A stretch of 58,664 nucleotides of DNA from Parcubacteria group bacterium (lineage in GTDB: Bacteria; Patescibacteriota; Minisyncoccia; UBA6257; UBA11618), in NCBI GenBank assembly GCA_943349395.1, contig CALQZH010000002.1, positions 25,745 through 84,408 of the forward strand, in the 5' to 3' direction. Every line of letters begins with the position of its first letter. Positions within the stretch are counted from its first letter, which is position 1. A program made the position numbers and the translations under genes. Positions 1-58,664 of this stretch are shown piece by piece. Under the pieces are notes generated by a model. It was not told the origin of the DNA and did no database searches. It saw only the letters and a list, made by a program, of their open reading frames with translations.

Positions 1-523
1 CCTTCACGCCCTTATCCGGATTCACCTTCACGATGATCACCGGAACCGGCGAGGGCTTCGTGAGCGCCTTCTTCACGGTCGGAGCAAAGCGCTCTTCCGG
101 CACCGCCCCGGTCGTCGCCGGGGCGACCACCTTCACTGCCTCGACTACCGCAACGACGGTCGGGCTCTTCGCGGGGGTTAAGGCGCTTATACCCAGGTCA
201 GGGTCCGCGATATCCCACCAATCGTCCCATCCGCTCCCACTGCCGCCGGGGCCTTCGCCGCCTATGGGCTCCTCCCCGGGGGGAGGAGGTGTCGAGGAGG
301 CACTGCCCTCCCATACCGTCCCGTGGTCGTAGATGTAATTCGCGCTCTGCGACACCGTCACGCCGACGCCCGTATCGCCCGCCGCGCCCTTCATATCGTA
401 ATTGGCAGACGAAATGCTTATCCCCCCTCCTACCTGGCTTTGCGTTTGCGTGAACGTCTGGGCGAATGCGAAATTCGCCATTGAAAGTGCCGCGACGATG
501 AGAACTGCTGATCGTATCTTCAC
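1..523 (-). CDS. secreted Pro/Gly-rich protein, N-terminal part (runs off the window start)
   Basis: The frame is open from position 1 to a GTG at 523-521. It begins VKIRSAVLIVAALSMANFAFAQ, which looks like a signal peptide, and AAGGAG lies upstream. It is not in the ORF track because no stop lies in the window. The listed 198..527(-) and 33..332(+) ORFs look like Arg-rich shadow frames. Confidence 0.55.
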   Translation of the reverse strand, partial: MKIRSAVLIVAALSMANFAFAQTFTQTQSQVGGGISISSANYDMKGAAGDTGVGVTVSQSANYIYDHGTVWEGSASSTPPPPGEEPIGGEGPGGSGSGWDDWWDIADPDLGISALTPAKSPTVVAVVEAVKVVAPATTGAVPEERFAPTVKKALTKPSPVPVIIVKVNPDKGVK

Positions 524-613
524 TCAATAATCACGCTCCTTGGGGTGATTAGAATAATAGTACCATCGTCCCGTGCGCTTATCCCTGTGGACAACTATGA
601 AATATGTAATTTT

Positions 614-630
614 CCGATTCGATTCCCGTC
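614..630 (+). repeat. T-arm-like remnant (CCGATTCGATTCCCGTC), resembling the 3' end of the tRNA-convergent elements
   Basis: It has the same GATTCGATTCC... + perfect hairpin layout as the element 3' ends at 14381-14400, 35465-35486 and 30309-30330(-). It matches the tRNA-Ala T-loop/T-stem CGATTCTCGCT at 8 of 11 positions. Confidence 0.35.
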
Positions 631-641
631 TTATCCTACGC

Positions 642-681
642 ACAAACAAAGAACGCTCCCGTGGGAGCGTTCTTTGTTTGT
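642..681. terminator. perfect 19-bp hairpin (acaaacaaagaacgctccc-gtg-gggagcgttctttgtttgt)
   Basis: Read directly from the sequence. It has the same A/T-flanked GC-core design as the hairpins that follow tRNA-Ser, Ile, Leu and Gly. No clean T-run follows on either strand. Confidence 0.5.
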
Positions 682-1000
682 GGACTGCGTACGCATCCAG
701 TGGAACCAGATTATCCAAGAATTACGGCAGTGGCAACAGCTTAATCTCGACGTAAAGCTTGCTTTAGCTGTTTAAATAATCGCCCTACTACCCCGCTCAC
801 TATATTTTTCCTAGACCTATTGGAACCAACTAATAACTAAAAATTTGAAAGTGGGGGAAAATATCGTCGTTATCGTTTCTCCATATTTCCATAACGGAAA
901 AATAAAATATCGGAAGTTATAAGAAATCTTCGTTGCGTTGTGGTTTCCGTTTTAGTTTTTATGTTATGATTGAGTTATATGTTATTATGATCATAATTTT

Positions 1001-3061
1001 ATGAAAATCAGCATTATTATAAGCGGATTATTAGGAGCTATTGTTTTGATAATTATCGGAGGAATAATATTTTTCAAACCAGAGGTCATTCAAAAACCCC
1101 TGAATGCTTATTTTCCAAAAGCCGACAGGACATTGAAAATAAGTGAAGCGGAGATGCGAAAGGGAGATGGATACGTATTTAAGACTGCGCTTGAAAAAGG
1201 CGTCGTGAAAATAACCGCCTCAGGATTGAGAATCGGCGGCGATGATTATGAGGCATCGGTTATGATGCCGCATGAAATCGTCTCCTCAACCGTTCCTCAA
1301 TCCCCCTTATTGGATTTTAAAGTGATTAAGAATGCAGGTGTAATTTATGTCCAAGACCCGTATGATACAACCTTTCATCTTTCCCCAACGGGCATTTTTC
1401 AAAAGAAACAGCTTTCTTTTCTCGATTTAGGATTTTCAGATATTGTAAATCTTTTGATTGATAAGGAAAAAGGGCTTGAACTAATCGCCAATCCTGAAGG
1501 ATTTACAGTCTCATTCTCATCGGATGATTTTCCGATTCCTTATTTTCCAGAATTTAAAAAAGCGAAAATTACCCTCATTATTGATAAAAAAACATATCTC
1601 GCAAAAAATCTAAATATAGAATGGCATGAGAACAATAGCGTTGTCGCAAAGCTTTCGGAAACATTTGAGAAGCCGAATAATCCGATCGTGATAAAAAAAC
1701 CAGAAAATATAAACCAGTTCGGTGATTTTTTGGCCCGTGAAAGCGTTTATTTAAGAACGGATGGCGATGGAATATATGATAATACATGGCTTGATTGGGA
1801 AAATAAATATTTTGACTGTCAGAGATGCGTTAATAAATATTGGGATAGTGATGGAGACGGATTAGTTAATATAAAGGAATTCATCTTCAATACGGATCCA
1901 AAAAAGCGAGATTCTGACGGAGATGGTGTAAATGATTATAAAGAGTTATTCGGAAAAACAAATCCAACGAACGACGATAAACTATCACTTAATTATTCGG
2001 AGGCGGCTGATTATCTTTTGTCTGGCGGCGAGCCGACGACAGATACAGGCGTATTGTCATCTAAATTTATAAAGAAAGCATTTGTAAGAGATTCATATGC
2101 GGGAATTGATAACTTGACTATACCAAAAGACGCCAAATCGCTTGTTTTAAGTTTTATTTTGGAGGGTAATGAGGAAGGGTCTACCTACTCAACCTTTTTC
2201 TTTGATGATGCGCTGATATTTAAGGCATCCCCGATAAGCGGACATAAGGTAACAGATCCATTTAATAAAGATTATGTGAGAACGGAAAGTATTCCGATCG
2301 GCCAATTTGCTGGCAAGAAGGTGAGATTTGTTCATATTTTGAATTCTTTTGGCAAACCAGGTGGGCAGGTTATGATATTACTTAATAAATCTTCGGGAAC
2401 TCTTGGTTCTTATATTGAAACCACCTCCAATCAAAAAATTCCACTTATAAAAAGCAAGGCGCAATTACAAGAGGAGATTGCTAACCTTTTTATAAATGAG
2501 CTAGCTAAGGCGTTAAGTCCTCTTTCGCAGCCTATTTCTTTAAATAAGCAATGGCAATTAAGCAAGTCATATAATGAACCAAGGACGGGCGTTTCCTTTC
2601 AATTGCCATCGGAATTCATTCTCGAGCCGTCATCTTTCTCCGGTGAATTCGTTTTTAAAACCAATGCTCCCCAAAAAGGAGTGTGGGAGGTGGTTATAAA
2701 ATTCGACGGATCGGATAAGAGCCCGATTGACGGCCAGACATACATGGATTATCTCAAGACACAAAAAGTTCGGCAGATTGGCCTTCAGTCGTTGCCAGCT
2801 CCTTGGCTGAGCTCAAAACCCGATAAGACTATTGCTGGAAGACAAGTCAAATCACTTACATCCTCAATTGGAGATACTAAGCAATTAGCTGCTGAAAGTG
2901 TTATTGAAATTAGCCCTGTAGCGGTGATGCATGTCATGGTTATTGGTTTCGATGCGTTTGATAAAGTTAGAGCCGCTTCAGGAGGAATGGGCTATAGTGA
3001 CGAATGGTTTAGTAATCTTAAGGACTTAAATGAATTGATAATAAGTAGCATTAAAAATTAA
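1001..3061 (+). CDS. membrane-anchored surface protein with thrombospondin type-3-like Ca-binding repeats
   Basis: 686 aa. The N-terminus has a TM segment (ISIIISGLLGAIVLIIIGGIIFF). DxDxDG repeats are present: WDSDGDGLVNIKEF, DSDGDGVNDYKELF, TNPTNDD. Codon usage is AT-rich like the rest of the island. Confidence 0.75.
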   Translation: MKISIIISGLLGAIVLIIIGGIIFFKPEVIQKPLNAYFPKADRTLKISEAEMRKGDGYVFKTALEKGVVKITASGLRIGGDDYEASVMMPHEIVSSTVPQSPLLDFKVIKNAGVIYVQDPYDTTFHLSPTGIFQKKQLSFLDLGFSDIVNLLIDKEKGLELIANPEGFTVSFSSDDFPIPYFPEFKKAKITLIIDKKTYLAKNLNIEWHENNSVVAKLSETFEKPNNPIVIKKPENINQFGDFLARESVYLRTDGDGIYDNTWLDWENKYFDCQRCVNKYWDSDGDGLVNIKEFIFNTDPKKRDSDGDGVNDYKELFGKTNPTNDDKLSLNYSEAADYLLSGGEPTTDTGVLSSKFIKKAFVRDSYAGIDNLTIPKDAKSLVLSFILEGNEEGSTYSTFFFDDALIFKASPISGHKVTDPFNKDYVRTESIPIGQFAGKKVRFVHILNSFGKPGGQVMILLNKSSGTLGSYIETTSNQKIPLIKSKAQLQEEIANLFINELAKALSPLSQPISLNKQWQLSKSYNEPRTGVSFQLPSEFILEPSSFSGEFVFKTNAPQKGVWEVVIKFDGSDKSPIDGQTYMDYLKTQKVRQIGLQSLPAPWLSSKPDKTIAGRQVKSLTSSIGDTKQLAAESVIEISPVAVMHVMVIGFDAFDKVRAASGGMGYSDEWFSNLKDLNELIISSIKN

Positions 3062-3072
3062 TTCCTACAAAT

Positions 3073-3717
3073 TTGACTAATTCTAATGACGTGCCAATAA
3101 TTAAAGGAGATATGAATAATGAGAATAATCAAATAATATCAGCATCCCAGTCACCGCAAGAGCATTATGTGATGCCGATGAAGCCGGTGAAAACTCGAAT
3201 TGGCATCGCTTTGCATGCTTATTTCCTATCGTTGTGGTTTATCGCTTTGGGAGGTGGTTATGCGTTTTTGAATATCGTATTTCGTGGTTTCGTTTGGGAT
3301 ATTAGCAAAATATGGGATTTTTTCGGTCTTTTTGGTATTTTCAGATTATATAGCGCCTTTTTTTCTGGAAATTCTGATAATATAACCGCTCAAGTTGTTA
3401 TTTTTTATATTTCTGGATTACTTGCCGCTGTGCCAATTTTAATCGTCAGTAAAAAAAGAATTAGCCGGTTATTAGGGGAAAAGCCGGATTTAGTGAATGA
3501 TATCTTTTATCGTCGCGCCGCACGTTCCAGTTTCTGGCTATCATTGGTAATGCTGGTTTTTTTAGTTGTAAGCAGAGTTTTCAGTATTCTCAATCAAGTC
3601 TTGGTTGAAACAAATGGAACCGCTCCGCAGCAGACGGCTAACTTGATCTTTTTAGGTATTCCTTTGGCGTTGATTTTGTATTCTTCTTGGAAGATATACA
3701 AGAAAAGCGCGACATAA
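3073..3717 (+). CDS. multi-pass membrane protein
   Basis: 214 aa with several hydrophobic spans (IGIALHAYFLSLWFIALGGGYAF, VVIFYISGLLAAVPILIV, FWLSLVMLVFLVV, LIFLGIPLALILY). The track start is TTG. An alternative ATG at 3112 follows AAAGGAG. Confidence 0.6.
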   Translation: MTNSNDVPIIKGDMNNENNQIISASQSPQEHYVMPMKPVKTRIGIALHAYFLSLWFIALGGGYAFLNIVFRGFVWDISKIWDFFGLFGIFRLYSAFFSGNSDNITAQVVIFYISGLLAAVPILIVSKKRISRLLGEKPDLVNDIFYRRAARSSFWLSLVMLVFLVVSRVFSILNQVLVETNGTAPQQTANLIFLGIPLALILYSSWKIYKKSAT

Positions 3718-3735
3718 TTTTAGCCTTAAAAGGCC

Positions 3736-4161
3736 TTATCTAAGAAGCGCTAACATCCTCTCCTTTTCCTCCTCCGTCAGCTCAGGGACTGCCGTAACCT
3801 CGTTAATGTTCTTAGATACCTCCGTAAGGCCGTGGTTGGCGCTCAGCATGAGCTTCGCGATAGCCGCATTGTATCTGCCCGCCAAGCCCTCATCGATAAG
3901 ACGGCAATACTGCTCGTTTTTTATGCTTCTCAAAGCGTCGGAAAAGTCGGGGTATCGTTTCGCCCATTCATACAGAGTATCTTTACTGACGTTAAGATAA
4001 CGCGCTAATCCCTCGACTTTCGGAAGATTTACCCGAAGATTCTTGCCGTCCTGTTCGTCGCTGCAAGATCGCAGGTAATTACCAACCTCCTCCAATATGC
4101 TGGGGCTATATAAAGTCGGCCTGCCGAATGATATGTATTTTTGCTTCTGTTGTACTGCCAT
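3736..4161 (-). CDS. phage terminase small-subunit-like HTH protein
   Basis: GRPTLYSPSILEEVGNYL ... EGLARYLNVSKDTLYEWAKRYPDFSDALRSIK ... AIAKLMLSANHG matches the pattern of the terS/gp3-type DNA-binding family. I take the ATG at 4161 rather than the TTG at 4173. Confidence 0.6.
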   Translation of the reverse strand: MAVQQKQKYISFGRPTLYSPSILEEVGNYLRSCSDEQDGKNLRVNLPKVEGLARYLNVSKDTLYEWAKRYPDFSDALRSIKNEQYCRLIDEGLAGRYNAAIAKLMLSANHGLTEVSKNINEVTAVPELTEEEKERMLALLR

Positions 4162-4347
4162 ATTGAATAACAATCGATTCTGCTTTAATTATAGCACTAA
4201 AACATAGTAATTACTTCACAGATCGATTAAAAAGGCCCTAAAATAAGCGAAGAGAAAGTCCCCGCCGGAAGTCGGTTGGGGGACTTGTATGCCGTCTCAC
4301 TTTCTAGTTACTGTATAAAGCTGGTGAAAATGGTAAATTGAGAGCAA

Positions 4348-4611
4348 ATGGATATGAAAATGGATAGTGAGGACGGAAAATCACCAAGAGCATATCATGC
4401 GCAGAAAAAGATTCTTTGCGTTTTAGAAAAAATAAAGGAAGGGTGGGATTTATTACCCGAGGATAGGGACTTACGAAAGCATAGTAGTACTTTTTATCAA
4501 TTAGTGAAAGAATGCGGTTTAGATAATTTTTATCAATTAGAGGATATTTTAGCTATTTTAAAACAGGACGGCCTTATAACAAGGTATGAGATTGATAATG
4601 AAGCCAGATAA
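4348..4611 (+). CDS. hypothetical small protein (island)
   Basis: 87-aa ORF, divergent from the terS-like gene and AT-rich. No motif recognised. Confidence 0.5.
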   Translation: MDMKMDSEDGKSPRAYHAQKKILCVLEKIKEGWDLLPEDRDLRKHSSTFYQLVKECGLDNFYQLEDILAILKQDGLITRYEIDNEAR

Positions 4612-4616
4612 TTAAT

Positions 4617-5192
4617 ATGGGTATGATCCTTACAATTAAACTTCCAAAAGATTTTGAGAAGCGTTATTTGGAATATAAAGCGAAGCTATCAGATAGTTTT
4701 CAAGAGGATGAATTTACGGATCATAAATTTTCTAAAAAATTACCTCGTGGAATACGATGGAATCAATTCATCATAGAATTTTTAGATGATGAAAATGTAT
4801 CAATTACTATTAGAGAGCATAAGAAGCAAAAAGCTAGTTTTATTGATATGAATTTTGAAGATAAGCGTAATGGTAAACCCAATCAACAGTGGTATTTATT
4901 AAAGAAGTTAGCTGATTATGAGGGGGAAATTGATTGGGATACAGCAGGGGCAAATAAAAAGCTTAAAAAATCTATCGGACTCCTTGCCGATGCTTTAAGG
5001 GATTATTTTAGTATGGATAGCGACCCATTTTATCCGTACGAAGAAATTTCTAAGATGAAAAATAAGAGATCTTATAAAACTCGATTTATTATTTTTTGTA
5101 GTCAAGATTATTTAGCTAATCATACCATTCAAAAAAATAACGATAACCTTAAACAAGAAATAGAAGACATATTTAGGGATAATACTTTTTAA
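4617..5192 (+). CDS. hypothetical protein (island)
   Basis: 191-aa ORF starting 5 nt after the previous stop. The terminator at 5210-5233 follows. No motif recognised. Confidence 0.55.
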   Translation: MGMILTIKLPKDFEKRYLEYKAKLSDSFQEDEFTDHKFSKKLPRGIRWNQFIIEFLDDENVSITIREHKKQKASFIDMNFEDKRNGKPNQQWYLLKKLADYEGEIDWDTAGANKKLKKSIGLLADALRDYFSMDSDPFYPYEEISKMKNKRSYKTRFIIFCSQDYLANHTIQKNNDNLKQEIEDIFRDNTF

Positions 5193-5209
5193 AGCATTTT
5201 GTCAGAAAT

Positions 5210-5233
5210 AACCGCCAATAATGGCGGTTTTTG
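5210..5233 (+). terminator. intrinsic terminator
   Basis: AACCGCC-aataat-GGCGGTT followed by TTTGT. Confidence 0.6.
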
Positions 5234-5289
5234 TATTGGTGAATTTTCACCGCTATTTTTTTCAGGGCGGTGATTTTTCGCCATTAAGC

Positions 5290-5565
5290 ATGAAAGCCAT
5301 GCAAGTAAAGAATGAAATTTTAAAAACTTCTGACTTTGAAAGGATATCTGACTTAGATTTAGTAGTTGTTGCCTCACTCTCATTTTCTATAGAGGCGATC
5401 GATCGCGACCCAAAGGAATATCCTCGGGTCGTTTTCCTGTTCAAAAAGACGCCGGAATTGGAAGTTCTTATCCAAGCGTATTGGAACGGCCAGCTTTCGT
5501 GCGAGCCGCAGGCGTTATTCGGTCAGCTCCGGCGGATAAAGTCGAGAATTTACAACAATCAATGA
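5290..5565 (+). CDS. DUF5659-like protein
   Basis: SDLDLVVVASLSFSIEAIDRDPKEYPRVVFLFKKTPELEVLIQAYWNGQLSCEPQALFGQLRRIKSRIY fits the DUF5659 pattern seen in phage and mobile-element proteins. I take the ATG at 5290 inside the longer track ORF. Confidence 0.55.
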   Translation: MKAMQVKNEILKTSDFERISDLDLVVVASLSFSIEAIDRDPKEYPRVVFLFKKTPELEVLIQAYWNGQLSCEPQALFGQLRRIKSRIYNNQ

Positions 5566-5577
5566 AGGATATTTATC

Positions 5578-5727
5578 ATGCTTACGATCGAGCGCGTACG
5601 ACAATTACTGAACGATCCGGCCATTACGGACGAGACGGCGGAAGATATCCGCGACGGATTCCGCGCGCTCATCGAAGACATAATTTTCCCCGCATGGCTC
5701 GAAACAAATAAACACAAACATGAATAA
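5578..5727 (+). CDS. small hypothetical protein (49 aa), translationally coupled
   Basis: MLTIERVRQLLNDPAITDETAEDIRDGFRALIEDIIFPAWLETNKHKHE. It is below the track's size cutoff. Its stop overlaps the next start (ATGAATAA). Confidence 0.4.
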   Translation: MLTIERVRQLLNDPAITDETAEDIRDGFRALIEDIIFPAWLETNKHKHE

Positions 5728-5917
5728 CAAATCATTCGCCGAAGATATTGAGTTCTTGGAGCTTTTGCGCGGGGCTTTGCGTATTGCATATGGTATGGAT
5801 TTTTCAATTAAACAGATACAAGAAGCGCATCTCATTGCCGAGCTTACCGCCGCCATTTTTCAGGATTCCTTGGATAAGATCTATAAGAAAAAATACGGCG
5901 GCCAAACATCAATATGA
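5720..5917 (+). CDS. small hypothetical protein (65 aa)
   Basis: Its start overlaps the upstream stop, and its stop overlaps the PrimPol start (ATGA). Confidence 0.5.
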   Translation: MNNKSFAEDIEFLELLRGALRIAYGMDFSIKQIQEAHLIAELTAAIFQDSLDKIYKKKYGGQTSI

Positions 5918-8187
5918 ATATCCAAGATTTAAAAACGAATCTCGACTGGGCCTTATATTACCGCAGCATCGGTTGGAGTCCTATTCCCGTTAAGCTACGG
6001 GACAAGACGGCCCTTGTCCCATGGAAGCAATACCAGACCGAGATCGCGAGCGAGGAGCAGATACGGGAATGGTGGACAAAGTACCCCGATGCCAATATCG
6101 GAATCGTTACGGGCAAAGTGTCCGGCATTGCGGTGGTCGATATCGAAAAGGGGGGCGATACGAAGGGCTTGCTGCCGACTGTCATGGCCAATACCGGCGG
6201 CGGTGGCTTCCATTTCTTTTACAAGTATCCGAACGCGGGCATTCAAAATGCAGTGAGGATTCGAGAGAAAACCGACATACGGGGCGACAGGGGTTATGCG
6301 GTCGTTGCCCCGTCAGTGCATAAATCCGGCAAGCGTTACTCATGGGCGGTCGCCCCCGAAGAAGCCACGCTCGCGGAATTCCCGCAGTGGATTCTTAAGC
6401 AGGCTACTGATCATCATAAGGAAAAAACCGATTGGAATGCGTTTTTAGGAACCCAAAATTTGGAGGGTACGAGACACCAACAGGCGACCATGCTCGTTGG
6501 CAAGCTTTTGCATGAAATATCGAGCGATATGTGGGATGCCGTCGGTTTGCCGGCATTGCATGCTTGGAATGGTTCTAAAAATATCCCGCCGCTTCCGGAT
6601 AAGGAACTTATGACGATATGGGAGGATATAAAGAAAGCCGAGTTTGAGCGTAGGGTGCGTGATGAAGAAAGCCCCTCAAGACGGACTCCAAATAATCAGG
6701 CAGTAAGGCTTATAAACCTCATTAAAAAGCAAGAGAAAATAGTTTTCTTTCATAATGATCTTAAAGAACCATTCGTGCAGATAATGGTTGGAGGGCATAT
6801 AGAAATATTGTCATGCAAGGATAGGATGCTGAAGCGATGGCTTGCTAGGATTTTTTGGAATGCATATAAAGACGTTCTTAATAACGAATCATTAAAGACG
6901 GCGATTAATATTATAGAAAGCGAGGCCTGCTTTGATGCGGATCAGCATATTCTATATAACCGTGTTGCGGAACATGACGGGGCTATATGGTATGACCTTG
7001 CAGATCCGGCGTGGCGAGCTGTGAAAATAACACCAGACGGATGGAATGTAGTTACTGATGTTCCGATATTATTCCGGCGGTATCCGCATCAGCAAGCACA
7101 AATAGAGCCAACACAGGGTGGTGATGTAAAAGAATTTTTAAAGCTCGTAAATATCCAAGACGAAGACCATAAGATAGTATTGCTCGTCTGGATCGTATCT
7201 TGTTTTATCCCAGATTTTCCGCACCCCATACCGAACTTTTATGGAGCGCAGGGATCGGCTAAGTCGTTTCTATCCAAGTTTTTACGAAAGCTGATAGATC
7301 CGTCTCGTATTGAGGCGATGAGTTTCCCTAAGGATACGAACGAGCTTGCGCAGGTATTATTCCATCATCATTGCGTTTTCTTTGACAATGTTTCTCATTT
7401 GCCGGATCAGGTGTCCGACGCGCTTTGTAAGGCGGTGACCGGTGATGGATTATCAAGGCGTACGTTATATACCGACGAGGAAGACACGATCTTTTCTTTT
7501 CAGCGATGCCTCGGTATTAATGGCATTAATATTGCGGCCAAGAATCCCGACTTGCTCGAAAGGAGCATTCTTTTTGAGTTGCAGCGAGTGCCACCGAGCC
7601 AAAGAAGGCAGGAGGGTGAGCTATTGGAATGCTTTGAAAATGAACGTCCTAGGATCATGGGGAGTATTTTTGATGCGGTGGCGAAAGCCATGCGCATTAA
7701 GCCTTCCGTGAAGATTAATAATCTTCCGCGCATGGCGGATTTTACCGTATGGGGGTGCGCCATTGCCGAAGCGCTTGGTTATACGCAGGGGCAGTTTCTC
7801 GACGCTTACTATAGGAACATCAAACATCAGAATGCGGAGGTTTTATATGATAGCCCGTTAGCCTGCGCTGTACTTGGTTTTATGGAGACGGTGAATATAT
7901 GGGAAGGCACACCGACGGAATTACTTCAGGAGCTTACGAACGTTGCGCAGGGGCAAAATATTGATTTGGCGCAGGAAAAAGATTTCCCCAAGAAGGCAAA
8001 CGTATTAACTCGCATGTTAAACAAGCTGAAAACTAATTTGGCTAACGAGGGAATAGAATTTAAAAACAGCGCCGAACAAAGAGGGCGAAGAGCATATCTT
8101 CGCAAGATAACGGAAGACGCGGCATCTATTCAGGAGCCACTAAAGGAGCATGAAAACGATGATAACGGTATTTTACCCCTACTTTAG
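5914..8187 (+). CDS. bifunctional primase-polymerase (PrimPol) fused to a P-loop helicase-like domain
   Basis: PrimPol motifs are present: GWSPIPV, ANIGIVTGKVSGIAVVDIE, GGGFHFFYKYP, DIRGDRGYAVVAPSVHKSGKRYSW. The C-terminal half has Walker A (YGAQGSAKS) and a Walker-B-like HHCVFFDNV. Confidence 0.85.
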   Translation: MNIQDLKTNLDWALYYRSIGWSPIPVKLRDKTALVPWKQYQTEIASEEQIREWWTKYPDANIGIVTGKVSGIAVVDIEKGGDTKGLLPTVMANTGGGGFHFFYKYPNAGIQNAVRIREKTDIRGDRGYAVVAPSVHKSGKRYSWAVAPEEATLAEFPQWILKQATDHHKEKTDWNAFLGTQNLEGTRHQQATMLVGKLLHEISSDMWDAVGLPALHAWNGSKNIPPLPDKELMTIWEDIKKAEFERRVRDEESPSRRTPNNQAVRLINLIKKQEKIVFFHNDLKEPFVQIMVGGHIEILSCKDRMLKRWLARIFWNAYKDVLNNESLKTAINIIESEACFDADQHILYNRVAEHDGAIWYDLADPAWRAVKITPDGWNVVTDVPILFRRYPHQQAQIEPTQGGDVKEFLKLVNIQDEDHKIVLLVWIVSCFIPDFPHPIPNFYGAQGSAKSFLSKFLRKLIDPSRIEAMSFPKDTNELAQVLFHHHCVFFDNVSHLPDQVSDALCKAVTGDGLSRRTLYTDEEDTIFSFQRCLGINGINIAAKNPDLLERSILFELQRVPPSQRRQEGELLECFENERPRIMGSIFDAVAKAMRIKPSVKINNLPRMADFTVWGCAIAEALGYTQGQFLDAYYRNIKHQNAEVLYDSPLACAVLGFMETVNIWEGTPTELLQELTNVAQGQNIDLAQEKDFPKKANVLTRMLNKLKTNLANEGIEFKNSAEQRGRRAYLRKITEDAASIQEPLKEHENDDNGILPLL

Positions 8188-8256
8188 GATTATGGACTTG
8201 CATGGTATTATAAAAGCGTTGATCCATAGTCTTAGCGAAACGCCCGAGATTTTTTG

Positions 8257-8298
8257 TTGCATCGCCACCCCAAAGGGGCGGCTATGCCGACGATGCAA
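8257..8298. promoter_or_regulatory. nested palindrome upstream of the recombinase gene
   Basis: TTGCATCG ... CGATGCAA (8257-8264 / 8291-8298) encloses the hairpin GCCaCCCCaaaGGGGcGGC (8264-8282). It lies about 55 nt upstream of the recombinase ATG. Confidence 0.35.
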
Positions 8299-8352
8299 TC
8301 CCTCGGGAATGCGGACTTGGATCAACCTTAGCCGTCCCTTTGGGGTTTTATT

Positions 8353-9903
8353 ATGAAAGGAATTATATACACCAGAGTCTCGAGCGAGGAACAGATTAAG
8401 GGGACTTCGCTCGACGATCAAGAGGCGCGTTGCCGCAAATATTGTGACGATAGCGGCATTGATGTCCTTAAGGTATTCAGGGAAGAAGGCGCGTCGGCAA
8501 AGACCATTGACCGGAAGATATTGCTTGAAGCGATGGAATTCTGCCGGAAGAACAAGGGGAAGATTGGTGCTTTTATTGTATGGAAAGTGGATCGGTTTGC
8601 CCGTAATACGGAAGACCATTTTGCGGTACGCAAAATCCTTACGGACTACGGCGTTACCTTGCGCTCCGTAACGGAACCGATCGGCGATAATCCTGCGGAA
8701 AAGCTCTTTGAAACGATACTTGCCGGCTTCGCCCAGTTCGATAACGCCATCCGCAAGCAACGATGCTCTAATGGCATGCTGGCCCGTTTGCGGCAGGGCA
8801 TTTACCCATGGAAGCCGCCGATCGGCTACGTTGCCCTCGGAGCGAAGAAACGCGGGGAGAAGAAAACGGGGCCGGATCCGATCCACGAAGAGATATTTCC
8901 TATTTTGCAAAAAGGATTGCGTGCCTATGCGGACGGCGTTTTCACTTCTCAAATTGAATTTGCCAAAGGACTTGATACATGGGGCTTGGCGAAAATCACG
9001 GGCAAGAAAACGACCGCGGTGGTCGCGGGCAGATTACTCGGGTGCTATCTGAATTTCTATGCCGGTATATTCATCGATCCCGAAACGGGCGCGGAGATAC
9101 AGGCGCTGCACAAACCGATGCTTACGCGTGAAGAAATATATAAGATCCGGCTCGTCCGATCCGGCAAGACATGTAATAACTTCCGCAGGAACAAGTTTAA
9201 TCCCAATTTCCCGTTACGCAGGACGGCCATGTGCGCCTGTTGCGGCAAATCCCTTACGGGCAGCACCTCGCGTGGTAATGGCGGGCAGTATCCGTATTAT
9301 CATTGCTCGACTAAGGGATGTTCCATGTTCGGCAAGAGCGTAGCTAAGAAGGATATTGAGGAGAACTTTATCCGGCACTTGCAGCAAATTACGCCAAAGG
9401 ATAAATGGCTCGCGGTATTTACGGAGACGGTATTGGACGTATGGGAAGAAAAGGGCAAAAGCTTCGTGCTTGATGCGGAAGCTTACGAAAAACAGCTTAA
9501 TGCGCTCTTGAAGAAGAAAACCGCCATCCGCGATCTCCTTGAAGACGGCACGTACGACAAGGAAACGGGCAAGGAACGCCTCGCGGAGATTGAGAATCAG
9601 GTTATGGCTGCGAAGATATCCCTGAGCGAAGCGCGGATAGAGCAATTCGACATAGAGGGAGCGTTGTCGTACGCGACGAATTTCATAAAAGATCTCGGCA
9701 GGCAGTGGTTTGATCTACCAGCACAGCTCCGTCCGCGGTTTCAAAGATTGGTATTTCCGGCAGGGTTGCCCTATTCGCGTACTTCCGGATTTGGAACCGC
9801 GCAATTAGGGCTTATTTACGAGATAAATCGAACGTCTGAGGGTGATTTATCTCACGTGGTGGACCCAGCGAGAATCGAACTCGCGTCTCCTCATTGCAAA
9901 TGA
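8353..9903 (+). CDS. large serine recombinase (integrase)
   Basis: Resolvase catalytic N-terminus (GIIYTRVSSEEQIKGTSLDDQ), recombinase domain, Zn-ribbon (CACCGKSLTG...YYHCSTKGC) and a coiled-coil region. The last ~15 codons (VVDPARIELASPHCK) are the antisense of tRNA-Ala. Confidence 0.9.
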   Translation: MKGIIYTRVSSEEQIKGTSLDDQEARCRKYCDDSGIDVLKVFREEGASAKTIDRKILLEAMEFCRKNKGKIGAFIVWKVDRFARNTEDHFAVRKILTDYGVTLRSVTEPIGDNPAEKLFETILAGFAQFDNAIRKQRCSNGMLARLRQGIYPWKPPIGYVALGAKKRGEKKTGPDPIHEEIFPILQKGLRAYADGVFTSQIEFAKGLDTWGLAKITGKKTTAVVAGRLLGCYLNFYAGIFIDPETGAEIQALHKPMLTREEIYKIRLVRSGKTCNNFRRNKFNPNFPLRRTAMCACCGKSLTGSTSRGNGGQYPYYHCSTKGCSMFGKSVAKKDIEENFIRHLQQITPKDKWLAVFTETVLDVWEEKGKSFVLDAEAYEKQLNALLKKKTAIRDLLEDGTYDKETGKERLAEIENQVMAAKISLSEARIEQFDIEGALSYATNFIKDLGRQWFDLPAQLRPRFQRLVFPAGLPYSRTSGFGTAQLGLIYEINRTSEGDLSHVVDPARIELASPHCK

Positions 9904-9930
9904 GGTGTTCTGCCATTTAACTACGGGCCC
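9857..9930 (-). tRNA. tRNA-Ala (anticodon UGC), CCA encoded
   Basis: The cloverleaf was folded by hand. Anticodon arm CCTCA-TTTGCAA-TGAGG gives UGC. G3:U70 and A73 are Ala identity elements. T-arm GCGAG-TTCGATT-CTCGC. Confidence 0.9.
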
Positions 9931-10021
9931 TTTTCTCGTACTAGAGTAGCCTAAACCGACATTCTGGGCAATCGCGGATTTGCGCCCGAAAGATAATTCG
10001 CGGCATACTCGTACTACTCAT

Positions 10022-10666
10022 ATGTCTAAATTTTCCTGGGCAATCGGGGCGTGCGTCGTCGTTGCGGGGGCTTTGGTATGGTACGCCATGCGGCCGATAG
10101 CGGCGCCGAGCGCGCCGGCCGCCGAACAGGCGGCTCCTGCGGCAACGGAGACGGCGACGACGTCGGCGAGCGCGCCGTATAAGGTCCTCAACACCGATTC
10201 CGCGGCCGAATTCTCGATCGATGAGGTATTGCGCGGCAAGCCCTTCACGGCAGTCGGCACGGCGTCTGTGATAGAGGGGGACGAGACGGCGATCCGCGTG
10301 AATGCGCGCACATTCACGACCGACAGCCAGGGTCGCGACCGGATGATCGCGCGCTTCATATTGGAATCCGAGAAGCCGGAGAACGAGTTCGTCGAGTTCC
10401 GCCCAGCGGGTCTCGCGGCACTCCTCGCGGCGAACGTGGAGGCGATGCCCGTGCCGATAGAGATTATGGGCACTCTCATGATCCGGGGTGTGGCAAAGCC
10501 CGCGACCTTCCGGGGGACTATAGAGCGCAAGGGCGATATGCATCGCATCGTTGCCGAAACGAAGGCGAGCCGGGCCGATTTCGGCCTCACGATCCCGTCC
10601 GTGCCGTCCGTCGCGAGCGTCGCGGATACCGTAACGCTCAAGGCCGATATCGTATTCGGTCAATAA
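10022..10666 (+). CDS. YceI-like periplasmic/lipid-binding domain protein
   Basis: N-terminal TM/signal segment (FSWAIGACVVVAGALVWY). The YceI-like body has SAAEFSIDEVLRG...TFTTDSQGRD...GTLMIRGVAKP...ADFGLTIPS. I take the ATG at 10022. Confidence 0.7.
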   Translation: MSKFSWAIGACVVVAGALVWYAMRPIAAPSAPAAEQAAPAATETATTSASAPYKVLNTDSAAEFSIDEVLRGKPFTAVGTASVIEGDETAIRVNARTFTTDSQGRDRMIARFILESEKPENEFVEFRPAGLAALLAANVEAMPVPIEIMGTLMIRGVAKPATFRGTIERKGDMHRIVAETKASRADFGLTIPSVPSVASVADTVTLKADIVFGQ

Positions 10667-10773
10667 ATACTTGCTTTTTTAAAATATACGTGGTATTTTA
10701 ACCGCGTACGTTGAGAATGGAAGAAAGTGCCTGAAATCGGCATGAAACCTCGAGATTAGAAAGGTGGTGGAGC

Positions 10774-12624
10774 GTGGAAGAGTTCAAGGAAGCGCTGGGA
10801 GCGCTCTCGGGCGCCGCGCGATATTCGTGGGCATTCTGCCTGCGGAACAGCAAGAGAATGACGATCGCGCGTGTCGCGATCGCCGTCATGACGACGCTCG
10901 TCGCGTTCCTTACGGTACAGGCGACGGGCTGGCTCGTTAACGCGATGCAGGCTTCGGCGGATCTGTTCCGGGGAAAGGACGTGACCCGTGCGGAGATCCT
11001 CGGGAGCGGGATCGGGGGACCGGTGGCATTGCTCGTGGGGCTGCTCCTTATCGGAGTCGTTCTCGGGCGATATGCCTGGTTCTGCCGGAGCGTATGGGTC
11101 GAACTGCTCAAGTTCGGGAACTACCGGGAGCTCTATAACCATCGCGCGACACTCGACGTCGCCCGATTCCAGAGCCAGCGGTACGACGACTTGATCCGGA
11201 AGATCGAAGAGCTTCCGCATCTCTGGTCGACGAGGATCAGGTTTTCCGAGGAGATGATCGCGCTCGTCGCGACCGCTTCCTCCTTCCTGTTCTTCGGCTC
11301 ATCGCTCGTGTGGCATGCGCCGGCATACGCGCTCGTCATCGTCCTCGCAACGGTGCCGATGATGGTCGTGGAATTCCGGCTCACTGCCGTATCGTGGGCC
11401 CTATTCGAGAAGCTCGTGCCGATCCTTAAGGTCCGGAACATGCTCGAACGGCCATTCAGGGTGAAGACCGTGTTCGTGCAGGCGCTGGGATTCGACCAGA
11501 TGCCCGCGCTCCGCACGGAGATAGACGCGAACGTGGCGGAAGTCGTGCGTACGTACGACGGCTATCGCGCCGAAGCATTCAAGGCCGAGATGCGAAGCTC
11601 GTTCTGCGGGACTGTGGGCCTGTGCCTCGTGCTCGTGCACGCGGTATGGCATGCGGTCGCGCATGCGGGGGAGATCGGCACCCTGACCGTCATCTTGGCG
11701 GCCATGCGCGCGTTCCAGGGCAATCTGGAAATGATGGTCGGCCTCGTTGCCGAGCAGTGGTCGAGCGCGAAGGGCGTGATATTGATCGAGGAGGAGTATT
11801 TCGGCCTCAGCCCGGTGCTCACGACCGAAAATCCGGTGAAGCCGGAATTCCGCGGTCCGCCCCGGATAGAGTTCAAGAACGTGAGCTTCGCGTATCCCGA
11901 AACTGACGGGAAGCTCGTGTTGAGAGACATGAGCTTGGTGATAGAGCCGGGAAGCAAGGTCGCGATCGTGGGGAGGAGCGGCGCGGGGAAAACGACCATG
12001 CAATCGCTTCTCATGCGCGAGCGCGACCCTACGGAGGGGAGGATATTCGTCGACGGTGTCGAGTTGCGGCATATAGCGCCGCGGGACTGGAACAGATGCG
12101 TTTCGGCCCTGTGGCAGGAGTATGCCGTGCTCGAGCGGCAGATCGGGAAGGAGATCGCTTCGTCCCGTCTCGGCGAGCCGTACGACCATGATGCGGTCGT
12201 CGCGGCGGCACGATTCGCCGATTTCGAGAGCGTGGCCTTGGGCAAGCCCCAGGGCTTCGAGACGCAGATAGGCGTCGAGTTCGGAGGGTGCGAATTGTCC
12301 GGGGGCGAGAGGCAGCGGTTGGCGCTGGCTCGCGTGCGGTATCGGAACAAGCCGATAATGATCCTGGACGAGCCCGACGCGCGGCTCGACCCCAGATCCG
12401 CGGAGAAGGTGATCGACGGGGTATTCGCCCTCGCGGGCGTTACCGTGATCATGATCACGCACCATGTCTCCCGCGCCGAGCGGTGCGACCGGGTGATCGT
12501 CGTGGAGAAGGGGGAGGTGGTCGAGGTCGGGAAGCACAACGATCTCATGGAGCGGAACGGCGCATACGCATCGATGTATGCGCTGGACAAGAAGCGCTTG
12601 GGAGGAGTCGCGGGAGCCGCATGA
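10774..12624 (+). CDS. ABC transporter, fused permease/ATPase (exporter type)
   Basis: N-terminal TM domain, Walker A (GRSGAGKTT), signature (LSGGERQRLALAR) and Walker B (IMILDEPDARLD). GTG start. Confidence 0.9.
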   Translation: MEEFKEALGALSGAARYSWAFCLRNSKRMTIARVAIAVMTTLVAFLTVQATGWLVNAMQASADLFRGKDVTRAEILGSGIGGPVALLVGLLLIGVVLGRYAWFCRSVWVELLKFGNYRELYNHRATLDVARFQSQRYDDLIRKIEELPHLWSTRIRFSEEMIALVATASSFLFFGSSLVWHAPAYALVIVLATVPMMVVEFRLTAVSWALFEKLVPILKVRNMLERPFRVKTVFVQALGFDQMPALRTEIDANVAEVVRTYDGYRAEAFKAEMRSSFCGTVGLCLVLVHAVWHAVAHAGEIGTLTVILAAMRAFQGNLEMMVGLVAEQWSSAKGVILIEEEYFGLSPVLTTENPVKPEFRGPPRIEFKNVSFAYPETDGKLVLRDMSLVIEPGSKVAIVGRSGAGKTTMQSLLMRERDPTEGRIFVDGVELRHIAPRDWNRCVSALWQEYAVLERQIGKEIASSRLGEPYDHDAVVAAARFADFESVALGKPQGFETQIGVEFGGCELSGGERQRLALARVRYRNKPIMILDEPDARLDPRSAEKVIDGVFALAGVTVIMITHHVSRAERCDRVIVVEKGEVVEVGKHNDLMERNGAYASMYALDKKRLGGVAGAA

Positions 12625-12751
12625 ATGCGAATGCGACATGCGCCGGGCATTTCCCCGGCACGCCGTCACGTCAGAAATGAACGTGGCGGTTTTTTCATGT
12701 GCCAAAAAGCCCGGCGCATGGCCGGGCTCCTTATCGTTCCCAGAGATCGGT

Positions 12752-12973
12752 CTAGTACTGGTTCGTCTGGAACGTGCTCGGCCACGTCATGCTCATATTG
12801 CTTCCGCTATCGATGCCGCGCGTCGCGTAGTAGTATAGCGTGTTCGATTGGAGGTTGTTGAGCGTTATCGTGTGGGCCATCTGCATGCCCGTGCCGTCCG
12901 TGGCGAAGACGCCGCTGATATAGGGCAAGGGCAGGTTCGGGCCGGTCTCCTCATCCGCGCGGCTCCCGGTCAC
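12752..12973 (-). pseudogene. 5'-truncated FN3/purple-acid-phosphatase-N-like domain fragment
   Basis: A 73-aa remnant ending ...HTITLNNLQSNTLYYYATRGIDSGSN...FQT. It has no signal peptide or N-terminal domain. An in-frame stop lies immediately upstream, and its own terminator follows at about 12700-12730. Confidence 0.4.
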
Positions 12974-12974
12974 C

Positions 12975-13137
12975 TACCAGAAGGCGATGCGCATGCGGTA
13001 TGTCGAAGACATGTCGTTCGCCGAGATGTCCTTGGCGACGGGGCAGACGAAAAACGCGCTCGCGGTTCAGGTGCATCGGGGCTTGGCGAAGCTGAAGATC
13101 CTCTACCATTGCGGAGCGAAAGGGACGGAGAAGGCGT
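12975..13137 (+). pseudogene. sigma-70 (ECF-type) region-4 fragment
   Basis: YQKAMRMRYVEDMSFAEMSLATGQTKNALAVQVHRGLAKLKILY is a region 4.2 HTH. Regions 2 and 3 are absent. An in-frame TAG at 12921 leaves no room for them. Confidence 0.5.
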
Positions 13138-13159
13138 AGGAGAGTGATATGATAAGAGG

Positions 13160-13438
13160 ATGCCGTTCCATCTGGCGGGCGCGGGCATCGCTCTCGCGCT
13201 CATCATCGAAGCCGCGACGCTCATGTGCCGTATGGGCTTTCGTCTGCGGAGCGCAGAAATCCAGCGTCGCCTGCACGTGCCGCGTATCCACCATTCGTAT
13301 ATAGGCGTCTTTTTGCTCGCGCTCGGTCTCATCGCGCCGCACGAGTGGCTCTTCGTGCTCGGTATCGCGTTCGTCCTGTCGGACGCCGTTCACCACGCGC
13401 TCATGGTGCCGATGATAGGGGGCGGGAGAAAGGGGTAG
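13160..13438 (+). CDS. small membrane protein (possible anti-sigma remnant partner)
   Basis: 92 aa with three hydrophobic spans. AAGAGG lies upstream of the ATG. The position downstream of the sigma fragment is the only functional hint. Confidence 0.45.
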   Translation: MPFHLAGAGIALALIIEAATLMCRMGFRLRSAEIQRRLHVPRIHHSYIGVFLLALGLIAPHEWLFVLGIAFVLSDAVHHALMVPMIGGGRKG

Positions 13439-13440
13439 AT

Positions 13441-13456
13441 GGAAGGATTCGCCTCT
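13441..13456. repeat. 16-bp direct repeat GGAAGGATTCGCCTCT (copy 1)
   Basis: Identical to 14273-14288. GGAAGGATTCG is the reverse complement of the tRNA-Ser T-loop/T-stem. Confidence 0.8.
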
Positions 13457-14272
13457 TGCCCCGCTCTATTTTTTATCTGCTCGCTTTTGCCTCTTAGCGA
13501 GATTTGATATTAAATTAGCATATATGAAAAATTCCCAAAAAGGATCGGGGATTGTTATATCGATAGTGATAATCGCGCTGTTAGTGATTGCAGGGGGCAT
13601 ATATCGCTATTCGCAACGAGATAAAGCTCAAGTGATTGAAGATGCTATCAGCATCGATTCTGATACGAGACAGCTCTTAGGCCCTGAACAGTATAAATAT
13701 AAAGAAGGGAGCAATTCATATCTTGATCTCTCCGCAGAAATTTCGAAATCAGGCGGTCTGAATCTGAAACAGCCGACCACATTCGTTACCTACGAGAATA
13801 AAGACAGGGGAATAGAGTTCTCTGTTCCTTATAATCCTGCATGGGGTTCCGCAAAATACAAAATCGCACCGTACGAATATGAAAAGGGCCTAGTTACTGA
13901 TAAAGGCGCTGATGATGAAAAAATAATCTTCGGTCCAATTCAGCCATGGGAAGGAGGTGGCTTGGCTCGTTTGCAATCCCTATCTTTCATACCTGCGCGC
14001 ACCGCCGACTCCCTTATGGAAAATACTCTTGCTGTTGTGAAAACAGAAAAGAAGAGAATTAATGGATTGGAGGTGGTAGAATTTTCCGGAGGCGAGTTTT
14101 GTGGCTATTCCTATATAGAAATTATTGGGGAAAAATACAACTATATCCTCTCTGATGGTTGTGATAATTCATATAACGCACCCGACAATCCGTCTCCTAT
14201 CGATATGAGATATTTGGAAGGATTAGTCGAAAAAATGAAATTGATCTAAGAAGGGCAAGGTCGGCCATGGTA
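13457..14272 (+). mobile_element. single-gene AT-rich cassette bracketed by the 16-bp direct repeats
   Basis: The composition is clearly lower in GC than the flanks. It holds exactly one ORF and has identical 16-mers at both ends. Confidence 0.45.
13524..14249 (+). CDS. membrane-anchored hypothetical protein (cassette gene)
   Basis: 241 aa with an N-terminal anchor (GIVISIVIIALLVIAGGIY). AT-rich codon usage unlike the neighbours. Confidence 0.7.
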   Translation: MKNSQKGSGIVISIVIIALLVIAGGIYRYSQRDKAQVIEDAISIDSDTRQLLGPEQYKYKEGSNSYLDLSAEISKSGGLNLKQPTTFVTYENKDRGIEFSVPYNPAWGSAKYKIAPYEYEKGLVTDKGADDEKIIFGPIQPWEGGGLARLQSLSFIPARTADSLMENTLAVVKTEKKRINGLEVVEFSGGEFCGYSYIEIIGEKYNYILSDGCDNSYNAPDNPSPIDMRYLEGLVEKMKLI

Positions 14273-14400
14273 GGAAGGATTCGCCTCTCCCTCTCCGCCA
14301 TTCGCCGCCTGGCGGAGGCGGATCGGTCGAGGTCGCTGTTTTCATAGTCGGCGGAACGCCTTCTTGAAAACAGGGGACCTACGGTTCGAATCCTTCTTCG
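14273..14400 (+). repeat. tRNA-convergent structured element, copy a (partner: tRNA-Ser)
   Basis: The 5' GAAGGATTCG pairs with the 3' CGAATCCTTC. The core is CGGTCGAGGTCGCTGTTTTCATAGTCGGCGGAACGCCTTCTTGAAAACAGGGGACCTACGGTTCGAATCC. It is shared with copies c and d2. Confidence 0.65.
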
Positions 14401-14409
14401 GCTCTCATC

Positions 14410-14453
14410 TAATACAAAGAGGGATGGTTCTAGAACCATCCCTCTTTGTATTA
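14410..14453. terminator. bidirectional hairpin between element a and tRNA-Ser
   Basis: taatacaaagagggatggttc/tagaaccatccctctttgtatta, a perfect palindrome ending 2 nt from the tRNA 3' end. Confidence 0.65.
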
Positions 14454-14455
14454 GG

Positions 14456-14542
14456 CGGAAGCGGAAGGATTCGAACCTTCGATACCGTTTCCGGTATACT
14501 GCATTTCGAGTGCAGCCCATTCAACCGCTCTGGCACGCTTCC
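14456..14542 (-). tRNA. tRNA-Ser (anticodon CGA), long variable arm, no encoded CCA
   Basis: Acceptor GGAAGCG/CGCTTCC. Anticodon arm CTGCA-CTCGAAA-TGCAG. Variable arm TATACCGGAAACGGTATC. T-arm GAAGG-TTCGAAT-CCTTC. Confidence 0.9.
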
Positions 14543-14565
14543 TTTGCCCTATAGTATGCGGTAAA

Positions 14566-15384
14566 ATGCTTCTAATGGCAAGAATTATCGCCGTGTGCAA
14601 TCAGAAGGGCGGGGTTGGTAAAACCACCACCGCCGTGAATGCGGCATGCTATCTCGCGCTCTATGGACGGCGCGTCCTGCTCGTCGATTTCGACCCGCAG
14701 GCGAATGCCACATCGGGCTTCGGCTCGTCTTCGCGGGCCGACGGGGGAGCGAATATTTACGAGGCGATCGCGGGGAGGAAGAATATCCACGAGATCGTGC
14801 GCACGACGGCGATTCCGGGGTGCCACTTCATCTCCGCGCATCCCTCGCTCGCGGGGGCGACGATCGAGCTTCTCGACAAGCCCGATCGCGAGAAATTCCT
14901 CAAGAAGGCGCTCGCGCAGGTCGCGCACCATTACGACTACGTGCTGATAGACCTGCCGCCCTCGGTAAGCCTGCTCACCATAAACGGCTTGATGGCCGCG
15001 GACGAGGTGTTGATTCCGGTGCAGTGCGAGTACTATGGCCTCGAGGGCTTGAGCCAGATATTGGAGACCGTCGACCTCGTGAATCATAACCTCGGGCACA
15101 ATCTCACGGTCGCGGGCGCCCTGCTCACCATGTACGACAGCAGGGAGCATCTCTCTCGCGAGGTTTCGAAGTCGCTCCGCAGGCATTTCACGGGCCATGT
15201 GTATGCGGTCGAGATCCCGCGCGCGGTCGCCTTGGCCGAGGCGCCGAGCTTCGGCAAGCCGGTATGCTTCCACGACCCGCACGGTCCCGGTGCGCGCGCC
15301 TACGAGCGGCTCGCGAAGGAAATCATAGGCCAAGAAAGCGCGAAAAATCAGAAATCAGAAATCAGAAATCCGAATTATGTATAA
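14566..15384 (+). CDS. parA: chromosome partitioning ATPase ParA/Soj
   Basis: Deviant Walker A (NQKGGVGKTTTAVN) and ParA-family body. The C-terminal tail KNQKSEIRNPNYV is encoded by a 7-nt x3 repeat. Confidence 0.9.
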   Translation: MLLMARIIAVCNQKGGVGKTTTAVNAACYLALYGRRVLLVDFDPQANATSGFGSSSRADGGANIYEAIAGRKNIHEIVRTTAIPGCHFISAHPSLAGATIELLDKPDREKFLKKALAQVAHHYDYVLIDLPPSVSLLTINGLMAADEVLIPVQCEYYGLEGLSQILETVDLVNHNLGHNLTVAGALLTMYDSREHLSREVSKSLRRHFTGHVYAVEIPRAVALAEAPSFGKPVCFHDPHGPGARAYERLAKEIIGQESAKNQKSEIRNPNYV

Positions 15385-15447
15385 GTCAGCCCTCGTTTCG
15401 TATTGCGTCCGCCAGCTGGCGGATCGTATTTCGAATTTACTATCGAT

Positions 15448-16446
15448 ATGCTAGGCAAAGGCCTCGAGTCCCTCATACCGAACAAATACGAGCCGGTCGC
15501 GGAAGCGGTGCCGGAAATCATAGTACCCCCCTCAATCGGCTCGGGGCAAGCCGCGTCGCCCTTCGCAATGCCGCCGAAGCCGGCAGTTCCCAAGGATGCG
15601 GGTGAAGCCGTATTCCATATAGAAGTCGAGAAGATCGAGCCGAATCCGCACCAGCCGCGCAAGAGCTTCGACGAGGCCCAGCTCGCGGAGCTCGCCATGT
15701 CCGTGCGCGAGTTCGGCATCATCCAGCCGCTCGTGGTGTCGAAGATCGAGCGGGAGACGCCCTATGGCACGGCGATCGGCTATCAATTGATAGCAGGGGA
15801 ACGGCGCTTGATGGCCGCGAAGCTCGCGGGCCTGCCGCGCGTGCCCGCGATCGTGCGCCGGGCGCCCGAGGAGCGCGAGAAGTTCGAGATGGCGATCGTG
15901 GAGAATATCCAGCGCGCGGATCTGAACCCCATCGACACGGCCCGTTCATACGCGAAACTCCAGGAGAAGTTCGGCCTGACCCAGCGCGAGGTCGCGGGCC
16001 GCATGGGCAAGTCCCGGGAGGCGGTGGCGAATTCGTTGCGCCTCCTGAACCTCCCGACCGAGATGCAGGACGCGATCGCCGCAAATCGCCTGAGCGAGAG
16101 CCAGGGCCGCGTGCTTTTGGCGGTCGCCGATCCGCTCCAGCAGAAATACCTCTTCGAGCAGGTGACGACGACCAATGTCTCGGTACGCGAGATGAAGAGC
16201 ACGCTCGCGCGCATGCAGGGGCCGAAGCCCGCGCCCGTGGCGCATGAGGTCGCGGCCGGGTTCGCGCGCCTCGCGGCGGATGACGAGCTCGCGCGCTTGG
16301 CGCGTCAATTGCAGGCGGCGTTGCGCGCCCCAGTACGCATCGACCGCGCGGAGGGCGGGAATAAGGTGACGATCGATTTCGTGTCCGAGGATGATCTGCG
16401 CGCTCTCATCGCGCGCATCGGGCAAGGAGAGAATCGGCCGTATTGA
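15448..16446 (+). CDS. parB: chromosome partitioning protein ParB/Spo0J
   Basis: The start MLGKGLESLIP is typical. ParB box (IQPLVVSK...YQLIAGERRLMAAKLAGL) and HTH (LTQREVAGRMGKSREAVANSLRLL). I take the internal ATG at 15448. Confidence 0.9.
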   Translation: MLGKGLESLIPNKYEPVAEAVPEIIVPPSIGSGQAASPFAMPPKPAVPKDAGEAVFHIEVEKIEPNPHQPRKSFDEAQLAELAMSVREFGIIQPLVVSKIERETPYGTAIGYQLIAGERRLMAAKLAGLPRVPAIVRRAPEEREKFEMAIVENIQRADLNPIDTARSYAKLQEKFGLTQREVAGRMGKSREAVANSLRLLNLPTEMQDAIAANRLSESQGRVLLAVADPLQQKYLFEQVTTTNVSVREMKSTLARMQGPKPAPVAHEVAAGFARLAADDELARLARQLQAALRAPVRIDRAEGGNKVTIDFVSEDDLRALIARIGQGENRPY

Positions 16447-16595
16447 CGTATTCGCGGCGCGGGAATATTGATAAGGCATGGCTCGGGAACGGTTCCCGGG
16501 GCGCATAAGTAGAACCTATCTCATAACCCCCTCGCAACGCGGTTGAGAGGATTATGGGATAGGTTCCAAGCACTTTTTCATGAAAGGGTGCGGCC

Positions 16596-17246
16596 ATGTT
16601 CGACACGTACGCGAGGTCCGATGAGGCCGTCCGCATTCTCGGACCGAAAAAGGTCCTTTTGCATCCGTCCGATGCGGAACTGCTCATCTATACCTGCCTG
16701 GAGCTTCAGGATTGCGCTAAGGCGAATTGGCTCGGCCATAGCGATTGGCGGCTCGCCTGGTGCGAGGGGAGGACATTGGCATCCCAGCTGAAACGCTGGG
16801 AAATAAGTCCGACGAGCCAGCCCTGCTGCCATGCCCCGTCAGCGAAATTTCTCGATGAGGATACCTATCCATGGATGTTCCAAGAGGGGACGCCGGGATA
16901 CTATCTCATCGACTTCGCCGGCAGGTATCGGGGGCTCGAGTGGGGCGATCAGGAGGATGAGCTCGTCGCCGAGTTCGGCACGAAGCTCTTCGCCCGGGCG
17001 CCCGAGCAGTGCGTCATGGAAGCGGCGTTCGCGTTCTTCATGCGGAACGGGGGCGAGCGCTTGCTCGAATACGACTACCACTGGGGCGCGATCGAGGACG
17101 CTAGTGAGAGCCGGTGCGCCGTGGGCGTATTCGACGACAAGGGCTGGTCCATCACGATGATCGAGCCGTATGTCGAGGGAGAAGACCATGTCGTCTGCCT
17201 CTGGCGGAAGCCCGAGTTGGGGCTTATCTCAAAACCCGGCGCATGA
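16596..17246 (+). CDS. hypothetical protein
   Basis: 216-aa ORF with host-like GC3. No motif recognised. Confidence 0.55.
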   Translation: MFDTYARSDEAVRILGPKKVLLHPSDAELLIYTCLELQDCAKANWLGHSDWRLAWCEGRTLASQLKRWEISPTSQPCCHAPSAKFLDEDTYPWMFQEGTPGYYLIDFAGRYRGLEWGDQEDELVAEFGTKLFARAPEQCVMEAAFAFFMRNGGERLLEYDYHWGAIEDASESRCAVGVFDDKGWSITMIEPYVEGEDHVVCLWRKPELGLISKPGA

Positions 17247-17359
17247 GCGGATTCGCTCGTGATAACCGGTCTCCTGGCGGGGGAGTCATAAGGACTATGA
17301 TTCCAAACCCAGGAGGTTTTTTTATTCCCTCTTCATCCGGGGTTCACGCCCTCAAGATA

Positions 17360-17389
17360 TTGACATTTTTACATATTTAATGCTATAAT
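17360..17389 (+). promoter_or_regulatory. consensus sigma-70-type promoter
   Basis: TTGACA (17360-17365), an 18-nt spacer, then TATAAT (17384-17389). Confidence 0.6.
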
Positions 17390-17481
17390 ATATATGTTGT
17401 TTGACATAGGAGGGTGTCGTATCCTCGCTATCGCTTCTGTTGGGAAAGCCCAGCTTTTCTACTCTTGAAGGATTTCTGGCC

Positions 17482-17889
17482 ATGCAAACGATCGAAGTGA
17501 GAACTGAGAATGGAGAAACGGTGCGTGTCAGTACGCAAACATGCGTCGACTTCGAGGATCCTAAGGTGAAATGCTTCGTATGCGGCAGCACGCTCATCGT
17601 GCTAGCCTTCATCCCGAAGCTGTCGAAGATCATCCAAACGGTCTTCACTCTCCAGGACGGCGTCTTCGTTTTCAATGGGCTCTTGGACATCATTGGAACC
17701 CCCGAAGGCGTCGAGGTTGACCTGACTGGAAACGCGCATACGGGCGGACTGGTTCATGCCGGCGAGGCGCATCACGGTGCGCATAAGAATTCTCTTAGTC
17801 GTGGAACCGGATTCTTCGTCCTGAGGGGCTTGAATTTCGAAGCTCAGGCCAGTATCCGGTTTGATGCCGTGAACACGCCGATTTCCTAA
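17482..17889 (+). CDS. hypothetical protein (135 aa)
   Basis: ATG at 17482 downstream of the consensus promoter. High GC3 in this frame. The hairpin at 17955-17976 follows. No motif recognised. Confidence 0.5.
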   Translation: MQTIEVRTENGETVRVSTQTCVDFEDPKVKCFVCGSTLIVLAFIPKLSKIIQTVFTLQDGVFVFNGLLDIIGTPEGVEVDLTGNAHTGGLVHAGEAHHGAHKNSLSRGTGFFVLRGLNFEAQASIRFDAVNTPIS

Positions 17890-17954
17890 TCGCATCATTC
17901 CATGCGACGCACGCAATAACTCGCCGTGCGATACAATAAGCGAACGATATATGG

Positions 17955-17976
17955 AGCGCCTCAATTGTGAGGCGCT
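17955..17976. terminator. hairpin between the convergent genes 17482-17889 and topA
   Basis: AGCGCCTCA-attg-TGAGGCGCT followed by TATTTTTTT on the + strand. Confidence 0.6.
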
Positions 17977-17983
17977 TATTTTT

Positions 17984-20068
17984 TTATTCCTTTTTCGCTT
18001 TCGGGGCGCGTTTCGGCTTCGCGTCTGCCGAGGCCTTCTTCGCGGCGGTTTCGGCCAATTCAGCTTTCCGTGCGGCGATCTTTTCGGGCGGCGTGGGCTG
18101 CGGCGGCTCGATCTTCGGGTCTTTCCAGGTCGCAAAGGTGCAGTCCGGGTAACGCGAGCATCCCCAGAAGGTGCGGCCACGGCCCGTCCGGCGGTCGATC
18201 ACCGAGCCTTCCGCACAGTCGGGGCACTGGATCTTGGGCGCGCTCGGGTCAGCCTCGACGCGCTTCGTGTTCTTGCAGGCGGGGAATCCGGAACAGGCGA
18301 CGAACTTGCCGAACCTGCCGGTCCTGATCACCATCGGCTTGCCGCACTTCTCGCAGACTTGGTCCGTGGGCTCGGCCGCGGGTTTCTCGATCTTTTCTCC
18401 TTCCACGCTCTCGTATTTTTCCGTAAGGTTCTTCATGAAGGGCGCATAGAACGATCCGAGAACGTCCTGCCACTTCTCCGTGCCCTCTGCTACCGCATCC
18501 AAAGCATTTTCCATATTCGCGGTGAAGCCAATATCGGTCGTCTCGGGGAAGTGCTCGCAGAGCACCTTGTTCACCTTCTCTCCTATGGGCGTCGGCTGGA
18601 AGCGGCCCTTCTCCTTCACGACATATTCGCGCGCCTGGATGACGGAGATGATCGGGGCGTAGGTCGAGGGGCGGCCGATGCCGTATTCTTCGAGCGTCTT
18701 CACGAGACTCGCTTCGCTGTAGCGCGCGGGGGGTTCGGTGAAGTGCTGCTCGGGGGTGATCGCGCGGCGCTCGAGCGATTCGCCTTCGGAAACGACAGGG
18801 AGCTGACTCTCCTCGAACTTCTGCGGCCAGGCCTTCAGATAGCCGTCGAACTTCAGGGTTGCGCCGGTCGCGCGCAGGCCGTAGTCGCCCGATACGATGT
18901 CGATGCCGGTGCTGTCGAAAATCGCCTGGGGCATCTGCGAGGCCATGAACCTCTGCCATATAAGGCGATAGAGCTTGTTGCCGTCGACGTCCGTGACGGA
19001 CGGGTTCGTGGGGCGCACGGCCTCATGCGCTTCCTGAGCGCCCTTCGATTTCGTCGCGAATGTGCGAGGCGCGTCCGCGGCATACGCTTGCCCGTATTCT
19101 TTCATGAGGAAGGCCTTTGCGCCCGCCAGGGATTCGCGTGAGAGGTTCACGGAGTCGGTACGCATATAGGTGATCGTGCCTTGCTCGTAAAGTTGCTGGG
19201 CCACGAACATGGTCTTCTTCGCGGTGTAGCCGAGGCGCTTCGCCGCCTCCTGCTGGAGCGTGGAGGTCGTGAAGGGCGGCGGCGGGTTCTTGCGCATCTC
19301 CTTTTTCGTGACGCTCGTGACGGCGAACATGCCGGTCATGAGGTCGGCCGTTATCGCATCAGCCCGGGCCTTGTCGGGAATGCCAAACTTGTCGAGGGGC
19401 TGGCCCTTGATCTTCGCGAGCGAGGCGATGAGCGTGCCACCCTTGCCCTTGAGCTCTGCCGCGATCGTCCAGTATTCCTGGGGCTTGAAGACCCGGATCT
19501 CGTTCTCGCGCTCGACGACGAGCCGCACGGCGACGGACTGCACGCGCCCGGCGGACAATCCGCGCCCGACCTTCTTCCAGAGGAAGGGGGAGAGCTTGTA
19601 GCCCACGATGCGGTCTAAGGCGCGCCGCGCCTGCTGGGCATTCACCATATCGAGGTCGATCGTGCGCGGATGCTTCAAAGCCTCCTCGATGGCCGTCTTC
19701 GTGATTTCGTGAAAAGCGATCCTTTGTACCGTTTGCGCTTTCGGATTTCGTTCTTCGGATTTCGAATTTCCGAGGTCGAGTGCCTCGGCAAGGTGCCAGG
19801 CAATGGCTTCTCCTTCGCGGTCTTCATCAGTCGCGAGGATGACCGAGTCGCACTTCTTCGCCTTATCCTTGAGGTTCTTCACGACGGGCCGGGCCTTGAG
19901 CGGGATGAGGTAGGTCGGCTCAAAATTCTTATCAGGATCAATGCCGAGCTTCGATTTCGGCAAGTCACGAACGTGGCCATATGACGATTCGACGGCGTAG
20001 TCGGGGCCGAGGAATTTCGATATGGTCCGTGCCTTCGTAGGGCTTTCGACGATGATCAGGCTTTTCAT
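17984..20068 (-). CDS. topA: DNA topoisomerase I
   Basis: TOPRIM N-terminus (LIIVESPTKARTISKFLG), active-site region (ITYMRTDS), C-terminal CxxC zinc fingers and a Lys-rich tail. Confidence 0.95.
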   Translation of the reverse strand: MKSLIIVESPTKARTISKFLGPDYAVESSYGHVRDLPKSKLGIDPDKNFEPTYLIPLKARPVVKNLKDKAKKCDSVILATDEDREGEAIAWHLAEALDLGNSKSEERNPKAQTVQRIAFHEITKTAIEEALKHPRTIDLDMVNAQQARRALDRIVGYKLSPFLWKKVGRGLSAGRVQSVAVRLVVERENEIRVFKPQEYWTIAAELKGKGGTLIASLAKIKGQPLDKFGIPDKARADAITADLMTGMFAVTSVTKKEMRKNPPPPFTTSTLQQEAAKRLGYTAKKTMFVAQQLYEQGTITYMRTDSVNLSRESLAGAKAFLMKEYGQAYAADAPRTFATKSKGAQEAHEAVRPTNPSVTDVDGNKLYRLIWQRFMASQMPQAIFDSTGIDIVSGDYGLRATGATLKFDGYLKAWPQKFEESQLPVVSEGESLERRAITPEQHFTEPPARYSEASLVKTLEEYGIGRPSTYAPIISVIQAREYVVKEKGRFQPTPIGEKVNKVLCEHFPETTDIGFTANMENALDAVAEGTEKWQDVLGSFYAPFMKNLTEKYESVEGEKIEKPAAEPTDQVCEKCGKPMVIRTGRFGKFVACSGFPACKNTKRVEADPSAPKIQCPDCAEGSVIDRRTGRGRTFWGCSRYPDCTFATWKDPKIEPPQPTPPEKIAARKAELAETAAKKASADAKPKRAPKAKKE

Positions 20069-21096
20069 AGGGAGTAGCGGCCGTTCATGTCCCTAATCAT
20101 ACCATTCACGGTAAGGAGGGCGACGGCCTGGTTCGCGAGGTGGACTTCAAGGTGGCCCAGTTCGGCGATCTCGTCAAGGGTAAGCGGCGCGCCGGCCGCG
20201 CGGATGGCCGCGAGGACCGCGCGCTCATGAGGGGAGAGGTTCATATCGTCATCCGGCGCGTTTTCCGAGGGTTTTGCGAAGGGAATGCCGAGGCTCATGC
20301 AGATGTCCCGGGATGAGGTAACGAGTTCCGCGCCCTGGCGTATCAGGGCGTGCGACCCGGCATAATTAGGGTGTGAAAGGGGGCCTGGCACGGCGAACAC
20401 GTCCCGGTTCTGCTCGGTCGCGAGGCGGGCGGTCACGAGCGCGCCCGAGCGTTCGGGGGCCTCGACGACGAGCGTGCCACGCGAGAGGCAGGAGACGATG
20501 CGGTTACGCTCGAGGAAGTGCGAGGGGAAGGTGGGGCTATCGAACGGGTACTCGGAGACGAGCGCGCCGCCATGGGCGAGGATCTCCCGCGCGAGCGGGG
20601 CGTGCGAGGAGGGGTAGACGCGATCGAGCCCCGAGGGGAGCACTGCGATGGTCGGGCGCTTTCCCGACTCGAGCGCGCCCCGGTGCGCCGCGCCGTCGAT
20701 GCCGAGCGCGAGTCCGGAGACGACGCCCACGCCGCAGTCCGAAAGGCCGCGTGCGAAAGCACACGCGGTTTCGAGGCCGGCGTGCGTCGCGCGGCGCGTG
20801 CCGACTACGGCAACCAAGGGCTGTTCGAAGCAGAACGTGCCGAGTATGTAGAGGGCGTAAGGGGCGCTGTGGATTTCGCGGAGGAACGGGGGATAGTTCG
20901 GGTCGTCGTGCGTCACGAGGCGGATATCGCGCTTCATGAGGCGTTCCCATTCCCGATCAGGGTCGATGCGGCTCCCGTGCCGCGCTTCGTCCCATGCTCG
21001 CGACCAGTCGCGGTGCCGCTCCCAAGCCTCGTCCATGCGGGCGCGGTTTCCTTGGTGGAAGAGGTTCAGGGCGTTATACTGTGAGGGGATATGCAT
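20065..21096 (-). CDS. dprA: DNA processing protein DprA (Smf)
   Basis: VAVVGTRRATHAGLETA...VVSGLALGIDGAAHRGAL Rossmann-like DprA core. Its stop overlaps the topA start (4 nt). Confidence 0.85.
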   Translation of the reverse strand: MHIPSQYNALNLFHQGNRARMDEAWERHRDWSRAWDEARHGSRIDPDREWERLMKRDIRLVTHDDPNYPPFLREIHSAPYALYILGTFCFEQPLVAVVGTRRATHAGLETACAFARGLSDCGVGVVSGLALGIDGAAHRGALESGKRPTIAVLPSGLDRVYPSSHAPLAREILAHGGALVSEYPFDSPTFPSHFLERNRIVSCLSRGTLVVEAPERSGALVTARLATEQNRDVFAVPGPLSHPNYAGSHALIRQGAELVTSSRDICMSLGIPFAKPSENAPDDDMNLSPHERAVLAAIRAAGAPLTLDEIAELGHLEVHLANQAVALLTVNGMIRDMNGRYSL

Positions 21097-21615
21097 TCAG
21101 ATTTTCCGATGAAGATTGGCCGGTCGATACTGATCCACGCCGTGGCGATCGGGGCTCTTTCGGGCGTCGCATACTGGCTGTCATACGACGCGATGCGGCA
21201 TATCGCGGCCATGCAGGCCGCGCAGGCCGACAAGGCCGCGCGCGAAGCCATGGAAAGCCAGCTTGCGATCTTGCGGGCGGCGAGCGGGAAGGCGAATGAT
21301 CTTGCGCCCGTAATCGCCGCGATCCTTCCGACCCAGGACGCTCTGGTTGATTTTCCCCGGGAAACGGGTGCCTTGGCAAGGCAGTCCGGCCTCGACTTCA
21401 GTTTCGGGTTCGGCGAGAGCGTGGCGGGAACGACGACTACGCCGGGAACGGTCGCGTTCGCGATGAGCGGCAAGGGGCCGGCTCTCAAGTGGGCCGAGTT
21501 CCTGAAGGCCTTCGAATCGGGCGCGAATGCCGTATCGGTCGATGTGGCGCGCATGCGGTCGAATGACGGGAAGTCGTACGACATGACGATCAATGGAAAG
21601 GCTTTTACGCAATAA
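21091..21615 (+). CDS. membrane-anchored hypothetical protein
   Basis: 174 aa with a TM segment (ILIHAVAIGALSGVAYWL) followed by a coiled region. Any pilus-assembly (PilO-like) resemblance is only a topology impression. Confidence 0.5.
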   Translation: MHSDFPMKIGRSILIHAVAIGALSGVAYWLSYDAMRHIAAMQAAQADKAAREAMESQLAILRAASGKANDLAPVIAAILPTQDALVDFPRETGALARQSGLDFSFGFGESVAGTTTTPGTVAFAMSGKGPALKWAEFLKAFESGANAVSVDVARMRSNDGKSYDMTINGKAFTQ

Positions 21616-21805
21616 CCTATCGATAGTGCTCGGGGTCGCGGCCGTGTTCTTGGGCGCGGGACTGCTTTTCTGCATATATAGGGGGATACGCTTTGGGGTA
21701 AGCACGGTGCGGGCCGGATATGCGGAAAATTTGATAAACCGGGAAGAAATTGCTAGTTTTAACCTTGCTGGCGCCGCGGAGCTGAAGAAGCTGCGGGGCA
21801 GATAG
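21593..21805 (+). CDS. small membrane protein
   Basis: 70 aa with one TM segment (LSIVLGVAAVFLGAGLLFCIY). It overlaps the upstream gene's end. Confidence 0.45.
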   Translation: MERLLRNNLSIVLGVAAVFLGAGLLFCIYRGIRFGVSTVRAGYAENLINREEIASFNLAGAAELKKLRGR

Positions 21806-21824
21806 GAGGGGGGTCGGGCGCGAC

Positions 21825-21896
21825 GGGCGCATAGTTCAGTGGTAGAACGCCATACTGATAATATGGAGGTCGAAGGTTCGATTCCTTCTGCGCCCA
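21825..21896 (+). tRNA. tRNA-Ile (anticodon GAU)
   Basis: Acceptor GGGCGCA/TGCGCCC. Anticodon arm CCATA-CTGATAA-TATGG. T-arm GAAGG-TTCGATT-CCTTC. Confidence 0.9.
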
Positions 21897-21900
21897 CACA

Positions 21901-21943
21901 GTTTTAAAATAGGACCCGTTATACTCGGGTCCTATTTTAAAAC
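21901..21943. terminator. bidirectional hairpin after tRNA-Ile
   Basis: gttttaaaataggacccg-ttatac-tcgggtcctattttaaaac. Confidence 0.65.
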
Positions 21944-21949
21944 TGTCTA

Positions 21950-22123
21950 GGTACATAGAGGAGGAATCGAACCGCGGGCCGCAGGCTCCGAATAGGAGCC
22001 GAAGGTTCCGAGCCGCATAGGCGGCGAGGGGCGATTCCTTCTTCATTGCTGATTATAAAAATGACATGTCTCGACCGATCTACTAGTGAGTAGAGAGGAA
22101 GAGGCGATTCCTTCTGCGCCCAC
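21950..22123 (-). repeat. tRNA-convergent structured element, copy b (two tandem units; partner: tRNA-Ile)
   Basis: The far end carries a 19-bp direct repeat of the tRNA-Ile 3' end (22105-22123 = 21879-21897). An inner partial repeat lies at 22032-22042. The 40-nt block 21970-22009 is identical to 35339-35378 in reverse complement. Confidence 0.65.
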
Positions 22124-22162
22124 TCTATGGAAAAGAGTCGATTTTTATCATAGTATGAGAGT

Positions 22163-22438
22163 ATGGAAGACGTAGTGAAAAAAACAGTGAATGTGTCTAC
22201 GTGCATGGGTTCATTCGAATGCGTTTTGACGCATAATGATCCTGATAAGGGATATACGGTTACGGTTCCCAGATTGAAAGGGGTGGTGACATTCGGAGAT
22301 GATGAGAGAGAGGCTGTGCGTATGGTTCGGGAGGCCATAGAATTGCATTGCGGATGTCTTTTGGAAAAAGGCCTTGCCGAGGTTCGTCCGAAGCGCAAAG
22401 AAGCGGTACGGGGAAAAAGCATTGCAGTTCGCAAGTAG
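22163..22438 (+). CDS. hicB: HicB-family antitoxin
   Basis: GYTVTVPRLKGVVTFGDDEREAVRMVREAIELH matches the HicB/UPF0150 N-terminal fold pattern. It lies directly upstream of hicA. Confidence 0.7.
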   Translation: MEDVVKKTVNVSTCMGSFECVLTHNDPDKGYTVTVPRLKGVVTFGDDEREAVRMVREAIELHCGCLLEKGLAEVRPKRKEAVRGKSIAVRK

Positions 22439-22441
22439 CGT

Positions 22442-22672
22442 ATGGGCATAGCGATTACCGGAGCCAGGCTGATTCCTTTGCTGGTGAAGCTCTGTTTCCG
22501 GATAATTCGACAGGCGGGAAGCCATGTCCATTTGGAATCGGTCGGGAATATGGCGCGCAGGGTAACCGTGCCGATGCATAACAAGGATCTTCCTATCGCT
22601 ACGTTGCGGTCCATCCTGCGCCAAGCGGGGATATCGATGGAGGATTTTTTGAAATTACTCGGCAGGAAATAA
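22442..22672 (+). CDS. hicA: HicA-family mRNA interferase toxin
   Basis: IRQAGSHVHLES...RVTVPMHNKDLPIATLRSILRQAGIS is the HicA signature (GSH...vP.H...l..gtl.sIlkqag). Confidence 0.75.
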   Translation: MGIAITGARLIPLLVKLCFRIIRQAGSHVHLESVGNMARRVTVPMHNKDLPIATLRSILRQAGISMEDFLKLLGRK

Positions 22673-22681
22673 TTTTTTACA

Positions 22682-23005
22682 ATGATCTCATTCGACGATT
22701 TCAAGAAGGCGGAGATACGGATCGGGAAGATCCTCTCAGCCGAGAAGATTCCCGAGGGCACGAAGCTCTTGAAGCTCAGCGTTGATTTCGGCACGGAGAC
22801 GCGGCAGATCATGTCGGGCATCGCCAAGGAATTCCCGGATCCGTCAGTGCTCGTGGGCCGCGAGGCGCCCTTCATAGTGAATCTCGAGCCGCGCACGATC
22901 CTGGGGCACGAGAGTCAGGGGATGATCTTGGCGACGGATGGCACGGAGGGCATCGTATTGCTCCACCCTGCCTCCGACGTCCCGCCCGGCAGCCCCGTGA
23001 AATAA
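22682..23005 (+). CDS. tRNA-binding domain protein (CsaA/Trbp111-like)
   Basis: FKKAEIRIGKILSAEKIPEGTKLLKLSVDFGTETRQIMSGIA...NLEPRTILGHESQGMILA is an OB-fold tRNA-binding domain pattern. Confidence 0.75.
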   Translation: MISFDDFKKAEIRIGKILSAEKIPEGTKLLKLSVDFGTETRQIMSGIAKEFPDPSVLVGREAPFIVNLEPRTILGHESQGMILATDGTEGIVLLHPASDVPPGSPVK

Positions 23006-23077
23006 AGAAGATGGCGAGGGTTACCCTCTCGCTGTTTTTGTATGGATATATGCGGGCATGAATATAAACAAAAATTA

Positions 23078-23168
23078 ACAATTGTATAAAATTGTTTATA
23101 TTGCATATCGTCACGAAAACGGGGTATTGTATGCGGCAGAAGTCGACGACGTTCGTTGACAATCAGTT
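23078..23168 (+). promoter_or_regulatory. duplicated palindrome + promoter + 5' stem-loop module (copy 1)
   Basis: ACAATTGTATAAAATTGT palindrome (23078-23095). -35 TTGCAT (23101), 18-nt spacer, -10 TATTGT (23125). GTCGAC-gacgttc-GTTGAC stem-loop (23142-23160). Near-identical copy at 24505-24594. Confidence 0.55.
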
Positions 23169-23266
23169 TCCATGGCCGGTGCCTGCGGGCGTTCGGACCA
23201 TGGCCCGGGCCGTGCGCGGTACCGGTGTCGTGCGCCTGCGGGCGCTTTGTTTTGGGGAGATGTACG

Positions 23267-24421
23267 ATGAGTTCGAGTCAGAGGGAAAGATTGCTCGTGG
23301 CTATGAGTCAGAACGGGACAAGGGATGCGGAAGGCGATGCTGTGCTCGCGGCGGCGATGGCCGAAAGGCTCTTCAGGAAGCTTTCGCAGAGCGGCGAGGT
23401 TTTGGAATTGCGAGAGATATTCACGGATGCGATGGAGAGCTATAACGACGTGCTCGGCGTTCAGGCCGTGAACCGTTGGGCGCTGTCGTATGCGGCATCG
23501 AATGCCGAAGGTCAGATCGACGCGGGCATGTTCGCATGCCTCACCGTTATGTTCTGGGAGGCTCATGCCAAATACCGGGGCGGGGCGTACCCGATGGGTA
23601 AGACGCTGCTCGCCGTGTTCGGGCAGATTCTCGCCCTGTGGCGTCCGAATATGTCTGAGACGAGCATTGCCGCGTTCGAATTCTGCGCGGCGGCATCCGA
23701 TCCGATGAGCGGGCAGGAGTACGAAGGGTGGACGAGCGCCATGCGCCTGTTCAGGGGTAAGTTCGTCCATAAGGAGGATCGCGCGGCGATGGTCGGGATG
23801 ATCCGCGACAAGGCGAATAAGAAAGGGCGTCCGTGCGAGGATTTCGATAGCGATAGCCTTGGGGAGTGGATTGACCGCTATGCGGATACCGTTCATTTCT
23901 CGAAAGAAATCCTCGACGATCTCGAAGTTGCGTATACGCGTAAGGCGTGCGTGCGCACGGAGAAGATGCGCAGGCAGGTATGCAGGCATCTCCTCGTGGT
24001 GGATGCGTCGTCGGCATTACGCGCGTTTCTCGGAGAAACCGTGGTGAAGCAATGGGCGAAGTTCGACAAGCGGGCGATGAGCGCGCTTTCGGGAATGTGG
24101 CCGCGCGGCCATGAGGGCGAGATGGCTCGGGACGGGATCGGGCTGTGGAATAACTTCTACGGAACGATTCTCGTGATCTATCATGCGCGCCTACGCGTGC
24201 AAGTCGATGTTGTTCTTCCCGAGGGAACCCCGACGAATCTGTGTTCAGATATGACGCGCCGGGCCGAGGCACGGGTTGAGCGATTTCGTGACTTGAATAA
24301 GGACGCTTCGATTCTGATCCGGGTCTTCGATTCGGGAAAAAATCTCATCTGCGCGCCGAATTGGGGAAGCGAATCGTTCGATGATATTCCGTGCGGCGTC
24401 GCGGAGGCGGATGGGGAGTAA
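23267..24421 (+). CDS. orphan protein, paralog 1 (384 aa)
   Basis: ATG at 23267 after GGGGAGA. The C-terminal motifs DGIGLWNNFYGTI, LPEGTPTNL and RRAEARVERF are shared with the next gene. No known domain recognised. Confidence 0.65.
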   Translation: MSSSQRERLLVAMSQNGTRDAEGDAVLAAAMAERLFRKLSQSGEVLELREIFTDAMESYNDVLGVQAVNRWALSYAASNAEGQIDAGMFACLTVMFWEAHAKYRGGAYPMGKTLLAVFGQILALWRPNMSETSIAAFEFCAAASDPMSGQEYEGWTSAMRLFRGKFVHKEDRAAMVGMIRDKANKKGRPCEDFDSDSLGEWIDRYADTVHFSKEILDDLEVAYTRKACVRTEKMRRQVCRHLLVVDASSALRAFLGETVVKQWAKFDKRAMSALSGMWPRGHEGEMARDGIGLWNNFYGTILVIYHARLRVQVDVVLPEGTPTNLCSDMTRRAEARVERFRDLNKDASILIRVFDSGKNLICAPNWGSESFDDIPCGVAEADGE

Positions 24422-24504
24422 TTCGATCGGGTGTTTTTTGCGGCGGGGGTTTCGCCCCCGTCGCTTTTTTATGAGCGCATGTATGCGAATATCAACAATT
24501 AAAT

Positions 24505-24594
24505 ACAATTGTATAAAATTGTTTATATTGCGCATTTCCTCATAACGGGGTATTTTAGGCGCAGGGTCGACGACGTTCGTTGGCATAATCAGTT
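24505..24594 (+). promoter_or_regulatory. duplicated palindrome + promoter + 5' stem-loop module (copy 2)
   Basis: The same 18-bp palindrome (24505-24522). -35 TTGCGC (24528), 17-nt spacer, -10 TATTTT (24551). GTCGAC-gacgttc-GTTGGC stem-loop (24566-24584). Confidence 0.55.
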
Positions 24595-24682
24595 CTCCGG
24601 GCCGGCTTTCGGGCAGGGTTCTGGGGCTTCCCCGTTTCGGCGGGCGAAGGAAGGTGCGGTTTCGGCCGCGGGAGAGAGAACC

Positions 24683-25867
24683 ATGACAGAGGCAGAGAGA
24701 AAAGCGCAGTTTTTTCCGCACTCGATGCGTTCGGGATACGGCGGGCAATTGCCCGCATCGGCGCATGCGCTGAATTACATCTTGTCGGGGGGAACCGTGG
24801 CGGAGAATGTGGCGAAGCTCACGGGGTTCCTGTGCGAGGCAATGAAGTTCCGCCACGAGGAGGCGATGCTCGAGGGGTTCGAGTGGCTATGCAAGGCATG
24901 GGAGCGGTTCGACGCTCACGTTGAGATGCGCGCTGCTCAGGGGATCAGCCACGAGGCATTTGGAGGAATTTCAGAGACTCCCATAGGAGTGTCGGCGGGA
25001 GATGTGTCTCCTGCGTGGACCGTGGAGCAGTTCAGGATGAACCAGCTCGATCGCCTGATCGACCTCTATGCGCTGACTCCGAGCATGGAATCTTGCATCA
25101 TGCTGAAGGTTGCGATCATCCAGAAGGCGGTACGTGAATTCCTTGTCCAGGAGCGTACGGAGATCGCCCGGAAGGCGTTCTCGTTCTTTCTCGCGATGGG
25201 ATATATGACGCGCAAAGGGTACAGGTTCGACCATCCGTACTCCGACGTGCGGGAGAGACTGACTGACAGATGCGTGACGAAAGCCGAGCGTGACGCGCTC
25301 GAGAACGCGGTCCGGGAGGGAATGGGTTCGTGGAAGTTGGAAGATATCGAGGCGTGGTACGTGGAATGGAGCGGCTTCCGGTTCATCCATGCCGATCTGC
25401 TGAATGTGTTCGGCGTCGTGTGGGGAAGGAAAGGCGGGGTGGCGCTTATGGATGGGAGTCTTGCCGACAGGGCGCTTCTCGCACGGTTCGACCGCATGAA
25501 ACGATCCCCGGTCGCGATCGATCTTTTCAGGCAGATGTCGGATACCATTGCCGATTTCGATATCCGGATCGCGTCGCTCGTGGAGCGGATGACGCCCGAT
25601 AGCCGTAAAAACGGATGGCGGGACGATGGTATCGGGCAGTGCGAGGAGCTTTATGGCACGATCCAAGTCGGTTCCGAAAAGATCGGGGAGCTCGTGATCG
25701 CGTTGAAACTGCCGGAAGGCTTTCCGGATGCGTTGGGCAGGGATGTCGCGCGCCGCGCGCGCCAGCATGTCGAGCAGTGGAAAGAGGGTAATGGGCAGGG
25801 GATCGTCGTTTTCCTCACGACGATGCTCCACGACGGCTCGGGTGCCGTGAATAGCACGTTCAGATAG
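24683..25867 (+). CDS. orphan protein, paralog 2 (394 aa)
   Basis: ATG at 24683 after GGGAGAGAGAA. DDGIGQCEELYGTI, LPEGFPDAL and RRARQHVEQW parallel paralog 1. Confidence 0.65.
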   Translation: MTEAERKAQFFPHSMRSGYGGQLPASAHALNYILSGGTVAENVAKLTGFLCEAMKFRHEEAMLEGFEWLCKAWERFDAHVEMRAAQGISHEAFGGISETPIGVSAGDVSPAWTVEQFRMNQLDRLIDLYALTPSMESCIMLKVAIIQKAVREFLVQERTEIARKAFSFFLAMGYMTRKGYRFDHPYSDVRERLTDRCVTKAERDALENAVREGMGSWKLEDIEAWYVEWSGFRFIHADLLNVFGVVWGRKGGVALMDGSLADRALLARFDRMKRSPVAIDLFRQMSDTIADFDIRIASLVERMTPDSRKNGWRDDGIGQCEELYGTIQVGSEKIGELVIALKLPEGFPDALGRDVARRARQHVEQWKEGNGQGIVVFLTTMLHDGSGAVNSTFR

Positions 25868-25895
25868 GCGAATGATACCTAAGAAGCCTTAGGAG

Positions 25896-25922
25896 GCCCG
25901 GGGCGGAGACCCCGGGCTTTTT
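25896..25922 (+). terminator. intrinsic terminator
   Basis: GCCCGGGG-cggaga-CCCCGGGC + TTTTT. It closely resembles the terminator at 34731-34758. Confidence 0.75.
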
Positions 25923-25968
25923 CATTGCAATAACGAGGAAAAACAGGATATAGTGGAACGAAGATATC

Positions 25969-26040
25969 GCGCCCTTAGCTCAGTGGTAGAGCGTTTCATT
26001 GACATTGAAAAGGCCGAAGGTTCGATCCCTTCAGGGCGCA
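25969..26040 (+). tRNA. tRNA-Val (anticodon GAC)
   Basis: Acceptor GCGCCCT/AGGGCGC. Anticodon arm TTTCA-TTGACAT-TGAAA. T-arm GAAGG-TTCGATC-CCTTC. Confidence 0.9.
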
Positions 26041-26045
26041 CACAT

Positions 26046-26723
26046 ATGGAGCCGACAGTCATATACGAAGAGCCGGATTTCCTGGTTATTAATAAGCCGG
26101 GCGGCCTTATCGTTCATGGCGAGCATCCGTCGGTCGTCGACTGGCTCGTTAAGGAGTATCCCGAGGCGAAGAAAGTAGGAGATGATCCCGAGGAGCGCCC
26201 GGGCATCGTGCACCGCCTCGACCGGGATACCTCGGGCGTGATGGTTATCCCGCGCACGCAGGAGACATTCTCGTTCTTCAAGAACCTATTTCAGACGAAG
26301 GAGATAAAAAAGAAATATATCGCGCTCGTGTACGGCGTGCCGCGCGAGGCGAAGGGGACTATCGATAAGCCGATCGGCCTCAATTCGGGCTCAACGAAAC
26401 GTACGGTATTCGTGAAGAACGCGAAGATGGTAAAGGAGGCGGTGACAGACTACGAGGTTCTTCGCTCTTTCGAAATCGGCGGCGTGCCGGTATCGCTCGT
26501 CGCGGTTTCTCCGCGAACGGGCAGGACGCACCAGATCCGCGTGCATATGGCCTCAATAGGCTGCCCAATAGTTGGCGACACGCTGTACGGTCCCAAGAAA
26601 CAAGGGGTAGCTGCGCCCAGGCAGTTCTTGCACGCGGAGTCGGTCGAGTTCCCCACGCCGCGCGGCAATCGCATCACGGTTTCGGCCGATCTGCCCCCGG
26701 AGCTCGCGGCGCTCATATCATAA
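26046..26723 (+). CDS. RluA-family pseudouridine synthase
   Basis: The catalytic motif HRLDRDTSGVMV and ...GRTHQIRVHM are present. The track ORF (25953) overlaps tRNA-Val, so I take the ATG at 26046 (MEPTVIYEEPDFLVINKP). Confidence 0.85.
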   Translation: MEPTVIYEEPDFLVINKPGGLIVHGEHPSVVDWLVKEYPEAKKVGDDPEERPGIVHRLDRDTSGVMVIPRTQETFSFFKNLFQTKEIKKKYIALVYGVPREAKGTIDKPIGLNSGSTKRTVFVKNAKMVKEAVTDYEVLRSFEIGGVPVSLVAVSPRTGRTHQIRVHMASIGCPIVGDTLYGPKKQGVAAPRQFLHAESVEFPTPRGNRITVSADLPPELAALIS

Positions 26724-26865
26724 AGAAAGAGGCCGGGATTCGCGGCCTCTTCCGAACAAGGGTACAGATAGGATCACTCATCCTTTCTGTGAAACCCGTG
26801 CCTAATAGTCGGGAATCCGGACAAGCACCGCACTCATCCCCGTAGGCTTCTAATCGCACTATCTG

Positions 26866-28638
26866 TCAGGGTCGGACCACAGTCAAGGGGATAACTATCC
26901 GCGCGGGAGGGTTGTCGGTCGCGTATGAGAGGGTATCCGTTCCCGATTCTTTCCAGATCATGCCCTGCGGGGCATGGAACGTGGCCGTAAAGGGCCCATC
27001 GATGCCCGACTGCTTGTCGAATACGAAGGAGTACGGCGTTTCCTCGGCATCGAACGTGAGCCCGGTCTGCCGCGAATACGCGGCGGCGATCGTCTTCGTC
27101 TCGCCCGGGTCGATGTCTATCCAGGTCGAGAATGTAGCCTTGCCGCCATCGGCCGCGAGGTCGGGGTCGGCGCTATAGCCGGCCTTCGCGTAATCGATGG
27201 TGGACTTTATGTCGCGCGCATAGCCGCCCGAAAGCGACGCGAGCGTTGTGCCGGGAGCCGTGAGGAGTTGGACGTAGGTGCGGCTCATCGTGTTGTACCA
27301 GCGCTCGGTGCGGACGTCTCCGCCGTTTTTCCGTTCGATCGAGAGCATATCCGTGACGCTGCCGTCGCGGGCGAGAGTCTCGTCGAGCGTCAGGGATTGC
27401 GTCGCATAGGCATCGGTCTTCCCCCCCGCGATATTCGCGTAGACGACCGCGAGGTAGCTGCCGGGGAAGCGTTCGGGGGTCGGATAGAGCTCGCCGCCCG
27501 CGCCGAGCGATTGCATATAGGCTTCCATGACCGGGTTCGCGAAATAGGCCATGACGTCCTTGTTCGCGATGCGCTTTCCGATCGCGAGGACGAGGGCCTT
27601 CTTCCCGTCGTCCTGGAGGGAGGAAAGCTTCGCGAAGAGCGCGGGCGTCGCCTGCTTCACGATGCCCTTGCTCTGCTTCGTCTCGACGTCCTCCTGCAGG
27701 GCGGCGACGAACGTCTTCGCGTCGAGCGTGAGCGTGGTGCCGTCTGCCTGCGGCAGTTCGAGCGGGCCCGTGATCGCGAGAATGTCGCCGATGAGATTGA
27801 CGTTGATCGCGATCGCGCCCGAGAAGCGCATGTGCCGGTCGCGGTATATCCGCGACGCCTCGAGGAAACGGGCGACCTTGCGGGCCGAGGTCGGATAGTC
27901 GGCGAACCAGTTAGCGTCGCGCGCCCCCCAATTCGTGGTGAGTTTCTGGAGCGCGACGGGCGGGATGATCTTGCTCGTGAGCTGGCCGTCGGGGTCATAG
28001 ATATCCTGCACCTCGAGGCTCGTGAGGCTCGCATGGTTCAGGGAAAGGTGGGCGAAGCTCCCGAGGAAGCCGCCGCCCGGGCGGATCTCCGAGGGATTCT
28101 GGAAAAGGACGAGTACGTTCTGGGTCTCTGGGGAATCGAGCCAGGCGACTGACGCGTCGATCATGGAAAGGGCGGTGTAGACCTCTTCCTTGTTCGCGGT
28201 AGGGGCGACAAGCTCGATATTCGCGCGCAGGCGTTTCAAGGTCGCGATGAATTCTAGGCCTTTTCCGGTGAGTATGAGCTGGGCGCCATTGCGTTTCAGG
28301 AAATCGAGATCCTGGGCGATCCCCGCCGAGGCGTTCGCGAGGCCGTGGGCGCCCTCTAGTTCCGTGGCGACTGAGTTGAGGAAGGGTACGAATTCGCGCC
28401 ATAAGGAAAGGGCACCCTCGAGCTGTTTCAGCTGACCTTGTACCATCGCGAGGTAGAGTCCCGCGCGGTGCGGTTCCATGTCCTTCATCGCTTGTGCCGC
28501 CTTGCTTGCCGTGAGGCGCATCTCGCCCTTCATATGGAGCGCGCGCGTGCGGAAATTCCACAGGCCGATGCCGAATACGACGGCGATGATCGCGGCTAGT
28601 GCGCCGAGAGCGACGAGAAGATGCTTGAGAGTTCGCAT
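26866..28638 (-). CDS. DUF4012 domain membrane protein
   Basis: NPSEIRPGGGFLGSFAHLSL...LEVQDIYDPDG is the DUF4012 core. The N-terminal anchor is LLVALGALAAIIAVVFGIGLW, starting from the ATG at 28638. The Arg-rich extension in the track ORF is rejected. Confidence 0.8.
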   Translation of the reverse strand: MRTLKHLLVALGALAAIIAVVFGIGLWNFRTRALHMKGEMRLTASKAAQAMKDMEPHRAGLYLAMVQGQLKQLEGALSLWREFVPFLNSVATELEGAHGLANASAGIAQDLDFLKRNGAQLILTGKGLEFIATLKRLRANIELVAPTANKEEVYTALSMIDASVAWLDSPETQNVLVLFQNPSEIRPGGGFLGSFAHLSLNHASLTSLEVQDIYDPDGQLTSKIIPPVALQKLTTNWGARDANWFADYPTSARKVARFLEASRIYRDRHMRFSGAIAINVNLIGDILAITGPLELPQADGTTLTLDAKTFVAALQEDVETKQSKGIVKQATPALFAKLSSLQDDGKKALVLAIGKRIANKDVMAYFANPVMEAYMQSLGAGGELYPTPERFPGSYLAVVYANIAGGKTDAYATQSLTLDETLARDGSVTDMLSIERKNGGDVRTERWYNTMSRTYVQLLTAPGTTLASLSGGYARDIKSTIDYAKAGYSADPDLAADGGKATFSTWIDIDPGETKTIAAAYSRQTGLTFDAEETPYSFVFDKQSGIDGPFTATFHAPQGMIWKESGTDTLSYATDNPPARIVIPLTVVRP

Positions 28639-29693
28639 ATCGTGGTGTTCCAGTCGAAGCGCTGGGCGTTTTCGTAGCCTCGCGCGACGAGCCGGTCGCG
28701 CTCGACCTCGTCCGTAAGGACGGCTTCGAGCGCTCCCGCGAGGCCGTGCACGTCCCATGGGCTCGTGAGGAGCGCGGAGTCGCCGAGGATTTCCGGGAGC
28801 GATGCGCGGTCGCTCGCGATGACGGGGCAGCCGTACGACTGCGCCTCGAGCGGGGGGAAGCCGAATCCCTCGAAGAACGAGGGGAATATGAGCGCCTCGG
28901 CTTCAGTATACATGAATGCTTTTTCCTCCTGGCTCACGCCGCCCCACCAGATCACGCCCGGATAGTCCGGGGGGTCGAATTTCCAGCTCTTCCCGCCGGC
29001 GATGATGAGATTCAGGTCCGCGAAGCGCGGGTCGCGCTTCAAGAGCGCGAAGGCGGAAATGGCGGCCGGGATATTCTTGCGCGGCTCGAGGGTCGAGAGC
29101 GAGAGGATATACGGCGTGGCGAGAATTCCTTTCTGCGCGGTCGAGAGGGTGTCCGGCGCGGCGGCAGGGGCAGGCGGCGCGTCCACGCCCGGGTAGACGA
29201 CGCGGATCTTCGCCTCGGGCACGCCGAGCGTGTCCATGATGTCGCGCTTCGTATAGTGGGAGTTCGTGATGACGACGGACGCATCGCGCGCCTGTTCCGC
29301 GATGCGCTGGCGGCGGTGCCATAGGCGGTACTTCAGGGGGAAGAACTGCGGGTAGTGGATGAAGGATAAGTCGTGGATCGTGAGCGCGCGGGGAGCACGC
29401 TCCGAGCGCAGGCGGTTCATGTGCGGGCTGTATATGGCGTCGCAGGATATATGGCCGTCGATGGCCGGCTGCCACAGGTCATAGAGCTTGTTGGGCATGC
29501 CCCAGTTCACCACGCGCACGTGCGGCGCGCGCCAGTCCTCGGGGAGCGGCGCGGTGCGCCAGGCGTTATAGAAGAGCGTTATCGGGGTTTCGGGCCGCGC
29601 CGCGATGAGGCGGCTCACGATATTCTCGGCGTAGATTTCGACGCCCGTTTTCCCGCCTTGGGCGAGGAGTCGGGCGTCTACGAGGAGTTGCAT
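28596..29693 (-). CDS. glycosyltransferase (GT4/GT1-fold)
   Basis: The C-terminal Glycos_transf_1 pattern is FPSFFEGFGFPPLEAQSYGCPVIAS. Confidence 0.85.
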   Translation of the reverse strand: MQLLVDARLLAQGGKTGVEIYAENIVSRLIAARPETPITLFYNAWRTAPLPEDWRAPHVRVVNWGMPNKLYDLWQPAIDGHISCDAIYSPHMNRLRSERAPRALTIHDLSFIHYPQFFPLKYRLWHRRQRIAEQARDASVVITNSHYTKRDIMDTLGVPEAKIRVVYPGVDAPPAPAAAPDTLSTAQKGILATPYILSLSTLEPRKNIPAAISAFALLKRDPRFADLNLIIAGGKSWKFDPPDYPGVIWWGGVSQEEKAFMYTEAEALIFPSFFEGFGFPPLEAQSYGCPVIASDRASLPEILGDSALLTSPWDVHGLAGALEAVLTDEVERDRLVARGYENAQRFDWNTTICELSSIFSSLSAH

Positions 29694-29728
29694 GAAAGGG
29701 GATTATCATATACTATTATTCCACTTGG

Positions 29729-30100
29729 ATGGATAAGGCAATTCTCGATCAGATCAAGCCCGGCGCGCAGGTCAAGGTCCACGAACTGGTGAAGGAGGCG
29801 GTTGTCGTGGGCAAGAAGCCGGCAAAGGGCAAGAAAGACGACGGCAAGGGGCCGAAGGTGCGCATGAGCGTGTTTTCGGGCCTCGTCCTGTCGCGCAAGC
29901 ACGGCAATGAGGTCGGTGCCACGTTCACCGTTCGCGCCGTGATCGCGGGCGAAGGCGTCGAGAAGGCCTACCCTATCAATTCTCCCCTGATCTCGAAAGT
30001 CGAGATCGTCACCTCGCCGAAGAAGGTCCACCGCGCGAAGCTCTATTACCTGCGCGAAGTATCGCAGAAGAAGGCGCGTCAGAAGCTGCGGAAGATATAG
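29729..30100 (+). CDS. rplS: ribosomal protein bL19
   Basis: FSGLVLSRKHGNEVGATFTVRAV..GEGVEKAYPINSPLISKVEIV...KVHRAKLYYLR matches the L19 pattern. Confidence 0.9.
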   Translation: MDKAILDQIKPGAQVKVHELVKEAVVVGKKPAKGKKDDGKGPKVRMSVFSGLVLSRKHGNEVGATFTVRAVIAGEGVEKAYPINSPLISKVEIVTSPKKVHRAKLYYLREVSQKKARQKLRKI

Positions 30101-30188
30101 GAACAGGGAAGGGGATCCCGGCTCATGGCCGGGATTTTCTTCGGGCATGGAAAAAGGCAGGGAATCCTGGTATTGTAGGGAGGAAGTT

Positions 30189-30269
30189 GCCCAGGTGGCG
30201 AAATGGCAGACGCACTACCTTGAGGTGGTAGCGCCGCAAGGCATGGAGGTTCGAGTCCTCTCCTGGGCA
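30189..30269 (+). tRNA. tRNA-Leu (anticodon GAG)
   Basis: Acceptor GCCCAGG/CCTGGGC. Anticodon arm CTACC-TTGAGGT-GGTAG. 13-nt variable arm. T-arm GGAGG-TTCGAGT-CCTCT. Confidence 0.9.
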
Positions 30270-30270
30270 C

Positions 30271-30306
30271 AAATATAAAGACCCCTTTCAAGGGGTCTTT
30301 ATATTT
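30271..30306. terminator. bidirectional hairpin after tRNA-Leu
   Basis: aaatataaagacccctt/aaggggtctttatattt palindrome, starting 1 nt after the tRNA. Confidence 0.65.
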
Positions 30307-30308
30307 GT

Positions 30309-30482
30309 GCCTTGCGTGAGAGGAATCGAACCGGATAGGTTCCCTGTTTGTTCAAGAGCGAAGCGATTGACGCACAAACAGCAATGCCGCACCGTAGTGC
30401 GGCCCCCCAAGTTTTCAAGAAGGCCTCGGGCCGACTATGAAAACAGCGACTTCGACCGGAGGGAGAAGCGAGTCCTCTCCTG
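30309..30482 (-). repeat. tRNA-convergent structured element, copy c (partner: tRNA-Leu)
   Basis: A 14-bp direct repeat of the tRNA-Leu 3' end (30469-30482 = 30252-30265). The end-pairing is GAGAGGAATCG (30318-30328) with CGAGTCCTCTC (30469-30479). It has the same core as copies a and d2 plus a second hairpin, CTGTTTGT...ACAAACAG. Confidence 0.65.
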
Positions 30483-30493
30483 TTTCTGATATA

Positions 30494-30523
30494 TTGACTT
30501 TTATACCATTTAAATGGTATTTA
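30494..30523 (+). promoter_or_regulatory. promoter with an 18-bp perfect palindrome in the spacer
   Basis: TTGACT (30494), 18-nt spacer, TATTTA (30518). ATACCATTTAAATGGTAT (30503-30520) is a perfect palindrome. A mirrored TTGAAT...TATAAA on the minus strand points into element c. Confidence 0.5.
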
Positions 30524-30591
30524 ATATTCAACGGAACAATGGCCGAAGCCATGGAGGTCCGCAGGCAATTTGAGAATTTTTCGAGGAGAGA

Positions 30592-30816
30592 ATGATGCTC
30601 GGAACGATGACATTGATCGTCGAAACCGTAGGGATTCCGGGAGAACCGCTTGCTCACAATAAGGCTATTGAGGCATGCGTGGGCATTCAGTTATCGCATG
30701 GGTTTCAGGTCGCTGAGTCGAATACCTTCGCGATGTCCGTGCCTCACGAGGAGTCTCGGGTCTTGCGAATCTTGCGAATCACGACTATCAGGTTTGCCAT
30801 TCCGCCGAGTAGGTGA
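30592..30816 (+). CDS. possible small protein (74 aa)
   Basis: The ATG is preceded by GAGGAGAGA. There is no other support. Confidence 0.3.
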   Translation: MMLGTMTLIVETVGIPGEPLAHNKAIEACVGIQLSHGFQVAESNTFAMSVPHEESRVLRILRITTIRFAIPPSR

Positions 30817-30895
30817 TTGGGTAGAGGGATCCGCGGCCGAAGCCGCGAGAGTCCGGAAGACTGTTCAGGCACGTCGAACGCGAAGGAGAATGACG

Positions 30896-31504
30896 ATGAC
30901 CGTAGGAGAAGTGAATGCCTCATGGGCGAAATTAGGTGCGCTGAAGGTGCGGCCGCTAACTGTGGACGATCCGTCGCAGTTGGAACAGGCGGCGCAGGCT
31001 CGGCAGCGGCAATTGGCACGCGGAGCCGAGTTATTCGAGATCGTGTGCCAGCAGATCGCGACCGATCTCGGTCTTATTTGGGGAGGGAGTCCGGCAGATA
31101 TTCCCGACGATACGGAGATTTCCGAGGCTGCCGAGCTGAGATTCGACGAGTATTTCGCTCACATGGGCAATTGTCTCTTTGAGGGAGAAACTCGACGGGA
31201 CAGGATCCTCGGGGATACGTTCTCGGAAGCGGGATTGCCGAAGATCCACTGGAAAGTCGAAGGAAAAAAGTTCGTATTCGAGACGGATGCTCGCGGAAGC
31301 CGTACGATCCTCGGCGGGACGATTCTCTCATTCGAGCTCAATGCGGGCGAGGGACTGGTGTTCTATGTCTCGACCCCGTTTCTCTTCGGGAAGAGGATCC
31401 TCTCGCTGCATCGGGCTCATGGACAATGGCTCATGCGCATCGAGAAGGGTGATGGAGCGAACGAGGAGGTTGAATTCGTGAGCGGCTCAGTCGAATTCGA
31501 ATAA
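30896..31504 (+). CDS. hypothetical protein (~203 aa)
   Basis: ATG at 30896 (or 30890) after GAAGGAGA. The upstream part of the track ORF is Arg/Ser-rich junk. No motif recognised. Confidence 0.6.
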   Translation: MTVGEVNASWAKLGALKVRPLTVDDPSQLEQAAQARQRQLARGAELFEIVCQQIATDLGLIWGGSPADIPDDTEISEAAELRFDEYFAHMGNCLFEGETRRDRILGDTFSEAGLPKIHWKVEGKKFVFETDARGSRTILGGTILSFELNAGEGLVFYVSTPFLFGKRILSLHRAHGQWLMRIEKGDGANEEVEFVSGSVEFE

Positions 31505-31592
31505 GCGTTCGCATGATTGCGGGGAATAGAGAAGCTGTCGTGAGGCCAGTGGGCCCGCGACAGCTCTTTTTTATATGCTACGATGGCGAGTG

Positions 31593-32945
31593 ATGAACGC
31601 ATCTATTTCCGTAATCATATTCGGCGCAACGGGCGATCTTTACGAGACGAGGCTTTCGCATGCCTTGCAGGCTCTCTTTGCACAGGGGCTCTTGTCGCAG
31701 GACGTGCGGATCGTCGGTTTCGGCCGCCGTCCGCTCGGGGATGAGGGCTTTCGCGCATTCACTGCGGCCGCGCTTGCGAAGAAGGGCGATGCATCCTCCG
31801 ATTTCCTCGCGCGCTGTTCGTATGTGCAGGGAGACTTGGGATCGCAGGACGATTTCATAAAGCTTGGGCGCTATCTTGCGGAAGGGGATAAAAAGGCCGG
31901 CTCATGCTCGAACAAGATTTTTTACTTGGCCGTGCCGCCGCCCTTCTATGCGGGTATATTCGCGAATATCGCGGCCGCGGGGCTTACGGTGCCGTGCGCG
32001 CCGGGAGAGTCGCATGACGATACGTCATGGACGCGGGTCCTGGTCGAGAAGCCGTTCGGCAAGGACGGGGCGGAGGCGGAGCGGCTCGACAGGATGCTAG
32101 GAGAGCTCTTCGACGAGTCGCAGATATTCCGCATCGACCATTATCTCGCGAAAGAGACGATGCAGAACATCCTCGCATTCCGCTTCGCGAATCCCATGTT
32201 TATGCCGCTGTGGAATAAGGACCATATCGAGCGGATGAAAATCATCGTGCATGAGGAAAAGACAGTCGGCGCGCGCGGCGGGTTTTATGACGGCGTAGGA
32301 GCCTTGCGCGACGTGGGGCAGAACCACATGCTCCAGATGCTCGCCTTGGTCGCGATGGAACAGCCGCTCGACATGTCTGCCTCTGCCGTGCGGTCCGCGC
32401 GCGCTGGCATATTGGGGGGCGTGAGGCTCGATCCTGGGATCGCGCCGTTCCGGGCGCAGTACGCGGGATATCGCGATGAGCCGGGCGTAGCGAAGGATTC
32501 GGCGACCGAGACATTTTTCCGCGCGACGGTCGGGGTGGATGACGACCGCTGGCGCGGCGTGCCGTTCGAGCTCGAGAGCGGCAAGGCGCTCGGCGCGTCC
32601 CGCGTCGCGATCGAGGTGCATTTCAAAGGGGGGAATATGCTTGCATTCGCGATCCAGCCGCGCGAGGGGATACGGCTGAAGTTCTGGTTCAAGCGCCCGG
32701 GATTCGATGCCGCGCTCGAGGAACGCGAGCTTTCGTTCGGCTACGCGGACGATGCCGGAGGTGCTATCTCGCACGATGCCTACGAACGCGTGCTCTATGA
32801 CTGTATCCGGGGCGACCAGGCGCTCTTCATAAGCACGGAGGAGATCGTCGAGGAGTGGCGGATCACGGCGGCGATCATACGGGGCTGGCAGGCCGTATCG
32901 CTTCGCTTGTATCCCATGGGAGTCGCACCGGAATCTGTACAATAA
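31593..32945 (+). CDS. zwf: glucose-6-phosphate 1-dehydrogenase
   Basis: NADP-binding motif (IFGATGDL) and active-site signature (RIDHYLAKETMQNILAFRFAN). Confidence 0.9.
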   Translation: MNASISVIIFGATGDLYETRLSHALQALFAQGLLSQDVRIVGFGRRPLGDEGFRAFTAAALAKKGDASSDFLARCSYVQGDLGSQDDFIKLGRYLAEGDKKAGSCSNKIFYLAVPPPFYAGIFANIAAAGLTVPCAPGESHDDTSWTRVLVEKPFGKDGAEAERLDRMLGELFDESQIFRIDHYLAKETMQNILAFRFANPMFMPLWNKDHIERMKIIVHEEKTVGARGGFYDGVGALRDVGQNHMLQMLALVAMEQPLDMSASAVRSARAGILGGVRLDPGIAPFRAQYAGYRDEPGVAKDSATETFFRATVGVDDDRWRGVPFELESGKALGASRVAIEVHFKGGNMLAFAIQPREGIRLKFWFKRPGFDAALEERELSFGYADDAGGAISHDAYERVLYDCIRGDQALFISTEEIVEEWRITAAIIRGWQAVSLRLYPMGVAPESVQ

Positions 32946-33021
32946 GGTAAAATCGGGGTATTATTGCCGTCGTATGGCATCACAACCGCCGAAATCTCCG
33001 TTCGAGAAGCCGGGCTTCCCG

Positions 33022-33705
33022 ATGCGGATAAATAAGTATTTAGCCGGGAAAGGCTTTGCGACGCGCCGTGGCGTGGACGAGCTTGTCGCGCGCGGCAAGG
33101 TCACGATAAACGGGAAGCGGGCGGAGCTCGGCGCGAAGGTGAACGAAGGCGACTCGGTGAAAGTCGCGGGCGGGAAGGACGTGAAGGGGTTCCGCTACTT
33201 CGCCTACTACAAGCCGCTCGGCGTGATCACGAGTCTCGCGGGGGAAGGCGAGGAAGATATCATGTCCCAGGTGCGCATCCCGGGCGTCTTCCCCTTGGGC
33301 AGGCTCGATAAGAATTCGCAGGGCCTAATCCTCCTGACCGACGATGGGCGTGTCACCGACCGCCTCTTGAACCCGGAGAATGCGCACGAGAAGGAGTATT
33401 CGGTGAAGGTGAAGGACAAGCTCCGCTCGAGCTTCGAGGCGAAGATGGAGAAGGGCGTGAATATAGAAGGCTATGTGACGAAGCCGTGCCGCGTGGAGAT
33501 CGTGAACGAGAATACGTTCAAGGTGGTCCTGACCGAGGGGAAGAAGCACCAAATCAGGCGCATGTGCGTCGCCTTGTTCCAGGAGGTGTCCGACCTGAAG
33601 CGCATCAGGATCGAGAATATAACGCTCGGCAGCCTGAAGCCCGGCGCCTATCGCCCTATCGAGGGCGCGGAGCTCGCGCTTTTTTTGAAGGGGCTGGGAT
33701 TGTGA
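33022..33705 (+). CDS. RsuA/RluB-family pseudouridine synthase with an S4 domain
   Basis: S4 N-terminus (MRINKYLAGKGFATRRGVDELVARGKVTING) and catalytic motif (GRLDKNSQGLILLTDDG). The start could also be 32974. Confidence 0.85.
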   Translation: MRINKYLAGKGFATRRGVDELVARGKVTINGKRAELGAKVNEGDSVKVAGGKDVKGFRYFAYYKPLGVITSLAGEGEEDIMSQVRIPGVFPLGRLDKNSQGLILLTDDGRVTDRLLNPENAHEKEYSVKVKDKLRSSFEAKMEKGVNIEGYVTKPCRVEIVNENTFKVVLTEGKKHQIRRMCVALFQEVSDLKRIRIENITLGSLKPGAYRPIEGAELALFLKGLGL

Positions 33706-33870
33706 GATTCGTATCAAATTAAGGACGATCGTCATGAATTTAATACAGTAGCCATTCCGGCATCCGCCGTGTATATTGCATTTTTATATTTTTCGTGGCA
33801 TACTAGGCTCCGTATCGGGTAGCAGGGTACGATCGTTGAAACACATCCATATTCGCAGAAAGGAGGCCGC

Positions 33871-34707
33871 ATGGCTTCGAAGAAAAAGAAGCGGAACCCG
33901 TTATGGTATCGGGAATCATGGCTTGCGAAGCTCGATGACGATGTCGCGCTCATCATACGGATGCGCCGCGAGCGGCATATCCTGGAGGAGATCGGGGACA
34001 TACTCGGCGTGACGCGCGAGGCGATCCGGCAACGGGAAGCGAAGATCGCGAAAGCGTACGGCTGGGCCGTGTTCGAGCCTGCGCGGGGCAAGCGGCTCTA
34101 TAACCTGGAACAGGCCGTTGCCGCAGTGAAGAAGCGGAAGAAGTTCGTGAGCGAGCCGCCGATCGCGAAGGCATGCGAGGCGGGCGAGCTCGAATGCGTC
34201 CATCGGCCGGGCAGGGGCGTGAAATGGCTACTCACGGAAAAGGGATTGAGGCAACTCATGCGCCACCGGTGCGTGACGCGAAAGAAGCCGTGCAGGGTAT
34301 GCGGCAAGATCTTCGTTCCGAAAAAAGGGAGAAGGGGGACAGGTACCTGTTCCGCGAGGTGCTGCGCGACGTGGAAGCATCGGCGGTACCTTGCGCGGGG
34401 CACGACATTGCCGATCCCGGAGACGATGTATGCGTTGCATCGGACGCTCGTCGAGGAGTTGAAAGCGGCGCATGTTCTCATCTCGGACAAGAGTCAGCAG
34501 TGGCTCTTTTGGCGCGATGCGCTCGATGCGTCGGGGATTACGACCATGCAGTTCACGTACCTCAGGATCATGCGTATCCTGAAGGTGAAGCGATCGAAAA
34601 CGAGGAGGTGGCGTGGCGAGCCCGCGCGCATGTACTCGACGAGCGAGATGGCGATCGTGAGGCGGGTGTTCAAGCAATTCGAGGATAAGAAGCGGAGTAA
34701 GAAGTAG
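33871..34707 (+). CDS. putative DNA-binding protein (HTH + Cys-rich zinc-ribbon-like segment)
   Basis: AAAGGAGG precedes the ATG. A sigma-r4-like HTH (ILEEIGDILGVTREAIRQREAKI) and CRVCGKIF...CSARCC are present. The upstream promoter contains TATATTGCAT, as the paralog modules do. Confidence 0.6.
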   Translation: MASKKKKRNPLWYRESWLAKLDDDVALIIRMRRERHILEEIGDILGVTREAIRQREAKIAKAYGWAVFEPARGKRLYNLEQAVAAVKKRKKFVSEPPIAKACEAGELECVHRPGRGVKWLLTEKGLRQLMRHRCVTRKKPCRVCGKIFVPKKGRRGTGTCSARCCATWKHRRYLARGTTLPIPETMYALHRTLVEELKAAHVLISDKSQQWLFWRDALDASGITTMQFTYLRIMRILKVKRSKTRRWRGEPARMYSTSEMAIVRRVFKQFEDKKRSKK

Positions 34708-34730
34708 GGTGTGCCGGAAACGGCTTTTTC

Positions 34731-34758
34731 GCCCCGGGTCGGAGACCCGGGGCTTTTT
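34731..34758 (+). terminator. intrinsic terminator
   Basis: GCCCCGGGT-cggag-ACCCGGGGC + TTTTT, followed by CATTCAATA as at 25923. Confidence 0.75.
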
Positions 34759-34761
34759 CAT

Positions 34762-35184
34762 TCAATAGATTTTCCCCGCGCGCCAGTTATCGATGACGTT
34801 CTTGCTGTGGGGAAAGATAGGCGAGGGGAGGCGGTCAAGGTCATACCACTGCCAGTTTTTCGATTTACCAGGCTCGGCGTCATATGGCTCGCCCGCGCGC
34901 GATTCAGCCAAGAGTCCGATCGAGACGTAATGCATGCCGTAGGCGATATCGTTGCCTAGGGAGACGACACCTCGTATCTCGATATCGGCGAGACCGGCCT
35001 CTTCTTCCACTTCCCGCTTGGCGGCCTCCTCGAAGCTCTCGCCGAATTCCAAATGCCCGCCGGGAATCTGGTATGTGCTTGCTCCGTGGCCTGCCAGCCG
35101 TTCTCCGAGGAGTATTTTCCCATCGCGGATGACTATGATGCCGACACCGACTTTGGGGCGCTCGGGAGGATTCGAATCGTTCAT
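34762..35184 (-). CDS. NUDIX hydrolase
   Basis: Nudix box GGHLEFGESFEEAAKREVEEEAGL. The first 8 codons are encoded by a T-arm-like sequence (CGATTCGAATCCTCCC). Confidence 0.85.
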   Translation of the reverse strand: MNDSNPPERPKVGVGIIVIRDGKILLGERLAGHGASTYQIPGGHLEFGESFEEAAKREVEEEAGLADIEIRGVVSLGNDIAYGMHYVSIGLLAESRAGEPYDAEPGKSKNWQWYDLDRLPSPIFPHSKNVIDNWRAGKIY

Positions 35185-35215
35185 GGGGAGAGTATGCCAT
35201 GGAAAAATGGGTAGA

Positions 35216-35486
35216 GGGAGTCGCCCCTCGCCGCCTCAGGGTAAAAGAAATAGATCGTCGTCATCGCTTCGCTCCTTTCCGACGTGATTTTAAAATTCAA
35301 ACCTCTTCGCTTCGCATATCGGGATAATTTTAAAATCAGGAACCTTCGGCTCCTATTCGGAGCCTGCGGCCCGCGGTTAATGACAGGGGGAGTCGCTTCT
35401 CCCTTCGGTCGAAGTCGCTGTTTTCATAATCGCCCCGCGAGCCTCCTTGAAAATAGGGAGCCTTCGGTTCGACTCCCGCCCGCTTC
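35216..35486 (+). repeat. tRNA-convergent structured element, copy d (units d1 35216-35384 and d2 35385-35486; partner: tRNA-Gly)
   Basis: d2: AGGGGGAGTCG (35385-35395) repeats 35536-35546 of the tRNA-Gly locus. GGGAGTCG pairs with CGACTCCC (35470-35477). The core is shared with copies a and c. d1 shares TCGCCCCTCGCCGCCT and a 40-nt block with copy b. Confidence 0.65.
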
Positions 35487-35527
35487 AAATAATAAAAGCC
35501 GCTCACGAAGAGCGGCTTTTATTATTT
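35487..35527. terminator. bidirectional hairpin between element d and tRNA-Gly
   Basis: aaataataaaagccgctc-acgaa-gagcggcttttattattt. Confidence 0.7.
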
Positions 35528-35528
35528 G

Positions 35529-35600
35529 AGCGGGTAGGGGGAGTCGAACCCCCATTGACAGGTTGGAAACCTGTCGTATTAGCCGTTATACGATACCCGC
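35529..35600 (-). tRNA. tRNA-Gly (anticodon UCC)
   Basis: Acceptor GCGGGTA/TACCCGC. Anticodon arm ACAGG-TTTCCAA-CCTGT. T-arm GGGGG-TTCGACT-CCCCC. Confidence 0.9.
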
Positions 35601-35631
35601 TTTATGAGGAGATGATATAGTAAAACCGACA

Positions 35632-36129
35632 ATGTTCCAAGTAGTGACCGACGCAATAGTTCTCGACAAGGAATTCACGTACGACGCCCATGTACGCGTT
35701 CATTTATTCACGAAAGAGTGCGGCAAGATCGTAGGGAAGGCGACCAGCGCGCGGAAAATAACGTCGAAGCTCGGCGCGCACTTGGAGCCTCTGGCCTTGA
35801 GCGCCGTGCAGTTCGTGCAGAAGAACCACCTGCCGCAGATCACGGACGCGCTCGCGAAGCGCAGGCTCCCGCCCGAGGCGATGCCGGTGCTCCGCATGGT
35901 GCGGATGTTGGCACCCGAATACGAGCCCGATCAGGAGCTCTGGGCGCTCCTCGCGGGAGAGTCGCCCTCGCCGTCGCGCGTATTAGCCGTCCTGGGCTAC
36001 GATCCGCTCTTCGCCTCATGCGAATGGTGCGGCAAGCCGCCGTCGCATTTTTCCCTGAAGACGCTCTTTTTCGTGTGTGCCGGGTGCGTGCCGCGATGCG
36101 GCGCGTCGTACGATTGCGCGGCACTGTGA
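35632..36129 (+). CDS. recO: RecO-like DNA repair protein (short form)
   Basis: An N-terminal OB-like start (TDAIVLDKEFTYDAHVRVHLFTKECGKIVGKA) and a C-terminal CxxC...CxxC (CEWCGK...CAGC), as in RecO. Confidence 0.55.
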   Translation: MFQVVTDAIVLDKEFTYDAHVRVHLFTKECGKIVGKATSARKITSKLGAHLEPLALSAVQFVQKNHLPQITDALAKRRLPPEAMPVLRMVRMLAPEYEPDQELWALLAGESPSPSRVLAVLGYDPLFASCEWCGKPPSHFSLKTLFFVCAGCVPRCGASYDCAAL

Positions 36130-36156
36130 CCGGGAGTACGATGAAGGGATATTCGG

Positions 36157-37887
36157 ATGAAATACTTTTTCGCATGGTGCGCAGCGCTCGTGCTCGCGGG
36201 GGCCGGCGCGTGGTATGTCGCGGGCTTTTCGGGCGGAAGCGATAGTGGCGCGAAGCTCATCTTCAAGGGGCCCGATGCGGCGCGCTATGGCGCGCCGTTC
36301 GAGCTCGCGGTCGGCGTATCGAACGCGACGGGCGCGGTATGGAAGGATGTGGGCTTGGCGCTTACGTTGCCGCCCGGCCTGATTTTCGCCGACGGATCGG
36401 GGAGCCAGTCATTCGTGTCGAAGCAGTTGGGGGACTTGGGGGATGGTTCGCTCACGAATGTCGTGTTCGAGCTGATGCCCGTTGAGGGTGATGCGGTTCC
36501 CGTGCCCGAGGGGCAGGGGGGAGACGCTCCTGCGGAGGCGCCCGTGACGGCCGTGTCTGTCCGCTTGAGCTATACGCCGGCAGGAGGGACGGCGGTATTT
36601 GAGAAGTATGAGGATTGGCAGGCTCCCGCGCCCGCCCCGGCAATCGACCTCTCGCTTGCGGCGCCCGAGAAGGTGTCCGCAGGGGAGGAATTCAAGATCG
36701 AGGCGGCGTATGCGAACGGGTCCGAGGGCGACCTGGACGGCGTTTCGATCGAGGTGGAGTACCCGGCCTCGTTCGCGTTCGCGAAGGCGAGCGCCGACCC
36801 CGATGCGAATGGCACGGAGGGTGGCACATGGAACGTGGGGGCAATTTCCAAGGGATCGTCGGACTCGTTCGCGGTCTTCGGGCGTATCAAGGAGGCGACG
36901 ACGAGCATGTTCGCGGCGACTGCCTACCGGTCCGTACGCGGGGCGAAGCGGCCCATAGCCCGCGCGGAGGTTTCGGTCGTCGCCGAGCAGTCGCCGCTCA
37001 CGGTCGAGATCGATGCGAACGATAGTCCCGATTACGTGGCGCACCCGGGCGATACGGTCACGTTCACCGTCTCGTACGTCGGCGACGGCCTAAAGGTTCC
37101 GAAAGGCGGCATCATGATCACGGCATCGCCCTCGTCGCCCTTATTCGACCTTTCGACCATCGTGCCGCGTGACGGAGGAACGGTGAGGAGGAGCGGCTCG
37201 ACGGGCGGTCAAGAGATCGCGTGGACTATTCCCGGGTCGGGCGATGGGGGAGGCTCTGTGGGATTCACGATAAGGCTCAAGGGCGATTATGGCATACGGC
37301 GCCTGAGCGACCGCAATTTCACGGCCAAGATGCATGCCGAGGTGAAGATCGGCAGTACGGTCGGGAGCGCGGACAAGGAGATGAAGATCGGCGGCCGTAC
37401 GGATATCGGGGCGAAGGCGTATTTCCGCGATGCCGATGCGGGCATCGTGAACAAGGGGTCGGTGCCGCCGAAGGCGGGGGTTGCGACCGAGTACACGATA
37501 CATTGGGCGCTGAAGAACCAGGCGACTGACGTGAAGGGTATCGAGGTGCGCGCGACGTTGCCTGAGGGGGTACGGTGCACGGGCACCGTGAAGAGCACTA
37601 TCGACACGAAGCCTGCGTGCGATGCGGCTAAGAACGAGGTTGTATGGAAGGTGGCGCGAATGTCCGCGACGACCGGGGTTCTCGGCAAGGGGCCCGAGGC
37701 GATCTTCCAGGTCGCGGGAACGCCGACTGCCGCGATGGCGGGGAAATACATGCCGCTCGTGGGAACGACCACGCTCTCGGCAATGGACGATTTCTCGGGC
37801 GCGGCAATCGCGACGTCGGCTCAGGAGATCACGACCGCATTGCCGGATGACCTGACCGTGGGTGCGGCGGGAATTGTCGTGCCCTAG
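36157..37887 (+). CDS. large secreted/surface protein with repeated beta-rich domains
   Basis: 576 aa with an N-terminal anchor (FFAWCAALVLAGAGAWYVAG). It has repeated Gly/Thr/Val-rich modules. No specific family recognised. Confidence 0.7.
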   Translation: MKYFFAWCAALVLAGAGAWYVAGFSGGSDSGAKLIFKGPDAARYGAPFELAVGVSNATGAVWKDVGLALTLPPGLIFADGSGSQSFVSKQLGDLGDGSLTNVVFELMPVEGDAVPVPEGQGGDAPAEAPVTAVSVRLSYTPAGGTAVFEKYEDWQAPAPAPAIDLSLAAPEKVSAGEEFKIEAAYANGSEGDLDGVSIEVEYPASFAFAKASADPDANGTEGGTWNVGAISKGSSDSFAVFGRIKEATTSMFAATAYRSVRGAKRPIARAEVSVVAEQSPLTVEIDANDSPDYVAHPGDTVTFTVSYVGDGLKVPKGGIMITASPSSPLFDLSTIVPRDGGTVRRSGSTGGQEIAWTIPGSGDGGGSVGFTIRLKGDYGIRRLSDRNFTAKMHAEVKIGSTVGSADKEMKIGGRTDIGAKAYFRDADAGIVNKGSVPPKAGVATEYTIHWALKNQATDVKGIEVRATLPEGVRCTGTVKSTIDTKPACDAAKNEVVWKVARMSATTGVLGKGPEAIFQVAGTPTAAMAGKYMPLVGTTTLSAMDDFSGAAIATSAQEITTALPDDLTVGAAGIVVP

Positions 37888-37907
37888 ATTGCATGGTATA
37901 AAAACGC

Positions 37908-39215
37908 ATGGACAGGATGGAAGCCATAACCGATCTCGCGAAGCGCCGGGGATTCGTATTCCCCGGTTCCGATATTTATGGCGGACTCGCGAATTCCTGG
38001 GACTACGGTCCGCTCGGCACCGAGCTCAAGAAGAACATAAAGGACGAGTGGTGGAAGCGCTTCGTGCGCGAGCGCACCGACATGGTCGGCATCGATGCCG
38101 CGCTCATCATGAACCCTAAGGTATGGGAGGCCTCCGGCCACGTGAAGCAGTTCGCCGACCCGCTCGTCGAGTGCACGAAGTGCCATGAGCGTTTCCGCGC
38201 GGATCAGGCGGGCGAGAAGTGCCCGTCATGCGGGGGCGCCTTCGGACCAGCCCGGCAATTCAACCTGATGTTCAAGACATTCCTCGGCTCGACCGAGGAG
38301 GCGAAGAACCAGGCGTATCTCCGCGGCGAGCTCGCGCAGGCGATGTTCGTAGACTTTCCGGCCGTACTCCAGTCGATGCGCCGCCGGCTGCCGTTCGGCA
38401 TCGCATCCCAAGGCAGGGTATTCAGGAACGAGATCACGCCGGGCAATTTCATATTCCGCACGCGCGAATTCGACCTCATGGAGTTCGAGTATTTCTGCGT
38501 GGCGAGCGAGTGGGAAAAGCATTTCGAATACTGGCTCAGCGAGATGAAGGCGTGGCTCGCGCACTGCGGCGTGGACGCCAAGAATCTACACTTCCATGAG
38601 ATCGAGGACGGGGAGCGCGCGCATTACTCGAAGCGCACGGTGGACATCGAGTACGAGTATCCCTTCGGCCGGAAGGAATTGTACGGCCTCGCATACCGCA
38701 CGGATTTCGACTTGAAGAATCATATGGAATCGAGCGGGAGGGACATGCGCTACGCCGACCACGAAACGGGCGAGAGGTCCGTGCCGCACGTCGTGGAGCC
38801 CACCTTCGGCCTCGACCGTACGGTCCTCGTATCGCTTCTCGAAGCCTACCGCGAAGAGCAGGCGCCGACAGCGGAAGAGGGGGAAACCGACGCGCGCATC
38901 GTGATGAAGTTCCCGAAGTGGATGGCACCCTACAAGGTTGCGGTCCTGCCGCTGTCAAAGAAGAAGGAGATTACGGACATCGCGGAACCTCTGTACGCCG
39001 AATTGCGGAAAGCGATGATGTGCGACTATGACGAGACGCAGTCGATCGGCAAGCGGTACCGCAGGCAGGACGAGATCGGCACTCCGTATTGCGTGACGGT
39101 GGATTTCGATACGGCGAAGGACGGCTGCGTTACCGTGCGCGACCGGGACTCGATGGCGCAGGAGCGGGTGAAGATCGCGGGGCTCGCGGAATACTTGACT
39201 GAAAAGATAAAATAA
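37908..39215 (+). CDS. glyQS: glycine--tRNA ligase (class II, dimeric type)
   Basis: LAKRRGFVFPGSDIYGGLANSWDYGPLG, FRNEITPGNFIFRTREFDLMEFEYF and an anticodon-binding C-terminus. Confidence 0.95.
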   Translation: MDRMEAITDLAKRRGFVFPGSDIYGGLANSWDYGPLGTELKKNIKDEWWKRFVRERTDMVGIDAALIMNPKVWEASGHVKQFADPLVECTKCHERFRADQAGEKCPSCGGAFGPARQFNLMFKTFLGSTEEAKNQAYLRGELAQAMFVDFPAVLQSMRRRLPFGIASQGRVFRNEITPGNFIFRTREFDLMEFEYFCVASEWEKHFEYWLSEMKAWLAHCGVDAKNLHFHEIEDGERAHYSKRTVDIEYEYPFGRKELYGLAYRTDFDLKNHMESSGRDMRYADHETGERSVPHVVEPTFGLDRTVLVSLLEAYREEQAPTAEEGETDARIVMKFPKWMAPYKVAVLPLSKKKEITDIAEPLYAELRKAMMCDYDETQSIGKRYRRQDEIGTPYCVTVDFDTAKDGCVTVRDRDSMAQERVKIAGLAEYLTEKIK

Positions 39216-39290
39216 GGCATTTTAGGATGCGATGCGCGGGCATCGATATGTCCGCAAGGTGGATTGGCTTTTTGGCAATAAGGGGGAAGA

Positions 39291-39902
39291 ATGAATCGAT
39301 TCCAGTGGATGATGCGCGAGCATCGCATAACCTGCGGCTTGCGACTCCTTCGCGGTCTGGAAGATGCTGATTGGCGGGGCATTCTCTACGATGCATGGTC
39401 AGAGGAGTGCGAAAAGAGGCATATCTATGTGCCAAGCGGGCTATCGTTTTCCGAGCTCGTTCGAATGCTCGGGGATTGCGGCGTCGTGGTGGATACGGGC
39501 AATCTTGTTCCGGGATACGAGTGTCGGCCTACGAGGGCTGGACTGCTCGAGTATTCTCCGGATGAGCCGCTGCTCGCGTGGGCTTCTGGCAGCGATTCGT
39601 TCGGCATGAGCAAGGAGGAGCATGGCGCGTGGGCACATGGCAAAGGGGGTATCCCTATGCATGCGGAGCATTTCCTGTATATTTGCCTGCGGGCGTGCAT
39701 TCTGGAGATCCCGTTGCCGCACACGGGCCAGTATCTGGTTCGGATGTGTAACGACGCGGCAGAACCGGGGCGCAGGCTCGCGCTGCAATGCATTCCGCGC
39801 GACGGTGCGGATACGGTGCTGATCACTGCGATCAGTGACGACTGGGCTTCGCTGAATTGCGGGACCATTGCTGAGATCTTCGCCCCGGAGCCGATTCGCT
39901 GA
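39291..39902 (+). CDS. hypothetical protein
   Basis: 203-aa ORF, GC-rich and Cys/Trp-containing. No motif recognised. Confidence 0.5.
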   Translation: MNRFQWMMREHRITCGLRLLRGLEDADWRGILYDAWSEECEKRHIYVPSGLSFSELVRMLGDCGVVVDTGNLVPGYECRPTRAGLLEYSPDEPLLAWASGSDSFGMSKEEHGAWAHGKGGIPMHAEHFLYICLRACILEIPLPHTGQYLVRMCNDAAEPGRRLALQCIPRDGADTVLITAISDDWASLNCGTIAEIFAPEPIR

Positions 39903-40042
39903 TCGTGATGGTGAGGAGTATGTGGCGTGCGGAGCGCTTTATGACGCCGATCAGTTTGATGGTTGGCGTCATTTTTTATGCTGAATTTTCATATTTCTGT
40001 CAAATTGCCTTAGCGGCTCTTTTTGGTGTATCGTGGTGGTCT

Positions 40043-41317
40043 ATGCGGACGTGCACGAAAACGGTACTCGAGAATGGCCTGCGGATACTGACCATTCCCA
40101 GGAAGGACGACTTGGCGACCACCTTTCTTGTGCTTGTCGAGGCCGGCTCGGAATACGAGACGAAGGAGATCAGCGGACTCTCGCATTTCCTCGAGCATAT
40201 GTGCTTCAAGGGCACGACGAAGCGCCCGAAAGCCATGGATATCGCGGGGGAACTCGACGGCCTCGGGGCCGACTACAACGCCTTTACCGCACAAGAATGC
40301 ACGGGCTATTTCGCGAAGGCCGAGGCGCATAAATTGCACCAGGCGCTCGACATCGTGTCCGATCTCTACCTGAACCCGGTGTTCGACCTGGCGGAGATCG
40401 AGAAGGAGAAGGGCGTCGTGATCGAGGAGATCAATATGTATGAGGATATGCCTGCGCGAAAGGTGACCGACTACTTCATGGAGCTCCTGTACGGCGACCA
40501 GCCGGCAGGGTGGGACGTTGCGGGCACGAAGGACGTCGTGCGATCGCTGACAAAGGGCCAGCTCGCGGCATATCGCGCGGCGCACTATGTGCCGGGAGCG
40601 ACGGTGATCGTGGCCGCAGGAGGCTTCGACGAGGAAGATATAATAAAGAAGATTAAGGAGACGTTCGGCGCGATTCCAGCATCCCCGAAAGGCGCGAAGG
40701 CGAAGGTCATCGAGGCACAGACGGTTCCGCAGGTGCTCTTGAAGAAGAAGGCGGTCGATCAGACGCATGTGATGTTGGGATGCCGGGCATTCTCGGCGTT
40801 CGACGAGCGCCGATTCGCGCTCGAAGTCCTCTCGGACGTCTTGGGCGGCGGCATGAGCTCGCGCCTATTCCAGAAGGTGCGCGAGGAGCTCGGTGCGGCC
40901 TATAGCGTGCGGGCAGGAACCGACCTCTTCACCGATCACGGCTATCTCGCGGTCAATGCGGGCGTGGACCAGGCGAAGCTTTTCACGGTAATCATGGCGA
41001 TTTTGGATGAAATGAAGAAGCTGAAAGACGATCTCGTGCCCGAAGGCGAGCTGCGCCGCGCGAAGAACCATCTCGTGGGGCGCATTATTCTCGGCCTCGA
41101 GGCTTCGGACGAGCTCGCGTCGTTCTATGGGGCGCAGGAGATCGCGGGCGAACCCCTAATGTCCCCGCAAGAACTTGTCGCGAAACTCGAAGCGGTGACC
41201 GCGGAGGAGGTTCGGGACGTGGCGCGCGCGGTCTTCGTGAACGAGGGTCTGAACATGGCAGTCATCGGCCCGATCGCGGACGACACCGAGCTGAAAGCGG
41301 CATTGCGCTTGGCCTGA
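40043..41317 (+). CDS. M16-family zinc peptidase (insulinase-like)
   Basis: HxxEH zinc motif (GLSHFLEHMCFKGT). I take the ATG at 40043 (MRTCTKTVLENGLRILTI) rather than the long track N-terminus. Confidence 0.85.
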   Translation: MRTCTKTVLENGLRILTIPRKDDLATTFLVLVEAGSEYETKEISGLSHFLEHMCFKGTTKRPKAMDIAGELDGLGADYNAFTAQECTGYFAKAEAHKLHQALDIVSDLYLNPVFDLAEIEKEKGVVIEEINMYEDMPARKVTDYFMELLYGDQPAGWDVAGTKDVVRSLTKGQLAAYRAAHYVPGATVIVAAGGFDEEDIIKKIKETFGAIPASPKGAKAKVIEAQTVPQVLLKKKAVDQTHVMLGCRAFSAFDERRFALEVLSDVLGGGMSSRLFQKVREELGAAYSVRAGTDLFTDHGYLAVNAGVDQAKLFTVIMAILDEMKKLKDDLVPEGELRRAKNHLVGRIILGLEASDELASFYGAQEIAGEPLMSPQELVAKLEAVTAEEVRDVARAVFVNEGLNMAVIGPIADDTELKAALRLA

Positions 41318-41322
41318 ATCCG

Positions 41323-42378
41323 TTGCAGAATGGGATCATGGAATCGTCCTCCCCGTTCGAAATCTCATGGCAGAGCCTGTGGAGGATAGCGGCGACGGTG
41401 GGAATCGTGGCCGTCATATACGCCGGGCTTCCGGTAATACTCGGCTTTTGCCTCGCCGTGGTCATCGCGGCCGCGCTTGACGGGCCGATCACCTGGCTGC
41501 AGAAGAAGCGCATCCCGCGCGTCGTGGGCGCGCTCGGCATATTCCTGATCGGGTTCGTGGCGGTCGCCGCGCTCATTTATGCCGTCGTGCCGCTCGCCAT
41601 ATCCGAATTCACCACACTCTTCGCGACCCTCACGAAATTCAAGACGGGGAACACGTCGAGCATACTGGGTATCGTGAAGGTGTCCCAGGTGGTCGGGATC
41701 GTGATCGAGCGCTTCAATGGCATCGCGAACGCCCTGATTACGGGCAATATATCGCTCTTCTCGGTCGCAAGCTTCTTTCTGGGCGGCATATTCCTCACGG
41801 TCGCAATCTTCGTGTTGTCGTTCTATCTCACGGTCGGGCAGGACGGCGTCGAGCGGTTCATACTGGCCGTTGTGCCTCCGGCATACGAGGACTACGCGCT
41901 CGACCTCTACTTCCGCGTGCGCCACAAGATCGGCAAGTGGCTGAAAGCGCAGATATTCCTGTCGTTCATCGTGGCGATATCGGTGCTGATCGGGCTCTGG
42001 CTCCTGGACGTCGACTACGCCCTCTTGCTCGCGATCATCGCGGGGCTCTTCGAGATCATACCGTTCGTCGGCCCGATATTCTCAGGAGGGCTCGCGGTGC
42101 TCCTCGCGATGTCCAATTCATTCGCGGTCGCTTTCTATGTGCTCGCGCTCTTCGTGATCGTCCAGCAGGTCGAGAGCCACGTCCTCGTCCCGACCGTGAT
42201 GCGTCTCGCGACGAGCCTGAACCCCGCGCTCGTCATCATCGCATTGATGCTCGGGAGCGCCGTGTTCGGCTTCGTGGGGCTGATCTTGGCCGTGCCCGCG
42301 GCCGTACTCCTGCAGGAGATCGCGGAGGATTGGACGGTGACGAAAGCGAAGCAGAAGAGTCGGGGTCTCGGCCTTTAA
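41323..42378 (+). CDS. AI-2E/PerM-family transporter (UPF0118)
   Basis: 351 aa with about 8 TM segments. The C-terminal pattern (PFVGPIFSGGLAVLLA...VLALFVIVQQVESHVLVP) is typical of the family. Confidence 0.8.
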   Translation: MQNGIMESSSPFEISWQSLWRIAATVGIVAVIYAGLPVILGFCLAVVIAAALDGPITWLQKKRIPRVVGALGIFLIGFVAVAALIYAVVPLAISEFTTLFATLTKFKTGNTSSILGIVKVSQVVGIVIERFNGIANALITGNISLFSVASFFLGGIFLTVAIFVLSFYLTVGQDGVERFILAVVPPAYEDYALDLYFRVRHKIGKWLKAQIFLSFIVAISVLIGLWLLDVDYALLLAIIAGLFEIIPFVGPIFSGGLAVLLAMSNSFAVAFYVLALFVIVQQVESHVLVPTVMRLATSLNPALVIIALMLGSAVFGFVGLILAVPAAVLLQEIAEDWTVTKAKQKSRGLGL

Positions 42379-42390
42379 TCCCATCAGATC

Positions 42391-43803
42391 ATGGCAAAAT
42401 TCTACCTTACTACCTCTATCGCATACGTGAACGGCGCGCCGCATATCGGCCACACGCTCGAATTCGTCCAGGCGGACGCGTTCGTCAGGTGGCGGAGGAG
42501 CGAGGGTGACACGGCATATTTTTTGACGGGCACCGACGAGCACGGGGCGAAGATCGCCCGGGCGGCAGAGGCGGAAGGCGTGACGCCCCAGGCGCTCACG
42601 GACCGCAACTCGGCGCGGTTCCGGGCGCTCAAGGAATCGCTCAGCCTCTCGTGGGACGAGTTCATACGCACGACTGACAGGGAGCGGCATTGGCCGAACG
42701 TGGAAAAGGTGTGGCGCGCGCTCGTCGCGAAAGGCGATATCTATACGAAGACGTATAAGGGCCTGTATTGCGTGGGCCACGAGGCTTTCGTGACCGAGAA
42801 GGACCTCGAGAACGGCATCTGCCGCGATCACAACGCCGCGCCCGAGGCGATCGAGGAGGAGAATTACTTTTTCCGGCTCTCGAAGTACGCGGCAGAGGTG
42901 AAGAAGCGCATCGAGAGCGGGGAGTTGAAGATTGTCCCGCACGGCAGGGCGAAGGAGATCGTGAATTTCATAGATCAGGGAATTGAGGATATCAGCTTTT
43001 CGCGCCCGCGGAAGGACCTGTCGTGGGGAATTCCCGTGCCGGGGGACGATGCGCAGACGATCTACGTGTGGTGCGACGCGCTCGTGAATTATCTGGCACC
43101 GGGCGAGTGGTGGCCGGCCGACGTGCATATGATCGGCAAGGATATCCTGAGGTTCCACGCGCTCTATTGGCCGGCGATGCTCTTGTCGGCCGATCTTCCG
43201 CTCCCGAAGGCGCTCTTCGTGCACGGGCATATAACGTCGGGCGGGCAGAAGATGTCGAAGACCTTGGGGAACGTGGCGGATCCCGCGGACCTCGTCGCCC
43301 GCTACGGCACCGACCCCGTGCGGTACTACCTCCTGCGCGAGATCCCGCCCACGGACGACGGGGATTTCAGCGAGGAGAAGTTCCTCGAGCGGTACGAAGG
43401 CGACCTGGCGAACGGGCTCGGTAATTTTTCCGCCCGCGTTACGGCATTAAGTAAGCGGGTAGGCGCGGAACGCGTTGAAAATCCGGAAGAGGGCGTGAAG
43501 GAGGCTATCGCCGCGGCACGATCAGGCATAAAGGAGAAAATGGGCGAGTATAGGTTCCATGAGGCTTTGGCGACGCTCTGGGAGTTGATCGCCTTCGGCA
43601 ACCGCTACGTGAACGAGCATAAGCCCTGGGATAAGGAGGTCCCCGAAGCCGAGGCGAAGGCGGCGATAGGAAACGCCCTCGCGATTCTCGCGGAGGTCGC
43701 GACGCTCCTTATGCCCTTCATGCCTGGCACGGCGGAGAAAATCATGAACGGCGAGGCGGCAATGCTCTTCCCACGCATGGCTCCGATAGCCGGAAAGGCT
43801 TGA
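42391..43803 (+). CDS. metG: methionine--tRNA ligase
   Basis: HIGH motif (NGAPHIGHTLEF) and KMSKS motif (GQKMSKTLGN). Confidence 0.95.
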   Translation: MAKFYLTTSIAYVNGAPHIGHTLEFVQADAFVRWRRSEGDTAYFLTGTDEHGAKIARAAEAEGVTPQALTDRNSARFRALKESLSLSWDEFIRTTDRERHWPNVEKVWRALVAKGDIYTKTYKGLYCVGHEAFVTEKDLENGICRDHNAAPEAIEEENYFFRLSKYAAEVKKRIESGELKIVPHGRAKEIVNFIDQGIEDISFSRPRKDLSWGIPVPGDDAQTIYVWCDALVNYLAPGEWWPADVHMIGKDILRFHALYWPAMLLSADLPLPKALFVHGHITSGGQKMSKTLGNVADPADLVARYGTDPVRYYLLREIPPTDDGDFSEEKFLERYEGDLANGLGNFSARVTALSKRVGAERVENPEEGVKEAIAAARSGIKEKMGEYRFHEALATLWELIAFGNRYVNEHKPWDKEVPEAEAKAAIGNALAILAEVATLLMPFMPGTAEKIMNGEAAMLFPRMAPIAGKA

Positions 43804-43892
43804 CTTTTCCGAAATTACCTGCTACCTTATGTCATGCGCGCTCGACTGCTGGGCGCGCCTTTTGTTCCCTAGTTCTTTGGAGGGTGTAGTCG

Positions 43893-44321
43893 ATGGCAGA
43901 TGTTAGACGCAGTAATGGACATGTCTCGGCGGATGCATGGTGGTCGGGATGGGAGGTGGCTATTGCGCCGCCGCATCATCCGGCCGGTCCCGATATCGGC
44001 CTCGTGGTGCATATGATCGAGGTTGTCGGGAGCAATCATCGACGATGTGTCGATTCGCGCCTGGTGCTCCGGCATGATCGCCGCCTAGACGAGCTCGTTT
44101 GGGATGAGGGACGCATGCGCCTCCACGCTGTCTCGACATGGTCAGGCGTGCATAAGACGCCGGCGAAGATCATGGAGACGTTGGTGAATAATTCCTTGCA
44201 GACGGGGAGCATGATGACGCTGCTCTTCCTGCCGGAGAAATTCCGTTGCCGCAGCGAAGTGGAATTCATGGATGCGAAATTCCTCTCGGTGGAGATCATG
44301 AGCCTCGCGACGGCGTCATAG
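43893..44321 (+). CDS. hypothetical protein (142 aa)
   Basis: GGAGGG lies upstream. The strong terminator GGGGGTtCGCCGG...CCGGCGaCCCCC+TTTTT follows at about 44355-44395. Confidence 0.5.
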   Translation: MADVRRSNGHVSADAWWSGWEVAIAPPHHPAGPDIGLVVHMIEVVGSNHRRCVDSRLVLRHDRRLDELVWDEGRMRLHAVSTWSGVHKTPAKIMETLVNNSLQTGSMMTLLFLPEKFRCRSEVEFMDAKFLSVEIMSLATAS

Positions 44322-44484
44322 GTACTGGTCCCGACATTGCGAGGGTGAAGGTGGGGGTTCGCCGGTTTCGTTCCGGCGACCCCCTTTTTATTTCGCATGC
44401 ATGCGAAATAATCCTCCATAGCCTTGGCGACGGAGGATATTCATTATTTGAAAATTACCACGTGATACTTGATACTTCTCGCAT

Positions 44485-45264
44485 ATGAACTTCGACGCGC
44501 ATAGCCATCTCCAGCTTCCGGAATACGATGCCGACAGGGCGGCAACCATCGCACGCATGAGGGCTGCGGGCGTGGGAACCATAACCGTCGGCGTCGACTA
44601 CTCATCGTCCGAGGCTGCGCTCAGGCTCGCGGAAGAGCATCCCGATGCCATATGGGCGTCGGTCGGCACGCACCCGGCAGATGGCGGCTTGGATGCCTTC
44701 GATGAGCCAGCGCTCGAGCGGCAGGCGGCGCACCCGAAAGCGGTCGCGATCGGCGAGTGCGGGCTCGATTATTACCGCCCCCTAACGGATGCGGTAAAGA
44801 ATATGCAGTAAGAGGTCTTTCTCGCGCATTGCCGGGTTGCGTAGAAGGCCGGGAAGCCGCTTATGATCCATTGCCGGCCGAGCAAGGGCACGGACGACGC
44901 CTACGACGACCTCGTCGCTATCCTGGAAGCCGTGCATCCCAAGCTGAAAGCTATTATCATTCACTTCTTCGTCGGTTCTCCGCGGGTCGCCGAAAAGCTT
45001 CTCGCGCTCGGGTGCCATTTCACCTTCGGGGGGGTCGTGACCTTCGCGCGGGATTATGACGCCTCGATCGCGCTCATCCCTGCGGATCGCATGATGGCGG
45101 AGACCGACGCGCCGTTCGTAGCGCCCGTGCCGTATCGCGGAACGCGCAATGAGCCGGCATATGTCGTGGAAGTAATCCGGAAGCTCGCGGAGCTGAAAGG
45201 CATGGATTTCGAGGCGTTCCGGGCCCAGACGGGGGAGACGGTGCGTGCCGTCTTCGGGATTTGA
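44485..45264 (+). pseudogene. tatD: TatD-family metal-dependent DNase interrupted by two in-frame stops
   Basis: A single frame encodes FDAHSHL..., GECGLDYY and ...LMIHCR...AETDAPF. It contains TAA at 44809-44811 and TAG at 44842-44844 (…KNMQ*EVFLAHCRVA*KAGKPLMIHCR…). Confidence 0.7.
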
Positions 45265-45296
45265 CGATACGGCTAGTTTTCTGATACTTTTACCCT

Positions 45297-45710
45297 ATGG
45301 ACGTTACTTCAGGAAAAGACGAGAAACGGGAATACGAGCTCGCGGTCATTGCCGCGGAGGAGTCGTATGAGGCTGTCTTTGGCGCGACGATCGAGATCGT
45401 GCAGAAAGAGGGGCCGAAGCCGATAGCCTTGGCCTACCCCATCAAGAAGCATCTCTCCGCCTATATGCGCGTCTACGTGTTCCAGGCCCTGCCTGCCGAT
45501 GCTGCGACGCTCAATGCCTCGATCGAGGCCGACCAATCGATACTTCGCCACATGATGATCACCCCGGCGATCGCGGTGCGCCGCGAGAGCCGCGCGCACG
45601 AGGCGAAGCCGCGCGGCGAAGCCGTCCGTCCGAACTCGCCCGAAGCGGTGAGCAACGCGGCTCTCGAGGCCGCCTTGGAGACTATACAGGGCACCGATGA
45701 ATCTAAATAA
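45297..45710 (+). CDS. rpsF: ribosomal protein bS6
   Basis: REYELAVI...PIALAYPIKKHLSAYMRVYVF...ILRHMMI, and its position upstream of ssb-rpsR. Confidence 0.8.
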   Translation: MDVTSGKDEKREYELAVIAAEESYEAVFGATIEIVQKEGPKPIALAYPIKKHLSAYMRVYVFQALPADAATLNASIEADQSILRHMMITPAIAVRRESRAHEAKPRGEAVRPNSPEAVSNAALEAALETIQGTDESK

Positions 45711-46200
45711 GGTATTCCTCTTGGGCAGGCTCACTGCCGATCCGATATCCCGCACGACGCCGTCCGGCCAGCAGGTCGCGACGTTTTCCATAGCGACGAA
45801 CCGTGTCTGGTACGACAAGGTGAGCGGGAAGAAGGAGGACGTGCAGTTCCATAATATCGTGGTATGGGGCAAGCAGGCGGACGTCGCCCAGCGATTCTTG
45901 ACGAAGGGCGGAGTCGTATTCATAGAAGGCCGCCTGCAGACGCGGGCGTGGGACGACAAGGCGGGGCAGAAGCGCCGCACGACGGAGATCATCGCCGAGT
46001 CGCTCCAGCTCGGGCCGCGGCCCATGGGCATGGGCCAGCCGGCGGGTGCCGCGGGAATGGGCGAGCAGAGGACGGGCGGCGGTTTCGCGCCGCAGGAGCC
46101 GGCGCTCCCCGAACTCCCGACGGTCGAGCTGGGCGAGGGATCGGCACATGACTTCCCGGCCCCCGAAGAGGGCATCAACCCGAACGACTTGAATTTTTAA
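45697..46200 (+). CDS. ssb: single-stranded DNA-binding protein
   Basis: MNLNKVFLLGRLTADP...FSIATNR...FHNIVVWGKQAD...VFIEGRLQTRAWDD. It has a Gly/Pro-rich tail ending DLNF. Confidence 0.95.
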   Translation: MNLNKVFLLGRLTADPISRTTPSGQQVATFSIATNRVWYDKVSGKKEDVQFHNIVVWGKQADVAQRFLTKGGVVFIEGRLQTRAWDDKAGQKRRTTEIIAESLQLGPRPMGMGQPAGAAGMGEQRTGGGFAPQEPALPELPTVELGEGSAHDFPAPEEGINPNDLNF

Positions 46201-46231
46201 GGACTGAAGCGTATACTCCTAGGACATTCGT

Positions 46232-46441
46232 ATGAAAGAAAGCCAATGCTTTTTCTGCTCGCAGGACGTGATGGAGATCGATTACAAGGATACCGATCTG
46301 CTCCGCTCGTTCACGTCCGGCCAGTGCAAGATAATCGATCCCCGCTATAGCGGCATTTGCGCGCGCCACCAGCGACTCCTCGCCCGCGCCATAAAGCGTT
46401 CCCGCATCCTGGGCCTCCTGCCCTTCGTGCGCCTGCAATAA
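46232..46441 (+). CDS. rpsR: ribosomal protein bS18
   Basis: CFFCSQ...IDYKDTDLLRSF...GKIIDPRYSGICARHQRLLARAIKRSRILGLLPF. Confidence 0.9.
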   Translation: MKESQCFFCSQDVMEIDYKDTDLLRSFTSGQCKIIDPRYSGICARHQRLLARAIKRSRILGLLPFVRLQ

Positions 46442-46455
46442 TTCCGGGGATTCCT

Positions 46456-47016
46456 ATGGATACGGCTCTTGCGCAATCGTTGCATGGCCTCTGGGGAAAA
46501 GTGCCCATGCTCGACGCCGCGTTCGCCCTCTCGGCATCGTTCCTTCCCTACGTGCTCGTCACGGCATTTGTCGCGATGTTCTGGGGCGTTTCGGGCGGGA
46601 GCGAAGGGTCAGCGTTCGCGCGACGTACGCGACGCCTCTATGCGGCGCTCGGCGTGGCGATCGCGATAATCGTCGCGTTCGGCGTGATCATTCCGGCGAT
46701 TCGGCTCGGCTATGCGCCGGAGCGCCCGTTTGCCGCGTTCGGGTGGAAGCCCCTGATCGCCATGTCGCCGGATGCGCCCTCGTTCCCGTCAGGCCACGCG
46801 ACGCTCCTCTTCCTCGTCGCGACGGCGATGTGGCAGGGGAACAGGAACAGGGGCTACTGGCTCTTCGCCGGAGCCGCGCTGGTCTCCTTCGCGCGCGTAT
46901 ATGCCGGTGTGCATTTCCCGATAGATATCCTGTGCGGCGCCCTGCTCGGCATCCTTTCGATGCTCCTCGCGCGGAAAGCGCTTCCGCCGCTTCACGGGTC
47001 GGTGTATCATTCATAG
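46456..47016 (+). CDS. PAP2-family phosphatase (undecaprenyl-diphosphatase-like)
   Basis: PAP2 motifs SFPSGHA and YAGVHFPIDILCGALLG. I take the ATG at 46456. The track's N-terminal extension overlaps rpsR. Confidence 0.8.
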   Translation: MDTALAQSLHGLWGKVPMLDAAFALSASFLPYVLVTAFVAMFWGVSGGSEGSAFARRTRRLYAALGVAIAIIVAFGVIIPAIRLGYAPERPFAAFGWKPLIAMSPDAPSFPSGHATLLFLVATAMWQGNRNRGYWLFAGAALVSFARVYAGVHFPIDILCGALLGILSMLLARKALPPLHGSVYHS

Positions 47017-48528
47017 GTGAGCCGAGAACGAGCATACGTATGGCCGATATTGGTCGGCGTCGGAATCATTTTCATACTCGCGAACTTCTTGTGGCTGTAT
47101 CCCTTCGTGCGCGACGTGGAGCAGGGAGCGACGCGATACCAGGCGGAGGTCGCGCGGCGTGTCGCGGGCAGGGCCGATTTTTTCCTGGAAAAGAAATTAC
47201 GCGAGATGGGCGAGCTCGCGCTCGACGTGCTCGAGGCGAACGCGGATTCGCGGAAGATGCCCGTGATCGCGGCCAAGTTCCTCGGGCGCCATCCCGATTT
47301 CATCGCCATCGATTTCGTTCCGGTAGGCGTCTCGTCGGCCGTATATAGCGTAGGGCCCGTCACGCAGGCGAATGGCAGGAAGACCATCGTGATCACCGCT
47401 CCCTTGCCCTATGCGTCGCTCGCGGTGAAGGCGACGGTGACGATCGGGGACGTCGTGGGGGGGATCGCGCGGGAGCGCGTGGGGTCGTTCGGGCGGGTGT
47501 ATGTCATCGACCGGGCGGGCAATGTCGTCTTCCACCAATACGAGGGAATCGTGAACGGGTCTGTCGCGATCGCGCGGCCGTTCATGTCGGTCGAGGGCGG
47601 GGCAGGCACGTATCGCAACGAGGCGGGGACGGACGTAACGGGCGTCGCCATCTTCGCCTCCGGGGTCGGCTGGACGGTCGTCGCCGAGGACCCGCTCTCG
47701 GAAGCATGGGCGCGGAAATACCAGGCGATACGGCTCGCGATATTCCTCATGATACTCGGGTTCATCCTTCTCATGCTCCTCGCCTGGAGCACGAAGAAAG
47801 TCATGGGCATCGCCGAGCGCGAGCGCCTGCTGTCCGCCGCGAAGAGCGAATATGTATCCCTCCTCGCGCACCAATTACGCACGCCGCTCGCGGGGACGAA
47901 GTGGAATCTGAAGACGCTCGCCGACGGCGATTGGGGTCCGCTGAACGCGAAGCAGAAGAAGTTCCTGGAGCGGAGCTACGAGACGAACGAGCAGATGATC
48001 GCGCTCGTGCGCGACCTCTTGGACATCACGCGCATCGAGGAGGGGCGGTACGGGTTCGAGCTTAAGAAGGAGGACGTGGGGACGTTCCTCGCGAAGGTGG
48101 TGAACGAGTTCCGTGACCAGGCGAAGGTTGCGGGAATATCGCTCGTCCTGAAGAAGCCGCGCGGGAGAGTGAAGGTTCCGCAGATCGCGCTCGACGCGGA
48201 GAAGATGGCGATGGCCGTGGGTAACCTGATCGACAACGCGATCCGATACAACAAGCCGAAGGGGTCAGTCGAGGTCGGGTTCGCGCGCGAGGGGTCGAAT
48301 GTCGCGATCACCGTGGCGGATACGGGGGTAGGGGTCCCGAAGGGGCAGGTCGGCCAGCTCTTCGGGAAGTTCTTCCGGGGAGAGAACGTGGTGAAGATGC
48401 AGGTGCAGGGCTTCGGCCTGGGGCTCTTCATCGTGAAGAACATTATCGAGAAGCATGGCGGCGCGATCGCCGTCGAGTCGAAGGAAAACGAGGGGACTAC
48501 GTTTACGATAACGCTCCCGGCGCGGTAG
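47017..48528 (+). CDS. sensor histidine kinase
   Basis: Two TM segments flank an extracytoplasmic domain. H-box (SEYVSLLAHQLRTPL), N-box (LIDNAIRYN) and G-boxes (DTGVGVP, GFGLGL). GTG start. Confidence 0.9.
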   Translation: MSRERAYVWPILVGVGIIFILANFLWLYPFVRDVEQGATRYQAEVARRVAGRADFFLEKKLREMGELALDVLEANADSRKMPVIAAKFLGRHPDFIAIDFVPVGVSSAVYSVGPVTQANGRKTIVITAPLPYASLAVKATVTIGDVVGGIARERVGSFGRVYVIDRAGNVVFHQYEGIVNGSVAIARPFMSVEGGAGTYRNEAGTDVTGVAIFASGVGWTVVAEDPLSEAWARKYQAIRLAIFLMILGFILLMLLAWSTKKVMGIAERERLLSAAKSEYVSLLAHQLRTPLAGTKWNLKTLADGDWGPLNAKQKKFLERSYETNEQMIALVRDLLDITRIEEGRYGFELKKEDVGTFLAKVVNEFRDQAKVAGISLVLKKPRGRVKVPQIALDAEKMAMAVGNLIDNAIRYNKPKGSVEVGFAREGSNVAITVADTGVGVPKGQVGQLFGKFFRGENVVKMQVQGFGLGLFIVKNIIEKHGGAIAVESKENEGTTFTITLPAR

Positions 48529-48537
48529 CATAATGAT

Positions 48538-48903
48538 ATGAAAAAGACGGTCCTGGTGGTCGAGGATGACAAGTACCTGCGCGAGGTCCTGGTCGAGAAG
48601 CTGAAGAAGGACGGCTTCGAGGTCGTGGAGGTGATGGACGGCCAGGCGGGACTCGCGGCGACCGCGAAGAAGAAGCCCGACATCGTGGTCTTGGATATAA
48701 TCCTGCCGATCATGAACGGGTTCGATTATCTGGAGGCGAAGGGGAAGGACGCGTCGATCAAAGATATTCCGGTTATCATATTGAGCAATCTCGGGCAGAA
48801 GGAGGATGTGGAGCGGGGGATGAAGCTCGGCGCGAAGGACTATATCGTGAAGGCGCATTTCACGCCGAATGACCTGATCGCGAAGATCCAGGGGATCATA
48901 TAA
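48538..48903 (+). CDS. single-domain response regulator (receiver only)
   Basis: VLVVEDD...DIVVLDIILPIMNG...PVIILSNLG...GAKDYIVK. Confidence 0.9.
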   Translation: MKKTVLVVEDDKYLREVLVEKLKKDGFEVVEVMDGQAGLAATAKKKPDIVVLDIILPIMNGFDYLEAKGKDASIKDIPVIILSNLGQKEDVERGMKLGAKDYIVKAHFTPNDLIAKIQGII

Positions 48904-48968
48904 GCAGGCATGAGAAAGCCCGGCCGAATGTCGGCCGGGCTTTTTTTGGCGGAATCCCGTAAGAGTCC

Positions 48969-50219
48969 TCATTTGCTATCGTAGTCATCGTCGCTTCCGT
49001 CCGAGGTCTGTCCGCTCTCGATGGCCGCGAGGGCCATGGTTTGGGCGAGCGGATTCGGAGGGTCGCGAGGTATCTGCATCTCTTCGAACTGCATGATGCA
49101 TTCCTCGATATCGAGCCGTTTGCTCGGCTCGAAAACCGTCATACCATCAAACACTTCGATCATGGCCTGCGGCAGATACGCTGCTTCGGGAAGAAGTTCC
49201 CTGAGCGGTGTCGGAGTCTTTCCCTGCAGGAGCAGGGTGAGGATTTCGTTGCCGTTTGGGTGGAAGCTCTCAGTATGGAAGGGCAGCCTGCCCGTAAGGA
49301 CGTATTTCCATGTCTCGCCGAGGGAGTAAACGTCGGAAGCGTTGACGTGTCTTCCCTTCGCCTGCTCGGGAGGCATGAACATGACGGTTCCGAGCATGCC
49401 GCCGTGCGTGAGCGTGGCATCGAGAGCATCGGGATCGCTTTCCCGGGCCAAGCCGAAATCCGTCAGCTTGGCATTACATCTTCCCAAGGGATCACCTCCT
49501 CCGGAATGGCCGCCTTCGACACTGCCGCTTTCGGCACTGGCTCGGCGCTTGCCCGGCGCTAAGGCGATCAGGATATTCGCCGGCTTGATGTCCCGGCTCG
49601 TGACTCCCACGTGCGGATTGTGGGCGTACGCGAGTGCCTGGCATGTCTGGAGTATGAGATGACGTGCGAGGCGGAGCGGAAAGCGGTGACCGAGGGCCTT
49701 TCCGAGCGCTTCGAGGTCGCAGTCATGGTCTTCGTAGACCAGGACGACAGCGACCGGTTCGCCGTTTTCGTCATAGAGCACGTCGCTGTGATAGAGCTCG
49801 ACGATGCCCGGATGATTCACGAGATATCCCGCGACTTTCGCTTCGCGCCGGGCCCTCTTCAGGATTACAGCCTTCTTTTTCTGTTCCATGCCAGCGAGCA
49901 TAATGAACTTGACGACGACGGGGCGCATGAGTCGCCGGGGATCCGGCCAGATGCACTGCTCTGCGTGCCAGAGCGTCGAGAGTCCGGTTGTCGTGAGCGC
50001 TTTCGTGAGAACATAGTCGGTTCCCGGCAAGCGCATGCCGACCGAGGGCCGGAAATGGGTGGGAAAGACCATGCTTTCCTTTCCCGAAAGATGGGAAATG
50101 ATCGGCCGGGCATCGCCGAGCAGGGCTTCGATGCCCATGGTCGCGACTTCGGGGACACTGGAGAGATGAGCAAGTCCGTTGATGCCATCCAGGATCGTCT
50201 GGAGAGTTGGTCGGGACAT
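48969..50219 (-). CDS. Ser/Thr protein kinase (Hanks-type)
   Basis: VVVKFI (VAIK-like), catalytic loop (TSRDIKPANILI), DFGLARE and MPPEQ. Confidence 0.85.
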   Translation of the reverse strand: MSRPTLQTILDGINGLAHLSSVPEVATMGIEALLGDARPIISHLSGKESMVFPTHFRPSVGMRLPGTDYVLTKALTTTGLSTLWHAEQCIWPDPRRLMRPVVVKFIMLAGMEQKKKAVILKRARREAKVAGYLVNHPGIVELYHSDVLYDENGEPVAVVLVYEDHDCDLEALGKALGHRFPLRLARHLILQTCQALAYAHNPHVGVTSRDIKPANILIALAPGKRRASAESGSVEGGHSGGGDPLGRCNAKLTDFGLARESDPDALDATLTHGGMLGTVMFMPPEQAKGRHVNASDVYSLGETWKYVLTGRLPFHTESFHPNGNEILTLLLQGKTPTPLRELLPEAAYLPQAMIEVFDGMTVFEPSKRLDIEECIMQFEEMQIPRDPPNPLAQTMALAAIESGQTSDGSDDDYDSK

Positions 50220-50335
50220 GAGATGCCTCCTTGGGCAAAAGGGTGATCGGTACGTGTTTTCGAAGGGCGTTAAGAGCCGCCTCTATGATACGTTTTTAGG
50301 ACGATTGCGTCAACGATATTGATTGTCGGGATGCC

Positions 50336-50400
50336 GGGAATCGCCGCCCCATTGCATGGGGCGAGCCTCGCCTCGATACGATCGAGGCGGGAACCTTAGG
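50336..50400 (+). repeat. reduced tRNA-convergent element, copy e (partner: tRNA-Pro)
   Basis: It starts GGGAATCG|CCGCCCC. GGAATCG is the reverse complement of the tRNA-Pro T-loop/stem. Hairpins GCCCC-attgcat-GGGGC and CGCCTCGAT-acg-ATCGAGGCG are present. It ends GGGAACCTTAGG, like the other copies. Confidence 0.4.
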
Positions 50401-50407
50401 ATATTTG

Positions 50408-50478
50408 TCGGAGTAAGCGGAATCGAACCGCTGCTAAATGCCCCCCAGGCACTCGGGCTACCACTACCCTATACTCCG
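50408..50478 (-). tRNA. tRNA-Pro (anticodon GGG)
   Basis: Acceptor CGGAGTA/TACTCCG. Anticodon arm AGTGC-CTGGGGG-GCATT, with G37. T-arm AGCGG-TTCGATT-CCGCT. Confidence 0.85.
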
Positions 50479-50499
50479 TCGATTTGATTATAAAGCGAG

Positions 50500-50685
50500 T
50501 TAAGTCGTTTTCGCGAGCGTCCTACGGCACCGCATGCAGGCCATCACGCGCGGCCCGTTCGGGAGCTTGGTCTTCTGGAGGTTGGGATATTTCCGCGTCC
50601 AGTTGGTGGGGTTGTGGTGGCCGCGCAAAAGCTTGCGGGTTCCGGCCATGATCGATCCTTTTTGGCAGATGAGGCAGTGTTTCAT
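50500..50685 (-). CDS. rpmB: ribosomal protein bL28
   Basis: MKHCLICQKGSIMAGTRKLLRGHHNPTNWTRKYPNLQKTKL...MACMRCRRTLAK. I take the internal ATG at 50685. Confidence 0.8.
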   Translation of the reverse strand: MKHCLICQKGSIMAGTRKLLRGHHNPTNWTRKYPNLQKTKLPNGPRVMACMRCRRTLAKTT

Positions 50686-50788
50686 GCTGTGTAAGCGCCT
50701 GTCGATTTGATGGTTCAGTATACCTTCTACGCCAGCTAAAGTCAAAGCTTCGCTTTGCGGGCCACATAGAGTATTAATAAGGTATCAA

Positions 50789-52492
50789 ATGGGAACCGTC
50801 GTCGAAGACATAAAGGACAAGCTCGATATCGCGGAGGTGATAAAGGGCTATATAACGGTTTCCCCGGCGGGGAAGAATTTCAAGGCATGCTGCCCGTTCC
50901 ACCACGAGAAGACGCCGTCGTTCATGATCTCGCCCGATCGGCGGAGCTGGCACTGCTTCGGCGGGTGCAACGAGGGCGGGGACGTGATCTCGTTCGTGAT
51001 GAAGTACGAGAACGTCGAGTTCTACGACGCCCTGAAGCTCTTGGCCGAGCGGGCGGGAATCGATCCGTCACGGCTTCGTGGCGGGGCGGGCGAGTACCGC
51101 AAGTATGACGCGCTCTATGCCATAAACGAGGCGGCGAAGGAGTTCTTCATCGCGTCCATGCCGCCGCATGTGCGGGAGTACGCCTTGGGCCGGGGCTTGT
51201 CGGAAGCGACGCTCGCGGAGTTCGGCGTAGGCTATGCGCCGAACGAGCCGGACACGCTCTTGCGTACGATGACGAAGCGGGGCTTTTCCGTGCAGGATAT
51301 CTGCGAGGCGGGGGTCGTGTTCCGCACCGAACGCGGCACGTATTGGGACCGGTTCCGGAACAGGCTCATGTTCCCGCTCTATAACCACGTGGGGAAAGTC
51401 GTGGGATTCACCGGCCGCATCATGCCTGATGATCCGAAGGCTGCGGAGCTCGCCAAGTACGTGAATTCGCCCGAGACCCCGATTTTCGCGAAGTCGAAGA
51501 TCCTGTACGGCTTCCACGCGACGAAGGCGCACGTGCGGGAGGCGGGCGCGGCGCTCCTGGTCGAGGGGCAGATGGATTTCCTCATGGCATACCAGGCGGG
51601 GGTGAGGAATGTCGTCGCGACCTCGGGGACGGCGCTCACGGGCGAGCACCTGGAGACGCTCCGCCGCCTGGCCGATACCCTACTCCTCTGTTTCGACAAC
51701 GATGAGGCAGGCCAGCGGGCGATCGAGCGGGGCATCGACCTCGCGCTCGCGCACGACTTCTCGGTGAAGGTGGTCGCCCTGTCGGGGAAGGATCCGGCCG
51801 ATATCGTGCGGGATAATCCGCAAGCGCTCGCCGGGTTCGTCGCGGCGGCAGGCTCGGCGCGCGATTTCTATTTCAATCGCTATCTGCCTCAGTCCGTGGG
51901 GATCTCGCACGATCACGAGGCTCTGAAGCGCGGCGTGCGCGCCGTGCTCCTGAAGGCGAAGGCCTTGCCGTCTCCCTTCGAGCAGTCAGCTTGGCTGAAA
52001 GAGCTCGTGATGCGCACGGGCATGAGCGAGCATGTCCTGCAATCCGAGATGGATCGGCTCGAAGCGCCGCACGGTGCCGTGGTACCCCTTCGCGTATCCG
52101 CCGTTCCGTATGGGCAGGCGCCTGCCGCGGCCCCTGCCGTACGCGAGAGCCGGAAAGGGCTCATAATACGCCGTATCGTGCAGCTGGGAGGGGCGCCCGA
52201 GCTTGCTTCGTTCGCGCCCGAATATGTGGCGCCCGAGATATCTGCCCTGTCGGAAATGAAGGCATCGCTCGACGGGGGTGATATATCTCCCGAAGACCGG
52301 GCGAAGGAAGTGATGCTCTTGGTCGTCGAGCTCGAGCGGGAGTGGCGCAAGGAAAAAATAGCGGTTTTGAAGGGCGCAATCATTGAGGCGCAAGCGATGA
52401 AAGACGAGGTACGTCTCGCTTCGGCGATGCGCGAGTTTGACACTTTCAGCCGCCAATTGCATACTAGGGTTGATGATAAAACGCACAAGTAA
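50789..52492 (+). CDS. dnaG: DNA primase
   Basis: Zinc-binding motif ([25 protein letters not shown]), RNA-polymerase core and TOPRIM ([10 protein letters not shown]...CFDNDEAG). Confidence 0.95.
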
Positions 52493-53780
52493 GGCGCAGA
52501 AGCCTCGCCCGAAGGCCAAGAAGGCCGGGAGTGCGAAAAAGGTGGCACGCCCGAAGGGAAAGCTGGTCCAAAAGAAAAAGCCCGCTAAGAAGCCGGCAGC
52601 AAAGAAGGTCAAGAAGCCCTCGGGGGTTAAAAAAGCCGCGCGCGGAGGGAAGAAGCCGGCCTCGGCGCCGCGCGCCCGCACGAAGAAGCAGGAGGAGCGC
52701 CTGAAGATCGACCAGGGCAAGATCGTGGAGCTGATCGACCGCGGCCGCGGCCGCGGCTTCGTGACCGACTCCGAGGTGCTGGGGTACTTTCCGACGATCG
52801 AGGATAATATCTCCTTCCTCGACCAGATATACGACGAGCTCGAGAAGGCGAACATAAAGGTCATCGAGACGAGTCAGCTGATCGACGTGCCTAAGGAGGC
52901 GGACGTCGACGTGAAGGGGCTGGGCGACGGGCACTTGGACGTGGCCGCTCTGGACGCGGTCCAGTCGTATCTGAAGGAGATCGGCCGCGAAGGCCTCCTG
53001 AAGTCGGAAGACGAGCGGGAGCTCGCGAAGCGCATCGAGAAGGGCGACGAGGAGGCGCGCCGCCAGTTCATCCGGGCGAACCTCCGGCTCGTCGTATCGA
53101 TCGCGAAGCGGTACGTGAACCGCAGCCCGAACCTGAGCATATTGGATTTGATCCAGGAGGGGAATATCGGCCTCTCGCGCGCCGTCGACAAGTTCGACTA
53201 CCGCCGGGGCTACAAGTTCTCGACCTACGCCCACTGGTGGATTCGCCAGGCGATCACGCGCGCCTTGGCCGACCAGTCGCGCACCATCCGCATTCCCGTG
53301 CACATGGTCGAGACCATTTCGAAATACACGCAGGCGAAGCGCCGCCTGTTCCAGGAGCTCGGCCGCGAGCCCTTGGCCGAGGAGATCGCGATAGAGATGG
53401 GCGTTCCCGTGGAGCGCGTCTACCACATCCAGAAGATCTCGCAGGAGGTGATCTCGCTCGAGTCGCCTTTGGGCGACGGCGGCGATGACGACGATTCCGT
53501 ACTCGCTAATTTCATACAGGACGAGAAGACCTTATCGCCCCAGCAGTCGGCCTCGCAAGCCCTGCTCCGCGAGCGCATCAGGAAGATCCTCGAGGACTTG
53601 GCGCCCCGCGAGCAGAAGATTCTCGGCATGCGCTTCGGCTTGGACGACGGCGTGACGCATACGTTGGAGGAAGTGGGCAAGCAGTTCGGAGTCACGCGCG
53701 AGCGTATCCGGCAGATCGAGGCGAAGGCCTTGGCGCGTATCCGCGGCCATGGCGATTCGCACATGCTCGAGGGATACTGA
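52473..53780 (+). CDS. rpoD: primary RNA polymerase sigma factor with a Lys-rich N-terminal extension
   Basis: Region 2 ([10 protein letters not shown]...[37 protein letters not shown]) and region 4.2 ([24 protein letters not shown]). Gene order is dnaG-rpoD. Confidence 0.95.
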
Positions 53781-53867
53781 AAAAGCTCTGGCTTTCAGCT
53801 GCTAGTCAGATGGGAAAAACCGCTCGATCTCTTCAGGGGATTCGGCGGTTTTTTTACGATCGGGCAA

Positions 53868-54152
53868 AAAAATAACCCCAGGGCCGTGGTGACGGCAATG
53901 GCCCTGGGGTGTTGTCTGACCTCTTGCTTCGCGATTTACACCGACAATCCTAGTGCATCGCTCATCGGTCTCACAGTGTGAGGGGTCCTTTACGCTCCGG
54001 ACACGTTACGGAGGATCAAGGCTCGCCCTCGTTCCAACCGGCCTTGATGGTGCTGGAAACCATCAGCCTCGTATGAAACCGTTCTTCTCGCAAGTCGTAC
54101 TACGTTGTAGCAAACAAGGAAGGCCGTACGAACTCAACTTCCTCGACGTTCT
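53868..54152 (-). ncRNA. orphan ~285-nt RNA gene of unknown class
   Basis: Minus-strand promoter: TTGACA (54187-54182), 17-nt spacer, TATACT (54164-54159). Terminator: ACCCCAGGGCC...GGCCCTGGGGT + T-run (53911-53866). Several internal hairpins are present, e.g. GGCTGATGGT-ttccagc-ACCATCAaGGCC and CTCCG-...-CGGAG. There is no plausible ORF. Confidence 0.5.
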
Positions 54153-54252
54153 GATCATAGTATAACTCCCTGGCTATTTTTTGTCAATAAGTAGGCGGGG
54201 ATAAGAAGGCTGATTCCTTGCGACAGGGTCAGAGATATGGTAGTATGAACGC

Positions 54253-55494
54253 ATGATGAAAAAGCAGATCGTATCTGGTTTTTTTGTTGCCATTGCGGCT
54301 TCGGCCATGCTTAGTTCTGGTAACGCCGAGGCGGCAACCCTGCCTCCCGGCAACCCCTTTTATTTCGTGCAGGATGGCATGCGGAGCCTCCGCAGGACCT
54401 TCACGTTTAGTCCGGTCTCACGGGCCTTGCTCGAAGCGCGCCTGGTAGGCGAGCGCGAGGCGGATATTGCCAAGGTAGTCGGTGCCGGGAAGGACGAGGC
54501 GGTCATCGGGGACGCATTCGTCGCATACGGGGAAGAGGTCAAAGCGCTTCGCGCGGCGGCGGAGGGAATAGACGACGAGCGGGTGCTCTCGAGCGTCGGG
54601 AGCATTCTCGTAGGCAATAATCGCTTCTTTAATGAGCTTATAGGGGACGACGTGTTCAAGGCGGATGCGAACGGGCGCGATGCCGTTTTGTTCGCGCGGG
54701 GAAGCCTTGCGGATCTCGCGATCGGGACATTCGGGGGCGATCGTGCGGACGGCTTCGCATCGCGCGTCATCTCGATCGCGCGCCGCGACGGGAGCGCATA
54801 TGCGGAAATTTCGGCAGCCGAGGCGCTCATGTCTCTCGAGCTCGGCATCGCGGATGCCGGCAAGGGGTCTGAATCGCTCGTGCGCGCATTGAAGATCGCG
54901 AAGGACGATCTCCTGATCGCATTCATCGGCAAGCTCAAGGCGGGATCGGTCTCTCTCAACAAGGTAATCGATCTTCCGGGCGATGAGGCGGTCCGCCTCT
55001 ACGTATTCGAGGAGATGCGCATCCGCGCGCACGACGCGGACACGAAGGGCAAGCTCGCGCAGGCCGAACAGCGCCTGGTTGCGGACATTGCCGCGTCGCG
55101 TCTCGCGACCGCGGCATCCGTTCAAGAGGCTATCGCGCGTGCCATACGCACGAAGACGGGATTGTCCGCGCGGTCCGGCGAGGAGGCTGCATATTTCGCC
55201 GAGCAGGCAGGAACGCTTCTCATGAATAACGCGTACGATCTCGCGTTCCAGAACGCCGTCATGGCCTACGTGTCCGCGAGCGAGGCATCGTTCCTCGCGA
55301 ACGCGGTGCCTGACGAGCTGCGCGAGGCGATCGTCATTATGAAGCGGCGCTACGACGCCCTTCCGGGCGCGAAGCCCGCGTTCGTGGAGAAGAGGATCGG
55401 CGCGATTGCCGACATGGCGGGGACGGCGCTTCCCCAGGCGACGCTTGCGGCGATCAGGGAAATACAGCTCGTTCTCGCCTTGCTTCACAAATAG
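54253..55494 (+). CDS. secreted DUF5667-like protein
   Basis: Signal peptide (KKQIVSGFFVAIAASAMLSSGNAEA) followed by PPGNPFYFVQDGMRSLRR...LLEARLVGERE, typical of DUF5667 N-termini. The remainder is Ala-rich and helical. Confidence 0.65.
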   Translation: MMKKQIVSGFFVAIAASAMLSSGNAEAATLPPGNPFYFVQDGMRSLRRTFTFSPVSRALLEARLVGEREADIAKVVGAGKDEAVIGDAFVAYGEEVKALRAAAEGIDDERVLSSVGSILVGNNRFFNELIGDDVFKADANGRDAVLFARGSLADLAIGTFGGDRADGFASRVISIARRDGSAYAEISAAEALMSLELGIADAGKGSESLVRALKIAKDDLLIAFIGKLKAGSVSLNKVIDLPGDEAVRLYVFEEMRIRAHDADTKGKLAQAEQRLVADIAASRLATAASVQEAIARAIRTKTGLSARSGEEAAYFAEQAGTLLMNNAYDLAFQNAVMAYVSASEASFLANAVPDELREAIVIMKRRYDALPGAKPAFVEKRIGAIADMAGTALPQATLAAIREIQLVLALLHK

Positions 55495-55522
55495 CCTCGT
55501 CGCGCATATCCTATAGGGACAT

Positions 55523-57289
55523 ATGATTCGGTCGACGGACATTCGCGCGAAATTTTCGGCATTTTGGAAGAGCCGCGGCCATGCCGCAGTTCCTTCCTCC
55601 TCGCTCGTGCCTTCCGATCCTTCGGTATTGCTCACGACCGCCGGCATGCAGCAGTTCAAGCCGTATTATACCGGCGAGGCGGACCCCGTGCGCGACTTCG
55701 GGTCGAAGAGCGCGGCATCGTGCCAGAAGTCTTTCCGCACGTCGGATATCGATGAGGTGGGCGACGAGCGGCATCTCACGTTCTTCGAGATGCTCGGGAA
55801 TTTCTCGTTCGGCGGGTACGGCAAGCGCGAGGCGATAACCTACGCGTACGATTTCATAACCGCGGAGATGGGCTTGGCAATTTCATACGTGACGGTATTC
55901 GAGGGGTCGGCGTCCGTTCCGCGGGACGAGGAGTCGGCCGGGATCTGGAAGGAGCTGAAGTCCGACATCGACGTGCGGTACGAGGGTATGGAAGACGTGT
56001 TCTGGGGTCCGACGGGCTCTTCCGGCCCCTGCGGCCCGACGACGGAGATCTACGTGAGAAACGGCGCGGGGGAGGACATCGAGATCTGGAACATCGTATT
56101 CAACCAGTTTTTGTATCCCGGCTCGCGCGAGGAATTGCTCGCGGGAACGGCAGATAAGGAATTGAAGCCGCTCGCGCAGTTCGGGGTCGATACCGGCATG
56201 GGCCTCGAGCGCCTGGCGATGGTGGTACAGAAAACGAAGACGGTGTTCGAGACGGATCTCTTCGCGCCGCTCATCGCGGCATTGCCGGCGGAATTGGACG
56301 AGCGCACGAAGCGAGTCATCGCGGACCACGCGCGCGGCAGCGCATTCCTCCTTTCGGACGGCGTGCGCCCGTCGAACAAGGGCGCGGGCTACGTCTTGCG
56401 CCGCCTCATGCGCCGGGTGTTCGCATACATGCACTTGAATGCCCTGTCGAACGATATATTCGAGGCGCTTATGAAGATCGTGATCGCGGAGTATGGCCCG
56501 GAATATCAGGGACTCATGAAGGAGCGCGACGGGATCATCGATGCGATGTGGGCGGAGTGGGAACAGTTCGCAAGGACCCTGGACCGGGGCGTGAAGGCGA
56601 TCGCGGCGATGCCGTCGATAGATTCCAAGGCGGCATTCGATCTCTACCAGTCGATGGGCATGACATACGAGATCGTGAAGGAGTTAGGGGGTACCAAGGC
56701 GCGCGGCCTGAACCGCGAAGACTTCGATCGCGAGTTCGCGAAGCACCAGGCCTCATCGCGCGCGGGCGCGGAAAAGAAGTTTGGGGGCCATGGACTGATT
56801 TTGGATACGGGCGAGCTGAAGGCGGGCAATGAGGAGGAATTGAAAAAGGTCACGCGCCTGCACACGGCCACGCACTTGCTCCAGCAGGCGCTGAAGGATG
56901 TCTTGGGCGGGGAGGTCGCTCAGCGCGGGTCGGATATCACGGTCGAGCGCACGCGCTTTGACTTCTCGTTCCCGCGCAAGGTCCTGCCGGAGGAATTAAA
57001 GAAGGCGGAAGATATCGTGAATGCGAAGATCGCGGAGGATCTCCCTATGACATTCGTCGAGTTGCCCATCGAGGAAGCGAAGAAGACGGGCGCCCTGTAT
57101 TACTTCAAGGAAAAATATCCCGAGCGGGTGAAGGTATATTACGCGGGTAGGTCGCTCGAGACGGCATATAGCAGGGAATTCTGCGGCGGCCCGCACGTGA
57201 CGCATACGGGGGAACTCAAGAAATTCAGGATCATGAAGGAGGAGGCGACTTCAGCCGGCATCCGCCGCATCCGCGCGACGGTTGAATAA
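55523..57289 (+). CDS. alaS: alanine--tRNA ligase (short form, 588 aa)
   Basis: IRAKFSAFWKSRGHAAVPSSSLVPSDPSVLLTTAGMQQFKPYY. Editing-domain motifs HTATHLLQQAL and CGGPHV are present. It lacks the long C-terminal extension of canonical AlaRS. Confidence 0.9.
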   Translation: MIRSTDIRAKFSAFWKSRGHAAVPSSSLVPSDPSVLLTTAGMQQFKPYYTGEADPVRDFGSKSAASCQKSFRTSDIDEVGDERHLTFFEMLGNFSFGGYGKREAITYAYDFITAEMGLAISYVTVFEGSASVPRDEESAGIWKELKSDIDVRYEGMEDVFWGPTGSSGPCGPTTEIYVRNGAGEDIEIWNIVFNQFLYPGSREELLAGTADKELKPLAQFGVDTGMGLERLAMVVQKTKTVFETDLFAPLIAALPAELDERTKRVIADHARGSAFLLSDGVRPSNKGAGYVLRRLMRRVFAYMHLNALSNDIFEALMKIVIAEYGPEYQGLMKERDGIIDAMWAEWEQFARTLDRGVKAIAAMPSIDSKAAFDLYQSMGMTYEIVKELGGTKARGLNREDFDREFAKHQASSRAGAEKKFGGHGLILDTGELKAGNEEELKKVTRLHTATHLLQQALKDVLGGEVAQRGSDITVERTRFDFSFPRKVLPEELKKAEDIVNAKIAEDLPMTFVELPIEEAKKTGALYYFKEKYPERVKVYYAGRSLETAYSREFCGGPHVTHTGELKKFRIMKEEATSAGIRRIRATVE

Positions 57290-57487
57290 AATAGGGTCTT
57301 GACGCCGGAGTGGCGTGGGTCATAGGATTAAATCTCAATGAATAAGGGAGTCATGAAATCTCGAATAAGCGCCATTATCCGTATGGCCTGGTATCTCCAC
57401 TTCCCGAAACAATCGGGGGCTTATTTGAGTTTTGCTGACATGGCGCGCGCGAATACGTAAACGAAGACATTCCATCCAGGAGAATTC

Positions 57488-57520
57488 AAACCAGCCCCCG
57501 AACGTTCGGGGGCTGGTTTT
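57488..57520 (+). terminator. intrinsic terminator
   Basis: AAACCAGCCCCCG-aacgtt-CGGGGGCTGGTTT followed by TGTTCTTT. Confidence 0.7.
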
Positions 57521-57554
57521 GTTCTTTGTCAGTGCCTTAGAGGGAGATTGTGCG

Positions 57555-58664
57555 ATGAGCAAGCTGAGCAAGTTGCGATTGGAGTTGGAGATCGTGCCGG
57601 GAATGCCGGTCGCAGAGACCATTTCGGCAGAACGGGGCGGTGGCAATGCGGAGGCCGTCGTGCGGGCGATCGCTCGCGGGACGGGTAGCAGGTGCCGGAG
57701 GGAATTTCCCGGGGAATGGCACGAGGGGGGCGGAGCGTCCGTCATACGCGGGTGGATATCCGCGTATGGATCGTCGAGGCCCGTGACGTTGAAGATCGGC
57801 GCATCCGAAGGGTTGGTCGTGAAAGACGTTTCGGGATGGTGCCGGTCGATGAGGACGGGTAAGGGATCGTTCGCGATCGGCATCGGGGACAGGCTCGGCG
57901 CCGACCAGGTCGAGCATGTCGCCCAGGAAATCGCGGCATGCTGGATGATACACGGACGGGAATGGACCGACCGGAGCGGGGAGATCATCCCTCATCCATA
58001 CGGCAAGGACTGCACGCGGGCGATGCCCGCGGGAAAGCGGCTCTTCGAGACGATCGATGGCAAAGACGAGCCGCTCACGGTTGGCGAGCTCATAGCGCGC
58101 GGATGCACGCGGTCGACGCACGTGGGGGAGTGGAGGGGGCGGCATTCGACGCTCATCGCCGCGTTCTGCGGCATGAAAACGATCCTGCACGAGTTCACGG
58201 CCGAAGGAGCCGACGATATCTGCTCGTTCAATGGGATGGGTATCGGGGAGTGCCCGAAGCTGTGGGGTCCGCTGTGCCCGTGGAACGAGATGGGGAGGAG
58301 ATCTCTCTCTGCCGGGCGATGGGGCGATATCGCCGCGCGTGCGGCAACGCCCTTCGCGTTCCACGTGCATGCGACGCGTGAGGTGATCCCGAATGCCGAG
58401 CTCGAATCGAGTTTCCTTTTGAGGGAATTGGGCGAAGGGCGGCTGGCAGGGATGCTCGAAATGGCAGCGTCGGAAGACCCGGAACGATTCTATCGGCTGG
58501 TCGACGGAGAGGGTCACACGCATCGTCTCACGAAGGCGGACGGAGCCTCTCTCATATACGGCGGCCGCATCGCGTTCGAGAGGAGGGATGTCGCGGCAAA
58601 CGTCGTAAAGACGTTCGTCGAGCTCGCGAGGATCGGGGATGATCCGGGGTTCGTTATGCCGCGG
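57555..58664 (+). CDS. hypothetical Cys/Trp-rich protein, C-terminally truncated by the window end
   Basis: The ATG follows GAGGGAG. I read all 370 codons to the window end without a stop (MSKLSKLRLELEIVPG...GFVMPR). It is not in the ORF track because no stop lies in the window. The listed 57537..58523(-) ORF is its Arg-rich shadow. Confidence 0.6.
   Translation, partial: MSKLSKLRLELEIVPGMPVAETISAERGGGNAEAVVRAIARGTGSRCRREFPGEWHEGGGASVIRGWISAYGSSRPVTLKIGASEGLVVKDVSGWCRSMRTGKGSFAIGIGDRLGADQVEHVAQEIAACWMIHGREWTDRSGEIIPHPYGKDCTRAMPAGKRLFETIDGKDEPLTVGELIARGCTRSTHVGEWRGRHSTLIAAFCGMKTILHEFTAEGADDICSFNGMGIGECPKLWGPLCPWNEMGRRSLSAGRWGDIAARAATPFAFHVHATREVIPNAELESSFLLRELGEGRLAGMLEMAASEDPERFYRLVDGEGHTHRLTKADGASLIYGGRIAFERRDVAANVVKTFVELARIGDDPGFVMPR

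Follow-up and report, generated by a model that had tools for sequence, protein, structure and literature searches.

The reading frame of a large serine recombinase (LSR) in a Parcubacteria group genome does not stop before a convergent tRNA-Ala gene and continues into its antisense strand, and a perfect hairpin of the type found at the end of other tRNA genes lies about 9.2 kb away. The locus raises the question whether the intervening DNA is an element that has separated the tRNA from its hairpin, and what such an insertion does to the end of its own integrase. The analysis covered the whole stretch of 58,664 nucleotides, referred to as the window; an earlier note on the sequence had proposed the insertion.

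The positions 686-9864 (equivalently 680-9858), between tRNA-Ala(UGC) and the perfect hairpin, are a 9.2-kb integrative element at the extreme 3' end of the tRNA gene (Table 1). The boundaries first suggested, about 682-9856, were roughly right and are refined here. The proposal of two compositional parts is borne out, with a GC content of 36-41% over 1-6 kb and 47-51% over 6-10 kb. By gene the GC content is 30-38% for the cargo, 47% for Prim-Pol and 51% for int, compared to about 60% in the host.

Table 1. Features of the integrated element and its target site, with positions counted from the first base of the window.
Feature	Position	Strand	Description
T-arm-like string	614..630	+	TTCGATTCC at 618-626, left of hairpin; status uncertain
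Perfect hairpin	641..682	.	arms 641-660 and 663-682, 20 nt each, 100% complementary, 2-nt loop
attL core GTGGAC	680..685	+	left crossover region; contigs with the other left flank diverge at 679/680
Integrated element	686..9864	.	9,179 bp, low GC, two GTGGAC-bounded junctions
Displaced int 3' end	686..775	+	P' arm, 29 codons CVRIQWNQIIQELRQWQQLNLDVKLALAV and stop; in frame with core
Cargo, 686-aa protein	1001..3061	+	N-terminal hydrophobic segment (read from sequence), weak bacterial TSP3 repeat match, GC 38%
Cargo, 214-aa protein	3073..3717	+	hydrophobic stretches (read from sequence) suggest membrane protein, GC 37%
gp3 small terminase subunit-like protein	3736..4173	-	PF16677 E 3e-19; phrog_309 and phrog_3064 terminase matches
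49-aa acidic protein MLTIERVRQLLNDPAITDETAEDIRDGF...	5578..5727	+	conserved partner of integrase family
Prim-Pol primase/polymerase, 757 aa	5914..8187	+	replication module; PF09250 E 3e-27; phrog_1156 E 9e-29
LSR, integrated-state ORF	8353..9903	+	516 aa; residues 1-504 element-encoded up to shared core
tRNA-Ala(UGC), integration target	9857..9930	-	body host-derived; element end completes encoded CCA
attR core GTGGAC	9859..9864	+	integrase codons V503-D504; att profile P-arm match 9832-9877

The 6 bp GTGGAC is the only identity common to both island ends. The two ends align locally no better than shuffled controls do, in agreement with the earlier observation that the left end has no long direct repeat, and share no tRNA-fragment repeat; no clear dyad symmetry was found around the core. 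Two junctions with nothing but GTGGAC in common are as expected for a serine integrase. A search of the window with an att profile gave only two half-sites, a P' half at 671-743 (E 1e-14) and a P half at 9832-9877, and no attL/attR pair elsewhere. Read on the tRNA strand, the attR core comprises the final bases of the acceptor stem together with the discriminator and C74, and the crossover is in or beside integrase codon 503 (GTG), which corresponds to discriminator/C74 in the tRNA. The att core falls together with the tRNA end and with integrase codons 503-504, as the earlier note had suspected of the integrase C-terminus, the attachment site and the tRNA 3' end.

At tRNA-Ser, Ile, Leu and Gly, the four loci for which a close spacing had been described, the hairpin directly adjoins the tRNA end; the hairpin left of the island is perfect as stated, with arms of 20 bp at 641-682 and not 19 bp at 642-681. 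The reconstructed empty site reads ...GGGTCCACAAACAAAGAACGCTCCC..., with an intact tRNA and then the hairpin, and matches the tRNA-C-AAA/ACA hairpin layout of other tRNA loci. The island separates the 3' end of tRNA-Ala from the terminator hairpin, which is probably the native terminator of the gene and the host (B) arm of attL. The unit split by the island had been described as a canonical element, hairpin and tRNA. The tRNA-hairpin part of that description stands; the element part is not supported, since nothing at 450-640 matches the core of the small tRNA-flanking elements, and a blastn-short search with four of these (Ser, Ile, Leu, Gly) gave no match there. Neither the conserved core (GGTCGARGTCGCTGTTTTCATAGTC...) nor a 5' arm complementary to the neighbouring tRNA 3' part was found, and only the 9-nt TTCGATTCC of the claimed T-arm-like end is present. 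The 614-630 string is not a detectable copy of the small elements beside other tRNAs. The sequence TTCGANTCC has 11 matches in the window against 4.7 expected, the other ten being in or beside tRNA genes. In one relative (L147) conservation reaches to about 602, this segment being the region upstream of the left gene, and does not include 603-640. The split unit is a tRNA-hairpin unit and not demonstrably an element-hairpin-tRNA unit.

The integrase ORF ends ...VVDPARIELASPHCK and overlaps the tRNA by 47 nt (9857-9903), the length originally estimated. Residues 505-516 (PARIELASPHCK) are 12 codons from the antisense of tRNA-Ala. An alternative tail of 29 amino acids, beginning CVRIQWNQIIQELRQWQQL..., is encoded, in the frame of the core, by the leftmost part of the island. 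Joining the two ends gives an integrase of 533 amino acids whose alignment with intact homologues extends to the final residue. With one of these (P0063) the rebuilt protein aligns end to end at 56% identity overall, and the tail shares 20 of its 29 residues and the last residue. The expectation that excision alters the end of the recombinase is thus supported by a second, homologous tail.

The enzyme is a large serine recombinase by its domains, catalytic residues and short att sites. It matches PF00239 (E 3e-32) and, in the test for the C-terminal/zinc-ribbon part, PF13408 (E 7e-7), while the domain profile search gave no match to PF07508. The residues R8, S10, Q23, D80, R81 and R84 do not vary among 38 homologues; the catalytic pocket in Bxb1 numbering is R8, S10, Q22, D81, R82 and R85 (PMC12884075). 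Sequence matches in the PDB are 3guv and TP901-1 3bvp, and the top Foldseek matches are full-length serine integrases (complexes 9dxh, Bxb1 9iu2, phiC31 9rah, 4kis). An AlphaFold2 model of a homologue (P0016) has, in order, a catalytic domain, recombinase domain, zinc ribbon, coiled coil (helices 349-428) and extra C-terminal domain, followed by a linker (498-510, pLDDT below 50) and a terminal helix at 509-526 of only moderate confidence (pLDDT about 65). In this model all catalytic and DNA-binding domains are upstream of the core, which is placed in the low-confidence linker between the last folded domain and the terminal helix; contact between the tail helix and the rest of the enzyme is putative only.

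The same register is found in the integrase family. At 49 of 74 homologous loci the ORF runs into a convergent tRNA whose end lies 0-2 nt away from codon 503 (Ala 28, Glu 6, Met 5, Lys 4, Arg 3, Ile 2, Tyr 1), and at one locus the target is a tmRNA gene. Homologues thus usually run into the antisense, which the earlier note had considered as a sign of a coincidental overlap. The tRNA-derived tails, however, are arbitrary, vary from 3 to more than 30 residues and differ by the tRNA targeted, and homologues without an adjacent tRNA carry a different, conserved tail; the overlap therefore reflects the position of att and not a conserved protein feature. The intact tail is kept in 16 of the 74 loci. 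These sit in long chromosomal contigs (up to 788 kb), so that an intact tail is no proof of the excised state. In six further loci the displaced tail was located 7.4-11.3 kb upstream of int on the same strand, and the att identity is 3-9 bp in six other elements compared to 6 bp in the window island. The tail has the pattern W-N-Q-x3-E-L-x2-W-x2-L. Positions W+7, E+13, L+14 (six codons), W+17 and L+20 are conserved as amino acids while synonymous codons vary, and this conservation extends to the displaced copies. The tail thus appears to be under protein-level selection.

The family is large, mostly from Patescibacteria (CPR) genomes and apparently undescribed. Large LSR surveys were filtered on PF07508 (PMC10083194, PMC12884075) and most of the family lacks a match to this Pfam entry, so it has probably been missed. 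A collection of viral contigs contained no close relative of the integrase, the best full-length match being 31% identical. Close relatives (45-75% identical) use at least seven tRNA types and tmRNA in the same register and may form a natural series of retargeted integrases aimed at tRNA/tmRNA gene ends.

Among the other genes of the island, the 49-aa protein has a homologue upstream of int, on the int strand, in 55 of the 59 loci with enough upstream DNA. It matched no Pfam family and is a candidate directionality factor or regulator. A defence-system search with the 686-aa cargo protein gave no match, and neither capsid genes nor helper-interference genes were identified in the island.

The structural description of the split-integrase island is very probably correct. 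The overall explanation, that of an island at a tRNA end with the core within the int ORF, the tail displaced and the 533-aa form rebuilt by excision, is also considered highly probable, if slightly less so. That the overlap of ORF and tRNA is coincidental and the boundaries lie elsewhere, for instance in a tRNA-fragment duplication in the style of tyrosine integrases, is hardly credible. Prior expectation alone speaks for it, most tRNA-integrated islands using tyrosine integrases according to the Islander paper (PMC4383910); there is, however, no tRNA-fragment repeat, domain and phrog profile searches gave no tyrosine integrase in the window, the tRNA end is in fixed register with codon 503 at 49 loci, a contig breakpoint coincides with the core and the window has no second att pair. 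The breakpoint comes from two contigs (L140 and L141) that match the window exactly from base 680 to the right and carry unrelated sequence on its left, diverging exactly between 679 and 680. A second left flank (HtrA / DUF4383 / FAD-oxidase) is joined at this base, only one right flank having been seen, and is not explained by a simple single insertion. The left junction with the hairpin could accordingly be an assembly chimera, the FAD-oxidase flank being the true left neighbour and no tRNA-hairpin unit having been split, and two MEGAHIT contigs from two assemblies do join the FAD-type flank to the island and the tRNA-Ala side. This is nevertheless quite improbable. The hairpin-type junction is present in two independent Logan contigs from two runs, one spanning it at 100% identity (L142) and the other a k=31 unitig that stops at 709, i.e. 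679+30 (L144); a 9.2-kb exact repeat would permit chimeric paths in either direction, and only the hairpin flank rebuilds the usual tRNA-hairpin layout of the host. It is also unlikely, though less so, that the island has lost the ability to excise and is a fixed remnant whose split integrase is decaying. The earlier note had proposed a search for the empty site and the circular junction, and metagenome scans found neither an empty attB nor a circular attP junction; every right-flank contig from three other assemblies has attR, which is present in four of four assemblies examined. Against decay, int retains an intact ORF and all its catalytic residues, the displaced tail retains every conserved position, the island is identical across samples yet has two left contexts, and in a relative (L002) the same tRNA-Ala is occupied by other cargo together with an int that is 90% identical.

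What the exchange of tails does is less certain. Integration leaves residues 1-504 beside the tRNA, with the ORF reading on through 12 tRNA-antisense codons, and takes the native 29-codon tail to the opposite end of the element, at a distance of 9.2 kb. The integrated copy would then make a tail-swapped enzyme, and excision with circularisation would rebuild the 533-aa integrase with the conserved tail. The architecture may be as described and the exchange without function, the att site being in a tolerant linker near the int 3' end and directionality depending on a separate factor such as the 49-aa protein; the probability of this is a little short of even. The small partner, found in 55 of 59 loci, could alone supply directionality and leave the swap as a by-product, the catalytic and DNA-binding domains are all upstream of the core, and the tRNA-derived tails are arbitrary. 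Conservation of the tail as amino acids with free synonymous change, displaced copies included, argues that the tail matters in at least one state, and more than 50 loci, with at least 7 tRNA types among their targets, have kept this split arrangement. Given protein-level selection on the tail, the full-length form, available from the circular element only, is taken to be the one selected for integration. It is tentatively suggested that the tail swap contributes to directionality or expression control, with the 49-aa partner as directionality factor. Equally tentative is the idea of the integrase gene as a state sensor, in which the full-length, circle-only form would be integration-competent and integration would exchange the conserved helix for arbitrary tRNA-antisense residues and change activity, stability or directionality. 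If so, the island would have a built-in switch, like that of the suicidal integrases of archaea except that the gene would survive it, possibly acting with the 49-aa partner.

The enzyme shares domain order, catalytic pocket and short att sites without a long repeat with the large serine integrases Bxb1, phiC31, Listeria A118 / LI integrase and TP901-1. In these systems attP is located away from the coding sequence of the integrase, and the same enzyme is made before and after integration. The window enzyme differs in having the core inside codons 503-504 and an extra C-terminal domain, linker and tail, and its family targets tRNA and tmRNA genes at their 3' ends. The logic of an att site inside a coding sequence is also that of integration-dependent immunity in mycobacteriophages, where attP is inside the repressor gene, integration alters the repressor C-terminus and the recombinase is a tyrosine integrase; in the window it is the integrase itself that is altered and not a repressor.

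With a size of about 10 kb, a linked tRNA, an integrase, a primase/polymerase, a terS-like gene and variable cargo, the element resembles tycheposons and PICI-type satellites. These modules have been reported for tycheposons, with an LSR in 27 of 937 (preprint 10.1101/2020.12.28.424599); most tycheposons use tyrosine recombinases, in contrast to the window element. Compared to PICI-like satellites, its packaging-type content is limited to the gp3/terS-like protein and it has no known helper phage. In the SSV-type ('suicidal', type I) integrases of archaeal viruses and plasmids, attP is within the integrase ORF and tRNA genes are the targets; att is translated within the protein and integration parts the gene between the element ends, resulting in two inactive pseudogenes (PMC7253208). 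The window island likewise has attP inside the int ORF and a gene partitioned by integration. However, the SSV-type enzymes are tyrosine recombinases 'so far restricted to archaea' (PMC7253208), whereas the window enzyme is a serine recombinase of bacterial, mostly Patescibacteria, genomes, and only its last 29 residues are displaced, the integrated ORF retaining all domains. The SSV-type integrases are the closest analogue of the window integrase and not fellow members.

The tRNA, ORF, hairpin, GC and repeat analyses bore out what the earlier note had read from the sequence: an integrase ORF overlapping a tRNA gene, a perfect hairpin far away at the opposite end of the region, low GC and no long repeat. 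Flanking DNA has about 60% GC, against 36-41% at 1-6 kb and 47-51% at 6-10 kb. By gene it is 30-38% in the cargo, 47% in the Prim-Pol gene and 51% in the integrase gene. No significant direct or inverted repeat was found between the island ends, and the cargo proteins gave no matches in a defence-system library. The hairpin was not called by the terminator scan, because its 2-nt loop and the T run within the stem break the rules of the scan.

The integrase gene is divided between the two ends of the island. The final 47 nt of the ORF lie inside the tRNA-Ala gene, and the protein ends in ...HVVDPARIELASPHCK. The C-termini of 37 aligned homologues are of two types past a conserved ...S-x-V-V; one (D-P-x-G-I-E-P and similar) comes from a tRNA T-arm read in antisense, and the other, a conserved tail, has the pattern D-x5-W-N-Q-x3-E-L-x2-W-x2-L. 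A tail of the second type is encoded in frame at the left end of the island (680 GTG GAC TGC GTA CGC ATC CAG TGG AAC CAG ... TAA 775, translated VD CVRIQWNQIIQELRQWQQLNLDVKLALAV). The only identity between the two junctions is GTGGAC, at 680-685 and 9859-9864. Joining 9864 to 686 gives a protein of 533 amino acids that aligns with the intact homologue P0063 without end gaps, with 56% identity overall, 20 of 29 tail residues identical and the same last residue. Deleting 686-9864 (9,179 bp) gives ...CTGGGTCCACAAACAAAGAACGCTCCC..., an intact tRNA-Ala with the hairpin directly after it, a layout also found at the host tRNA-Ser, Ile, Leu and Gly genes. The proposals that removal of the intervening DNA would restore a tRNA-hairpin unit, and that excision would alter the end of the recombinase, are thus both supported, the alternative end being the 29-amino acid tail.

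Features of the island, the window and related loci (window positions unless a locus from another assembly, L, is named).
Feature	Position	Strand	Remarks
T-arm-like string TTCGATTCC	618-626
Perfect hairpin	arms 641-660 and 663-682
att profile match, left (P') half-site	671-743		E 1e-14
49-aa acidic protein MLTIERVRQLLNDPAITDETAEDIRDGF...	5578-5727	+	no Pfam family
Integrase ORF, 516 aa	8353-9903	+	resolvase catalytic domain and recombinase zinc ribbon; matches PHROG integrase family phrog_95
att profile match, right (P) half-site	9832-9877		E 2.5e-4
tRNA-Ala(tgc)	9857-9930	-	ARAGORN and Rfam agree
Prim-Pol, 757 aa	in island
gp3 small terminase subunit-like protein	in island
DUF5659 protein	in island
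686-aa protein	in island		hydrophobic segment at N-terminus
214-aa protein	in island		hydrophobic stretches
Predicted attB junction			...GGGAGCGTTCTTTGTTTGTGGACCCAGCGAGAATCGAACTCGCG...
Predicted attP junction			...GGGTGATTTATCTCACGTGGTGGACTGCGTACGCATCCAGTGGAACCAG...
Small structured elements	14262-14410	+
	21935-22130	-
	30310-30485	-
	35215-35490	+
	L002 12684-12800
tmRNA target and LOOT RNA (RF03000) sites	L027 11511-11895; L005 5488-5607; L027 8051-8175
Extra half-att copies and cassettes	L045/L046 11460-16480; L043 17003-17062; L044 11659-11724
Second left flank	L140 1-6041; L141 1-3618		joined to window base 680, same base as hairpin flank

When the 58-kb window was searched with a profile of 21 attP sites, natural or rebuilt, only two matches were significant, one half-site at each end of the island. 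Other positions for the crossover were considered. With a crossover at the shared CCAG (697-700 and 9865-9868), the restored tRNA would have a broken acceptor stem; this position is also at odds with the homology between 686-775 and the relatives' tails. The perfect palindrome TGCGTACGCA (686-695) was ruled out as crossover centre because it is absent from attR, and no clear centre emerged when the surroundings of the core were scanned for dyad symmetry. The core at GTGGAC also has a consequence for the tRNA. Integrase codons 502-503 (xTG GTG; 9856-9861 and the homologous loci) read CACCA on the tRNA strand, so the integrated element gives its target tRNA an encoded CCA. Most other tRNA genes of the window lack one.

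The left boundary was also found in independent contigs. A public contig with an identical integrase (L001/L140, assembly ERZ27280317) agrees with the window at 99.99% over the 19 kb that run rightwards from base 680 and is unrelated to it left of that base; L141, from a second assembly, has the same alternative left flank. The Logan contig L142 crosses the window-type junction with 100% identity. Another, L144, contains the left gene and the hairpin and ends at base 709 (679+30), the expected end of a k=31 unitig for two paths that join between 679 and 680. The divergence of L140 and L141 together with the stop in L144 therefore places a sequence break that coincides with the predicted core to the base. 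The second left flank encodes an HtrA-like protease, DUF4383 and a split FAD_binding_4 oxidase, and its composition is mixed. The island is thus seen in two left contexts and one right context (tRNA-Ala); a second copy, a strain difference and a recombinase-mediated rearrangement are possible explanations.

Neither the empty site nor the circular junction, for which the earlier note had suggested a search, was found in metagenome scans, YceI contigs, viral contigs or with an exact 23-mer. The scan of metagenome contigs with the YceI-like neighbour as query gave no relatives, and the 23-mer across hairpin and core had zero matches. Contigs with an identical YceI all carry attR and end 21-81 nt inside the integrase gene, with no empty site among them. 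Homologues of the left-flank protein led again to the window-type junction (L144) and to three relatives (L145-L147) with a different local gene order. The viral contig collection held no close relative of the integrase. Two short contigs with intact-tail homologues (L138 and L139) are not circular; they carry ArdC, ParB and a DnaG-like primase, genes typical of conjugative elements.

The same arrangement recurs in the integrase family. A scan with one genome per species gave 80 loci, mostly from Patescibacteria assemblies, and codon 503 could be placed in 74 of them. A convergent tRNA has its 3' end 0-2 nt from the first base of this codon in 49 of the 74 (Ala 28, Glu 6, Met 5, Lys 4, Arg 3, Ile 2 and Tyr 1). 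The target at one further locus is the tmRNA gene, and at several others the contig edge falls inside a G-[IFL]-E-P tail. An intact tail with no adjoining tRNA was found in 16 of the 74; homologues with such a tail are present, too, on long chromosomal contigs from assemblies outside the CPR. Six more loci (L005, L010, L027, L049, L051 and L058) have a displaced tail 7.4-11.3 kb upstream on the same strand, with attL and attR identical over only 3-9 bases around a GTG or GTA codon. Comparing these six elements in register narrowed the crossover to codon 503 plus or minus one base.

LOOT RNA is present in two related islands and the window island has none. Two loci from different candidate phyla, L011 (11513 onwards) and L018 (6194 onwards), share a read-through past codon 503, VVIIPKSSD[LS]FPAE.RMRHARSAWWLETKSYAR; it has no tRNA or Rfam match and therefore may be another conserved target. 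Some intact-tail relatives have the integrase gene followed by one to four extra copies of the core plus the P' half-site. These copies flank four cassettes of 1.1-1.5 kb in L045, several with a copy of the small partner ORF in front, an arrangement that resembles an integron-style array.

The tail is conserved as protein. As amino acids, W+7, E+13, L+14, W+17 and L+20 show little or no variation in the 21 attP sequences, while synonymous codons vary freely and L+14 uses six different codons. Judged from these sequences, selection acts on the protein and not on the DNA site alone, displaced copies included. The AlphaFold2 model made for P0016, an intact homologue, has a mean pLDDT of 83. Besides the domains usual for serine integrases it contains an additional C-terminal domain (433-493), a linker of low confidence (498-510) within which the att core is translated, and a terminal helix (509-526, pLDDT about 65). 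Its closest fold matches are full-length serine integrase complexes, including those of Bxb1, phiC31 and LI integrase. The PDB sequence search matched the catalytic domain only and the remainder was placed by the fold search; the catalytic residues are invariant. By all features that could be tested, the enzyme is a large serine recombinase.

The analyses together establish the ends of the element, a core inside the ORF, the splitting of the gene on integration and the conservation of both its parts, and we hold this structural account of the island and its split integrase with high confidence. The circular element would express the 533-amino acid enzyme, which would recombine attP with the tRNA end; the resident gene would then encode a 516-amino acid enzyme with 12 foreign residues, which may or may not alter its activity. 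An att site in the integrase's own 3' coding region would thus give two isoforms linked to the state of the element. Serine integrases are prized for their simple control of direction, and a regulatory role for the tail swap is possible, though less likely than not. The 49-amino acid protein has a homologue 0.2-5 kb upstream of the integrase gene, and on its strand, in 55 of the 59 loci with enough upstream sequence; it is a candidate for the directionality factor or a regulator of this family. With such a partner, excision could be controlled in a conventional way, so there is less reason to think that the tail swap alone sets direction.

Outside the island, small structured elements converge on tRNA-Ser, Ile, Leu and Gly. 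Their 5' arm is perfectly complementary to the 3' part of the adjoining tRNA (10-19 nt) and their 3' arm copies its T-loop (GGTTCGAnTCC); after a common core, GGTCGARGTCGCTGTTTTCATAGTC, comes a perfect hairpin, potentially a terminator for both strands. The elements fold as four-way junctions (z about -5) and have no Rfam match even at E<=1. The tRNA-Ser element is also found in L002, a relative with a 90%-identical integrase at the same tRNA-Ala, and its arms co-vary with the T-arm of that tRNA. Two possible identities for them are miniature remnants of integrated elements, flanked by att sites, and an RNA not yet described. In the earlier note the T-arm-like string at 614-630 was taken as part of such an element, an assignment that is not supported, no copy of the elements adjoining other tRNAs being detectable there. 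The segment between the YceI-like gene and tRNA-Ser (10700-14240) contains an ABC transporter gene together with several small ORFs, and its GC dips at 13-14 kb. These genes are absent from L002, where the YceI-like gene lies 165 nt from tRNA-Ser, and the segment may be a second insertion.

The integrase family is abundant in Patescibacteria (CPR bacteria), whose mobile elements are, to our knowledge, little known. Its members enter a wide range of tRNA genes at their ends and in a fixed register, a pattern of interest for the way in which the target specificity of integrases changes. The gene content of the island resembles that of tycheposons and PICI-like satellites. The family, mostly without a match to Pfam Recombinase, was probably overlooked by two large serine integrase surveys that filtered on this domain (PMC10083194, PMC12884075). 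In the literature searched, no description was found of serine integrases with the att site inside their own gene, and the layout turned up for archaeal tyrosine integrases only. It is the defining trait of the SSV-type "suicidal" integrases, a type that PMC7253208 describes as "so far restricted to archaea". The window island likewise has its att site inside its own integrase gene, but the enzyme is a serine and not a tyrosine recombinase, the host is bacterial and the short tail alone is displaced. It is thus a serine-enzyme analogue, in bacteria, of the SSV-type integrases.

Follow-up and report, generated by a model that had tools for sequence, protein, structure and literature searches.

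Patescibacteria have tiny genomes in which few mobile elements are recognised, and their route of gene acquisition is puzzling for that reason. Among the described systems that come closest to the locus reported here are islands at tRNA genes; those that cross over in the T-loop are classically marked by a direct repeat that begins in the T-loop and runs to the 3' end of the tRNA. We have analysed a 58.7-kb stretch of patescibacterial DNA (the window), in which a low-GC segment with a single gene, the cassette, is framed by two copies of a 16-mer next to a tRNA-Ser gene. The locus is one instance of a recurrent tRNA-anchored structure, built from small folded units, that marks the accumulation of foreign DNA with no local recombinase.

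Like tRNA islands, CIMEs and the tycheposon arrays of Prochlorococcus, the units use the 3' part of a tRNA as anchor and carry direct repeats that start in the T-loop. They form serial repeats with older material farther out, are accompanied by foreign cargo and lack a recombinase of their own, as do some members of those classes. However, they are just 95-180 nt long, possess a conserved folded core and hold inverted as well as direct copies of the tRNA tail; the ends vary with the tRNA while the core is identical. Their inner repeats are 11 nt long, and older units are truncated, not displaced intact. A T-loop-class island is recognised by a tail repeat distal to the tRNA and by presence or absence among relatives; both are seen here (the former with 11 nt only at the Ser copies, the latter at L153, L156, L015 and L018), but no integrase lies inside the element. 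Att-type repeats without recombination genes, the hallmark of a CIME, are present.

The integron cassettes, with their attC sites and CALINs, offer a second comparison. Here too a single, apparently promoterless ORF lies by an imperfect palindromic site of 60-180 nt, arrays are formed, the integrase is possibly distant, and the structure of the site is conserved beyond the sequence of its stem. The preliminary description had loosely likened the locus to cassette capture in integrons. The likeness holds as a structural analogy, a folded site of 100-180 nt by a single ORF, but it extends no further. IntI, attI and Pc are absent, and the termini are copies of the adjacent tRNA T-arm instead of RYYYAAC/GTTRRRY (R''/R') cores. 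The element is multi-hairpin and not a single bulged hairpin, and a close homologue of the ORF occurs without the same site; the site does not travel with the ORF.

A target-like site, a short insert, an inverted target-like site, a structured spacer of about 100 nt and again a target-like site is also the layout of CTX-phage and IMEX insertions, and by analogy there may have been repeated insertion at a regenerated site with a recombinase supplied in trans. As in IMEX, the inverted target-like sites fold to a target-like duplex. The target, however, is a tRNA T-loop and not dif with XerCD, and the stems differ among copies; further features of CTX/IMEX, namely a role of Xer, a phage genome and a single-stranded stage, have no known counterpart here. 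With MITEs and casposons the units share their small, non-autonomous and multicopy nature, terminal inverted repeats and a long duplication of the tRNA 3' end. Casposons produce a duplication of 14-15 bp, whereas the duplication here is 19 nt with fixed ends (C56, C74). The terminal inverted repeats of MITEs, which are conserved among copies and match those of an autonomous element, have no counterpart: here the repeats are fitted to each target and vary from tRNA to tRNA around shared cores. Neither a transposase nor a casposase was found with the units. Finally, the omega-RNA of IS200/IS605 TnpB likewise consists of a structured scaffold of about 100 nt followed by 16-20 nt specific to the insertion site, but TnpA, TnpB and IscB genes are absent here, Rfam gives no match, and the site-specific segment is paired with the other unit end and not free.

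Results

The array at tRNA-Ser is anchored on a tRNA-Ser(cga) gene on the minus strand (14454..14542, left bound 14454/14456). It is followed by a loop-less 22+22 palindrome (14410..14453) that lies between it and the first unit and resembles a bidirectional terminator hairpin. The inverted repeat of this palindrome spreads outward into the 3' ends of both the tRNA and the unit (arms I1, 36 nt and 86% complementary; I2, 23 nt and 83%). The first unit, SerA ("element a"), occupies 14273-14398 on the plus strand and is a complete A-type unit by its fold, its shared core and its pairing ends. Its 5' stem GGAAGGATTCG is followed by the conserved core, and the T-loop-like 3' end, GGTTCGAATCCTTCT (14383-14397), folds back onto that stem and pairs with it. 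The predicted fold has an energy of -67.8 kcal/mol (z = -4.6), and the core motif is also found in the Leu and Gly copies. Beyond SerA follow the cassette (13457..14272, plus strand) and the outer copy of the 16-mer. This order of tRNA, hairpin, element a, cassette and repeat is the one given in the preliminary description.

The 16-mer GGAAGGATTCGCCTCT occurs in exact copies on the plus strand at 13441-13456 and 14273-14288, and the second copy is the 5' end of SerA, just as had been stated. Near-matches with up to three mismatches number 5, against a mean of 1.0 expected from shuffles. The repeat had further been taken for a reverse complement of the tRNA-Ser T-arm. This is right for nucleotides 1-11, GGAAGGATTCG, which are the reverse complement of CGAATCCTTCC, that is, of positions 70-80 of the 89-nt tRNA-Ser gene starting at C56 of the T-loop (C56-C66). 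It is wrong for the last five, CCTCT, which do not derive from the tRNA and are the conserved start of the folded-element family. Since the 16-mer is composed of 11 tRNA-specific and 5 family-start nucleotides, successive element starts would share it by descent, and a cassette-specific recombination is then unnecessary. Both Ser copies stop short of the tRNA acceptor sequence (identity 12/19 and 14/19). A 92-aa ORF is closed by a terminator-like hairpin with a T-run, and the outer copy falls in the loop and 3' arm of this hairpin. Downstream of it, CGCCTCTTGCC resembles the unit starts CGCCTCTCCC (SerA, L089, L111) and CGCCTCTTCC (outer unit at Ile). We read the outer 16-mer as the probable remaining 5' start of an outer, truncated unit; as similarity to the units past the 16-mer is not significant, the label "truncated unit" rests on a resemblance over about 10 nt.

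The cassette had been described as an AT-rich segment with a single gene, and it has a GC content of 0.414, compared with 0.611 in the left and 0.588 in the right flank. Outside the island at 1-10000 it is the 816-bp stretch of lowest GC in the window (others: minimum 0.417, median 0.602). Its sole ORF (13524..14249, plus strand) has a GC3 of 0.39, whereas neighbouring genes range from 0.75 to 0.86. The compositional check proposed earlier could have found the segment typical of its genome; instead its composition is foreign. The ORF encodes a 241-aa protein of an uncharacterised family, membrane-anchored by an N-terminal hydrophobic helix. Three close homologues share 55-83% identity, and a profile search returned 378 cluster representatives at E<=1e-3. 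The C-terminal domain, which spans about 140 aa, is conserved, and longer relatives have it fused to PsbP_2. Searches of the protein against Pfam and NCBIfam gave no match; an AlphaFold model built from 4 sequences was unusable (pLDDT 36). A blastn comparison with phages and plasmids was negative.

The homologues lie in other contexts. In L009, which carries the 83% homologue, DNA homology (86%) sets in only 2 nt ahead of the ATG and ceases at the stop codon; as nothing beyond the ORF is shared with the window, the gene travels without a common att or flank. The 66% homologue (P0003) lies on unitigs of about 917 bp with a 27-nt repeat at both ends, which is the T-loop-like end of a B-like unit; a convergent A-like unit also belongs to this locus, which comes from the SRR12053438-41 / ERZ1305449 community. 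None of the relatives retrieved has the gene at the tRNA-Ser/ParA locus, so the opposite outcome, a syntenic gene without repeats in all relatives, is not what is seen. We consider horizontal acquisition of the 241-aa gene, within a compositionally foreign 816-bp segment, to be supported.

The units are folded elements of 95-180 nt that lie 3' of tRNA genes on the strand opposite the tRNA. The 5' start of each is formed by 11-19 nt that can pair with the tRNA next to it, in the stretch that runs from C56 of the T-loop toward the 3' end. Next come a family-specific start (CGCCTCTCCC in the A type, CGCCCCTCGCC in the B type) and a conserved folded core, and the 3' end consists of a T-loop-like GGTTCGAnTCC plus T-stem. 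Since the 5' start is complementary to the tRNA and the 3' end is T-loop-like, the two unit ends pair, and the resulting duplex copies the T-arm and acceptor segment of the tRNA gene. The termini (GGAAGGATTCG ... GGTTCGAATCCTTC) vary from tRNA to tRNA, and each unit folds into a closing stem with two or three hairpins. A bidirectional terminator hairpin usually separates the unit from the tRNA. About a dozen unit copies were examined, and the structure was assessed on 6 of them. In these, 89.5% of the cells are paired, compared with 34-56% when the structure is slid along the alignment, and covariation is 0.246 against 0.099 in shuffles. The core helices P2/P3 are supported. The closing stem of 10-19 bp is 96.6% paired, and 4/10 of its pairs differ on both sides between loci, with ends that track the local tRNA. 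The A-type core gave 3 matches where 0 were expected, and the B-type cores at Ile and Gly are identical over 38 nt, or over 40 nt when compared by BLAST. In Rfam 15, at the gathering threshold and at E<=10, only tRNAs reach their gathering score; miRNA-like matches fall on the palindrome, and the best match on SerA is Archaea_SRP with 18.9 bits against a threshold of 96.5.

The same architecture is found at 4/7 tRNAs of the window (Ser, Ile, Leu and Gly). In the tRNA-Ile array (21825..22123, plus strand) the tRNA (21825-21897) is followed by a hairpin (21898-21946) and then, on the minus strand, by a B-type unit (~21947-22045) with an inner 11-nt repeat at 22032-22042. Beyond it lies an A-type unit truncated to its 5' half (22043-22104), and the final 19 nt of the tRNA are repeated without mismatch at 22105-22123. 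At tRNA-Leu (array 30189..30482, plus strand; tRNA 30189-30270) a hairpin is followed by one A-type unit on the minus strand (30307-30482), which ends in a 14-nt tRNA copy from C56 (30469-30482). The tRNA-Gly array (35205..35600, minus strand; tRNA 35528-35600, hairpin 35488-35527) holds two units of plus sense, an A-type unit (35385-35482) and a long B-type unit (~35205-35384) whose end falls exactly at GCGGTT. In the outer repeat of this B-type unit (35205-35223), 15/19 positions agree with the tRNA tail. We rejected the idea that a tandem duplication of the tRNA left the inverted copy as its 5' half, as the loop part at tRNA-Ile is AATCGAA (the reverse complement) and not TTCGATT. Ser, Ile and Gly have head-to-tail stacks of units, in which the outer members are truncated on the side proximal to the tRNA. 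At tRNA-Ser the inner unit is complete and the outer one is reduced to its first 16-30 nt, with the low-GC segment in the rest of its slot. The nested loci at Ser, Ile, Gly and L018 are alike in that the inner unit has an 11-nt stem and the outer unit is truncated. At tRNA-Pro (50325..50406, minus strand), AAGGTTCC, a hairpin and then GGGGCGG|CGATTCC...CCGAC may, as read by eye only, be a decayed B-like remnant.

Twelve tRNAs (on 8 non-redundant sequences) are followed downstream by a copy of the tRNA from C56, and no such copy lies upstream; the junction is always xx|CGA. Seven copies are perfect 19-mers (C56-C74): the Ile copy of the window and those of L049, L062, L065, L089, L093 and L111. 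The layout recurs on unrelated metagenome contigs, behind tRNAs of at least five kinds (Ser, Ile, Leu, Gly, Arg; degenerate at Cys). In the relatives L153 and L156 the repeat units are absent at the orthologous tRNAs. Two others with 87-89% ParA identity, L015 and L018, have different unit types at tRNA-Ser and lack the cassette gene. In L089, the same tRNA-Ile/HicB locus of a relative, the A unit is intact; the window carries B and half of A at this place. Three independent assemblies give an identical sequence through both 16-mers (source samples of the window: ERR5863124, ERR5863125, ERZ27280317); an allele that differs by the cassette alone was not found among the assemblies compared.

A scan of genome contigs with the A-type core TATGAAAACAGCGACYTCGAC returned one match, which we judged to be chance, since it falls within coding sequence of an Acidobacteria MAG and has no tRNA in its vicinity. 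The pattern TTTTCATARTCGN{8,16}YCTTGAAAA matched at least 120 loci in metagenomes, nearly all of them AT-rich chance matches. A-type sequence is present on four of the matched contigs, namely L079/L089 (the same tRNA-Ile locus), L111 and, in part, the end of L044; four further matched contigs carry C-type units elsewhere. In viral contigs the pattern gave 14 loci, and 0 of these has a T-loop-like end or a tRNA tail repeat.

The preliminary description had noted that no integrase lies nearby. In the ORFs of the window there is indeed no tyrosine integrase (Phage_integrase) and no Xer gene, but a large serine recombinase is encoded at 8353-9903, 3.5 kb away, in a separate tRNA-Ala island. Integrase fragments were not found beside the units, and no cognate integrase-bearing element was found in 70 kb of the source contig or in the loci of the relatives.

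Discussion

The explanation that we favour, with about even confidence, is that the two 16-mers are the 5' starts of successive small, non-coding and recombinase-less units inserted directly 3' of tRNA genes, and that the cassette is foreign DNA between them. The unit adjacent to the tRNA would be the newest, and the cassette would have come to lie between two unit starts of an accretion array anchored at the tRNA, either brought in with them or trapped there. Identity over the 16 bp would reflect the shared tRNA specificity (11 nt) together with the family start (5 nt), and no att core specific to the cassette would be involved. Insertion may be site-specific and fall on U55|C56, or beside this step, in the T-loop or in a T-loop-like sequence. 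Catalysis might be provided in trans by an enzyme encoded beyond the window, and the folded ends might mimic the target duplex, similar to the integron attC or the hairpin attP of the CTX phage. Accretion at the tRNA, as proposed in the preliminary description, is supported: repeats of the tRNA 3' end are found solely downstream of tRNAs and several are in tandem, which is what accretion at a tRNA-anchored site predicts. The part of that proposal that treats the 16-mer as a pure T-arm att core does not stand. Our literature searches did not find a description of such units, and small recombinase-less elements that stack behind tRNA genes are apparently undescribed.

A rather unlikely alternative is that the cassette itself is mobile, either as a circle with one GGAAGGATTCGCCTCT that recombined with the 5' end of SerA or by a transposition that duplicated 16 bp, so that the copies are attL/attR or a target duplication. 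The 16/16 identity that is lost at once on either side fits this, as does the coincidence of the repeats with the composition boundary, and without the cassette the 92-aa ORF would abut an intact SerA. Joining the cassette ends around a single repeat would also place GGGCAAG (14254-14260) opposite CTTGCCC (13455-13461) in a 7-bp stem, a post hoc observation with an estimated chance of about 2%. However, the homologue in L009 is alike in the ORF only, and no enzyme is at hand. Unit-start repeats exist also at Ile (13 nt) and at Gly with no ORF in between, and a cassette-specific event is therefore not required. To our knowledge, a 16-bp target duplication is unknown among bacterial transposons.

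The units could also be genes for small structured RNAs, with ends that imitate the acceptor/T-arm helix of the neighbouring tRNA for tRNA-like processing or an antisense role, the 241-aa gene having landed between two of them. We regard this as unlikely. Conserved core hairpins with compensatory changes and a conserved internal loop speak for an RNA, the G.U pairs of P3 and P4 suit the strand opposite the tRNA, units end at a bidirectional terminator or at their own stem with a T-run (L089), and the opposite-strand 3' end in L049 reads ...GGCGCACCA. On the other hand, neither an Rfam match nor a convincing promoter is present, and the folding energies of most copies favour the tRNA-sense strand. 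RNA genes alone leave the perfect 19-nt direct repeats, the truncated stacks and the presence/absence among relatives unaccounted for, and they are compatible with mobility and not exclusive of it.

Quite improbable in our view is the reading of the units as remnants of classical integrase-bearing T-loop-class islands, deleted down to their arms, with the cassette as leftover cargo; the attP of each island would have carried the identity block between C56 and the 3' end. The tRNA-Ala island of the window does carry a recombinase, the direct repeat from the T-loop to the 3' end fits islands with a T-loop crossover, and tycheposons provide a precedent for tandem islands with scattered partial tRNAs (10.1101/2020.12.28.424599). 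Independent deletions would not, however, yield uniform sizes and boundaries at six tRNAs. The B cores at Ile and Gly are identical over 38-40 nt although their ends are matched to different tRNAs, classical attP arms hold no inverted copy of the target, and no integrase fragment adjoins any unit.

Chance or an assembly artefact can practically be dismissed: although a long palindrome lies at the locus and short-read (Logan) unitigs end within 14410-14453, the three independent assemblies agree through both repeats, and an exact 16-mer is unexpected by chance and is part of a recurrent pattern. Readings as tmRNA, SRP RNA, a Y-RNA-like RNA, a hammerhead or a T-loop intron were dropped for wrong size, lack of a model match or a terminator in the middle of the element; we also know of no splicing endonuclease for T-loop introns in Bacteria.

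Insertion of successive units, the explanation favoured here, leaves the form of the junctions to be accounted for. Plain serial integration predicts at each inner repeat a full 19-nt tail followed by the hairpin of the older unit. The inner repeats instead end at 11 nt and the proximal parts of older units are missing, so the junctions are not reproduced by simple serial integration. Nor does an att sequence borne by the element account for identical cores with differing tRNA-matched ends. Gene conversion between old loci is an unlikely source of the identical B cores, because the patches of 13 nt and 38-40 nt stop exactly at the tRNA-specific termini. It might be, and we consider this rather doubtful, that the A, B and C units are a class of miniature mobile elements or mobile RNA genes whose ends are written anew with every insertion and so come to match the 3' 11-19 nt of the tRNA gene in front. 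The local tRNA tail would then act as a templated "address" paired to a conserved scaffold, through guide-like target copying or hairpin-templated synthesis, and such units would occasionally import or trap single genes. We know of no target-copying mechanism of this kind for bacterial elements.

If the units are mobile in trans, there is a new integration system to look for, and if the tRNA-matched ends are written at insertion, this would be a new mode of target specification. For genome analysis the arrays matter in two further ways. Short-read assemblies break at the long inverted repeats around tRNA 3' ends, and repeats of 19 nt could pass for island boundaries.

Folded units behind tRNA genes

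Each tRNA sequence of the window was searched against the window and the resulting loci were then read. Behind tRNA-Ser, Ile, Leu and Gly the same layout is found. In the orientation of the tRNA, the gene gives way to a hairpin that resembles a terminator. Next come the T-loop and 3' T-stem in inverted copy (...GGATTCG|AACC...) and a core 80-150 nt long, and last a direct copy of the tRNA that begins at C56. We term the folded element a unit. On the strand opposite the tRNA, a unit starts with 11-19 nt complementary to the tail, that is the 3' part of the tRNA, and ends with GGTTCGAnTCC plus T-stem, so that its two ends pair.

The units of the window fall into two core families. The type A core ATGAAAACAGCGACYTCGACCG (tRNA sense) occurs three times in the window, where no copy is expected, in units at tRNA-Ser (14273-14398), tRNA-Leu (30307-30482, within an array at 30189-30482) and tRNA-Gly (35385-35482, within an array at 35205-35600). 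Type B units lie in the same Gly array (about 35205-35384) and at tRNA-Ile (about 21947-22045, within an array at 21825-22123), and share a core of 38 nt (40 nt by BLAST). These B cores are 100% identical over 38-40 nt, yet their ends match different tRNAs; both ends of the units track the local tRNA. A possible B-like remnant, decayed and read by eye, lies behind tRNA-Pro (50325-50406) and ends in a degenerate copy of the tRNA-Pro tail (about 13/19). Neither tRNA-Ala nor tRNA-Val of the window is followed by a unit, and BLAST of all units against the window detected no copies other than those at tRNAs.

Folds of single sequences show a long closing stem with two or three hairpins. Across six A-type copies 89.5% of cells are paired, against 34-56% when the partners are slid, and covariation scores 0.246, compared with 0.099 for shuffles, none of 500 reaching the observed value. 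The closing stem is 96.6% paired while its sequence varies with the tRNA, and the P3 hairpin carries compensatory changes from CUGUUUUC/GAAAACAG to CGAUUUUC/GAAAAUCG. No Rfam family matches the units. Signals for the strand are mixed: some of the G.U pairs speak for the strand opposite the tRNA, but the tRNA-sense strand has the better total folding energy more often.

Stacking, truncation and turnover

At Ile, Gly and Ser, and in the related contig L018, units form head-to-tail stacks on the opposite strand to the tRNA. The inner unit, which adjoins the tRNA, is complete; its short leader, which reads CCATGGTA at Ser, GCAATGA at Ile and TTAATGAC at Gly, precedes exactly 11 tRNA-specific nt. 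Outer units are truncated on their tRNA-proximal side: the outer A unit at Ile ends after ...ATAATCAGC, one unit of L018 after the equivalent ...ATAGTCGGC, and the Gly B unit exactly after GCGGTT. The tRNA tail is more fully preserved in the outermost copy (19/19 at Ile, 15/19 at Gly, 14/19 at Ser) than in the inner one. At Ile, 13 nt (AGAAGGAATCGCC) are common to both unit starts.

The tRNA-Ile/HicB locus of another relative (L089, and L079) holds one intact A unit with a perfect flanking 19-nt repeat. Comparison with L089 shows tRNA-Ile, A unit, HicB as the ancestral order; in the lineage of the window a hairpin and a B unit have replaced the proximal half of A. The HicB-like antitoxin gene (22166-22435) lies directly past the outermost tRNA-Ile repeat in a lower-GC stretch of ~1 kb, as it does in L089.

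The ParA of this Patescibacterium, encoded at the tRNA-Ser locus, has 64-69% identity to proteins that bear the name Candidatus Harrisonbacteria. In L015-17 (ParA 87%) tRNA-Ser is followed by a B-like unit and the gene for the 241-aa protein is missing. In L018 (ParA 89%) tRNA-Ser is inverted relative to parA and accompanied by one complete A unit, two truncated unit starts and three tail repeats in tandem (15, 13 and 11 nt); the inverted module of tRNA-Ser and unit spans 628-1043 and has duplicated unit halves. The inversion, the tandem repeats and the duplicated halves are evidence of repeated rearrangement at unit sites. Behind the orthologous tRNAs of L153 and L156 (ParA 73% and 77%) no repeat units were found, although tRNA-Ser of L156 may be followed by a decayed trace. 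Among relatives, units have therefore been both gained and lost.

The layout is also seen at tRNA-Arg of an unrelated contig (L111). A third core family, type C, was met by chance on further unrelated contigs (L049, L062, L065 and L093) behind tRNA-Arg, Leu, Ser, and Leu and Cys, with 19-nt repeats that are perfect except at tRNA-Cys (17/19). In L093 (615-1200) the neighbouring cluster tRNAs Cys and Leu are each followed by a separate C-type unit whose tail repeat matches that tRNA. When up to one mismatch was allowed in the first 12 nt, 12 tRNAs on 8 of the non-redundant sequences examined had a tail repeat downstream, and no tRNA had one upstream. Units thus occur only on the 3' side of tRNAs, and the junction is always directly before C56. 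Perfect repeats all comprise C56-C74, even in L049, where CCA is gene-encoded.

The low-GC cassette at tRNA-Ser

The preliminary description had reported an AT-rich, single-gene segment between exact 16-bp direct repeats next to tRNA-Ser(cga) (14454/56-14542, minus strand), and both observations hold. The 16-mer GGAAGGATTCGCCTCT is present at 13441-13456 and 14273-14288, with identical sequence in three independent assemblies. The segment between the copies is foreign in composition, with a GC of 0.414 against 0.611 and 0.588 in the flanks; it is the lowest-GC 816-bp window when the low-GC island at 1-10000 is left out. Its single ORF (13524-14249, 241 aa, hydrophobic helix at the N-terminus) has a GC3 of 0.39 against 0.75-0.86 in adjacent genes.

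The proposed derivation of the 16-mer from the T-arm is correct for its first 11 nt only. Complementarity to tRNA-Ser is limited to CGAATCCTTCC, which takes in five bases at the end of the T-loop, the 3' strand of the T-stem and one further base, while the last 5 nt, CCTCT, are non-tRNA sequence. The same make-up, 11 tRNA-specific nt plus a family start, is shared by successive unit starts in other arrays, and hence the 16-bp identity requires no cassette-specific recombination. The outer 16-mer is followed by CGCCTCTTGCC, which resembles the unit starts CGCCTCTCCC and CGCCTCTTCC; past the 16-mer this copy has no significant similarity to any unit. Most simply, we infer, the outer 16-mer once began an older unit, the body of which has given way to the low-GC segment.

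Between the ABC transporter and the cassette (12625-13440) only short ORFs are found, and a lone sigma-70 region 4 fragment of 50 aa (12987-13139) suggests gene decay beside the array. On the other side, the interval between the complete A unit and tRNA-Ser contains a loop-less perfect 22+22 palindrome (14410-14453). The short-read unitigs L002 and L003 stop at 14387, within the larger inverted repeat around it, which indicates that loci of this type fragment assemblies.

Close homologues of the 241-aa protein are few (83%, 66% and 55% identity); a profile search retrieved 378 cluster representatives at E<=1e-3. They share a conserved C-terminal domain of about 140 aa, to which PsbP-like domains are joined in the longer proteins, and the product is therefore a membrane-anchored, probably extracytoplasmic member of an uncharacterised family. 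The homologues have a GC of 0.33-0.37, and in L008 the gene belongs to a row of genes on a single strand in a low-GC organism, which suggests a low-GC donor.

In L009, which carries the 83% homologue, the DNA homology (86%) runs from 2 nt before the ATG to the stop codon and the flanks are unrelated. The 3' contig ends of L009 and L010 carry Illumina adapter sequence (AGATCGGAAGAGC...), so that the downstream context of the 83% homologue is an assembly artefact. The 66% homologue, P0003, comes from the same metagenomes as the relative with 87% ParA identity and lies on a contig behind a P-type ATPase, not at parA. It is found on short unitigs (916-994 bp) in four Logan assemblies, and three of the four (916-919 bp) carry an identical stretch of 27 nt at either end. 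This stretch, GTTCTAACATCCTCCACGATGCGGAGC, is the T-loop-like 3' terminus of a B-like unit. Beyond it lie a hairpin and an A-like unit in convergent orientation in one context, and different sequence in another. A relative of the 241-aa gene is thus likewise bracketed by unit-derived repeats, in variable context.

Possible mechanism

We infer site-specific insertion at the U55|C56 step by an enzyme working in trans, with paired unit ends mimicking the target duplex, by analogy to integron attC or the hairpin attP of CTX phage. The integrated order of the latter (site, insert, inverted site, spacer, site) is the order seen here. Three features, namely identical cores with different tRNA-matched ends, the 11-nt inner repeats and the proximal loss in older units, are only partly accounted for by any one of a classical attP-borne identity block, target-site duplication or gene conversion. 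That target-matched unit ends represent a truly new mechanism is possible but rather unlikely.

Closest among known systems are tRNA-anchored island accretion and its integrase-less derivatives, such as CIMEs and tycheposon arrays, the latter showing scattered partial tRNAs (10.1101/2020.12.28.424599). The earlier proposal of accretion at the tRNA is partly supported by the recurrent, tRNA-anchored stacked units, but taking the 16-mer as a T-arm-derived att core needs correction. So does the likeness to integrons: units resemble attC/CALIN and IMEX hairpin sites by structural analogy only, and depart from integrons, MITEs and IMEX alike in defining features. A literature search found no description of such units, which does not prove that none exists.

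Recombinases and the tRNA-Ala island

Pfam scans and contig annotations covering all sizeable ORFs revealed no tyrosine recombinase, transposase, reverse transcriptase or Cas1-like protein. The sole recombinase is a large serine recombinase of the XisF/Ccr-like type (8353-9903), at the end of a low-GC island (545-9903, GC 0.30-0.51) that abuts tRNA-Ala (9857-9930, minus strand), a tRNA without an A, B or C unit; the 3' ends of the recombinase gene and the tRNA overlap. No far-end att repeat was found for this island. It carries Prim-Pol (5914-8187) and, on the minus strand, a GP3_package-like gene (3736-4173), and has the look of an integrative element of the satellite or tycheposon-like kind.

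Elsewhere in the window a TatD-family DNase is split into adjacent ORFs (44485-44808 and 44863-45261), one matching the N-terminal and the other the C-terminal part of the Pfam model, which could be due to a frameshift, a pseudogene or a sequencing error.

Follow-up and report, generated by a model that had tools for sequence, protein, structure and literature searches.

Few mobile elements have been recognised in the tiny genomes of Patescibacteria (CPR), and gene exchange among them is poorly understood. The closest described systems to the modules reported here include CIMEs, integrase-free elements whose flanking direct repeats take in the 3' end of the target tRNA gene and which accrete as newcomers integrate into a resident's att site, giving tandem arrays and gene capture (PMC5704250). 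In integrons the integrase recombines a single strand in its folded form with double-stranded DNA (PMC4792948), and in CTXphi-type IMEX two inverted recombinase sites fold in ssDNA into a stem that mimics the target, one pair of strands being exchanged (PMC3442271). Within the 58,664-nt stretch of Parcubacteria DNA analysed here (the window), in which ARAGORN finds seven tRNA genes and these only, multi-hairpin modules of ~90-160 nt (K modules) lie 3' of several tRNA genes, and both their ends copy the T-loop region of the neighbouring tRNA. Rather than ordinary small-RNA genes or dead integration scars, they look like very small mobile cassettes, of an apparently undescribed family, whose recombination takes place at tRNA genes. 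Our best reading, held with middling confidence, is that they are non-autonomous cassettes that would recombine at the tRNA T-loop sequence, with a recombinase supplied in trans and the paired half-sites serving as the cis site.

On the tRNA strand the order is tRNA, palindromic terminator, inverted copy of the T-loop and T-stem, K (as its reverse complement) and then the tRNA 3' end repeated directly from C56 onward. K itself is a multi-hairpin core with a closing stem, the strands of which are inverted half-sites (5' ..GGAnTCG / GGTT-CGAnTCC.. 3') that copy the T-loop 3' half and the T-stem of the adjacent tRNA; the 5' arm is the reverse complement of tRNA C56-C66 and the 3' arm repeats it. 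The eight K matches all run opposite to the tRNA beside them, at 29-65 nt from the 3' end of that tRNA, and a ninth, partial match (L028) faces a tRNA-like 3' end in the same orientation. The units (90-270 nt) contain no conserved ORF, as had been claimed, and no integration or transfer genes. Two K sequence types occur in the window, where the features are as follows.

614-682, plus strand: plausible remnant for tRNA-Ala, with an inverted T-loop-like run at 614-630 and then a hairpin at 640-682
13434-13456, plus strand: upstream copy of the K 5' junction, GGTAG(AT)GGAAGGATTCGCCTCT, a direct repeat with 14268-14288 around the ORF
13524-14249, plus strand: ORF of 241 aa, candidate cargo between two junction copies; no Pfam family
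14273-14400, plus strand: K type 2, copy a (tRNA-Ser); R1 match 96.8 bits, fold z = -5.3
14273-14283, plus strand: copy a 5' arm, reverse complement of tRNA-Ser C56-C66
14383-14393, plus strand: GGTTCGAATCC in copy a
14409-14454, unstranded: palindromic terminator hairpin common to tRNA-Ser (14454-14542, minus strand) and copy a; inverted repeat
21898-21946, unstranded: palindromic terminator 3' of tRNA-Ile (21825-21897, plus strand); inverted repeat
21960-22047, minus strand: K type 1, unit b1 (tRNA-Ile); R1 match 32.9 bits, E 6e-6
21960-21973: b1 inverted T-loop, GGAGGAATCGAACC
22032-22042: b1 5' arm, complement of CGATTCCTTCT
22043-22047, minus strand: b1 junction motif AATGA
22048-22104, minus strand: b2, degenerate 5' half of an older type-2 unit; weak R1 match, 14.4 bits
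22105-22123, plus strand: direct tRNA-Ile 3'-end copy CGATTCCTTCTGCGCCCAC, from C56 to one base beyond the discriminator; direct repeat
30266-30311, unstranded: extended palindrome and terminator 3' of tRNA-Leu (30189-30270, plus strand)
30318-30482, minus strand: K type 2, copy c (tRNA-Leu), its long hairpin duplicated internally; R1 match 75.9 bits
30318-30332: copy c inverted T-loop
30469-30482: direct tRNA-Leu 3'-end copy (CGAGTCCTCTCCTG) beside copy c
35209-35384, plus strand: K type 1, unit d1 (tRNA-Gly), interrupted by a type-3 module
35209-35223, plus strand: d1 5' arm, reverse complement of CGACTCCCTCTACCC
35237-35338, minus strand: type-3 module, an unrelated two-hairpin unit within d1, in tRNA orientation; model R2 match 94.6 bits
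35376-35379: GGTT at which the d1 3' end halts; AATGACA joins d1 to d2
35385-35486, plus strand: K type 2, unit d2 (tRNA-Gly); R1 match 85.7 bits, single-sequence fold
35386-35395, plus strand: d2 5' arm, reverse complement of CGACTCCCCC
35466-35476, plus strand: GGTTCGACTCC in d2
35487-35527, unstranded: palindromic terminator common to d2 and tRNA-Gly (35528-35600, minus strand)
50336-50400, plus strand: claimed 'reduced form' at tRNA-Pro, two hairpins; K homology unsupported

An earlier, sequence-only reading placed such elements at six of the seven tRNA loci. Four are solid, K lying convergent to tRNA-Ser (14273-14400, plus), tRNA-Ile (21950-22123, minus), tRNA-Leu (30309-30482, minus) and tRNA-Gly (35216-35486, plus), with only a palindromic, A/T-flanked GC hairpin between element and tRNA, as that reading described. 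The core covariance model gives significant matches in the 58.7-kb window at these four loci only, also with filters off, and the common core reported in the earlier reading is borne out as 53-70-nt repeats at 81-87% identity. The 40-nt identical block (21970-22009 / 35339-35378) is likewise present, and the letters show both of the stem changes described, a G-T wobble in d2 and, in copy c, a double change within its second hairpin. The tRNA-Ala locus is a plausible fifth case, with the run at 614-630 but no core detected at 614-682 by the covariance model. Its hairpin at 640-682 looks like the original tRNA-Ala terminator, and the GTGGAC that follows (684-689) corresponds, on the opposite strand, to the tRNA-Ala 3' end from 9857 on; plausibly a ~9.2-kb island displaced remnant and hairpin (614-682) from tRNA-Ala. 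The 'reduced form' at tRNA-Pro did not survive as a K unit: it shares only GGAATCGCC with type 1, 44/500 shuffles reach its score and the model has no match there. The units are also stacked and nested, with two-unit arrays at Ile and Gly, type 3 lying within d1, d2 joined at the GGTT of d1, and type 1 replacing the 3' half of a type-2 unit at Ile, where the L018 orthologue of b2 retains ...GGTCGAAGCCGCTATTTTCATAGTCGG 5' of its type-1 unit. The NUDIX and hicB genes start 31-40 nt beyond the K arrays, on the strand opposite K.

Duplication of tRNA 3' ends extends beyond the window. In the 450 nt downstream of tRNA genes, direct 3'-end copies of 10-19 nt are found at 11 tRNA loci in six genomes, those at the window loci being exact over 11-19 nt; across loci the direct repeats span 10 to 20 nt. 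Upstream, the longest direct or inverted copy in 450 nt before 34 tRNAs is 8 nt, and by this control the identical tRNA-end runs noted before (CGAATCCTTCC, CGATTCCTTCTGCGCCCAC, CGAGTCCTCTCCTG and CGACTCCCCCT, all correct) are above chance. The direct copy starts at C56 in 7/11 loci and 2-5 nt further 3' in the other four. At the tRNA-Leu gene of L018 the full 3' end is kept (20 nt, as read from the sequence) and is followed by a second terminator; this far terminator agrees with that of the empty L021 site at 30/32 aligned bases, the near one at 27/35, and the K unit there is probably a young copy. A promoter-like TATATTGAC adjoins the far copy in the window, but adjoins the tRNA itself at the empty L020 site. 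The far tRNA-Leu copy is identical to the tRNA over 20/20 positions (L018) and 14/14 (window) despite an old split, which simple decay fails to explain and which counts against the cassette reading. The inverted tRNA-Ile 3'-end copy in L021 is perfect over 23-24 nt, and L024 has an inverted copy of 18 nt. Where the gene does not encode CCA the far copies have none (CAC / CTC at Ile, CAT / CAC at L018 Leu); they carry the gene's own trailer bases and therefore derive from DNA, not mature tRNA, which rules them out as a primer-binding site copied from mature tRNA. A common GGTAG before the arm had suggested that copy a came from the Gly locus, but we dropped this: tRNA-Ser of L024 shares TCC-TAC, and a simpler origin for the GGTAG of copy a is a Ser acceptor end that is old and mutated. 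At tRNA-Val of L020 a 13-nt repeat surrounds a 55-nt insert without K.

The K core folds as a stem-closed four-way junction, also obtained in single-sequence folds, and the closing stem has 6-11 bp in every copy. Across only seven distinct sequences, ten pairs change on both sides, where shuffles give 5.3 +/- 1.5 (0/500) and slid controls 1-4; these compensatory changes support the fold, which is kept across relatives at 57-83% DprA identity. In the predicted fold the GGTTCGAnTCC at the 3' end pairs with the 5' end through its GAnTCC, its GGTTC lies in a small 5-bp hairpin and no T-loop is formed. Since the motif is split between this hairpin and the closing stem it has no T-stem partner in K, and K was rejected as a tRNA or tmRNA, ARAGORN having found only the seven tRNAs. 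The earlier statement that pairing is confined to the strand opposite the tRNA is at best tentative: in the small hairpin (GRRCC/GGTTC) G-U pairs form on that strand only and become A-C mismatches on the tRNA strand, but folding energies and z-scores are equal on both strands and give no strand choice. The overall G-U versus A-C count of 23 to 9 favours the strand used for prediction and is biased, the structure having been predicted on that same strand.

The distribution of K was followed in relatives whose loci were reached through DprA synteny (49-83% DprA identity). Besides the four window loci, K is present at Leu and Ile in L018, at Ile in L021 and at Ser in L023 and L024, and L027 has a variant between two tRNA-Leu genes. 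There is no K at five tRNAs of L025, nor at Ile or Leu of L020; the empty orthologous sites that were looked for were thus found, relatives carrying K at differing tRNAs and some being without the family. The cores group by genome rather than by tRNA: those of window Ser, window Gly and L018 Leu are 81-86% mutually identical and that of window Leu is 86% identical to Gly, whereas the orthologous pair of window Ser and L024 Ser is only 72% identical. As the tRNAs of the Ser, Gly and L018 Leu loci are unrelated, K is not a derived inverted tRNA paralogue. The type-1 core is likewise common to Ile and Gly, its arms following the tRNA of each locus, and unit b1 matches its L018 counterpart at 80/80 positions, although these two genomes agree at only 64% of dprA third codon positions and at 67% in the adjacent terminator. 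Rfam 15 at the gathering threshold matches only tRNA genes in the window and six related loci, which excludes K from every family there, among them tRNA, tmRNA, SRP, RNase P, 6S, Y RNA and riboswitches, and a permissive Rfam search of 35150-35620 gave sub-threshold hairpin noise only. Exact-pattern scans for the type-2 core yielded three matches in 185,579 species genomes and ten in JGI metagenomes, those inspected being chance; viral contigs gave one chance match for the core and none for the type-1 hairpin or type-3 loop, and blastn of copy a and the whole Gly array found no match in 50,697 phage and 72,556 plasmid records. With chance matches alone from these large collections, the breadth of the family is known solely from the DprA-synteny loci.

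Among the explanations offered before, integrative elements or recombination sites fit best, given the fixed T-loop start, the probable young copy, the stacking, the empty sites and the gene between junction repeats. In such a scheme a recombinase encoded outside the window would exchange strands between T55 and C56, and after integration the tRNA's original 3' end would lie beyond the element, which would have supplied a new 3' end and terminator. Repeated events would accrete units, and cores may be swapped between existing landing pads, which is possible as inverted half-sites bracket them. The half-site stem would rebuild a duplex copy of the target and so act as a cis-acting substrate, possibly as folded single-stranded DNA like integron attC or CTXphi attP(+). 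The scheme has its own difficulty: an element that replaces the tRNA 3' end on integration has to bring one right for its tRNA, and near-identical cores at different tRNAs with locus-specific terminators call for an extra, postulated step of core exchange or gene conversion. A 241-aa ORF (13524-14249) is bracketed by 21-23-nt repeats of the K 5' junction, and a 66% homologue (L028/L029) has a 27-nt repeat on either side; a terminator, an inverted T-loop and a partial K come after it. However, the flanking repeats have opposite orientation relative to the ORF in the two genomes, which counts against the cassette reading. The contigs of another homologue, at 83%, end in sequencing adapter and are uninformative. 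No tyrosine recombinase was found among 40 ORFs scanned in the window, nor intI or reverse transcriptase there, nor in the window any recombinase able to act on K sites or an autonomous parent element, and neither an excised form nor gain or loss between strains was seen; the serine recombinase at 8353-9903 was discarded as the K enzyme since it is part of a distinct prophage-like island at tRNA-Ala that has a short crossover of its own, unrelated to K. A more specific version can be advanced only tentatively, in which K modules would be the recombination sites of an undescribed Patescibacteria cassette system that docks at tRNA T-loops, the branched fold, possibly in ssDNA, presenting the T-loop/T-stem duplex to a host or trans recombinase, with cores and occasional genes (the 241-aa ORF) exchanged between pads and species by a logic like that of integrons and CTXphi but with unrelated sequence.

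The covarying fold would also be expected if K were a small structured RNA gene, convergent with the tRNA and sharing a bidirectional terminator with it, that carries at its 5' end the antisense of the tRNA 3' terminus and serves as a tRNA-specific regulator, decoy or guide, its position reflecting function and not mobility. Such a gene would also account for the suitably oriented terminator 3' of each outermost unit, the small-hairpin G-U pairs that work on the K strand only, the perfect 5' complementarity (14-20 nt at tRNA-Leu in two species, 19 nt at tRNA-Ile) and the type-1 unit that is 100% conserved between species. Nevertheless we judge it unlikely, and the antisense small-RNA reading proposed earlier lacks support: a crude consensus scan finds no sigma-70-like site directed into K at the four loci, though the same scan detects the tRNA-Ser and tRNA-Gly promoters, inner tandem units leave no space for a promoter, and the neighbouring genes on the other strand begin close to the K 5' end, as given above for NUDIX and hicB. 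The DNA-derived far copies and the absence of the family in some relatives argue the same way; an RNA gene would need neither the second terminator and the duplicated acceptor ends nor the repeats around a gene, and equal folding energy on both strands gives it no help. Were the tRNA strand the functional one, K and type 3 would be long tRNA 3' trailers produced by terminator read-through, affecting 3' processing or expression of the next gene. That strand folds as stably, type-3 modules are co-oriented with the upstream tRNA or terminator in 5/5 cases, three of them 0-130 nt upstream of a co-oriented gene, and the short distance from the arrays to NUDIX and hicB would suit such a role. But a strong terminator stands between tRNA and K, the small hairpin and several other pairs turn into A-C mismatches on the tRNA strand, and the duplicated tRNA ends are left unexplained; we regard this explanation as very improbable.

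The remaining alternatives concern how the repeats arose. Replication template switching at the palindromic terminator and T-loop microhomology could act with no dedicated enzyme, the nascent strand copying a K core elsewhere and making a U-turn on the tRNA 3' flank to leave inverted and direct copies, with quasi-palindrome correction keeping the arms matched. This handles locus-specific arms, terminator and far copy alongside a common core, as well as the perfect inverted copy of the tRNA-Ile end in L021 and the 18-nt one in L024, and because the tRNA retains its own 3' end no pre-adapted element is needed. We nonetheless consider it distinctly improbable. Near and far terminators at L018 tRNA-Leu agree at 28/34 positions against a perfect 20-nt tRNA-end copy, where simultaneous duplication predicts otherwise; precise recurrent insertion at seven tRNA species in six genomes with defined ends (AATGA...) looks enzyme-guided; and the cross-species identity of an 86-nt unit calls for horizontal transfer, to which template switching offers no route. 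Partial tRNA 3'-end duplications are, on the other hand, classic att remnants, K-less remnants do exist (L020 tRNA-Val; 614-630) and tRNA flanks are hotspots of variable genes in these genomes, all of which suits passive, decaying and functionless att scars of larger islands once integrated at these tRNAs. This explanation is disfavoured and very improbable: for the core the earlier description as scars is wrong, since compensatory changes keep its fold across relatives, even those at only 57-59% DprA identity, and one unit is 100% identical between two species where neutral sites are at 64%, and the same core occurs at different tRNAs in units free of other island debris.

If the cassette reading is true, K would represent a new and minimal form of site-specific mobile DNA: structured cassettes of ~100 nt docking at the T-loop, a universally conserved sequence, in a family that moves from one tRNA locus to another, apparently also from species to species, and sometimes brackets a gene. 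K would then offer a handle for finding the recombinase, and maybe a compact tRNA-targeted integration module; were K modules tRNA-specific antisense RNAs instead, they would be an equally new class of regulator. In either case K repeats break or mis-join metagenome assemblies of these organisms and could pass for small-RNA genes.

Among known systems, retroviral and LTR primer-binding sites resemble K in the run complementary to a specific tRNA 3' end, up to 19-20 nt at the K 5' side, but differ in that K copies carry gene trailer bases instead of CCA and that the window has no reverse transcriptase. MITEs and REP/REPIN sequences are likewise short, non-coding, multi-copy and hairpin-forming, with inverted ends and intergenic positions near terminators, and K copies share their trait of interrupting assemblies. 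However, K arms vary with the neighbouring tRNA where those of MITEs are constant, there is no fixed-length target duplication (10 to 20 nt), no parent IS or RAYT gene is seen, and K lies strictly beside tRNAs in fixed orientation. The likeness to CIMEs extends to direct tRNA-end repeats (10-19 nt at 11 loci), stacked units, a gene between junction copies and the lack of integration or transfer genes, but CIMEs are kilobase-size decayed ICEs or IMEs with no conserved structure, whereas K is ~90-160 nt plus a terminator, with a covarying stem-closed fold, an inverted half-site and many tRNA targets, and no parent element is seen in the window. Integron attC sites bear some likeness to K, being structured 60-140-nt sequences closed by two paired inverted core sequences that form arrays, sometimes with an ORF between. 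The K ends (GGAnTCG, GGTTCGAnTCC) misfit RYYYAAC / GTTRRRY, GTTCGAA failing at two positions; the K target is a tRNA T-loop in place of attI, in a window without intI, and the units mostly have no ORF (one lies between junction copies) and form a branched junction, not a simple bulged hairpin. In IMEX the CTXphi target is dif with XerCD, as against the T-loop region of tRNA genes, and the 'element body' of K would be merely a tRNA 3' end and terminator, a single-stranded K being conjecture. The K arms nevertheless pair over 6-11 bp as inverted sites mimicking the target, and the integrated order that we derive from this mechanism, which does not itself appear in PMC3442271, namely direct site, body, inverted site, ~90 nt and direct site, is the order found at K.

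Seven tRNA genes lie in the window, and its housekeeping set is typical of Patescibacteria (DprA, TopA, ParAB, DnaG, short AlaRS and DUF4012); more distant DprA homologues are labelled Paceibacterota, Liptonbacteria or Minisyncoccia. At tRNA-Ser, tRNA-Ile, tRNA-Leu and tRNA-Gly the sequence agrees with the layout described in the sequence-only reading, the tRNA being followed by a perfect A/T-flanked GC hairpin, then by GGAnTCGAACC, the reversed T-loop, by 90-270 nt of non-coding DNA and last by a direct copy of the tRNA 3' end. We call the structured module in this DNA, antisense to its tRNA, K; it comes in two sequence types (type 1 = copies b1 at Ile and d1 at Gly). Comparison of repeats across the window showed the common core and the 40-nt identical block both to be real, and R1, a covariance model built from the core and run on both strands without filters, has significant matches solely at these four loci. 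Elements had been claimed at six of the seven tRNA loci; four of these claims hold firmly, a fifth is plausible and the sixth doubtful. The 'reduced form' at tRNA-Pro shares only GGAATCGCC with K, is equalled in score by 44 of 500 shuffles and has no R1 match, while the remnant at 614-630 is plausible, given that the hairpin beyond it (640-682) is followed by GTGGAC, matching the end of tRNA-Ala. It looks like the former downstream flank of tRNA-Ala, displaced 9 kb by an island.

That island (690-9860) is prophage- or satellite-like, low in GC (38-50%) and set in the 3' end of tRNA-Ala (9857-9930, minus strand), with its far junction at ~684-689 (GTGGAC). It also encodes a DUF5659 protein, and the same recombinase and PrimPol pair is present at tRNA-Ala of the relative L024.

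Genes of the tRNA-Ala island
8353-9903: large serine recombinase, overlapping the tRNA-Ala end
5914-8187: PrimPol protein
3736-4173: gp3-like small terminase

The consensus fold of K was derived from six aligned type-2 copies, three each from the window and from relatives, and is reproduced independently by single sequences. Because almost no junction bases are unpaired, it is modelled as a compact four-way junction, in which the 'T-loop' at the 3' end of the element is divided between P4 and P1.

Stems of the predicted type-2 fold
P1, closing stem: GGAnTC with GAnTCC
P2, stem: GCCTC-TC-CC with GG-TC-GAGGT
P3, long hairpin: CTGTTTTCA/TGAAAACAG
P4, small hairpin: GRRCC-loop-GGTTC

Across seven distinct sequences 89% of cells in this fold are paired, and pairs changed on both sides (10) exceed those of shuffles (5.3 +/- 1.5; 0/500) and of slid controls (1-4). 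Compensatory changes in P3 are seen in L018 (CTATTTTCA/TGAAAATAG), in L021 (GGTTTTTA/TAAAAAC) and between L024 (CCCGTTTTTTC/GGGAAAAACGGG) and L023 (CCCATTTTTTC/GGAAAAAATGGG), all loci of relatives, and P2 has a C-G to U-A swap. The type-2 model also matches type 1 (32.9 bits, E 6e-6), which therefore has the common architecture. In the distant L027 (49% DprA identity) a variant between two convergent tRNA-Leu genes has a different core, of four hairpins, with closing stem and flanks as in K. Rfam holds no family matching the K copies, type 1 or the L027 variant. On the strand opposite the tRNA, the one on which the structure was predicted, there are 23 G-U pairs to 9 A-C mismatches and P4 works solely there; folding energies and z-scores do not differ between the strands.

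Two large collection scans for the core yielded chance matches only, so relatives were sought through DprA, and their 10-kb DprA flanks are syntenic with the window.

K in relatives, with identity of their DprA to that of the window
L018, 83%: K at Leu and Ile
L020, 67%: truncated K at Ser; Ile and Leu empty
L021-L023, 57%: K at Ile and, in one strain (L023), adjoining ParA where tRNA-Ser is expected; Leu and Ala empty
L024, 59%: K at Ser only
L025, 54%: no K at five tRNAs

Empty orthologous sites, which the sequence-only reading had proposed to look for, are thus present (Ile and Leu in L020, Leu and Ala in L021-L023). In all nine of nine matches, counting a partial one at a contig end (L028), K lies antisense to a tRNA, or to a tRNA-like 3' end, at a distance of 29-65 nt from that 3' end. 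The cores cluster by genome lineage and not by tRNA: those of window Ser, window Gly and L018 Leu share 81-86% mutual identity, and window Leu, with an internal duplication, is 86% identical to Gly, whereas the orthologous window and L024 Ser cores are 72% identical. The L023 and L024 Ser cores are 91% identical. Two strains with identical DprA diverge after parA (L023 6810-6969, L021 14860-15950), the former continuing with two tandem copies of GCGGGAGGAT.. and then a K module, the latter with genes for dCMP deaminase and NUDIX and with a tRNA-Ser whose T-stem differs, without K. The parA-parB junction of the window (15345-15374) has tandem heptamers, three AAATCAG and then AAATCCG.

The type-1 unit is identical in the window and L018 at 80 of 80 positions (86 of 86 with the flanking AATGA), against 64% at dprA third codon positions, 67% in the tRNA-Ile terminator and 97% in tRNA-Ile; its core also occurs at tRNA-Gly in the window, where the arms follow tRNA-Gly. 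This identity across species, together with a second locus with its own arms, points to recent spread between loci and species. Units are also nested. At tRNA-Ile, in the window as in L018, the 3' half of an older type-2 unit has given way to a type-1 unit with AATGA in front of it, and at tRNA-Gly d2 is joined precisely after GGTT of d1, through AATGACA. K repeats break and mis-join public assemblies of this genome: two (L004 and L005) end at window 35368, within the 40-nt block of the type-1 unit, and a third (L006) is chimeric, joining 21779-22009 to 35378-34349 through that block.

Nested within d1 is a structured module unrelated to the other two types (type 3), ~100 nt long.

Copies of the type-3 module
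Window 35237-35338, minus strand
L018 8852-8956, minus strand
L021 3683-3780, plus strand
L021 7269-7365, minus strand
L021 6504-6602, plus strand

It consists of an AT-rich stem around ATCCCGA...GAGGTT and a second hairpin with loop GGAGGGAAACGAAGTGACGA; both partners have changed in 9 of 20 pairs among four sequences, and Rfam has no match for it. It is always co-oriented with an upstream tRNA or terminator, and in L021 directly adjoins tRNA-Val, ending at the start codon of rluA. Just upstream of one L021 copy, a GC-rich, apparently non-coding ~300 nt (6200-6500) ending in a terminator hairpin has no Rfam match at gathering threshold, and may represent an RNA that lacks annotation.

The tRNA-Ile 3' flank is a variable-gene hotspot. 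A hicB antitoxin gene begins 40 nt beyond the array (region 22163-22680), followed by a gene that, by comparison with L018, we take to be hicA; the pair is present in L018, with other small genes there in L020, L021 and L025 and none in L024. Beyond it, a 42-nt AT-rich repeat (23061-23102 and 24488-24529; 81% identity; palindromic in part, AACAATTGTATAAAATTGTT) stands ahead of each of two neighbouring ORFs without a Pfam family (23156-24421 and 24509-25867), and may be a shared operator or promoter.

Copies of the tRNA 3' end were measured for 34 tRNAs of seven genomes, as exact copies of the last 26 nt within 450 nt on each side. Upstream, the longest never exceeds 8 nt, direct or inverted; downstream, direct copies of 10-19 nt occur at 11 loci and inverted copies of 9-24 nt at nine, leaving out the convergent tRNA-Leu gene of L027. 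Of the 11 direct copies, seven begin at C56 of the T-loop (TT|CGA) and the remaining four 2-5 nt further 3'. Far copies, those beyond K, have the trailer bases of the gene in place of CCA, indicating that they derive from DNA, not from mature tRNA. At tRNA-Leu of L018 the far copy comprises a complete 3' end (20 nt), and behind it stands a second terminator, which agrees with the terminator of the empty L021 site at 30 of 32 aligned bases, compared with 27 of 35 for the near terminator; the equivalent stretch is deleted in the window. The promoter-like TATATTGAC adjoins the far copy in the window and the tRNA itself at the empty L020 site. From these comparisons the far copy appears to be the displaced native end, the L018 unit a young copy, and the insert the near 3' end, terminator and K. 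At L020 tRNA-Val (7195-7267, minus strand) a 55-nt downstream insert lies between 13-nt direct repeats of the tRNA-Val 3' end (CCTTCAGGGCGCA); it has GGTTCGAC in direct orientation and no K core, and represents another sort of small duplication of a tRNA end.

Beside the observed anatomy, fixed junction, covariation, patchiness, nesting and cross-species identity we set a proposal to which we give an even chance, that K units are non-autonomous cassettes recombining at the tRNA T-loop sequence with a recombinase supplied in trans; the window encodes none besides the serine recombinase of the separate island, and no excised unit was seen. Crossover would fall between T55 and C56, the insert would supply a new tRNA 3' end and terminator, and units would accrete through repeated integration into the tRNA or a resident junction. 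The cis-acting site would be the closing stem, in which both half-sites pair to form a duplex copy of the target. An insert carrying the tRNA 3' end would require a further step to account for near-identical cores beside different tRNAs whose terminators are specific to the locus. This could be gene conversion, or an exchange of cores between landing pads that inverted half-sites enclose. An origin by replication template switch, which we consider distinctly improbable, would explain the locus-specific arms more directly, but fits the L018 terminator and tRNA-end data poorly and leaves cross-species spread unexplained.

Pure mobility does not explain why the far tRNA-Leu copy is perfectly conserved (20/20 in L018, 14/14 in the window), and this is the best point for an antisense function. 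That K is an ordinary or antisense small-RNA gene is nevertheless unlikely: a crude sigma-70 consensus scan that found the tRNA-Ser and tRNA-Gly promoters gave no site directed into K at the four loci, NUDIX and hicB begin 31-40 nt from K 5' ends on the opposite strand, the inner units of an array are too tightly packed to hold a promoter, and the family is dispensable in relatives.

A possible cargo gene of the cassettes is a 241-aa ORF (13524-14249) that has a hydrophobic segment at its N-terminus and matches no Pfam family; it sits between two copies of GGTAG(AT)GGAAGGATTCGCCTCT, the K 5' junction, as direct repeats of 21-23 nt (region 13434-14288). It has only three homologues among 5.8 billion proteins, and one of these (66%, from another metagenome) has a 27-nt repeat on its flanks, beyond which come a terminator, an inverted T-loop and a partial K.

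Membership of an Rfam family or of tRNA/tmRNA fails on the features tested, K lacks the core consensus of integron attC, its arms are not constant and it makes no fixed duplication as MITEs would, and its target is not dif, the target of IMEXs. In CTXphi two inverted Xer sites form a stem by folding, and recombination exchanges only one strand pair (PMC3442271); by our own derivation, folded single-stranded attP(+) x dif would give the same tRNA-strand order as found here, i.e. direct site, short body, inverted site, ~100 nt, direct site. The arrayed structured sites of integron attC recombination (PMC4792948) follow a similar logic, and CIME accretion (PMC5704250) stacks elements via integration into a resident att site, as we propose for K units, which have two features of the CIME definition. 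Use of many different tRNAs is a trait of the whole family. We infer that K is non-autonomous, tRNA-targeted integrative DNA with an unusual conserved branched cis structure, new in structure and behaviour.
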